The notes under the pieces are model-generated. The model made no database searches and was not told where the DNA came from. It saw only the letters and a list, made by a program, of their open reading frames with translations. Positions 1-31,244 of a DNA stretch of 31,244 nucleotides are shown here, piece after piece (position 1 is the stretch's first letter; every line of letters starts with the position of its first letter). A program made the translations under genes and the position numbers. Source of the DNA: an uncultured virus (IMG/VR IMGVR_UViG_3300037459_000123) (lineage: Duplodnaviria > Heunggongvirae > Uroviricota > Caudoviricetes); the IMG/VR virus record IMGVR_UViG_3300037459_000123. One strand, written 5' to 3'.

Positions 1-753
1 GGCGGGAATCCGTTTCCGTTTCAGTTCGGCGGCTCCAAGACGCCGACGGAGCAGGCGTATGACTTGCTCAAGCAAGCGGTCGGGGTGGGGAACTCGGCGG
101 CGCAGGAGGATCCCGATAAGTCGATCATTGAGTCGTGGAGGTTTGCCCGAGCGCGTGGACTGTCGTCGGTCATGGATGTCGAGCGTGCTGTCTCCAATGC
201 GTTCCCGAACATCGCCACGGATTTCATCCCGGTGTACGAGCAGATCCTCGGGCTGTCATTTCCGGTCGGTACGCCTGACGAGACCAAGCGTAAGGATCTG
301 ACGACTGCGTACACGCGAGCGATCGATGCCACACTTCCTAAGCTGGAGGCCGATCTCAAGGAGATCGAGCCGACGGTTACGTTGGTGGTCATCGACTATG
401 ATCCGCTCGATCCGCTTGCAGCGCGCGATCAAACGAGGGACGGGCAGGTCGGGCGTTACTTTGAGGACTGGGATCCGGCGGATCCCGATGCGAGTGGGCC
501 GCCGTTCAATCTTCCGAGAGGCGCAGGGCTCGCGAAGATCACGAGCTTTCCGAACTTTTCCGATGACTTCATTCTCAAGGTAGAGTACCCGCTCCCGGTG
601 GGCACACTGTCTGCGTTCAACAAACGGCAGATCACGCGCATGCAGGATTTTCTCAACGATGCACTTCCCGCATGGGTTGGCTTTACGATTTTCACCAAGG
701 ATGCGGGATTTGTACTCGATCAAGACCTTTTGGATGTTACCGTGTTCGCGTGA
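1..753 (+). CDS. Putative baseplate wedge protein (DUF2313/YmfQ-like), 5'-truncated
   Basis: Frame 1 is open from base 1 (GGNPFPFQFGGSKTPTEQAYDLLKQ...). 'IPVYEQILGL...ETKRKDL' and C-terminal 'LNDALPAWVGF' resemble Mu gp48/DUF2313-type proteins. It precedes tail-fibre genes. Confidence 0.6.
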   Translation, partial: GGNPFPFQFGGSKTPTEQAYDLLKQAVGVGNSAAQEDPDKSIIESWRFARARGLSSVMDVERAVSNAFPNIATDFIPVYEQILGLSFPVGTPDETKRKDLTTAYTRAIDATLPKLEADLKEIEPTVTLVVIDYDPLDPLAARDQTRDGQVGRYFEDWDPADPDASGPPFNLPRGAGLAKITSFPNFSDDFILKVEYPLPVGTLSAFNKRQITRMQDFLNDALPAWVGFTIFTKDAGFVLDQDLLDVTVFA

Positions 754-755
754 TC

Positions 756-1106
756 ATGCAGGAATGGGCCGACAGTACGATTGCGATGAGCGCGTACAAC
801 CTTCTGGGAGTTGCGGGAATCACGATGTCGGTGATGCAGATTCACGAGCGGCTTGACGCGCAGCAACATGTCGGTCTGGATATGGTGCAACTCCGCACTG
901 CGTTGGACGCACTTGTGGAGCGCGATCTCGTCACGCGGATGCGCAAGGGTTGGAAGAGCAAGGATCGAAAAGGGCGCCCGGTGATTGTGCGAGATAAGAG
1001 CGATGCGGTCGTGGATGAGGAGGCCGGTACGGTCTCGGGCGGCTGGGAGGGCTGGCAAGTCCGCGACGGTAAGCGGATGATGTCCGTCCAGGAGGCAACG
1101 GCATGA
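756..1106 (+). CDS. Hypothetical protein, possible winged-helix fold
   Basis: ATG at 756 just after the previous stop. ATGA overlap with the next gene. 'MSVMQIHERL...QLRTALDALVERDLV' looks wHTH-like. Confidence 0.55.
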   Translation: MQEWADSTIAMSAYNLLGVAGITMSVMQIHERLDAQQHVGLDMVQLRTALDALVERDLVTRMRKGWKSKDRKGRPVIVRDKSDAVVDEEAGTVSGGWEGWQVRDGKRMMSVQEATA

Positions 1107-2071
1107 CTTTTGTCCGTAAGAACCCGCTCGGGTGGGCGCTGTTCGAGTTGCTGACCAGCACGCAGATGAACGGGATCGACATCGATCTCACGTTTGCAGT
1201 CGATGGACGTGACGGCGGTGCTTACAATCCGACCGCTACCGTGGAGATCGGAGGCACGGCGGGTGGCATTCTGCCGGTCAAGTTTGTCGGCTCGACGAGT
1301 TTGGCTGGTGTGCCGCACAACGCGGCAGAAGGCGTCGGCGGGGTCAACAACAACGCAGGCGGCGGGCTGTCAGGTGACGGCTATTTCGGCACGGGTGGGG
1401 ACTCCGGCGTGTTGGCCGCCGCAGGGCGCGGCATCCGAGGCCTCGGTGGTGACGGAGCGGGGCTTGGAGGGCCTGGCGTATTCGGTCGTGGCGGCGCGGC
1501 CAGCACTGCCACTGGCGGCCTGGGAGGTGATTTCGCGGGCGGAGCCGGATTGATCGTGGGCGGTGGCGGCGTCAAGGGACGCGGCATCGACGGCGGCACG
1601 GGCGCGGGCGGCATCGGCGGTCTGTTTACGGGCGGCGATGCTACGAACTCGGGTGCATCGGGTGCTGTTGGCCTAGATGCCACGGCGGGCAACGGCACAG
1701 TGGCGGGTTCTTTTGCGGGCATCGGCGCGATTATTCGGGGCGGTGTCAGCACGGGTTCGGGTGCGACTGGAGTGCAGGCGTTGGGTGGGGATGGCTCGGG
1801 AGGATCTGGAAACGGCGCGACTGGACTATTGGGTATCGGCGGAGATGGTGCAGGTAGTGGGGTTGGCGGCGCAGGTGTCCAGGGCATTGGAGGAAATACG
1901 GGATACGGAGTGATCGCTCAGGCCGACACCACGACTCCAGCGCGGTCGGCCTTCCGGATCGTTCCACAAGATGCGGATCCAGTCGTCGGTTCTTCCCAGA
2001 CCGGGGACCTCTACGTGACCACGGTAGGCGTGCTGCGGATTTTCGACGGAGCGGCCTGGGTCAACGTCTGA
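1103..2071 (+). CDS. Glycine-rich tail fibre protein
   Basis: Long GxG/GGxG-rich central region. C-terminal 'GDLYVTT..LRIFDGAAWVNV' is typical of fibre tips. Follows the baseplate gene. Confidence 0.65.
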   Translation: MTFVRKNPLGWALFELLTSTQMNGIDIDLTFAVDGRDGGAYNPTATVEIGGTAGGILPVKFVGSTSLAGVPHNAAEGVGGVNNNAGGGLSGDGYFGTGGDSGVLAAAGRGIRGLGGDGAGLGGPGVFGRGGAASTATGGLGGDFAGGAGLIVGGGGVKGRGIDGGTGAGGIGGLFTGGDATNSGASGAVGLDATAGNGTVAGSFAGIGAIIRGGVSTGSGATGVQALGGDGSGGSGNGATGLLGIGGDGAGSGVGGAGVQGIGGNTGYGVIAQADTTTPARSAFRIVPQDADPVVGSSQTGDLYVTTVGVLRIFDGAAWVNV

Positions 2072-2084
2072 TCGCAGCGATGGA

Positions 2085-3197
2085 ATGGCCAACTTCAATG
2101 TCATCACGCGACGGGACTACCGAGACGTCCAAGGGCTCCTCCTAGACGCGCGCGCTGAGAACATCCTGGAGGATCCGGCGTCGCCCGGCATCTTCGGAGC
2201 TTGGAAAAATACCGCGCCGACGGTGAAGGCGGGGGATCCGCGATTTGGTGACATCGTCACCGGGGCAACTCCTCCGACGGTCGTGCCAGGGGTCAGTGCC
2301 ACGTTCACCAAGGCCAGTTCCCAGAGCCTCCAGGCCGGTCTCACGGCCACCATTGCCCCGGTCGAGTCGTGGGCCCTTGGGTTCAAGGCGGCCAAGGGAG
2401 GGTCTGCTGTGGACCCCCAGGCGGTGTTTGGTGGCAAGAATGACGACTTGATCGCGTATCGGCGCAATGGTGGGGATGTCGGTTACAAGCACAATGGAAC
2501 GCTGGAGGTCGGCGGCGGTAACGGCGATATGGCCGACGCGCAGCATCTCCTCGTGTTCGACGGCGCGGCTGGACTCGACTGGTACGAGGACGGTGTGCTT
2601 CTGTTCTCGGATGCGGTGACTCCGATCGGATTCGATGCGGAGGTCGGCGACTCCATTCTGATCGGGCGTTCGCTGGCGGGCGAGTATTTCGATGGCGTAC
2701 TCAACAGCCTCCAGATCTGGGGCCGCAACATCTCGCCAAAGGAGCGGGATTTCATTTTTGCAAGCATCGATCCTGCAACTGATCACTCTGCAAGTGTTCG
2801 CGCGCAGATGGTGCTCAGGCAGTGGAATGACGACACGGCAGATCCATCGGAGCCGCGTGAGTATGATCGGCTCAATCCTGAGCCGGGGATTCCACACCTG
2901 TACATTTCGGCGCGCTCGGCCGGGCCGCTACCTGCCAATCCGGTTGTGGTTCAGTTCGCCTGCGAAATCGGAGGCGTCGTGCTTCCAGATTCGGGCCTCG
3001 GTGGGGACCTGTTCGAGATGTCCTTTGTGGAAACGGCGTTCAACTCGCTGCCGATCGTAACGCAGGACGCGGGCTGGTCGGCTGTATTTGATGTCCAGTT
3101 GTCGCGGGAGGGTCACTACACGTTTCTATTCACACGGGACGGTGGCACGTACCGAGGTGGGCGCGTCGTCCATCTCGATTTGGAGGAGGGGCCGTAG
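2085..3197 (+). CDS. Virion protein with LamG/concanavalin A-like domain
   Basis: 'HLLVFDG..LDWYEDG', 'ILIGR...YFDGVLNSLQIWGRNISPKE' match the LamG-like jelly-roll signature. Confidence 0.7.
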   Translation: MANFNVITRRDYRDVQGLLLDARAENILEDPASPGIFGAWKNTAPTVKAGDPRFGDIVTGATPPTVVPGVSATFTKASSQSLQAGLTATIAPVESWALGFKAAKGGSAVDPQAVFGGKNDDLIAYRRNGGDVGYKHNGTLEVGGGNGDMADAQHLLVFDGAAGLDWYEDGVLLFSDAVTPIGFDAEVGDSILIGRSLAGEYFDGVLNSLQIWGRNISPKERDFIFASIDPATDHSASVRAQMVLRQWNDDTADPSEPREYDRLNPEPGIPHLYISARSAGPLPANPVVVQFACEIGGVVLPDSGLGGDLFEMSFVETAFNSLPIVTQDAGWSAVFDVQLSREGHYTFLFTRDGGTYRGGRVVHLDLEEGP

Positions 3198-3577
3198 TGG
3201 CGGACGAGCGAATCGACATCATCAGCCCCACGACTCTCGGCGAGGACAAGATCAAGATCACGCTCTCGCCGCTGTCGGATCCTGCGTTCGTTGAGAGTCC
3301 GATCACGGTGGACTTTGATTACTCGGAGGCTGACGAGGAGGGTGGGTTGCGCTTTCCGATCAACGTCGAGGTCATTCCGGCATTCGGCGACGGTACCGGA
3401 TACCAACGCGAGGAGTTCCGCCGGTCGCGACCGTCGAGCTTTAGCTTTCGCGCGGCGGGCGCAGGGGAGCACTTGATTCTGATCAAGGAGTCGGCGCACA
3501 ACAAGTGGCAAGGTCGGCTCCTCATTGATGTCGAGGGTGAGGAGTTTACACAGATCCCAGTGGGTGAGAGAAACTAG
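3197..3577 (+). CDS. Hypothetical virion protein (beta-rich)
   Basis: TAG/GTG overlap with the upstream gene, GGAGG SD, tail-module context. Confidence 0.65.
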   Translation: MADERIDIISPTTLGEDKIKITLSPLSDPAFVESPITVDFDYSEADEEGGLRFPINVEVIPAFGDGTGYQREEFRRSRPSSFSFRAAGAGEHLILIKESAHNKWQGRLLIDVEGEEFTQIPVGERN

Positions 3578-3580
3578 CTA

Positions 3581-5242
3581 GTGGCAACGCTGAACGCGGC
3601 GAGGTTTACGATCAACTCCGACCCGGCTGTCGATGGCGCGGGCGATCGTGGGTATGACGCCGTCCACACCGAGACCCTCGACATCGAGTTGGAGGCCAAC
3701 CCATCTCCGGCTACGTCGGTCACCTATGACGTGTTCGACGGCGATGATCTTGGCCCGAGCCCCAAGGCGTCCAAGGCCGCCCCGCTCCTGACGTTCGTTT
3801 CCAACGGCGCGGCGCAGGTCAAGCCCACGGACAAGCAGGCGATCGAGCAGTTGATCATGCCAGGGTCGGGCGTTCACTCGTGGCTCATCCGGGCAACGGT
3901 CAACATCCCCACGATCGACCCGGAGCCACAGGCGCAGGTGTTCGAACGCCTCGTGGTCATTCGCGCGACAACGATCAGCCCGCCCATTCGTAAGACGGTG
4001 CCGGGGGAGTCGATTCAGTATCTCTCTCGGGCCTGGTCAGACTCCATCAACGACCTGATCGACGCGCTCATCAGTGGGCCCGGAGTGGGTGAGGCGAACA
4101 CCGCCACTAATACAGGCGCGGGCGCAGGTGTGTTCCGGCAAAAGGTCGGAGTTGATTTGGAGTACCGCAGTCTCGTGAGCGCGGGCGATGCTGCCCCGTT
4201 GTTGAGCATCGCGGAGACGATCGGGCCGGACGACGAGGTCGAGTTCACGCTGAATCACATGTTTGCCAACGGGGCATTCGATGACAATGCGTTTTTCGGG
4301 GTGGACGCAGGCAACGTCGGCACACAGTCGGGCTCGGGTAACTCGGGGTTCGGCAGCCAGGCGCTTGAGATCCTTACGTCCGGCGACCGCAACGTGGGGA
4401 TTGGTGCTGGCGCAGGGGTGGCACTGACCTCGGGGGACGACAACGTGTTTGTGGGTCCGGGTGCTGGCCTTACCGCTGGCACTGGTAGTCGCAACATCCT
4501 CATTGGCAGCTTCGCCGACGTCCCCGCGGCGGGAACTAACGATCATCTGAATCTCGGCGATCTGTTGTTTGGCGACCTGCTCAACGACCGGGTTCGCATT
4601 GGCGGCTCTGGAGTGGCGGCCGGTCCGCATAGCTTCGACATCATCCAGGCCACCAACGACCAGACGGCCGTGACCCGGATCGAGACGACCGGCACGAACG
4701 GCGCGGCGGGCCGGACTTTCATCGGGGATCGGACGCCGATCGGGAACGTGACCGGCAACCCGGGCGACGAGTACCGGCGCATCGGTACAGGCGGGGCCGC
4801 GACTCGATATGTCCACCAGGGTGGCGCGGCCAACAACACCGACTGGGTCGACATGGGCCGGACGGCGGAGCGCTTCTACGTCGAGGAAGAGGCCGAGACG
4901 ACTACGACCGGCGCTGCGTTCCTCCAGAAGATCCGCCTGGACACCATCGTCTCGATCCCGGCCGGGCGGTACAAACTGTCATGGGACTTCACTTGGCGTC
5001 GGGCCAGTACCAACAATGACATCGAGGTGCGGGTTGAGCAGGACGACGCGACACTGCTGTGGAACATGCGCACCGAGCCCACCAACAACTCTGTAACCGA
5101 TCGGAACCCCGCGGCTGCTTCCAAGGAGTTCACGCTGACTGCTGGGATCCGTACCTTTGATCTCGATTTCCGGAACGTCAGCGGGGCGGTCACGGTTGGG
5201 CTGTCGCGGGCCCACATGCGGCTGGAGAGGATCGGACCGTGA
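3581..5242 (+). CDS. Tail fibre/adhesin-like protein with N-x-x-x-G beta-roll repeats
   Basis: Repeats 'NAFFGVDAG', 'NSGFGSQAL..LTSGDRNVGIGAGAG', 'NVFVGPGAG', 'NILIG' resemble YadA/Hep-Hag-like repeats found in phage fibres. Confidence 0.7.
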   Translation: MATLNAARFTINSDPAVDGAGDRGYDAVHTETLDIELEANPSPATSVTYDVFDGDDLGPSPKASKAAPLLTFVSNGAAQVKPTDKQAIEQLIMPGSGVHSWLIRATVNIPTIDPEPQAQVFERLVVIRATTISPPIRKTVPGESIQYLSRAWSDSINDLIDALISGPGVGEANTATNTGAGAGVFRQKVGVDLEYRSLVSAGDAAPLLSIAETIGPDDEVEFTLNHMFANGAFDDNAFFGVDAGNVGTQSGSGNSGFGSQALEILTSGDRNVGIGAGAGVALTSGDDNVFVGPGAGLTAGTGSRNILIGSFADVPAAGTNDHLNLGDLLFGDLLNDRVRIGGSGVAAGPHSFDIIQATNDQTAVTRIETTGTNGAAGRTFIGDRTPIGNVTGNPGDEYRRIGTGGAATRYVHQGGAANNTDWVDMGRTAERFYVEEEAETTTTGAAFLQKIRLDTIVSIPAGRYKLSWDFTWRRASTNNDIEVRVEQDDATLLWNMRTEPTNNSVTDRNPAAASKEFTLTAGIRTFDLDFRNVSGAVTVGLSRAHMRLERIGP

Positions 5243-5835
5243 GCTTCACCATCCCCAAGGTGATTTCGACCGATTTTGTTGCATTGATCGAGCCGCTACC
5301 CGATGGCGGGTCGTTGCAGGAGGAGGTCAACGAGGCGATCAGCACAGCGGTCTGCGAAGTCGTGAACTGCAACGCGGGTGCTGATAGTTGTGATCTGATT
5401 TTTGACGTCGAGCCGAGCGCTGGGGACAAGACGGCGATCGATGGAATCGTTGCGGCCCACACTGGCGAGATTGTTGGTGTAGGTATGGAAAGTATAGTGA
5501 CGGCGACGTTTGGCCCGAGTCCGACCATAGTCGCGAGTCCGGGTGACACTCCGACGATCGATTGGAATCTCTGTCAGAAGTATGAGATTACGCTCGACGC
5601 GACCGTGACCGGAATCACGTTCATCGACCCGCCTGGAATCGGCAACTTCATGCTGATCGTGAAGCAGCCCGCTGGCGCCAACCATCCGATCGAGTCAGGG
5701 GCCTGGCCAGGCAATGTGAGATGGTCCCTCGGGCTCAAACCGATCATGACGCCGACAAATGAGGCGGTCGATATCCTTGCGTTTTACTACGATGGGACTG
5801 ATTATCACGGGGCTTACAGCCCGGACGGCAAGTAG
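5239..5835 (+). CDS. Tail-fibre-associated protein
   Basis: GTGA overlap. C-terminal domain 'TIDWN...ITL...P...VDILAFYYDGTDYHG' is common in phage fibre proteins. Confidence 0.65.
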   Translation: MSFTIPKVISTDFVALIEPLPDGGSLQEEVNEAISTAVCEVVNCNAGADSCDLIFDVEPSAGDKTAIDGIVAAHTGEIVGVGMESIVTATFGPSPTIVASPGDTPTIDWNLCQKYEITLDATVTGITFIDPPGIGNFMLIVKQPAGANHPIESGAWPGNVRWSLGLKPIMTPTNEAVDILAFYYDGTDYHGAYSPDGK

Positions 5836-5865
5836 AGAAACCGGTTTGCAGAAAGGCAATGACAA

Positions 5866-6297
5866 ATGAGTCTAGGAGACACAACTGAGAACGAGCTGGC
5901 CCTGTTGATTTTTCAAGGGACAGCGATGGCGGACATCGCCGAGAACGACCAGACTTCTCCTGCGACAGACTTCGATATCGCGCTGCACACCGCAGACCCT
6001 GGCGAGGGCGGTACGATGGCCACAAGCGAGGCTGCCTACGCGGGTTACGCTCGCGAGACGGTCGCCCGCACGTCAGGTGGTTGGACTGTTGCAGCAGCGA
6101 ACGTCAGCAACACCGCGTTGATCACGTTTACCATTTCGACTGACGGGCCCGAGAGCCTCACTCATTTCTCGGTGGGTAAGGTTGGCGGTGGGGCCACGCA
6201 GATCATCGCGTCCGGTGCCCTCGATTCCACTCTTGTTGTGAACAACGGGATCACACCCGAGTTCGCGATTGGGGCGTTGGACATCGACTGGGACTGA
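5866..6297 (+). CDS. Small phage fibre/adaptor protein
   Basis: 'IALHTADPGEGG...EAAYAGYAR...W...SNTALITF...HFSVG...GAL...V..G..P.FAIGAL' is a widespread phage structural family that often sits before Ala/Gly/Thr-repeat fibres. Confidence 0.75.
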   Translation: MSLGDTTENELALLIFQGTAMADIAENDQTSPATDFDIALHTADPGEGGTMATSEAAYAGYARETVARTSGGWTVAAANVSNTALITFTISTDGPESLTHFSVGKVGGGATQIIASGALDSTLVVNNGITPEFAIGALDIDWD

Positions 6298-6304
6298 TCT
6301 CCCT

Positions 6305-6703
6305 GTGGAGATCATTGCACGCAGCCGGACCTCCTACCGGGTGGATGTCGCATGGCACACCCTGGAGGAGGATTACCGCATCGGCCTCGTCATGGACGGC
6401 ACCTGCATCGCCATGATGCAGCGCCCCGTTGCTGCCAAGCTCGCCCGGCTGCTGAGGCAGCGCGCCGGGCTGGCACGTGACGGAGTTAGCGAGGCGAAGC
6501 GTTTCAAGCTGGCCCGGCGCGGCTCCGTGTACGCTCACGACGGCGCGGTCTATTTGGTGCACAAGGCTGACTGGACGTACCAGCTTGCACCCGCGGAGGC
6601 GGAAGAGTTGGCGGCTGAGATTGAGCGCCAAGTCCGGGCGTCGATGGACGATGGGCAGATGATCGGTCTTGGTCGGATGGGCCGGTTGTACCGGGTTGGG
6701 TGA
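6305..6703 (+). CDS. Hypothetical protein
   Basis: Fills the gap between two structural genes. GTG at 6305 chosen as start, which is uncertain. Confidence 0.55.
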   Translation: MEIIARSRTSYRVDVAWHTLEEDYRIGLVMDGTCIAMMQRPVAAKLARLLRQRAGLARDGVSEAKRFKLARRGSVYAHDGAVYLVHKADWTYQLAPAEAEELAAEIERQVRASMDDGQMIGLGRMGRLYRVG

Positions 6704-6709
6704 TGTCAG

Positions 6710-8347
6710 GTGGCTACCGAACGACAATCGCCTGACGCAATCCTGGAGTTCGAAAACTTCGTTTCTGCCCCCCTTATCCGGATCCAGGATGATCCGGATA
6801 CACCAGACGCGCTCTGGTTTAACTCTGGCGATCCCGACCCCTCCAACAACGTCAACACGCTTGCTAGGACATCGTTCGCGACTCCGACAGGTTCGCCCAC
6901 AGTGGGAGCGGGCCTGCAAGAGTTTCGTATTCTGGTCCGCAAGAGTTTCAGCAGCGGGAGTCAGGAACCTGATGCGCGGATCGAGTTGTGGGAGGACGGC
7001 TCTCTCGTTCGAGCGGGGTCGGATGTGGCGGTTGTCAACAAGACCGGGCAGGTGGTCTCATTCACATGGAATGCGAACGAACTGGCCACCGCAGACGGCA
7101 GCCTGGTTGAGTGCAAGTTTGTTGGTACTAAAACGGGAGGCAATCCCTCTACGCGTGCCTGTGTTGATCTCGGCGCGGTCGAATGGAACGTGGACTATGT
7201 TCCCGGCGTCTCACCGATTGCCGGAACCGCAGATGTCGGCGCCGCAGCGACCGGCGACCTGACAGGACAGGGGACCCTTGCCGGGGCTGCTGATATAGGA
7301 GCCGCAGGAACTGCGGATTTGAAGGGGCGCGGTACTTTGGCGGGTGCTGCCGCGGTCGGGGCGGCTGCGACTGGCGATTTATTAGATGCGGTCGGAGGCC
7401 CGAGCCCGATCAGCGGGACGGCTGCGGTAGGGGTAGCGGCGACTGCTGATCTGAAGGGGCGAGGGGTGATCAGCGGGGTGGCTGCGGTAGGGGCAGCGGC
7501 GATTGCCGATTTGAATGGGAGGGGGGCTCTCACCGGTACAGCCGCCGCGGGGGCATCGGCGACTGCGGATTTGAATGGGCGGGCGGTGTTGGCGGGGACT
7601 GCCGCGGTGGGCGCTCAGGGTTCCGCAGATCTAGATGGCTTGGGGGTGCTTGCTGGTAGCTCGCCAGTGGGTGCCGCGGCTTTTGCCGATCTCAATGGAC
7701 GCGGCGTCTTGGCCGGGGCTGTTACGGTTGGCGCGGTGGCGACGGGGCCGCTGGTCGGCACGGGTGCGCTGGCGGCGACGGTGGCCGTGGGTGCGGTAGC
7801 AACTGGCGATTTAGTAGATGCGGCCGGGGGCGAGATCAGCGGCACGGCAACAGTCGGCGTGGCCGCAACCGCCGCACTTGGGGCTATCGGTCTGCTCGCC
7901 GGGCCCGCGTCCGCCGGGGCTGTAGCAACTGCCGTTCTCGGCGGATTGGGCTCGCTGGCCACCACAACGTTGGTAGGAGCTACGGGCTCTGCAAACCTGG
8001 GCGCCCGCGGTGCGTTGATAGGCGCGACGACAGTCGTCGCTACCGGAAGCGCTGCCCTTCAAGCCGGGGCTGCACTCGTCGGTGCCATGTCGGTGGGTGC
8101 TGTCGCAAATGCCACGCTCGTGGCTACTGGTGCACTTGCTGGGGTTGCTGCCGTCGGGGCAACGACGAGCGGCGATTTAGTAAATGCAACCGCAGGCGCG
8201 GTCAGCGGGACGGCGACGGCGTTCGTAGTGGGTTCCGGCGTCCTGGTTGGCGCTGGGGTGCTGAGCGGCGTTTCTATAGTAGGCGCCACGGCGAGGGGGT
8301 CACTCGGCGCGCCAGTCGGGGCTGTTTTCATAGGGATGAACTTCTGA
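6710..8347 (+). CDS. Fibre-like protein: N-terminal beta domain plus ~18 Ala/Gly/Val/Thr-rich 20-aa repeats
   Basis: Repeat unit like TLAGAADIGAAGTADLKGRG is visible from residue ~168 to the end. Confidence 0.75.
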   Translation: MATERQSPDAILEFENFVSAPLIRIQDDPDTPDALWFNSGDPDPSNNVNTLARTSFATPTGSPTVGAGLQEFRILVRKSFSSGSQEPDARIELWEDGSLVRAGSDVAVVNKTGQVVSFTWNANELATADGSLVECKFVGTKTGGNPSTRACVDLGAVEWNVDYVPGVSPIAGTADVGAAATGDLTGQGTLAGAADIGAAGTADLKGRGTLAGAAAVGAAATGDLLDAVGGPSPISGTAAVGVAATADLKGRGVISGVAAVGAAAIADLNGRGALTGTAAAGASATADLNGRAVLAGTAAVGAQGSADLDGLGVLAGSSPVGAAAFADLNGRGVLAGAVTVGAVATGPLVGTGALAATVAVGAVATGDLVDAAGGEISGTATVGVAATAALGAIGLLAGPASAGAVATAVLGGLGSLATTTLVGATGSANLGARGALIGATTVVATGSAALQAGAALVGAMSVGAVANATLVATGALAGVAAVGATTSGDLVNATAGAVSGTATAFVVGSGVLVGAGVLSGVSIVGATARGSLGAPVGAVFIGMNF

Positions 8348-8366
8348 CATGGCCCGACCGGATCTC

Positions 8367-8395
8367 TTGACTCCCCAGGGCGGTGTGTGCATGGT
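8367..8395 (+). promoter_or_regulatory. Putative sigma70-type promoter
   Basis: TTGACT (8367-8372), 17 bp, CATGGT (8390-8395) preceded by TG, in the intergenic gap. AGGAG SD precedes ATG 8426. Confidence 0.4.
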
Positions 8396-8425
8396 CCTTT
8401 TTGAACTCTCCAGGAGCGATCACCG

Positions 8426-8881
8426 ATGACGACACCCGGACTTGCACGACTCAACGACGCGATTGCCCGAGTGGAGGCCATGGAGCAGGGAGCCGCTCTG
8501 AAACCACTCTGGAAGGGCGGCACGCCCGGCAACTCGTTTGTCGATGGAGATGCCGTCGCGTGTAACTTCGGCGATCTTGTGATGTACGATTGCCCGAGCG
8601 GCGACTCGATCGAGATGGACCTACCGCCCGCCGTCGCCGCCGACGTGGGCAAGCGGATCGGGTTCCACTACACGGCAGCCGGGGCCAAGGCGATCGGCAC
8701 CATCACGCTCGATCCCGATGGCACGGACAGCATCGAGGGTCTCGGTGCTGGAACGTCCAGGGTTTTGGACGCGGCCGGTGATGCGACTCCGTGGTTCGAA
8801 CTCACGTATGACGGCAATGGCCGATGGAATATTACGAAGGGCCTCGACCAAAAGGCTCCGGTCGACTTCTTCATTCCGTGA
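8426..8881 (+). CDS. Putative short fibre/decoration protein
   Basis: N-terminal short coiled coil, then 'MDLPPA..DVGKRI...ITLDPDGTDSIEG...FELTYDGNGRW', a typical phage fibre beta domain. Confidence 0.7.
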   Translation: MTTPGLARLNDAIARVEAMEQGAALKPLWKGGTPGNSFVDGDAVACNFGDLVMYDCPSGDSIEMDLPPAVAADVGKRIGFHYTAAGAKAIGTITLDPDGTDSIEGLGAGTSRVLDAAGDATPWFELTYDGNGRWNITKGLDQKAPVDFFIP

Positions 8882-9474
8882 GCAAGCGGCTGATGCGGCC
8901 TCGGTACGAGGTCACCGCGGCGGAAATCGAGGACAGTTTCACCATCGCGGAGCCGATGGGTGGCGGTCAGGCGCAGGACCATAACGCCAACCTGTCCAAC
9001 CCGTTCGAGTACGAGGGTGGGATCCCGTTGGAGCGGCGACCGCTTGAGGACACCCCGTACCGCTACCAATTGGCTATCTCGTTCACGACCGAGAATCCGA
9101 ATTTTGTGGAGTGGCGGGAGCGGTGTCACATGACACCGTCCGGCAGCGAGGTCAGTGGAGTGATGGTGTATGACGGGGACGAAGTGATCGCCGCCTACAC
9201 GGCCAAGGGTGATCAACCGCGTCCCCCGTGGGTGGTGCAGGTTCACCGCGACTACCGGAAGGACAGCAAGAAGAATCCGGGCGGCGGTCTTGCGACACTC
9301 GCGATCCTCCAGTGGTTCAAGGCGGCGCCGTTCCTGAACCTGGAAGTGGGCTGGCCAGCCAACCCGGTTTCGGCCAGGGCGTTCGCGTCGGCCCACCGGA
9401 AATATCTTCAGTGGGAGATCGATCGCGGAACCATCGTCCCTGAGAATGTGATCGAGTCACTCAAAGCAGCTTGA
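8878..9474 (+). CDS. Hypothetical protein
   Basis: GTGA overlap at 8878 (ATG 8893 is an alternative). The C-terminal half ('VQVHRDYR...GGGLAT') is faintly GNAT-like. Confidence 0.6.
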   Translation: MSKRLMRPRYEVTAAEIEDSFTIAEPMGGGQAQDHNANLSNPFEYEGGIPLERRPLEDTPYRYQLAISFTTENPNFVEWRERCHMTPSGSEVSGVMVYDGDEVIAAYTAKGDQPRPPWVVQVHRDYRKDSKKNPGGGLATLAILQWFKAAPFLNLEVGWPANPVSARAFASAHRKYLQWEIDRGTIVPENVIESLKAA

Positions 9475-9507
9475 CCGATCGCCCGGAGTTGTTTCAGACT
9501 GACGCCG
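9471..9507 (+). promoter_or_regulatory. Putative leaderless promoter, class B (TTGACC-N18-CAGACT-N7-ATG)
   Basis: TTGACC 9471-9476, CAGACT 9495-9500, gACGCCg, ATG 9508. No SD. The same architecture recurs at 9992-10028. Confidence 0.55.
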
Positions 9508-9987
9508 ATGGCGACTCCCGGGCTCAAACGATTTCAGGAGCTAACAGATCGCGTCGCTGTGCTGGAAGCAGCGGGCGGGGGTGGTGGTGCGCTCAAGCGC
9601 ACGATCAACATGAGCACCGCCGAGATCGCGGCGGGCACCGGCACATCCTCGTCCAAGACGGGCATCGATCTCCGGGCCGGGGCGATCATCGACGGGCTCC
9701 GCATCATCGTCAACGAGGGGATCTCGGGCGGCGGGGTCACGACCCTAGGGTTCTTTGTGGGGAAGGCGGGGGCGACCAGCTTCATCTCTGCCGGAGTCGT
9801 CGGCACCCTCGACCTGACCACCCCCGGCAGCGAGACCCAGGGGGTGAACGACAACCAGGAAGACATGGGTGGAATCATTCCCCGGCTGGAGATCACGGCG
9901 GCCAGCAACCTCGACAACATCACCGCGGGCGACGTGACGATCGAGATCCTGTACCACGACGTCGACGACGCGACTGAGGGGCCCTAG
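9508..9987 (+). CDS. Putative short fibre/decoration protein
   Basis: N-terminus resembles that of 8426-8881, followed by a G5 linker and beta-rich domain ending 'LDNITAGDVTIEILYH'. Confidence 0.7.
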   Translation: MATPGLKRFQELTDRVAVLEAAGGGGGALKRTINMSTAEIAAGTGTSSSKTGIDLRAGAIIDGLRIIVNEGISGGGVTTLGFFVGKAGATSFISAGVVGTLDLTTPGSETQGVNDNQEDMGGIIPRLEITAASNLDNITAGDVTIEILYHDVDDATEGP

Positions 9988-9991
9988 TATC

Positions 9992-10028
9992 TTGACCCCG
10001 CGCTGAGAGTCGGCGCAGACTCACGCCC
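9992..10028 (+). promoter_or_regulatory. Putative leaderless promoter, class B (TTGACC-N18-CAGACT-N7-ATG)
   Basis: TTGACC 9992-9997, CAGACT 10016-10021, cACGCCc, ATG 10029. No SD. Confidence 0.55.
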
Positions 10029-10427
10029 ATGGACTGGCTCCAGGAACATCCTGAACTGCTGACGACCATCTTGGAGATCATCCTTGCGGTGATCGGGTGG
10101 CTCGGCGCGCAGTTGCTCAACGAGGTCCGCAAGACCCAGAAGGGCAAACACGCCAACGAGACCCTCGACCGGTTGGAGCGCATCGCTGCGATGGCGGTCA
10201 AGGACATCGAGCAGACGCTCCTGCCTCAAGTCAAGAAGGCGGCCAAGGATGGCAAGCTCTCGGACGAGGACGTCGCCAACTTGCGCGCGGAGGCGGTCGG
10301 GCGCGTCATGACGCTGCTCGGTACGTCCGGCAAGAAGGAACTCGACGGGCTCGTGGGCGACGTCGGCGAGGCTGTCATCATGGCCATCGAATCCAAGGTG
10401 TCCGAAATCAAACGAGGGAAGCTATGA
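10029..10427 (+). CDS. Putative holin (LL-H-like)
   Basis: One N-terminal TM helix, then 'IAAMAVKDIEQ...GKLS' and 'IESKVSEIK', the LL-H holin pattern. Confidence 0.65.
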   Translation: MDWLQEHPELLTTILEIILAVIGWLGAQLLNEVRKTQKGKHANETLDRLERIAAMAVKDIEQTLLPQVKKAAKDGKLSDEDVANLRAEAVGRVMTLLGTSGKKELDGLVGDVGEAVIMAIESKVSEIKRGKL

Positions 10428-10807
10428 CAGAGCGAATGCTAGGCCGCCTGTGCGTCGGCGTGATGGTCGTGGCGATGTTCGCCATCGGATGCAACACCCT
10501 CAAGGACATCGGCCGGACGATCAACGATGCGGCCAGCATCATGTGCGAACTGTTCGCGCTGGAGCAGGGTGAGGAGGCTCTCGGCATGTCGGCTGGGGAG
10601 TGGTGCAACGTCCACGACAACCTCAAGCCGTTCATCGACGAGGCACTTGCAGCGCAGCGTGCGGCCGGAGCGATGAGCATGGGCAGGATCAACGCCACAT
10701 CGGGCGGCGAGGACCCGGAGCCACCGTCAGACGGAGACGGTAAGGCGCCGGAATCGGTGCCCGACGACAACCCCGAGCCAGCGGCCGAGGCCGAAAGCGA
10801 GGACTGA
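10424..10807 (+). CDS. Lipoprotein with acidic Pro-rich tail
   Basis: ATGA overlap. MTERMLGRLCVGVMVVAMFAIG-C signal and lipobox. 'GCNTLKDIG' is reminiscent of entericidin-type lipoprotein starts. Confidence 0.65.
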   Translation: MTERMLGRLCVGVMVVAMFAIGCNTLKDIGRTINDAASIMCELFALEQGEEALGMSAGEWCNVHDNLKPFIDEALAAQRAAGAMSMGRINATSGGEDPEPPSDGDGKAPESVPDDNPEPAAEAESED

Positions 10808-11271
10808 TGGCGCGAGATCTGAAACTCATCCGCCGGGTGACGGCGACGGGCGGCGCCTGGGCGGGCGATGCGTCTACCTGGAGCCAGGGGACTCCACCGG
10901 TCGTGGCGACTGTGAATGCTCTTGAGGTGGGCAGCCCGATCATGCCGTTGGTGATTGGTCGTGTGGATGCTCATCACGGCTCGGTCATCAATCGCGGCGC
11001 GGCTGGGCTGATGCGTGTGATCGGCGCCGACGCTGCGCGCCGGTTCCTTGTGGACTACTACGTCGAGATGATTCTCAAGGAGAATGGTCAACCCGATGTG
11101 GTGGAGTGGAATCTCCTGAAGGGTTCGAGCCCGGTCGATACGGGTACTCTGGAAGATTTCACCACCGATCCGGCGTGGTTGCAGGACGCCAAGATTGCGT
11201 TTCATCTGACGCCGATTGGGGGTTCTCTCGCAGAAGATTCCGTTGTTGAGATTTGGGCGGCTGACATCTGA
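10807..11271 (+). CDS. Hypothetical protein
   Basis: TGATG overlaps at both ends. Confidence 0.65.
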   Translation: MARDLKLIRRVTATGGAWAGDASTWSQGTPPVVATVNALEVGSPIMPLVIGRVDAHHGSVINRGAAGLMRVIGADAARRFLVDYYVEMILKENGQPDVVEWNLLKGSSPVDTGTLEDFTTDPAWLQDAKIAFHLTPIGGSLAEDSVVEIWAADI

Positions 11272-11690
11272 TGGGGATCGGCGACGGGGTAGCGCAAGGC
11301 GGGACACCGGGCGGAGCCATCGTCGAGGGGTTGGCGATTCCAACCCCGGCCGCAGGTGCGGAGCGGACGCTCACTGACCAGGCAACGATTGCCTACCTGG
11401 TGAAAAACGGCGTCAACGCGAATGTCACGCTGGGCGGCAACCGCGTCTTGAACTGGACCGGCGTGGCGCCCGGGGACGAGGGGAAGATCCGCATCGTCCA
11501 GGACGGCACCGGCACTCGGCTGATCACGGCTTATCAACTGAACGGTGTAGAGGACGACGTGAAGTTCGGCGGAGGCGTCCCGCCGACCCTGACCGCCACT
11601 ATCGGGGGGGTTGACATTTTGGAGTGGTATTTCGACGGGGCAGTCATCCACCTCCGCGTCTACGCCTTGGACAGCCGCCTCGCCGCCTAA
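11271..11690 (+). CDS. Fibre-associated domain protein, paralogous to the C-terminus of 5239-5835
   Basis: 'VTLGGNR...IVQDGTGTR...PTLTAT..GVDILEWYFDG'. Confidence 0.7.
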   Translation: MGIGDGVAQGGTPGGAIVEGLAIPTPAAGAERTLTDQATIAYLVKNGVNANVTLGGNRVLNWTGVAPGDEGKIRIVQDGTGTRLITAYQLNGVEDDVKFGGGVPPTLTATIGGVDILEWYFDGAVIHLRVYALDSRLAA

Positions 11691-11693
11691 CCC

Positions 11694-12500
11694 ATGCCGC
11701 TGTTTCCATCCAGGCGGAAGGGACTCGGCTACCGTGAGGACCCTGTCGACAAGCGGGATCACGGGCTGGAAAAGCTCGGTCTCGGAGACTCGCACCTGTC
11801 GCTGCGTTACAGCATGCGAGCAGACGTCCCGACTATTCTCGATCAGAAGGCAACCTCCTCGTGCGTGGCTCACACGTTTGTGGCGGCGGTGCATCTGCTG
11901 GAGGCGCGCGCTGGTCATTCTTACAACCCCGTCTCGCGGCTGTTCGCCTACTACAACGCCCGGCGGATGTATCGGCCCCGAGGGTTGCTGACTGATTCGG
12001 GGACCTACCTGCGTACCTGTGCCAAGGGGATGCAGCGGCTCGGGATCCCGGATGAGATCCACTGGCCGTTCTCCGCGTTCACGCTCAAGATCAACCGGCG
12101 GCCGAGCTTCGCCGCGCAGATGCGTGCGCACCCGCGCATGGGTGGGCTGTACGTTCGGATCCTTGAGTCTGGAGACGAGCGGATCAAGGCGCTCAAGGCG
12201 GCGGTGTCGGCGGGCTACCCGGTCGGCTTTGGTATCTCGGTTTCGGATGATATTTTCGATGTCGGGAGTGACACGATCCAGAAGCCTGCGCTCTCGGATC
12301 CGATCGTTGGCGGGCACGCTATGCTGATCATCGGCTATGATGACAACGACGGGGAATGCACGTTCGAGATTCAGAACTCCTGGGGTACGAGTTGGGGCGA
12401 TGACGGATTCGGATGGATCTCGGAGGAGTACATTCGTTGGCGCCAGGCGCGGGACTTTCAGATCATCTACGGATGGCGACGAGCGGAGATAGTGGCGTGA
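11694..12500 (+). CDS. Papain-like cysteine peptidase (C1A, xylellain-like)
   Basis: Oxyanion Q and catalytic C in 'DQKATSSCVAH', His in 'GGHAMLIIGYDD', Asn in 'IQNSWGTSWGDDGF'. N-terminal 'GYREDPVDKRD'. Confidence 0.92.
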   Translation: MPLFPSRRKGLGYREDPVDKRDHGLEKLGLGDSHLSLRYSMRADVPTILDQKATSSCVAHTFVAAVHLLEARAGHSYNPVSRLFAYYNARRMYRPRGLLTDSGTYLRTCAKGMQRLGIPDEIHWPFSAFTLKINRRPSFAAQMRAHPRMGGLYVRILESGDERIKALKAAVSAGYPVGFGISVSDDIFDVGSDTIQKPALSDPIVGGHAMLIIGYDDNDGECTFEIQNSWGTSWGDDGFGWISEEYIRWRQARDFQIIYGWRRAEIVA

Positions 12501-12820
12501 GGAGTAAACATGTTTACCTCTTGGCTCTGCTCCTGATCGCGTGCGTGCGAAAGGATATGCCGCCGCTACCGGTCACGCCGAACCAGGACGAGGCCGAGGA
12601 CTGCCCGGCGGCGTGCGAAACCATGGAACGTTACCAGTGCCCAGGTTGGCGCGGCTCGCCGGGTGCTGATGACGTCTACGGAACCGAGGACGACGTCCCG
12701 TGTGATCAGGCGTGCCGGGAGATTGTGACGGCGGACATCAGCGCGAGTCTCAATCAGCAGTGTGTTGCAATGTCCACGTCGTGCCGGATGGTGGAGCGTT
12801 GCTTCGAGGAGGGTGAGTAG
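12497..12820 (+). CDS. Cys-rich lipoprotein
   Basis: GTGA overlap. MRSKHVYLLALLLIA-C lipobox. CxxxC pairs (CPAAC, CDQAC). Confidence 0.7.
   Translation: MRSKHVYLLALLLIACVRKDMPPLPVTPNQDEAEDCPAACETMERYQCPGWRGSPGADDVYGTEDDVPCDQACREIVTADISASLNQQCVAMSTSCRMVERCFEEGE
12502..12521. promoter_or_regulatory. 20-bp site with palindromic core GTAAACATGTTTAC, copy 1
   Basis: GAGTAAACATGTTTACCTCT is the exact reverse complement of 27151-27170. Confidence 0.5.
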
Positions 12821-13018
12821 ATGCAGACGAGCGAACCGGTATGTGAGGGGAAGTTTTGCTTGGGCCATTTCGACACTGACGAGACGTGCGGCAAGCCGCG
12901 CACCCAGCAACCGGAAAAGGTCGTGATGCATCAGCACCGCAACCTCCAGGAGCGCGTGCTCACTTCGGAGACGTTCGAGTCGCGTGATCGTAAAAAGGAG
13001 GACAAGATCCTCCTGTGA
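12821..13018 (+). CDS. Hypothetical protein
   Basis: Abuts the upstream stop, GTGA overlap downstream, GGAGG SD. Confidence 0.5.
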   Translation: MQTSEPVCEGKFCLGHFDTDETCGKPRTQQPEKVVMHQHRNLQERVLTSETFESRDRKKEDKILL

Positions 13019-13743
13019 GCACGGACATCATCATAGGCGAGGTCAATCACCCGCTGTTCGATCAGGCTGGCAAACAGATCAACGTCCTCAACTGGCACGA
13101 GACGGGCTTGGAGTTTCACCCGGGCGACGGTCACAACAAGGCGCGCGATCCCAACATCCCGATTGAGGTCTGCGTGTGGCATTGGACCGGCGGCGAGGGC
13201 GAGCCGGACGGGATGTTCAAGACGCTGATGCGGCGCAAGTTCGGGATCGAGTTTGCGATCGCTCGCTCGGGTGTCGTCTACCAGTTCTGCGATCCCATCG
13301 AGGTCGACACCGCTGATGCGGGGTTCCTGAATCGCCGGAGCGTTGGCGTCGAGGTTGTCAGTTACGGGTTCCGCGGGCCATGGCACAAGCCGAGCAAGTG
13401 GATCATCCCCCGAGTCGCCAAGGATCGCGAACTGCGCAAGGCGTTCTACCGGGGTAAGAAGCGCACGATCGCAGACTTCTACCCGCGGCAGTACCGCTCC
13501 GCTGTTGCGCTGGCCAAGCTGTTGTCCGAGCACTTGCCGATCCCGGCGGACACGCTGTCGTTCGAGCCCACACAATGGGTCAACGGGCCCGAGTATTTGA
13601 ACCTCCAAACCCGTCAGCGCATCGATGATTTCAAGGGGCATCTGGCTCACTACAACATCAGCCGCAACAAGCTCGATTGCGGACCGCTGCTCATCGAGGA
13701 GTTCCGACGTTCGTTTGACCTCCAAGGAGCGGCGGTCTGTTGA
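13015..13743 (+). CDS. Endolysin, N-acetylmuramoyl-L-alanine amidase (Amidase_2)
   Basis: Zn-amidase motifs 'CVWHWT', 'N.RSVGVEVV', 'GHLAHYNISRNKLDCG'. AAGGAGG SD. Confidence 0.85.
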   Translation: MSTDIIIGEVNHPLFDQAGKQINVLNWHETGLEFHPGDGHNKARDPNIPIEVCVWHWTGGEGEPDGMFKTLMRRKFGIEFAIARSGVVYQFCDPIEVDTADAGFLNRRSVGVEVVSYGFRGPWHKPSKWIIPRVAKDRELRKAFYRGKKRTIADFYPRQYRSAVALAKLLSEHLPIPADTLSFEPTQWVNGPEYLNLQTRQRIDDFKGHLAHYNISRNKLDCGPLLIEEFRRSFDLQGAAVC

Positions 13744-13991
13744 CCGACTTTCTCGCCATGCTCAAGGAGTTCGGCCCGTACACCACGCCGCTCGCGGTGG
13801 CGATGGCCTATGTGATCATTCGGCTCGCCAAGGAACTGAAAGCCGAGCGCACCGAGGTTCGGCGCTTATTGATCGATCGTGGTGATCATCGCGAACAGGC
13901 ACAGAAGGACTACATGGAATATGGCGAGGTCATGCGGAATACGCTGCGTGATTTCGCGATCGCTGCGCAGGCGCTACTAGCTCGGGGGTAA
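13740..13991 (+). CDS. Small membrane protein (holin/antiholin-like)
   Basis: TTGA overlap, AAGGAG SD, one TM helix followed by a coiled coil, adjacent to the endolysin. Confidence 0.6.
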   Translation: MTDFLAMLKEFGPYTTPLAVAMAYVIIRLAKELKAERTEVRRLLIDRGDHREQAQKDYMEYGEVMRNTLRDFAIAAQALLARG

Positions 13992-13992
13992 C

Positions 13993-14229
13993 GTGAGCAT
14001 GTACGAAGCCGTGATGGAGTTTTTTGCGGTGTTCCGCGAACCGCCTGATCGAGTCGCTCTCCGAGAGCGCGCGGCCGCCGCTGATCTCAATGCGTCATCG
14101 CAACGCGAAGTGTTCCGCGAGGTACTCGCCGAGTGCGACACGCGACCAAAGTCCGGGACCCTGGATGATGTCCGTGATAGGCTCGAAGTTGAGGACAAGT
14201 TGATCCGCAAGGCGTTGGGCGATGGGTAA
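13993..14229 (+). CDS. Hypothetical protein
   Basis: Tightly packed ORF in the lysis cluster. Confidence 0.5.
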   Translation: MSMYEAVMEFFAVFREPPDRVALRERAAAADLNASSQREVFREVLAECDTRPKSGTLDDVRDRLEVEDKLIRKALGDG

Positions 14230-14878
14230 CGACAAACGCGACAAGCTCAAGCAATCGGTGATGGGATTGGAGAATCCCGTGCGTTCGTCGCGCCCGCCTG
14301 TGCCGCCGTCGATTGCGACTCATCGTAGGCATCCTCCGAGTCCACAAGAGACTGCCGATGCGATCCGGCTACAGAAGTCTGCGCCGCGTCCAGCGCCAGA
14401 TGTAGACCTCGAACTCATCCGCCAGGCATGGGTCTCGAACAAGCAGACCATGGAGGAGACGCTGACCGCGATCGGAAAAAACGAGGACAACAATCGGTTC
14501 ACTCGGCGTGTGAGTTACGTGACCATGCTCGTGGTCATCTGCGGTACGGTGATCAACGTGAACTCCAACAACACGGTCCTCGCTGTCGCTGAGGAGGCAA
14601 ACGCAAAACTGACGCACGTCGTCAAAGCGATGAGCGCATCCAACCAGGCCGAGCTTGCGGAGGAGCGGTTGGAGGATTCGATGATGCTGGCCGAGCCGTT
14701 TGAGGAGGTCCGCACTGCGCGTGCGGCCGCGACGGTCTACGCGCTCAAGGCCGAGATTGCGACGGCCTCCAGCGAGTCGGCAAAGGTGAAGGCGCGCGCC
14801 AAGCTCAAGAAGGTTGCCAAGAAGGCCAAGTCCGCCGGGGTAGACGATGACGTTTTGAGCGGCTTGGATGACCTCTAG
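14222..14878 (+). CDS. Single-pass membrane protein with helical C-terminal domain (possible i-spanin-like)
   Basis: TM 'VSYVTMLVVICGTVINV' followed by an Ala/Glu/Lys-rich helical region. Confidence 0.55.
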   Translation: MGNDKRDKLKQSVMGLENPVRSSRPPVPPSIATHRRHPPSPQETADAIRLQKSAPRPAPDVDLELIRQAWVSNKQTMEETLTAIGKNEDNNRFTRRVSYVTMLVVICGTVINVNSNNTVLAVAEEANAKLTHVVKAMSASNQAELAEERLEDSMMLAEPFEEVRTARAAATVYALKAEIATASSESAKVKARAKLKKVAKKAKSAGVDDDVLSGLDDL

Positions 14879-14894
14879 CGCGCTATAACGGTTC

Positions 14895-15764
14895 ATGAGA
14901 GTTGTAATCCTGGCTGCCGCCCTCCTGGGTGGCTGTAGCTGTGCGGCCGAGATGCAGGCCCCAGACGACGCGGGGCGCGACGCCGGGGCTCCTGAGAGGG
15001 CTGACGTGGGGGAATCGGGTGATTCTGGCCCTCCGCCAGCCCCAGCGTCGCCCCAGGCGCCGATCGTGTTCGACCCCTACCCGTTTGACACCAGGGGGAT
15101 GAGCGCGGTCCAGCGGGGCAACCTCCGCCTGGAGGCGTGCTGGGTGGCTCGGGTGGGCATCAACGAGAACAGCCTACCGATCCGTATGTTGGACGTTGGG
15201 CCACCGGGTCGGCTCGGGACTGGGGGCGTACCAACTGACGACGTGTGGGGGATCTTACAAGTGGCGGTAAACACCACCTACAGGTCGGACAAGGGCTATT
15301 TCCTGGAGGGGCTCAAGCGACATGCCAGCCACGTCACCAGGGTGCGTAAGGTGACCCGCCACCGGCAGGAGTGGACAGGCGAGCTACCGTGCCGGGGGGC
15401 CGAGATGCCGCCCTCCTGGCGCGACCAGCACGCGGTAAAGCCCCATCGGCGGGTTGATGGGGACTGGCGGATCGCGGCGATGCTCTGGCCCAAATACCGT
15501 AAGGCAGTAATCGGTCACATCATGCGCGGCGAGGCCCCCGAAGCCTGCCCCGGGAAGCCGCGCAAGTGGGGGAATCGAAAGGACATCTGTCACTCTCGAA
15601 ACTATGGGTGGTGCATCCTGCCGTGTGGGGACCTCAACTACTTCTTGGCTCGACCTGGTCAGGGGTGCGAACTGACTCCCGAAACCAACCCGATGAGCTA
15701 CTGCGAAAACGGGCCCGTTGAGATGACCCTCCCGGCCTCGGTGGCGGCTGGCCGACGCCTCTAA
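14895..15764 (+). CDS. Lipoprotein, possible SleB-like cell-wall hydrolase
   Basis: MRVVILAAALLGG-C lipobox, DAG-rich/Pro linker, 'WVARVGINE...ILQVAVN' loosely like the Hydrolase_2 catalytic helix. Cys-rich C-terminus. Confidence 0.6.
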   Translation: MRVVILAAALLGGCSCAAEMQAPDDAGRDAGAPERADVGESGDSGPPPAPASPQAPIVFDPYPFDTRGMSAVQRGNLRLEACWVARVGINENSLPIRMLDVGPPGRLGTGGVPTDDVWGILQVAVNTTYRSDKGYFLEGLKRHASHVTRVRKVTRHRQEWTGELPCRGAEMPPSWRDQHAVKPHRRVDGDWRIAAMLWPKYRKAVIGHIMRGEAPEACPGKPRKWGNRKDICHSRNYGWCILPCGDLNYFLARPGQGCELTPETNPMSYCENGPVEMTLPASVAAGRRL

Positions 15765-16126
15765 AAGATCGCCTCGATGTGTTGCTCGACGACGTTTGAT
15801 CGCTTGACGGCAATGCGGGTGCGGGCGCAGGAAACACAAGCCTCCCGGCTCGTTTCGCTGCTCTCTCTCGCTCCCCGAGTTGTTGCCAGTGGTGGACGAC
15901 CGGGAGGCTTCGATCCCTTTGTTGATCGGAGAGGGGCCGTTCTAGACTCTTCGGCACTATTACGCCTAGTGGCGAAGCCACCGAAGGCGCGCAAGCGCCG
16001 CGCGGCGAAGCCGCAAACGGATCAACACTCGATCGACAACCGATCGACAAGCGATCACTACCCGAGGCCCCGAGTTGCGCAGGGGGGTCTAAGTTCCGCT
16101 CCCGGCACCATAACGGATATGCACTG
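15765..16126. other. Structured intergenic element (candidate origin/ssDNA priming site or ncRNA)
   Basis: Perfect 11-bp IR (15838-15848/15900-15910), several hairpins including two GCGAAGC minihairpins, 11-bp-phased GATC repeats, and imperfect flanking IRs. Confidence 0.55.
16020..16063 (+). repeat. Four 11-bp tandem units beginning with GATC
   Basis: GATCAACACTC, GATCGACAACC, GATCGACAAGC, GATCACTACCC at 16020, 16031, 16042, 16053. Confidence 0.7.
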
Positions 16127-16381
16127 ATGGCACCACGCAAAGTCAGACCGCTACCTCCGACCAAGGTAGCGCACGCACGGATCAGTAACGCGACCGGCTA
16201 CCGGACGATTGTGCTCATGCGATTCAGACACGAGTCATATGAGGTGACGACAAACCTCCACGACGGGACCAGCGCGAAGCTGGAGACGGTCAACGTGAGT
16301 TTCAGACGCCGGTCCGACGCCGTGCTCGCGTGGATGGACGCGTGTGCGATCGAGTTGACGGATCTCGACGATGGGAACTGA
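16127..16381 (+). CDS. Hypothetical protein
   Basis: TGATG coupling to the RHH gene. Confidence 0.55.
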   Translation: MAPRKVRPLPPTKVAHARISNATGYRTIVLMRFRHESYEVTTNLHDGTSAKLETVNVSFRRRSDAVLAWMDACAIELTDLDDGN

Positions 16382-16551
16382 TGGCCGCGAATAATAGGAT
16401 GTTGGTGACCTGCACGATTTATACAACCCCCGAGCAACTGGAGCGTCTCAAGCTGCTGGCGGCCCGCCGTAAAGTTTCGGTCACGTCGCTGGTACGCGAC
16501 GGCATCGATTTGGTGCTGGCCAACCCGCCGGACTGGGGCTCGCGCGGATGA
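16381..16551 (+). CDS. Ribbon-helix-helix DNA-binding protein
   Basis: 'VTCTIYTTPEQLERLKLLAARRKVSVTSLVRDGIDLVL' shows the RHH pattern. Start at the TGATG overlap. Confidence 0.85.
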   Translation: MAANNRMLVTCTIYTTPEQLERLKLLAARRKVSVTSLVRDGIDLVLANPPDWGSRG

Positions 16552-18113
16552 CCGTCGACATCATCGTGGACAACCGTCTGCGACTGCCAAAGGACGCGTT
16601 GCCCAAGAAGGCACTGACAGCGCTGCGCAAGGCGTTCACGCATTCCAATCCGGAGTTCTACAAAAAGCGCGCGATGAAAAAGCCGACGTGGAACGTCGAC
16701 CGTGAAATCAAGACGTGGGCGAGTTCCCAGGACCGCGCCGGTACGTGGTGGATCACGCTGCCTCGTGGTGGGACATCAACGGTGCGCGACGTGCTGTTGG
16801 AGCACGGGCTCGAATGGGAGTTTGTCGACAAGCGGAGCACGGGGCGCGGCGAGTTCGGCTACACGGGCGACTGGGTCACGCCTCAGTTGTTCCCGCCGCA
16901 CAATCTCGACTTGTGGGACCATCAGCAACGCATCGTGGACGCGGTGCTCAAGTGGGAGAACTGCATCATCCGTTCGCCGACGGCGTCCGGTAAAACGTCA
17001 GCGTTGCTCGCCGCCATCGTCGAGTGCAACGTCCCCGCGCTCGTGGTGATGCATGACAAGAAGCTGATCAAGCAGTGGCGCGAGCGCATCGTGGACGAGT
17101 TGGGCATTCCGTTGGAGCAAATCGGAATGATTGGCGGCGGCAAGTACAACCTCAAGCCGATTACGCTCGCGATGCAGCAGACGTTATGGAAGCTGTCGGA
17201 CACCAAGTGGGAGGAGATCAACGAGACGTTCGGATTCTTCGGCATCGACGAGTGCCACGGCACCGCGGCGCGCACGTTTCTCGTGGCCGGTGACAAGTCC
17301 ACTGCCAAGTATCGCGTTGGGGTGTCCGACGACGAGCGCCGCCACGACGGCAAGGAGTTTCTGAACTACGACATTTTCGGGCGCGTGGCTGTCGACATCA
17401 CCGACGAGGAGTTGGTGGACAAGGGCCATATCCTGGACGTCGCGGTGCGGTTGGTGCCGACCGAGTACGAGGACGCCGCGTACATGGACGAGGAGGGCGC
17501 TCACGAGTTCAACGACCTGCTCGACGGCATGATCGCGGATAAGGACCGCAACGACGTGATCCGATCCGTGGTGGAGATGTGCATGCGTAGCACTGAGCCC
17601 ACGCTGGTATTCAGCCACCGCCGGGAGCACTGCTCGATTCTGGATATGATCTTCACCGGAGACGGTCACCCGAGCGGCCTGCTCATCGGGGGCCCCGAGT
17701 ACAGCGAGACGTTCGACGCAACCAAGGACGGGCTGGCGTCCGGCGACAAGTTGATCGGTGTGGGTACGTATCGCGCGACGGGCACGGGGCAGGACATGCC
17801 CACGGTGACGTGCGGGGTGGCGACGACTCCGATACACGGCAACAAGCAGTTTCTTCGGCAGGTGAAGGGGAGACTGCGGCGTAAGCCGGACGGCAAAACC
17901 AAGGCCACGCTCTATGTCATCTGGGATCGGAAGATCTACGGGCGCGAGGCGGTGATGCATTTGAAACGAAAGGTGGCGGACTGCAAGGTTCTCCACGATG
18001 GGAAATGGGTCCCGGTCAAGGCGTACCTGGAGGAGCACTATGGCGAGCAGATCAGACGAGAGCGCACCACGAAAAAAACGCCGTTCGCGACGGCGGAAGA
18101 TCTCCGAGGATGA
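16548..18113 (+). CDS. SF2 DExH helicase (ResIII/UvsW-like)
   Basis: Q motif 'LWDHQQ', Walker A 'SPTASGKT', 'IDECH', motif V 'GTGQDMP', motif VI 'QVKGRLRR'. Confidence 0.9.
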   Translation: MTVDIIVDNRLRLPKDALPKKALTALRKAFTHSNPEFYKKRAMKKPTWNVDREIKTWASSQDRAGTWWITLPRGGTSTVRDVLLEHGLEWEFVDKRSTGRGEFGYTGDWVTPQLFPPHNLDLWDHQQRIVDAVLKWENCIIRSPTASGKTSALLAAIVECNVPALVVMHDKKLIKQWRERIVDELGIPLEQIGMIGGGKYNLKPITLAMQQTLWKLSDTKWEEINETFGFFGIDECHGTAARTFLVAGDKSTAKYRVGVSDDERRHDGKEFLNYDIFGRVAVDITDEELVDKGHILDVAVRLVPTEYEDAAYMDEEGAHEFNDLLDGMIADKDRNDVIRSVVEMCMRSTEPTLVFSHRREHCSILDMIFTGDGHPSGLLIGGPEYSETFDATKDGLASGDKLIGVGTYRATGTGQDMPTVTCGVATTPIHGNKQFLRQVKGRLRRKPDGKTKATLYVIWDRKIYGREAVMHLKRKVADCKVLHDGKWVPVKAYLEEHYGEQIRRERTTKKTPFATAEDLRG

Positions 18114-18390
18114 GCCGATTGATGATCTCGAATACCAGGGCGAGACGTTGACCGTGACCTGGCCGCGCGAGCACTTCCAACCGATCGAGTTTCATGGAAT
18201 GGATCTCGGTCCGTTCTCGATGAGCGTCACAATCCAGCGGGGCGAGACGCCGGAGGAGGCGCACGATCGGGGCATGCGTCGGCTCGGGCACATGGCTGAC
18301 GACCTGTTCCCTCGCAAGCTGGAGGCGTACCTGGACCGCGTCGGTTCGGTTGACAAGGCGGTGCGCAAGCGAGCGCGTCGGCACGACTGA
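18040..18390 (+). CDS. Hypothetical protein
   Basis: GGAGGAG SD before ATG 18040, TGATG coupling downstream. Confidence 0.6.
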   Translation: MASRSDESAPRKKRRSRRRKISEDEPIDDLEYQGETLTVTWPREHFQPIEFHGMDLGPFSMSVTIQRGETPEEAHDRGMRRLGHMADDLFPRKLEAYLDRVGSVDKAVRKRARRHD

Positions 18391-18887
18391 TGGGCCGCCG
18401 AGTCATCAAGCTGCCGTCCACCGCGGCGCAGCAGTTGGCGCTCGGGCTCGACCCGCAACCGGGGCGGTCGAAACCCAAACCCAAGAAGCGCAACCCGGGG
18501 ACGCCGTTCGAGATCAAGCGAGCTATCCAGGACATCGAGCGACGGGTGGAGGAGGAGGACTGGGAAAAAATGCGCCCTGGAATGTTGGTTGCTCTGTTCG
18601 CGTGGTGTCACGAGAAAACCTATGGAGTAGCCCCGGCTGATCTCAAGGGTCAGTCCTGGCGCAATGCGCAACGGTGCGCGGGGATGATGGTCAAAAAGGA
18701 CTTTGGTGGGGACATCGACAAGGCGCTGGAGTTTTTGCGCTGGACGTGGCAGCGCGAGCGACGCATCGAGCAGTGGAGGCGCGACAACAACCAGCACGGC
18801 AAGGTGATCGGCTGGTACGATCAGTTTCAGCGCGGTGAACTCCTGACCAAGTACCGCGTTGATGTCGCGCGCGGTCAGGATGGCTGA
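18390..18887 (+). CDS. Hypothetical protein (replication cluster)
   Basis: TGATG overlaps on both sides. Confidence 0.65.
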   Translation: MGRRVIKLPSTAAQQLALGLDPQPGRSKPKPKKRNPGTPFEIKRAIQDIERRVEEEDWEKMRPGMLVALFAWCHEKTYGVAPADLKGQSWRNAQRCAGMMVKKDFGGDIDKALEFLRWTWQRERRIEQWRRDNNQHGKVIGWYDQFQRGELLTKYRVDVARGQDG

Positions 18888-19702
18888 TGGGCCGTTGTGT
18901 CATCCGAGCAGAGGGTGCGTTTTATAACGAGCTCGATCCGTATGCTTCCAGGTGGTTGTCGAGACTAATTGCGGCTGGGCATATTGTAGGAGGTCCCGTT
19001 GAGGCGTGTGATATCAAGGAACTTGCAGCGGACTCGATCCGGGATGCGATCCAGTTCCACGCTTTTGCAGGCGTCGGAGTCTGGTCATACGCGCTCAGAC
19101 TCGCCGGGTGGCCAGATGATGTCCCGGTCTGGACGGGGAGTTGTCCGTGCCAACCTTTCAGCCAAGCCGGGAAACGAAAAGGTGCAGATGATGCGCGCCA
19201 CCTCTGGCCAGAATGGTATCGGCTCATTGCTGAGTGCCGACCTCCAACGATCTTTGGAGAGCAGGTTGCGAGCCCAGATGGAAGGTTGTGGCTCGATGCT
19301 GTATCGCTTGACTTGGAAGCATTGGGGTATGCCGTCGGGGCGGCGGATCTGTGCGCTGCGGGGGAGGGCGCGCCTCACATCCGGCAACGACTTTTCTGGG
19401 TGGCCTACTCCGATAGTCAACGACATGCTCGGGAGCGGCTACTGCTACGGCCCGGAGAAGAAGGACGGCAGTCGACCGAAGTTCCTGAAGTTGCCAGGCG
19501 CCGTGAAGCTCGTCACGGGAGGGGACCATGGGGTGATGTTGAGTGGCTCCAATGTTCAGACGGAAAAATCCGGCCAACTCAACCCGGCCTTTTCCCGCTG
19601 GCTCATGGGGCTACTTCCCGAGTGGGACGATTGCGCGCCTACGGGAACGCGATTGTTCCCCAAGTAGCGGCGACATTCATCCGAGCAGTGATGGATCTTT
19701 GA
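18887..19702 (+). CDS. C5 cytosine DNA methyltransferase, large (alpha) subunit, M.EcoHK31I-like
   Basis: Motif I 'FAGVG', IV 'GSCPCQPFS', VI 'GEQV', VIII '[10 protein letters not shown]', X '[14 protein letters not shown]'. No motif IX in this frame. Confidence 0.9.
18999..19667 (+). CDS. Nested +1-frame ORF: putative beta subunit of the methyltransferase (start uncertain)
   Basis: 222-codon frame entirely inside the MTase gene. It carries 'GWPTP' and motif-IX-like '[18 protein letters not shown]'. Confidence 0.7.
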
Positions 19703-21162
19703 TGGGCCGACGCCAGGTTGACGACGACGATGAGGACGAGGTCTCCGTTACGGAGATCCCCCACGACGTAGTCAACGAGCAAATTGTGATCGCGGCCGCG
19801 CTGACGTGCAAGAAGCGCGCGCGCAAGGATCTGATCTCGACGGTGCCAATTGATCTATTTGTCGATCCCCAACACATCGACATCTGGACTGGGCTCAAGG
19901 AGATTGCCCGTCGTAAGCTCAAGTTCGACATGGCGGCGTTGCTGCATCAACTCGGGTCCGAGTTCGATCAGGAGTACCTCACCGAGTTGGTGGAGAGTCA
20001 CCCCAAGCCACCGGCCAACCTGGCGCACCACGTCGCGAGCCTGCGGTGGGACAAGGCGCGTAGCGAGACGGTCAAGGGTCCGCTCACTGACCTCCTCCGA
20101 TCGCTCCAGGATCCGACGACCCCGCAGGAGAAAATCACGGCGCTGTCGAGGTCGGTGACGGCTTCGCTGAGCGTCTCCACGGACAAGCGATTCATGCGGG
20201 ACCCGACTGCGCTGGCGCGCGAGCACACGACGGCGATGCGTAAGCGTAAGAAGCAAGCGATCTATCCGTTCGGGATTCCCGACTTGGACATGGATGATGA
20301 CGGCAACCACCGGATGATGCCGGGCATTGCTCCCAACTACGTCACGGTCGTCACGGGAGTCCCGGGCTCTGCCAAGTCGGTCATCACGGCGCGGATCGTG
20401 TTGGCGCAGGCGCGCGCCAAGCGGAAGGTGCTTTATGGGGCGTGGGAGATGGGCGCAGGGCCCACGATCGAAATGCTCGCGTTGATGAGTCTCACAGACG
20501 AGGATCCGACCTGGACTCGCTACAAGACCTCGACCGGTCGAATCAAGGATGACCAGTTCGAGATGTTCGAGCAGCGGATGGAGGACATCGGGGCCTACGT
20601 CAAGTTTTTCGACCCTCCGTTCAAGTCGGCCCCGACCAAGCGAGACCATCGGGGGCAGGTCCGGCGCGCGACAAACGAGGAGTGTCTCGACATCCTGCAT
20701 CAACAGATCGCTGACTCGGGGTGTGAGGTATTTGCGGGCGACCTGTTCGAGCGCGCCATCAAGGACCGGCGACCTGATCAGGAGGCTGACGCGCTGTTCC
20801 GAATGCAGGACATTGCCAAGGAGACCCACACACATGTCTTGATGGTCGCCCAGCAGCGCCTCAAGGACATCGAGCAGCGCACCGACAAGCGACCCACCCG
20901 TGAGGGGATCAAGGGCTCCGGGGCCTGGGTAGAGGTCGCAGACACCATCATCGGGCTACACCGGCCCGCGCTCTGGAAATCGATGAATGACGACGTGATC
21001 GAAGTGCTGGTTCTCAAGCAGCGATTCGCGAAGTGGCCCTATCTGATTGAGTTCGACTGGGATGGCGACCGGGTCAGCATCAAGAACGGGCGAGAGGGCG
21101 AGTACGAGCATCCGGGCGCCGCGGATGAATCGCCCTTTGGGCGCATCGGCAAGAAGCGGTGA
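19702..21162 (+). CDS. dnaB: DnaB-like replicative helicase
   Basis: N-terminal 'PHDVVNEQIVI', Walker A 'GVPGSAKS', 'WEM', 'VAQ', 'KRPTREGIKGSGAWVEVADTIIGLHR', 'VLKQR'. Start at the TGATG overlap. Confidence 0.85.
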   Translation: MGRRQVDDDDEDEVSVTEIPHDVVNEQIVIAAALTCKKRARKDLISTVPIDLFVDPQHIDIWTGLKEIARRKLKFDMAALLHQLGSEFDQEYLTELVESHPKPPANLAHHVASLRWDKARSETVKGPLTDLLRSLQDPTTPQEKITALSRSVTASLSVSTDKRFMRDPTALAREHTTAMRKRKKQAIYPFGIPDLDMDDDGNHRMMPGIAPNYVTVVTGVPGSAKSVITARIVLAQARAKRKVLYGAWEMGAGPTIEMLALMSLTDEDPTWTRYKTSTGRIKDDQFEMFEQRMEDIGAYVKFFDPPFKSAPTKRDHRGQVRRATNEECLDILHQQIADSGCEVFAGDLFERAIKDRRPDQEADALFRMQDIAKETHTHVLMVAQQRLKDIEQRTDKRPTREGIKGSGAWVEVADTIIGLHRPALWKSMNDDVIEVLVLKQRFAKWPYLIEFDWDGDRVSIKNGREGEYEHPGAADESPFGRIGKKR

Positions 21163-21164
21163 GG

Positions 21165-21182
21165 TATCCTACATGTAGGATA
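21165..21182. promoter_or_regulatory. Perfect 18-bp palindrome TATCCTACATGTAGGATA
   Basis: Lies immediately after the dnaB stop, followed by a T5 run and the 21208 promoter. Either an operator or a hairpin. Confidence 0.45.
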
Positions 21183-21207
21183 AATCGACCTTTTTCTCCG
21201 ATAGGGC

Positions 21208-21236
21208 TTGCAACCGGCGCAAGCATGCGCTACCTT
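21208..21236 (+). promoter_or_regulatory. Class A promoter 1 with spacer palindrome (probably leaderless)
   Basis: TTGCAA-17bp-TACCTT, GCGCAAGCATGCGC at 21217-21230, ATG 21243 starts 7 nt after the -10. Confidence 0.75.
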
Positions 21237-21242
21237 TAGAAC

Positions 21243-21530
21243 ATGGCAACGACACACACCACCCAGAAGCTCACCAAGTCACAACACCGCAGTCTTGATC
21301 GCCTTGTCGAGATTGGTGGCGTCTTCATGATTACTAGGTCGGTCGGTCGGTCGCGTAACCCGCATTTGAGCGGCAGCCTGCGGACCCAGTACAGCCACAA
21401 GGGCCTGCACACGGTCTCGCTTGACGGGCTCGTGAAGCACGGTCTCGTGACCTACACGCGGGAAGGCGATTGGCAAAATCCAGGCGGCGAGGTCGACACC
21501 TACCGTCTCACCAACGGGGCGGAGCAATGA
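21243..21530 (+). CDS. Hypothetical protein, possibly winged helix
   Basis: Follows promoter A1. 'SLDGLVKHGLV...YRLT' is wHTH-like. Confidence 0.65.
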   Translation: MATTHTTQKLTKSQHRSLDRLVEIGGVFMITRSVGRSRNPHLSGSLRTQYSHKGLHTVSLDGLVKHGLVTYTREGDWQNPGGEVDTYRLTNGAEQ

Positions 21531-21727
21531 AGGGCCGACCGCTAGTCGAGACGCTGGGTGGGTTGGACGCGATGATGGTGGAATGCGCATGGTGTGGTGG
21601 AGAGCCCGACAAGGAATACCCAAACAGGCGCGGCGAGATATTCTGTTCCGCAAGCCACCGCTCATCGAGCAACCGTGCCCTAAAGAGGTTGCAGGCCAGG
21701 GAAACGGATGATGTCGACACCAATTGA
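21527..21727 (+). CDS. Small zinc-finger protein
   Basis: ATGA overlap, GGAG SD, 'CAWCG...FCSASH' (TRASH/treble-clef-like). Confidence 0.6.
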   Translation: MKGRPLVETLGGLDAMMVECAWCGGEPDKEYPNRRGEIFCSASHRSSSNRALKRLQARETDDVDTN

Positions 21728-21745
21728 AATTGAACCGACAGCACG

Positions 21746-22708
21746 GTGAACGTCGACACTCCCAGGCTGCTCAAGGCTCTCGGGATCCAGATCCCATCAG
21801 GGCACACCTATGGCGACCTCTGGGCCTCCTGCCCCTACCCAGACCACGAGGATGCTGACGCCTCCTGGCACATCGTCTCGAACCCGGACAGCCCCAAGAA
21901 CGGACACAACCACTGTTTTGGGTGCAAGCGCGAGGGCGGGGCTCTCTATCTCGTGATGGAGGTAGTGGGGTTCTCCGGTTACGGGGCGGCCCATGACTAC
22001 ATCGTCGACAAGGGGCTCGACCTGGAGGAGTCCGCCGCCCTGGCTGCTCAGATTGTGCTGATGAAGCGAGCCAAGCGACGCCCAGAACTACCCATCCCGA
22101 CCGGTGTGCGCCTCGGAGAGCCCCTGGGGCTGTGGTTGACACCTGCTAGGCGCTACGCCAAGCGCCGGGGCTTGACGCTCCTTCAGGTGGCCAAGTGGGG
22201 GCTGGGCTACGGCGTCGAGGGCGACCTCCTCGGGCGGCTGTACCTCCCGATCCACGACCGGTGGGAGCGGCTCATCAATTGGAATGCTCGGGCGTTCGCA
22301 GGTCAGGAGGCCAAGTACAAGAATCCGTATGCCAGCGAGGGCGCGGACATGGGTGCTGTGTTCGGTCAACGGTACTGGCCCCAAGACCCGTCCGAGGAGA
22401 CGGTGGTGCTCACCGAGGGCGAGTTGAATGCGTTGGCCTTCGAGCGCGTCGGCGCGAAGTACATCGGAGGTCTCGGAGGATCGGACATCCAGCCCAAGCA
22501 GTGGCTCCGAATCTCCAAGTTTGGCCGCGTCCTGATTGCGACTGACGGCGACATGGCTGGGTCAGTGGTGGCCGAGCAACTCCGCGTCGGGCTGGCTCGA
22601 TGGAGGCACGCGGAACGAATCATGTTTCCGCCCCGGCTCGACGCGTGCGATATTTACGACAGGTCCCCCGTCGAGTTGGAGGGCATGCTGATGGATGTCC
22701 ATGGTTAG
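21746..22708 (+). CDS. DNA primase (CHC2-like Zn finger plus TOPRIM)
   Basis: 'CPYPDHED...HCFGC', 'LTEGELNA', 'IATDGDMAG'. Confidence 0.88.
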   Translation: MNVDTPRLLKALGIQIPSGHTYGDLWASCPYPDHEDADASWHIVSNPDSPKNGHNHCFGCKREGGALYLVMEVVGFSGYGAAHDYIVDKGLDLEESAALAAQIVLMKRAKRRPELPIPTGVRLGEPLGLWLTPARRYAKRRGLTLLQVAKWGLGYGVEGDLLGRLYLPIHDRWERLINWNARAFAGQEAKYKNPYASEGADMGAVFGQRYWPQDPSEETVVLTEGELNALAFERVGAKYIGGLGGSDIQPKQWLRISKFGRVLIATDGDMAGSVVAEQLRVGLARWRHAERIMFPPRLDACDIYDRSPVELEGMLMDVHG

Positions 22709-22961
22709 GCCGCGAAAGGTGATTCAAGGGGAAGGTTCACGACGGCGCAAGGTTGCGCTGGCAATTGCGCGCTGTTGTGGTAACCTGTCTAGAACAGCAT
22801 ACGAACTCGGATTTTGCAGACGGCAGATTTACTACCTCGTGAATGACTATGGGCTATGGGACATCGTGAACAAAGCGCGCATTCGACACGTGGAAGAGCA
22901 GAGGATTGCTAAGCAACTCGGGAGGAAACGATGGCGTACAGGGACACAGACATCGGCCTAA
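22695..22961 (+). CDS. Stand-alone Fis-type HTH protein
   Basis: 'AIARCCGNLSRTAYELGFCRRQIYYLVNDYGL' matches the HTH_8/Fis consensus GNxxxAAxxLGIxRxxLY. Confidence 0.75.
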   Translation: MSMVRPRKVIQGEGSRRRKVALAIARCCGNLSRTAYELGFCRRQIYYLVNDYGLWDIVNKARIRHVEEQRIAKQLGRKRWRTGTQTSA

Positions 22962-23155
22962 CGATCAGGCTCGACCCCACCAAGGGGAAGCGTCAACTGC
23001 TCCGACTGTTCACGCGACACGAGGGAAATACCACGCACGTCGCCAAGGCGGTCGGCGTGGATGTCGCCACCGTCAAGCGGTGGATCGTCAAGTGCGGGAC
23101 AGAGTTCCGAGCCGAGATTGAAGCCCTCCGGCCGGAAAAAGTCGACGCGGCATAA
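22931..23155 (+). CDS. Stand-alone Fis-like HTH protein
   Basis: 'FTRHEGNTTHVAKAVGVDVATVKRWI', GGAGG SD. Confidence 0.75.
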   Translation: MAYRDTDIGLTIRLDPTKGKRQLLRLFTRHEGNTTHVAKAVGVDVATVKRWIVKCGTEFRAEIEALRPEKVDAA

Positions 23156-23183
23156 ATAATCGTCCTGGGTGATGTCAAATCAC

Positions 23184-23213
23184 TTGACGGGGAGCGCAAG
23201 CATGCGCTACCGT
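23184..23213 (+). promoter_or_regulatory. Class A promoter 2
   Basis: TTGACG-18bp-TACCGT, GCGCAAGCATGCGC at 23194-23207, AT-richer upstream sequence. Confidence 0.75.
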
Positions 23214-23227
23214 TAGGACATCAATAG

Positions 23228-23264
23228 CCGGGGATGGTTACCCCGGTGGGAAAGGAACCCGGAC
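23228..23264 (+). promoter_or_regulatory. Conserved 5' leader: hairpin plus AGGAACCCGGAC box
   Basis: CCGGGG-ATGGTTA-CCCCGG (23228-23246), then AGGAACCCGGAC (23253-23264) directly before the ATG. Confidence 0.6.
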
Positions 23265-24356
23265 ATGGCAGATTTGATCGACAAGGACGCACTCGGCGTC
23301 GAGGTAAGCTGGAGTTTCGGTTTCGGCGATGCTCAGGCGGTGACACTGCCGCGCGCGGACGTCGCCGAAGTGTTCGCGGCGGAAGGCTTCTACCATGCAC
23401 TGCCGGGGCTCGACCACGATGACGCGCTCAAGCGCGCGTCCCGCTACAGCAAGAAGTCCAAGACCAACATGGTCAAGGAACTCTCGAAGCCCAACAAGGA
23501 GACCGGCACGGTGCGCGTGTACGGCGTGTATCACCGGATCGGCGTGGAGGGGGAGACCGGCGATCGTTGGAAGATGTCGGCGCGCGTGCGTAGTGAGGGG
23601 CATCGGATTGTGGTGCTGCCGCCTGAGGGAGAAGCACAGTTCGTCGATCCTGAGACACATCAGATCGGCGCGCTGATGGCGGAGATGGCCAACAGTGTCC
23701 TGGACAACGTCATGAACGTGGATCTGTCGATGGCGCTGACGACCATCGGTGCGGACCTCGGCTGGGTGTCGCGGCGTCGGAACAGCGGCGGTGTGTACCT
23801 GATGTTGAGCGGCGAGGACACGGACACGGAGCGATTCGTGCGCGTGCTCAAGGGACTCGAAGCACTGACGGCGGAGTTGCCTCGGTGGGAACAGTTCATC
23901 CCCCAGATTCAGGAGGTCTACCCCAAGCCCCTCACGATGGACTCGTGGGCCGGTTCGACGGAGGACGCCTTTCAAGGTGAGATTGATCGGCTGGTCAAGG
24001 AACTCGGCCGCATGCAGGCGGACGGCAACATGCGGGACAAGACCATCGAGGCGCGCGCGGACGAGTGTGACGCCATCATGGCCAAGGCCGAGCGTTACCG
24101 CTCGTTTCTCAGCGGCAAGGTGGAGACCATCGCCGCCAGCCTCTCGGATCTGCGCGACAAGTTCAGGCACGGGTTGGACGAGGAGGTCGCCAAGATCGGC
24201 GGTGCCCTGGCCGACATGGACGCCACGAGCAAGGCGGCCGATGCCAAGGAGCAGGCCAAACTCAAGACGGCCCCCTCCAAGCCCCGCAAGCGACGCGGGC
24301 GGCGGGTCATCGCTCCGGCGGCTACTGACCTGGGTATGGAGGAGTTCGACCTCTGA
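23265..24356 (+). CDS. DUF6744/DUF3150-like protein
   Basis: 'LGVEVSWSF...LP...DDALKRA' and 'RRNSGGVYLM' recall the DUF6744 pattern (from memory, not searched). Helical C-terminus. Confidence 0.6.
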   Translation: MADLIDKDALGVEVSWSFGFGDAQAVTLPRADVAEVFAAEGFYHALPGLDHDDALKRASRYSKKSKTNMVKELSKPNKETGTVRVYGVYHRIGVEGETGDRWKMSARVRSEGHRIVVLPPEGEAQFVDPETHQIGALMAEMANSVLDNVMNVDLSMALTTIGADLGWVSRRRNSGGVYLMLSGEDTDTERFVRVLKGLEALTAELPRWEQFIPQIQEVYPKPLTMDSWAGSTEDAFQGEIDRLVKELGRMQADGNMRDKTIEARADECDAIMAKAERYRSFLSGKVETIAASLSDLRDKFRHGLDEEVAKIGGALADMDATSKAADAKEQAKLKTAPSKPRKRRGRRVIAPAATDLGMEEFDL

Positions 24357-24380
24357 GGCCCCAGGAGCCCCGGGAGAGTA

Positions 24381-24415
24381 CCCCCCAGGTTTTTTGACTT
24401 GGGGGGAGTTTTTCT
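24381..24415 (+). terminator. Intrinsic terminator
   Basis: CCCCCCAGGT-TTTTTG-ACTTGGGGGG stem-loop followed by AGTTTTTCT, between the stop at 24356 and promoter A3. Confidence 0.65.
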
Positions 24416-24426
24416 GTCCAATACTC

Positions 24427-24455
24427 TTGCACCCGGCGCAAGCATGCGCTACCGT
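24427..24455 (+). promoter_or_regulatory. Class A promoter 3
   Basis: TTGCAC-17bp-TACCGT, GCGCAAGCATGCGC at 24436-24449. Leader hairpin GGCCG-AGATGGTTAC-CGGCC (24465-24484), AGGAACCCG at 24493. Confidence 0.75.
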
Positions 24456-24505
24456 AGGGAGCATGGCCGAGATGGTTACCGGCCCCGAACCAAGGAACCC
24501 GAAAA

Positions 24506-25714
24506 ATGGCACGAAAAATCAAGGCGGATGAGACCGAGGCGCAGGACGGGGAGACCACCCGCGCGGCGTTGCAGGACATCGTCACTCAACTCAACGACAC
24601 GTTCATCGCTCGTGCGGATGCGATCCGGGCGATGATGCTGGCGTACCTGAGCGCGGAGCACTACCTGCTGGTCGGAGAGCCCGGCGTGGCCAAGACCGCG
24701 CTGGCGGTGTGCTTCGCTGGTCATCTGCGGGAGGCCTCATTTTTCAAGACCACGTTCGGGAGTTTCACACCCCCGGAGGCGGTGTTCGGCCCCATGTCGA
24801 TCAACAAGTTCAAGCAGGGTCAGTACAAGACCGAGACCGCCGGGATGCTACCCGAGGCGGATCACGGGTTTCTGGACGAGTACCTCAAGGCGTCGGACGG
24901 GCTCGTGAACTCGCTGTTGACGATCAACAACGAACGGGAGTTTGAGGGGAAGAAAACCCCGCTGATGACTCTCGGGATGGCCACCAACTGGCCGGAGATG
25001 CTCTCGCGCTCGGACAACATCGCGGCGCTTTACGATCGTACCCTGCTGCGTGTGGTCGTCGAGGACGTCGAGGCGGAGGACGACGTTGCTGATGTGCTGG
25101 AAAAGATCGAGGCGGTCGACGCTTACAGCCCGCGTTCGACGATCACCCTGGCGGACCTGAAGGCAGCACAGGAGGAGGTCAAGGCGGTGGAGATCAGCCG
25201 CGACATTCGCAAGCTGATGGCCAACGTGCGCAAGCGTCTCGGGCCCCAGGAGTTGCCAGGTGGTGACATCAAGGAGGGTGTGCAAATCAGCAGCCGGAGG
25301 CTCGGCAAGTTGCAGCGCGTGCTCAAGGCCAACGCCTGGATGAACGGTCGGGACGAGGTCACCGTCGAGGACTTCGAGGTTCTGCAATGGGGGCTGTGGT
25401 CGGACCAGTCGGACATCGAAAAGGTACACGCGGTGCTCGGCACTGTTGATCAGGAGGCCAAGCAGGAGGTCGTCAAGCTGATCGACACTGGTCGAACGGC
25501 GTATCAGGATTTGGCCCGCGCTGGGTTTGGTACGGCTCGGATGAACGCCACCATGGCAAAGATCGGCAAGGTCGCGGCGGAGGCGGCAGAGCTTTACAAT
25601 CGCCCGATTTTCACCGCGCGGGGCCGGGACGAGATCAAACAGGCCATGGAGGGGCTCAAGCAGGATTTCAAGGCCATCAAGATCAAGGTGGAGGAGGCCA
25701 AGCAGCATGGCTAG
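24506..25714 (+). CDS. MoxR-family AAA+ ATPase, RavA-like
   Basis: 'EHYLLVGEPGVAKT', 'FTPPEAVFGP', 'GMLPEA..FLDEYLKAS...LVNSLLTINNER', 'ALYDR', 'ISSRR'. Confidence 0.9.
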   Translation: MARKIKADETEAQDGETTRAALQDIVTQLNDTFIARADAIRAMMLAYLSAEHYLLVGEPGVAKTALAVCFAGHLREASFFKTTFGSFTPPEAVFGPMSINKFKQGQYKTETAGMLPEADHGFLDEYLKASDGLVNSLLTINNEREFEGKKTPLMTLGMATNWPEMLSRSDNIAALYDRTLLRVVVEDVEAEDDVADVLEKIEAVDAYSPRSTITLADLKAAQEEVKAVEISRDIRKLMANVRKRLGPQELPGGDIKEGVQISSRRLGKLQRVLKANAWMNGRDEVTVEDFEVLQWGLWSDQSDIEKVHAVLGTVDQEAKQEVVKLIDTGRTAYQDLARAGFGTARMNATMAKIGKVAAEAAELYNRPIFTARGRDEIKQAMEGLKQDFKAIKIKVEEAKQHG

Positions 25715-25756
25715 AGGGTTCCCTGGGGCTGGTCTGAAAAAGATCGGCTTCGGGGG

Positions 25757-25786
25757 TTGCACTCTGGCGCAACCTTGCGCTATAAC
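25757..25786 (+). promoter_or_regulatory. Class A promoter 4
   Basis: TTGCAC-18bp-TATAAC, GCGCAACCTTGCGC at 25767-25780. Leader hairpin CCGG-GTGGTAA-CCGG, AGGAACCCGGAC at 25828-25839. Confidence 0.75.
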
Positions 25787-25840
25787 AAATCACAGGCCCC
25801 GGGTGGTAACCGGAGGCGAGACAAAAAAGGAACCCGGACC

Positions 25841-27133
25841 ATGCACGATTACAAACGAACCTTTGCCACCCGCGTTCTGTCATTCGAGGACGCACTCGCG
25901 GTCAACGGGATGATGGGCGACGGTCTCAGGGTCCTGGAGGCCCGCCACCCCGGCAAGGCACGTGATGCCGGGCGTGACATTTGGGCCGGTCTCGTGGGCT
26001 TGCAGGGCACGGGGGGCCCTGTTGAGACGGCTGTCACGATGACCACCCCGGCCGACAATGTGCCGCTGCTACGGCGGGCGGACAGTGTTGCGGCGGCGTT
26101 CGCGTTTCGGTCGGCCTGCGAGCACTTCGCGGACGTCAGCCTGGCCGACGGATTTGCACTGCGCGGCGCAATGGAAAAGGCCTGGCTTGATTTCGAGCAA
26201 CGGCGGCTGGAGGCCAACGCGATCGAGGGAGGCTTCGGCTGCGACGATTCGCCAAGCTGGCACACGTTGCGAGACATCGGCACATCGCCCGGGAGCGCGG
26301 CGTTCAAGAAAAAGATACTGGAGATCGCCAAGCTGGCCGGGCGGATCTTCAAGGCGATGGGCCACATGAAAAAGCGTGCGCCTGCAAACGATCCGCATTC
26401 GGTCAAGGGTATCGACATCGGCGGCCAGGTGGAGCGTCTTACGTCGTCGGAACTCGGCAAGCTGGCGACGCCCGAGACCGAGGATCAGACCGGGATGCGG
26501 GTGCTGAAAAAGCAGGCCATGCAACGGAAGATGGTCAGCGTTCAGGAGAAATCGCGCGGCCCGCTCGTGGTGGTTGTCGACGAGTCCGAGAGCATGCACG
26601 AGGAGTTTGCAGGCGTGCGCGGCCGCAACACTTGGGCCAAGGCCGTCATGATTGCGCTCACACGGATCGCCTGGAATGAGGATCGCACCGTGCGCGTGGT
26701 TCATTTCGGAAACGGCGTGGTCACCCAGGATGTGCCCAAGAATGATCACCGCGCGCTGTTCGAGGCGGCGCGGAGCTTCTTGTCAGGAGGTACTGATTTT
26801 GTCGGGTCGCTGGAGCAGGGCATGCGCTCGGTTGGCGACCTCGAAAAAGAGGGACACAAGGGGGCCGATATCGTGTACATCACGGACGGTGAGGAATGGG
26901 GCGGCTTTCGCCGCAACGGCTTGCGCGCCGAACTGGACAAGATCATCGACCGCATGGACGATGACGGCGTGAAGTTGTGGGACGTGGCCATCGGCCAGCA
27001 CCATGACGCCGGATTCCCACTGCGGAAGCGCGCTGAGCGGTACACGTTCGCGCACGATCGGGATCTCAAAAATATCGACCGCGCGGCGCAGGTGGCCAAG
27101 GGCCTGTCAGACGCGGCCAAGATCGAGGCATAG
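25841..27133 (+). CDS. vWA-domain protein, ViaA-like
   Basis: MIDAS 'VDESESM', 'GGTDF', 'ITDGE'. Start at ATG 25841 after the leader box, since the ORF track's TTG at 25757 is the -35 box. Confidence 0.88.
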   Translation: MHDYKRTFATRVLSFEDALAVNGMMGDGLRVLEARHPGKARDAGRDIWAGLVGLQGTGGPVETAVTMTTPADNVPLLRRADSVAAAFAFRSACEHFADVSLADGFALRGAMEKAWLDFEQRRLEANAIEGGFGCDDSPSWHTLRDIGTSPGSAAFKKKILEIAKLAGRIFKAMGHMKKRAPANDPHSVKGIDIGGQVERLTSSELGKLATPETEDQTGMRVLKKQAMQRKMVSVQEKSRGPLVVVVDESESMHEEFAGVRGRNTWAKAVMIALTRIAWNEDRTVRVVHFGNGVVTQDVPKNDHRALFEAARSFLSGGTDFVGSLEQGMRSVGDLEKEGHKGADIVYITDGEEWGGFRRNGLRAELDKIIDRMDDDGVKLWDVAIGQHHDAGFPLRKRAERYTFAHDRDLKNIDRAAQVAKGLSDAAKIEA

Positions 27134-27150
27134 GACACAGCACCCCCCGC

Positions 27151-27170
27151 AGAGGTAAACATGTTTACTC
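27151..27170. promoter_or_regulatory. 20-bp site with palindromic core GTAAACATGTTTAC, copy 2
   Basis: AGAGGTAAACATGTTTACTC, in the gap before the sigma factor gene. Inverted exact copy of 12502-12521. Confidence 0.55.
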
Positions 27171-27198
27171 GGGCTGGGGAGCACAGGGGAGCGAGACA

Positions 27199-27810
27199 AT
27201 GGAAACGGAACTGATGTCACTGAGGGATGGCGCGTGTACGTTCGAGCAGTTCGAGCGCTCGACGCGGCGTAGTTGGCAACGGCTGGCCGGGAAACTCGCG
27301 AGCCGCTGGCGGATGCCGCCGTCGATGGACGAGCAGGATTTGACCCAGGAGATGTTGATCGCGGTGATCGAACTGGTTGCCTCATGGGACCCTGATCGCA
27401 AGGTCAAGATCAGTGCCTACGTGGTTTGGAATGCGATGAACCGTGCGAAGCTGTTTCTACATGAACAGCGTGGCGCGAATCTGCACCGGCCGGACAAAAG
27501 TAAGAGCCGTCACCCGCTGGTAGAGTGTGGGCTGCTTGGCCCTGATGTCACCCAGAGCCCGCTCGATCGTGCGGTGTCGCCACCCGATCAACTCAATGCG
27601 ATGGGAGTGCTCGACGCCATGCGCGCGGTACGCACTGAGCGGGACCTCACGATCATGGAGGCACTCGTGGCGGCGCCAAGTATCGACCTGGCGGCCACCA
27701 CGTTGTACGAGGACGCCATCACCCGAGAGCAGATGCAATACGGCAGCCCCAAGGAGGCCCGTCGTTCAGTCATGCGTGCTGCGCGCCGTTTCGCGGAGCG
27801 CTGCGCCTAA
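27199..27810 (+). CDS. Sigma70-like RNA polymerase sigma factor
   Basis: Region 2 'LAGKLASRW...DEQDLTQEMLIAVIELVASWDPDRKVKISAYVVWNAMN'. Divergent region-4-like C-terminus. Confidence 0.8.
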   Translation: METELMSLRDGACTFEQFERSTRRSWQRLAGKLASRWRMPPSMDEQDLTQEMLIAVIELVASWDPDRKVKISAYVVWNAMNRAKLFLHEQRGANLHRPDKSKSRHPLVECGLLGPDVTQSPLDRAVSPPDQLNAMGVLDAMRAVRTERDLTIMEALVAAPSIDLAATTLYEDAITREQMQYGSPKEARRSVMRAARRFAERCA

Positions 27811-27838
27811 CAATCAAACCAGATAGGAACCCGGACCA

Positions 27839-29098
27839 ATGAGCGACAAGCAATCGATCGATATGAATCTCGTGGACGCGGACGTCGTCGAGAAATACCT
27901 CGCCGAGTACGAACTGGAGATGGTCCAGAGCGATGTCGAGAACGTCAAAACACTCACGGATTACTTTGCCGAGAGGGGTAAGTCCGAGGGCATCACCCTG
28001 GCACAGTGCGACTGCGGTGGGACGTCCGACGCCGAGTTGGAGGAGTGTCCGTTCTGCGGTGACTCCGAGCCGGTCGACGGTTTGACCGAGGAGGACGAGG
28101 ACGACGACAGCGAGGAGACCGCCGAGTCCGACGCCGATGCCGATGACGAGGAGGAAGACGACGAGGACGATGACGATGAGCCCGAGGCGGCCGCCGAGTC
28201 CGAGGACGAGGACGACGAGGAGGAGGAAGACGAGGACGACGAGGAGGAGGACGACCCGGAGCCGACCCCTGCTCCCAAGAAAAAGGCCAAGGGCAAGAAG
28301 GCCAAGAAGGCGGCCAAGAAGGTGACTAAGGCCACGGCGGACAAGAAGGCCGCCAAGAAAAAGAAGCAGCCCAAGGACGCCAAGAAGACCAAGAAGGGCA
28401 AGCCAGCCAAGAAGGAAAAGGGTCCGCTCGAAGATCAGGAGGCGACCCCGTCGAGCGCGCGCAAACCCGGCGAGACGTCCACGGACATCGTGGTGTTCAC
28501 GACGGCGGACCTCGACGAGCAGGTCAAGGTGATCAAGTCGACCGGGAAGTTTGCCGCGACCGAACTGCTCAAGATGGGCAGCGCGTTCGATCGCATCCAC
28601 ACGGACGAGTTGTGGAAGCTGCGCACCGTCAAGGGCAAGCCGAAATATACGAACTTCAAGAAGTTCGTCGCGGAGGAGTTCGGCGTCTCGCACACCTACG
28701 CCTACGGGCTGATGGACGTTGCCAGGAAGTTCACGGAGGACGACGTCAAGCGGCTCGGGATCTCCAAGTTGCGCGTGGCGCTCCAGGTACCGGCCGAGCG
28801 TCAAAAGGAGATTCTCGACGCGGCCAAGAAGGGCGCAACGGTCGCCGACCTCAAGGACAAGGCGCGCAAGGATCGCCCCGAGGCCAAGAAGGCGATCACG
28901 GTTGCGTTGTTGTTGGGACAGCAGGTTGTCCCGGCATTCAAGCGCACTGATCCCGACGTGCGCGCATCGAAGATCAAGGACGATGCGTTCGGAGAACTCG
29001 AACTGGACAACGGCGTCACGCTCTCGATCAAGTTGACGAGGGATGTGGACAGCAACCTTCAGTTCGTTGTCGAGGCCAAGCGCGGAGCGGCGGAGTAG
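27839..29098 (+). CDS. Multi-domain protein: Zn ribbon, long acidic tract, Lys/Ala-rich H1-like tract, DUF3102-like helical domain
   Basis: 'CDCG...CPFCG', ~55-residue D/E-rich run, 'KKKAKGKKAKKAAKK' repeats, 'FKKFVAEEFGVSHTYAYGLM'. AGGAACCCGGAC box at 27825-27836. Confidence 0.8.
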   Translation: MSDKQSIDMNLVDADVVEKYLAEYELEMVQSDVENVKTLTDYFAERGKSEGITLAQCDCGGTSDAELEECPFCGDSEPVDGLTEEDEDDDSEETAESDADADDEEEDDEDDDDEPEAAAESEDEDDEEEEDEDDEEEDDPEPTPAPKKKAKGKKAKKAAKKVTKATADKKAAKKKKQPKDAKKTKKGKPAKKEKGPLEDQEATPSSARKPGETSTDIVVFTTADLDEQVKVIKSTGKFAATELLKMGSAFDRIHTDELWKLRTVKGKPKYTNFKKFVAEEFGVSHTYAYGLMDVARKFTEDDVKRLGISKLRVALQVPAERQKEILDAAKKGATVADLKDKARKDRPEAKKAITVALLLGQQVVPAFKRTDPDVRASKIKDDAFGELELDNGVTLSIKLTRDVDSNLQFVVEAKRGAAE

Positions 29099-29103
29099 TA
29101 GAT

Positions 29104-29313
29104 GTGCCCTCTAAGAAGCGGTCCCGGCGGGCCGTGAACATGCGCCGCTCACTACACGAGCAGGAGGAGGCGGCGCAAAAACACCTGGACAAATGGATGA
29201 ACGACCTCTATCGGGCGATTGGAAAAGTCAGCTACTACCAACGCGTGCTCAAGCATGTCCGGCGACGGATCGCAGAGCAGGAGACAGAGGTAGAGTTTCC
29301 TAAGCTGGACTGA
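29104..29313 (+). CDS. Hypothetical protein
   Basis: GGAG SD, TGATG coupling to the polymerase gene. Confidence 0.55.
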   Translation: MPSKKRSRRAVNMRRSLHEQEEAAQKHLDKWMNDLYRAIGKVSYYQRVLKHVRRRIAEQETEVEFPKLD

Positions 29314-31244
29314 TGTCGCGGCGGTTGAAACGCAGTCAGGTTCGGCGGACTGCTCGGTCGGCTCACCGGGTTCCGCGCGCAAGCGTCCGGTCGCCTAACC
29401 AGCGGCACGGGTTGGCCGGGCGGTCCTCCGAACCTGATCGCGTACTCAATGCATTTTGGGGTCGCGACCTTCTTACCTACGTCGTCAGGGATGACGAGCG
29501 ACCTGGCGGCGTGAGGTTGAGGACGACCAAGGCGGAGCATTCGTGTTTCGTTTTGGCCGACGCCATCGATCAGGAGTACGCCTCGAAGTTGCAACACAAG
29601 CCTGGTGTTCGTTGGGTCAGGCGGGAGGGTGACTGGTATCGAATTGGGTTTCGTCAGCGCGAGATCTGTCAGGCGTTCTGCAAGGCAGCCAAGGAGGACG
29701 GCGTCCCGACGTTCGAGGGGATGATCAGCCCAGTAGTACGGTGGATGTCCGACCATAGGATCAAGGTTGAGGTTCCGCGCATCGCATACGTGGACCTGGA
29801 GACCGACTCCCGCGTGGTTATCTCCAAGACCATCGAGGGGCATGCGCGGATCCTGTCGTGGGCGGTGGTCGGTTCGGACGGGCGCGAGTTCGAGGGATGT
29901 CTCCGCTCAGACACCGACAAGGCGGAGCGGAACCTGCTCATCGAACTGTGGAAGGTGTTTGACGAGTACGATCTCATCGCTGCGTGGAATGGCGACCGGT
30001 TCGACTTCGCGGTCATCAAGGCGCGCTCGCAACTTCATCGACTGCTCGGTGGTGGACGTCGAGAGTGGAGGCGGTGGCTGTGGCTCGATCACCTGGAGTT
30101 GTTTCGCAAGATGAACACGATGGCGGCCGAGTCCGGGGACGAGAAACAGTCAATGGCCCTGGCTAACATCGCGGCCGTGCTCGGAGTTGGTGCGAAGCTG
30201 GATTTCGATTCGTCCAAAACGTGGGAGTCCTGGCTGGCAGGAGGCAAGGAACGCAGGAGACTCCGGCGGTACAACATGCAGGACGCGCGGCTGATGCCGC
30301 TCATCGAGGACAAGACCGGTTACATCATGCTGCTCCAGACCATCGGGCAGGTGTGCGGGACGTTCGCCGACAGCCGCGGGTTCAACCCGAGCGTCCAGGT
30401 TGAGGGATTCCTGCAACGGCTGGCGGTGTCGCGTGGTCATCGGTTCCCGACCAAGCACCGTGACAAAAAGGACAGCGAAAAGTTTGCAGGTGCGTTCGTC
30501 TTGCACCCGACACGGAAGGGCATCATCCGGGATGTTCACGTTGCCGACTTCAGTGGGCTGTACCCGAACATCATCCGCACTTGGAACATGTCCCCGGAGA
30601 CGACCGACTGTGAAATGGACGAGGGGGACATCGCTGTCTGTCCGTTGACTGAAACCAAGTTCAACACGTCGACCCCTGGACTGCTCGCGGTGGCGGTCAC
30701 TCGGATGATGAAGCTGCGCAAGAAGTGGAACAAGAAAAAGGCGGCCGCGTCCCCGGGTACTGACGAGTGGCGGGACGCCGATCGGATGACGACTGCGTAC
30801 AAGATCGCAACCAACTCCTTTTATGGTGTCATCGGTCAGAGCGTCTCGCGGTTTTTCAAACGTACGGTGGCGGAGGGTGTCGCGCAGAACGGAGCGTGGC
30901 TGATCCAGGAGACGATCAAGGCGGCGGAGGAGCGGGGGATGTCCGTGATCTACGGCGACACGGATTCACTGTTCGTCGCAGGCGCGACCAAGCGCGAGTT
31001 CGAGGAGTTCGTTGCGTGGTGCAACTCCGATCTGTACCCGGGCATGGTTGAGCACGTCGGTTGCAAGGAGAACCACATCGACCTCGCCTATGAAAAGCAG
31101 TTCGATCGGCTCGTGATGACGACGGCCAAGCGGTACATCGGGTGTTACAAACACTACAAGGGCACCAAGGCGACGGCCGACAGCAAGCCGGAGATCAAGG
31201 GGTTGGAGTACAAGCGCGGTGACAGCGTCCGGTTCGCGCGTCAG
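29313..31244 (+). CDS. polB: Family B DNA polymerase, 3'-truncated by the window (absent from the ORF track)
   Basis: Frame 3 from ATG 29313 reads ExoI 'YVDLETD', ExoII 'AWNGDRFDF', ExoIII 'YNMQD', motif A 'DFSGLYPNII', motif B 'YKIATNSFYG', motif C 'YGDTDS', 'KGLEYKRGD'. Confidence 0.93.
   Translation, partial: MSRRLKRSQVRRTARSAHRVPRASVRSPNQRHGLAGRSSEPDRVLNAFWGRDLLTYVVRDDERPGGVRLRTTKAEHSCFVLADAIDQEYASKLQHKPGVRWVRREGDWYRIGFRQREICQAFCKAAKEDGVPTFEGMISPVVRWMSDHRIKVEVPRIAYVDLETDSRVVISKTIEGHARILSWAVVGSDGREFEGCLRSDTDKAERNLLIELWKVFDEYDLIAAWNGDRFDFAVIKARSQLHRLLGGGRREWRRWLWLDHLELFRKMNTMAAESGDEKQSMALANIAAVLGVGAKLDFDSSKTWESWLAGGKERRRLRRYNMQDARLMPLIEDKTGYIMLLQTIGQVCGTFADSRGFNPSVQVEGFLQRLAVSRGHRFPTKHRDKKDSEKFAGAFVLHPTRKGIIRDVHVADFSGLYPNIIRTWNMSPETTDCEMDEGDIAVCPLTETKFNTSTPGLLAVAVTRMMKLRKKWNKKKAAASPGTDEWRDADRMTTAYKIATNSFYGVIGQSVSRFFKRTVAEGVAQNGAWLIQETIKAAEERGMSVIYGDTDSLFVAGATKREFEEFVAWCNSDLYPGMVEHVGCKENHIDLAYEKQFDRLVMTTAKRYIGCYKHYKGTKATADSKPEIKGLEYKRGDSVRFARQ

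Follow-up and report, generated by a model that had tools for sequence, protein, structure and literature searches.

The window, a 31,244-nt stretch of DNA from an uncultured tailed phage (Caudoviricetes), carries three consecutive genes on the + strand, here called g1, g2 and g3, which encode a DUF6744-like protein, a MoxR-type AAA+ ATPase and a vWA protein, respectively (Table 1). The trio lies in the phage replication block, which comprises genes for a helicase, a methyltransferase, DnaB, primase, a sigma factor and PolB. Each of the three genes has its own copy of one control cassette upstream. The near identity of these cassettes, claimed in a preliminary description of the locus, is confirmed by the copies of a 20-mer, a palindrome, the RTGGTWACC motif and the ribosome-binding site (RBS).

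Table 1. Features of the g1-g2-g3 locus and its surroundings (positions in the window)
Feature	Position	Strand	Basis or components
Cassette copy 1, before orf95 (ATG 21243)	21208..21242	+	-35 TTGCAA; palindrome GCGCAAGCATGCGC 21217-21230; -10 TACCTT 21231-21236
hth1, small HTH protein	22695..22961	+	Fis-type HTH_8, E 5e-4; conserved in relatives
Cassette-like copy within hth1	22745..22785	+	Palindrome GCGCAAGGTTGCGC 22745-22758; GTGGTAACC 22777-22785
hth2, small HTH protein	22931..23155	+	HTH_28, E 1.2e-3; conserved in relatives
Cassette before g1	23184..23264	+	-35 TTGACG; palindrome 23194-23207; -10 TACCGT 23208-23213
Leader of g1 cassette		+	Hairpin CCGGGG-ATGGTTA-CCCCGG; RBS AAGGAACCCGGAC 23252-23264
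g1, DUF6744-like, 363 aa	23265..24356	+	Profile-profile homology
Intrinsic terminator after g1	24381..24416	+	24381-24406, 11-bp stem and T run, z -2.3
Cassette before g2	24427..24505	+	-35 TTGCAC; palindrome 24436-24449; -10 TACCGT
Leader of g2 cassette		+	Hairpin GGCCG-AGATGGTTAC-CGGCC; RBS-like AAGGAACCCGAAA
g2, MoxR-type AAA+ ATPase, 402 aa	24506..25714	+	Pfam, NCBIfam and solved-chain matches
Cassette before g3	25757..25840	+	-35 TTGCAC; palindrome GCGCAACCTTGCGC 25767-25780; -10 TATAAC
Leader of g3 cassette		+	Hairpin with GTGGTAACC; RBS AAGGAACCCGGAC 25827-25839
g3, vWA protein, 430 aa	25841..27133	+	VWA_2 match, MIDAS residues
Phage sigma-70-family factor	27199..27810	+	Region 2; directly after vWA gene in relatives too

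In Pfam, g2 matches bpMoxR best (1.4e-39, 135.8 bits, cut-off 27), and AAA_5 (51 bits) and AAA_lid_8 (49.5 bits) are matched as well. A Walker A motif, GEPGVAKT, and a Walker B motif, FLDE, are read in the translation. With an AAA+ module, both Walker motifs and the RavA-type lid AAA_lid_8, g2 is classed from its sequence as a MoxR-type ATPase. Its closest relative among solved chains is E. coli RavA (residues 17-296, E 1.9e-31). It matches the NCBIfam RavA model (NF010054) at 2.8e-41, but the 142 bits fall far below the equivalog cut-off of 681, and the alignment spans profile positions 16-301 of 498, leaving the C-terminal, LARA-containing half unmatched. A RavA equivalog was therefore rejected.

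In g3 a conserved N-terminal region (residues 1-230) belonging to no known family is followed by a vWA domain (VWA_2, 1.8e-8, 35.4 bits, cut-off 27), which extends to residue 390 of 430, with no other Pfam domain. The MIDAS residues D247, S249, S251, T318 and D349, read in the translation, are invariant in 50 aligned relatives, and g3 is a vWA protein with an intact MIDAS site. Longer, fused relatives were not found, which is weak evidence. The start is most likely ATG 25841; TTG 25757 was rejected, since it is the -35 hexamer and relatives align from residues 1-7 of the ATG form. The NCBIfam ViaA model (NF008230) is matched over the vWA part at 4e-16, and at 59.3 bits against an equivalog cut-off of 500 g3 was rejected as a ViaA equivalog. 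The labels RavA-like and ViaA-like given to g2 and g3 earlier thus hold as resemblance. The two genes are adjacent, as are ravA and viaA, but the element is a phage, has a third conserved partner, DUF6744, and places the pair in a replication rather than a respiration context.

In the g1 protein, an N-terminal alpha/beta domain (residues 1-220) with an invariant RRxxGGVY motif is followed by a bundle of three helices (222-333) and then by a linker that is basic and disordered; the C-terminal tail is acidic. Its match to Pfam PF20529 (DUF6744) reaches only 12.9 bits (E 0.053; gathering cut-off 27 bits) and is confined to the C-terminal 67 residues; 9 of the 27 members of the g1 family in the lineage match this model at E <= 0.1, the best at 1.3e-6. 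The earlier DUF6744-like label is nevertheless upheld by profile-profile comparison: with hhalign, the family alignment (A1, 27 sequences) and eight true DUF6744 proteins aligned over 269 columns, including the SGGVYF motif, at a probability of 97.7% and an E of 1.8e-12. The lineage HMM also matches a Moorella protein (7.5e-5) and an Alicyclobacillus protein (6.3e-4), and the Atlas neighbours of g1 by feature and structure are DUF6744 clusters. As judged by these alignments, g1 is a distant DUF6744 relative, homologous to bona fide members over its full length. Comparison with solved folds gave no match (best Z 6.1 for the N-domain, generic helix bundles only for the C-terminal part) and no recognisable DNA-binding or enzymatic fold. 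A Pfam search revealed no VMAP, iSTAND, FtsH or beta-propeller domain. Neither the name DUF6744 nor the module itself was found in the literature searched.

In the cassette, a GCGCAA..TGCGC palindrome lies between the -35 and -10 hexamers and is accompanied by a TGGTWACC hairpin and a AAGGAACCC ribosome site. Exact copies of the 20-mer GCGCAAGCATGCGCTACCGT lie at 23194 and 24436, and a copy with one mismatch at 21217; the 20-mer had no match in any of 100 shuffles. A palindrome variant, GCGCAACCTTGCGC, is found at 25767 (g3), and its mirror form at 22745. RTGGTWACC occurs exactly four times in 31 kb (22777, 23234, 24472 and 25803) against 0.29 expected, each time 32-40 nt downstream of a palindrome. 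The RBS 13-mer AAGGAACCCGGAC is exact at 23252 and 25827, with one mismatch at 27824 and two at 24492; one more two-mismatch match lies within g1. By reading of the sequence, the -35 hexamers (TTGACG, TTGCAC, TTGCAA) are spaced 17-18 nt from the -10 hexamers (TACCGT, TACCTT, TATAAC), and the geometry TTGMMN-17/18 nt-TAYMNT is seen at four sites. The promoters are putative, called from geometry and position, because a simple sigma-70 consensus scan, whose rule the -10 hexamers of the cassette fail, listed no promoter-like site in 19000-31244. On folding, the leader hairpins were no more stable than shuffles (z -0.05 to -0.6).

The terminator reported after g1 is present and strong, whereas none comparable follows g2. 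Cassettes at each gene together with this terminator fit three co-regulated transcription units rather than a simple operon, as had been proposed. The trio is not the sole user of the cassette, which has five copies in total, the fourth before orf95 and the fifth inside hth1. The copy before orf95 is without a leader, making this a candidate leaderless mRNA. With orf95 and the primase block also under the cassette, the regulon is wider than the trio. Candidate regulators are encoded nearby: hth1 as a binder of the palindromes, hth2 as a regulator, and the sigma-70-family factor as a reader of the cassette promoters. Three related phage lineages (L005, L006/L007 and L010) likewise repeat a cassette ahead of each gene of the trio, its sequence differing from that in the window, and L009 has a shorter repeat, again of different sequence, before g1 and g2. 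The PeSL elements described for T4-type phages (PMC2839356, PMC4122927) are likewise short promoter and stem-loop cassettes repeated between genes of one phage. The genes flanked by PeSLs, as far as those reports describe them, are variable, and the elements have been associated with modular shuffling; the cassettes here instead flank three conserved core genes, and several lineages share their arrangement but not their sequence.

Every related metagenome locus of sufficient length preserves the order DnaB-primase-HTH-HTH-g1-g2-g3-sigma-g5-PolB. An AAA gene follows g1 in 8/8 loci with at least ~300 nt downstream, a vWA gene follows the AAA gene in 7/7 with enough flank, and protein identity of the trio across the lineage is 40-50%. 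As the whole replication block is syntenic there, this adjacency carries little weight alone. Outside the lineage, an AAA+/vWA pair was present on all 10 DUF6744-bearing replicons examined, namely three viruses (one haloarchaeal) and seven plasmids from three phyla. The genes are adjacent, with at most three small genes between, in seven replicons (Moorella phage MTATph1 and plasmids of Brevibacillus, Streptomyces, Nocardia, Pseudanabaena, Alicyclobacillus and Rubrobacter), in the order DUF6744-AAA-vWA or AAA-vWA-DUF6744. Adjacency is not obligatory, because in Bacillus phage 0305phi8-36, halovirus HVTV-1 and a Subdoligranulum plasmid DUF6744 and AAA/vWA are 11-45 kb apart. For HVTV-1, it was not detectable that AAA and vWA are of the same subtype as the pair in the window, and DUF6744 was not found in the 9.6-kb fragment MT836594, an AAA/vWA carrier. 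Among 50,697 phage records only four (three phages) have a g3-like vWA and three (two phages) have DUF6744, and both of the latter phages are among the former three. The claim that g1 is conserved next to AAA/vWA pairs elsewhere thus survives a neighbourhood check in unrelated phages and plasmids. Plasmid relatives of the trio adjoin DnaN, SSB, primase and SNF2/DEAD helicases, and the surveyed carriers are phages and plasmids only.

We suggest, with a probability of roughly 0.55, that g1, g2 and g3 form one MoxR-vWA remodelling machine with DUF6744 as third subunit and DNA-linked targets. What is directly established for this reading is to which families the genes belong, that the catalytic and MIDAS motifs are intact, that the families co-occur and that the cassette is repeated. 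In such a machine g2 would be the hexameric MoxR-type AAA+ motor, g3 the vWA/MIDAS adaptor, and g1 a third subunit that gives specificity or is itself the client. By analogy with RavA-ViaA, NorQ-NorD, CbbQ-CbbO and CobS-CobT-CobN, an acidic residue on a partner would be held at the MIDAS site, and g2 would hydrolyse ATP to remodel or release that partner. The target is most likely a DNA-bound or replisome-linked complex, given the position in the replication block and the replication neighbours of the plasmid relatives. With a promoter, 5' hairpin and ribosome site matched to those of the other two, each gene would be transcribed as a separate unit. All three would then be expressed in parallel and under joint control, probably at a high level, along with the orf95-primase block. 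Complex formation, the target, the timing of expression and the identity of the protein that recognises the palindromes are inferred. The family labels of the preliminary description stand and its co-regulated units fit the sequence, but the cassette marks a regulon wider than the trio, and DNA-linked work is favoured over the host takeover proposed there, because the constant neighbours are replication and DNA-handling genes.

Three-part logic is also found in CobS-CobT-CobN and BchI-BchD-BchH, which consist of a motor, a vWA adaptor and a substrate-holding third subunit. However, the 363-aa g1 protein does not resemble the large CobN/BchH subunits, and there is no tetrapyrrole or metal context. 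The MoxR-vWA ternary conflict systems (Kaur, Burroughs, Iyer, Aravind 2020; PMC7159879), of VMAP, iSTAND, FtsH and beta-propeller types, similarly unite a MoxR-vWA chaperone pair with a conserved third protein, and bpMoxR is a model built from these systems. As far as they are described in that source, the trio differs in that its third protein is DUF6744 and not one of these four types, in that g3 lacks effector domains C-terminal to the vWA, and in that it is carried on phages and plasmids and not on the chromosomes of multicellular bacteria.

Rather than serving replication, the module could disassemble or inactivate a host immune complex, or protect incoming or replicating element DNA. Such counter-defence would agree with its occurrence, in the survey, on phages and plasmids only, with nearby genes of kinds typically found alongside anti-restriction functions (DNA methyltransferases and SNF2/DEAD helicases), and with the conjugative coupling protein that the module adjoins in Nocardia pNF1. 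A phage MoxR ATPase, bas54_0063, is also described in a preprint (10.1101/2025.11.20.689424) as needed to overcome the predicted defence system DS-28. However, the Bas54 ATPase is absent from the 19 phage records that match g2 at E <= 1e-5 and so may be another MoxR subtype, and the trio lies in a conserved replication-block core (40-50% identity), not in a variable accessory island. PADLOC-DB 2.0, a library of defence and not anti-defence proteins, gave no family for g1, g2, g3, the sigma factor or g5 at E <= 0.01. A counter-defence role thus seems unlikely, if still worth considering.

It is quite improbable that DUF6744 is an independent replication or DNA-handling protein that merely shares a module with a two-part AAA+/vWA chaperone, there being no ternary machine, although the 11-45 kb separation in 3/10 replicons favours this reading. 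The Subdoligranulum plasmid has DUF6744 with primase, Rad52 and an SMC-like ATPase and no AAA/vWA nearby, and on the MT836594 fragment the AAA/vWA genes are surrounded by those for clamp, SSB and helicase, no DUF6744 being present in its 9.6 kb. Against this, the three families share a replicon in 10/10 cases and are adjacent in 7/10, across three bacterial phyla and in two orders, while other neighbours vary; in the phage collection the two families coincide despite being very rare. A chaperone of the NorQD, CobST or chelatase kind, inserting a metal cofactor into a phage metalloenzyme, appears very improbable, since no metalloenzyme gene is a constant neighbour or lies between DnaB and PolB in the window or its relatives, and g1 has neither the size of CobN/BchH nor a match to them. 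This is despite reports that MoxR/vWA pairs of known function often insert metals (PMC9976466, PMC13036017), the 2007 annotation of orf66/orf63 of 0305phi8-36 as two subunits of a MoxR-type metalloprotein chaperonin (PMC2147016), and a ribonucleotide reductase gene 1 kb from the DUF6744 gene in MTATph1.

Beside the single MoxR-vWA machine with DNA-linked targets that we prefer, a speculative and rather improbable proposal is that mobile elements use the trio as a remodelling machine directed at the replisome, to evict the host clamp, SSB partners or a DNA-bound blocker. The [ST]x[DE][DE]LF tail of g1 resembles beta-clamp-binding and SSB-tip peptides. DUF6744 might dock on DNA or on a replication hub via its basic linker and this acidic tail, and present the hub to the MIDAS site of the vWA protein, whereupon the MoxR motor would strip or reload it; the matched cassette at each gene would set the subunit ratio. 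If this were true, the element's own DnaB, primase and PolB would take over after eviction.

In the best-supported view, g1 (encoding a DUF6744-like protein), g2 (a MoxR-class AAA+ ATPase) and g3 (a vWA protein) would be the three parts of one MoxR-vWA machine found on mobile elements, DUF6744 being its third subunit. The trio lies in a phage-like genome piece with every gene on the + strand.

Genes of the window and repeated cassettes of related metagenome loci (L005-L010)
Sequence	Feature	Position	Strand	Remark
Window	Tail fibre, tailspike, head and peptidase genes	first 13 kb	+	
Window	Helicase	16548-18113	+	
Window	DNA methyltransferase	18887-19702	+	
Window	DnaB	19543-21162	+	
Window	orf95	ATG at 21243	+	between DnaB and primase
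Window	Primase	21746-22708	+	followed by two small HTH genes
Window	hth1	22695-22961	+	small HTH gene
Window	hth2	22931-23155	+	small HTH gene
Window	g1	23265-24356	+	DUF6744-like
Window	g2	24506-25714	+	MoxR AAA+
Window	g3	25841-27133	+	vWA
Window	Sigma-70-family factor	27199-27810	+	3' of trio
Window	g5	27839-29098	+	419-aa zinc-ribbon/acidic/basic protein; between sigma factor and PolB
Window	Family B DNA polymerase (PolB)	3' of g5	+	
L005	Cassette			two long copies and three short
L006/L007	Cassette			three copies, ~120 nt
L009	Repeat	before g1 and g2		two copies, 46 nt
L010	Cassette	7856-7997, 9122-9263, 10470-10611		three copies, 142 nt; 99% and 82% identity

The g1 protein has no Pfam match over threshold, DUF6744 being reached at E 0.053. 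In a profile-profile alignment, the g1 family (27 proteins) matched eight true DUF6744 proteins with 97.7% probability (E 1.8e-12, 269 columns), and the g1 profile found 306 clusters at E <= 1e-3 among 1.84 billion representatives. In the phage collection, window 21000-29500 had no match at the DNA level and g1 had none by tblastn, and relatives of the g1 family were not found in IMG/VR or the genome collection. AlphaFold models of g1 are confident (pLDDT 83.6 for the whole protein, 88.7 for the N-domain) and place a three-helix bundle after an alpha/beta domain, with a disordered basic linker leading to a short acidic tail. Four predicted viral proteins match the model, one of them from halovirus HVTV-1. 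No convincing match was found among solved structures: Foldseek against the PDB gave none at E <= 1e-3, whether queried with the whole model or with the N-domain, and the g1 profile matched no sequence of a solved structure below E 0.02. The VIA-wide structure comparison returned only generic three-helix bundles for the whole model, the best being BAG domain 4hwh (Z 12.0, rmsd 1.5 over 80 residues; the bar for helical bundles is ~13), and for the N-domain a best Z of 6.1 with ferredoxin-like and Cas2-like folds, under the stated noise level. A WGR-like reading of the N-terminus was rejected, as no evidence supported it.

Most lineage members, and a Pseudanabaena protein, end in the tail [ST]x[DE][DE]LF after a K/R/P-rich linker; this tail is missing in DUF6744 proteins of Bacillota and Actinomycetota. 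Speculatively, the MIDAS site, a clamp or some other hub might bind it as a docking peptide. With three plasmid/phage DnaN queries, a tblastn search that is weak for divergent clamps found no sliding clamp in the window or the lineage loci. Separately, positions 12-47 of the g1 profile matched fourteen times (E 5e-16) in P0213, a repeat protein of 2143 aa. The repeat '...EVSWSVGGADAASFEIS...' looks extracellular, and the VEVSWSFG motif that it has in common with g1 would reflect chance or distant kinship.

The class of g2 is clear from its Pfam matches (bpMoxR at 1.4e-39, plus AAA_5 and AAA_lid_8), from phrog_19600 'ATPase' (3.5e-56), and from its Walker A (GEPGVAKT) and Walker B (FLDE) motifs. 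Among solved structures, E. coli RavA comes closest (1.9e-31; residues 28-309 against RavA 17-296), and the g2 score of 142 bits is far short of the 681 needed for the RavA equivalog. In g3, a conserved N-terminal region of 230 residues without a family match precedes the vWA domain (VWA_2, 1.8e-8), whose MIDAS residues D247, S249, S251, T318 and D349 are invariant across 50 relatives. Likeness to ViaA is confined to the vWA part (59 vs 500 bits). No longer, fused version of g3 was found among 7999 candidates scored, which is a weak test.

A neighbourhood survey is in line with the proposal of the preliminary description that DUF6744 belongs with AAA/vWA pairs: in the ten replicons examined outside the lineage, all three genes are on one replicon in every case, and are adjacent in seven. 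In Moorella phage MTATph1 three small genes separate a true DUF6744 gene (5.6e-61) from a bpMoxR ATPase gene and a vWA gene 3' of it. A tblastn search with this protein found 2 phages and 21 plasmid records, of which seven plasmids were examined, one for each of the 7 genera represented. AAA and vWA genes adjoin DUF6744 in six of these, in the order DUF6744-AAA-vWA (Brevibacillus, Alicyclobacillus, Pseudanabaena) or AAA-vWA-DUF6744 (Streptomyces, Nocardia, Rubrobacter); in the seventh, from Subdoligranulum, the pair is 42 kb away. In Bacillus phage 0305phi8-36, DUF6744 (ORF046) is 11 kb away from gp66/gp63. HVTV-1 encodes DUF6744 as gene 25 (3e-19), with an AAA_5 ATPase and a vWA gene 15-18 kb off that are not detectably identical in subtype. 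Recurrent neighbours are DnaN, SSB, CHC2 primase, SNF2/DEAD helicase and DUF6094 methyltransferase.

On the Subdoligranulum plasmid (33-7972), DUF6744 ends a block of DUF6094 methyltransferase, Prok-E2_D, Rad52, SMC/RecF-like ATPase and CHC2 primase genes, a recombination/replication set that may be informative on the role of DUF6744 itself. In HVTV-1 (9815-13096), gene 25 is two genes from gene 27, whose 438-aa product has several HTH and sigma-70 region 4-like matches, reminiscent of the window, where HTH and sigma genes lie on either side of the trio.

Within the lineage, g1 relatives of 40-50% identity were found in twelve metagenome loci. The AAA gene follows g1 in 8/8 loci with enough downstream sequence, the other four stopping within or just past g1, and vWA comes next in 7/7. 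The complete order DnaB-primase-HTH-HTH-g1-AAA-vWA-sigma-g5-PolB is conserved. The product of g5 consists of a zinc ribbon (CDCG...CPFCG), ~70 residues of nearly pure D/E, a K-rich stretch and a conserved C-terminal domain (phrog_15609/4571, function unknown in PHROG); its place is kept in relatives, where the low-complexity part is swapped for other repeats. Searches at E <= 1 gave nothing usable from Pfam for parts of g5, the g3 N-terminus, the g2 C-terminus and orf95, and no Rfam family in window 21000-28000. In the tail region, a 545-aa ORF (6710-8347) without a PHROG match contains 60-nt (20-aa) repeats and a higher-order repeat of 366-432 nt.

Before each trio gene, a -35-like hexamer (TTGACG or TTGCAC) and a -10-like hexamer (TACCGT or TATAAC) are separated by 17-18 nt, filled by GCGCAAGCATGCGC (g1, g2) or GCGCAACCTTGCGC (g3). 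TGGTWACC sits in the loop of the cassette hairpin, and the ribosome site is AAGGAACCCGGAC (AAGGAACCCGAAA for g2). A cassette 20-mer has 3 matches in the window and 0 in 100 shuffles, and RTGGTWACC occurs 4 times (0.29 expected), each 32-40 nt 3' of a palindrome. A terminator with an 11-bp stem lies 3' of g1; none was seen after g2. The cassette copies and the g1 terminator of the preliminary description were thus recovered, but cassettes also occur outside the trio: a further copy without any leader precedes orf95 (21208-21242), and a variant lies inside hth1 (22745-22785). Its reading as promoter plus leader held only in part: a consensus promoter scan lists zero sites, so that the promoter rests on -35/-10 geometry, and the hairpins show no gain in stability over shuffled sequence. 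Since the orf95 -10 (TACCTT) ends 6 nt ahead of the ATG (21231-21245), the orf95 mRNA would be leaderless or nearly so, in contrast to the 50-nt leaders of g1-g3.

A sixth exact GCGCAA-N3-TGCGC match (GCGCAACGGTGCGC, 18666-18679), within a coding region and devoid of -35/-10 hexamers and TGGTWACC, is probably due to chance. Perfect palindromes are also found just 3' of the dnaB stop (ATCCTACATGTAGGAT, 21166-21181) and the g3 stop (GTAAACATGTTTAC, 27155-27168), and GTAACCCGCGGGTTAC lies immediately 3' of g1 and g2 in three relatives (L004, L005, L006). They may mark protein sites, or form terminator or 3'-end hairpins that lack T runs.

The arrangement of one repeated cassette ahead of each trio gene recurs in relatives, with a sequence unrelated to that of the window. 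In L010 the g1 and g2 copies share 99% identity and extend into coding sequence, so that both proteins begin MEKTTNN; this suggests that one cassette was recently copied, or that gene conversion took place between them. A hairpin lies 5-12 nt 5' of a GAAAGG-type ribosome site in the window, L004, L005, L006 and L011, with differing stems (CCGGGG/CCCCGG, GGCCG/CGGCC, GTCGGG/CCCGAC, CCGGGT/ACCCGG, CGGGG/CCCCG). Separate promoters appear common, not universal, because some gaps in L009 and L011 are just 12-27 nt. The window, L009, L010 and L012 all have GCGCAA with TAnnnT 6-8 nt further on, a hint that GCGCAA is no less a promoter-specificity element, perhaps read by the phage sigma factor, than an operator.

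By analogy with RavA-ViaA, NorQD, CbbQO and CobSTN, the vWA MIDAS site would grip an acidic residue and the MoxR motor would remodel the target. The only pair modelled as a complex, g3 with g1, scored 0.17 and 0.02 against a mark of 0.32, which carries no weight for or against binding. A DNA-linked target is favoured because the genes sit in a replication setting. Counter-defence is a live alternative, and a preprint (10.1101/2025.11.20.689424) ties evasion of a predicted defence system to a different phage MoxR ATPase.

MoxR-vWA pairs are widespread, and to our knowledge few of them have known clients. In 2007, PMC2147016 described the AAA/vWA pair of 0305phi8-36 as the two subunits of a 'metalloprotein chaperonin', and in 2020 PMC7159879 described MoxR-vWA ternary systems with third partners other than DUF6744. 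The name 'DUF6744' was not found in the literature searched, nor was the trio in main texts on MoxR, vWA, phage, plasmid and anti-defense. New in the window are a divergent lineage of the DUF6744/MoxR/vWA module, an acidic g1 tail specific to that lineage, fourth and fifth cassette copies tying the trio to the orf95-primase block, and a per-gene cassette arrangement that is retained while the cassette sequence turns over, neatly illustrating, in uncultured phages, how regulatory architecture can be conserved. The module, with a constant third partner of unknown fold set among replication genes, ranges from plasmids of Bacillota, Actinomycetota and Cyanobacteriota through to a haloarchaeal virus. 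It could serve replication or counter-defence, which is testable in culturable carriers (Bacillus phage 0305phi8-36, Moorella phage MTATph1 and HVTV-1). If a MoxR-vWA version is confined to phages and plasmids, a new class of protein remodelling encoded by mobile elements would come into view.
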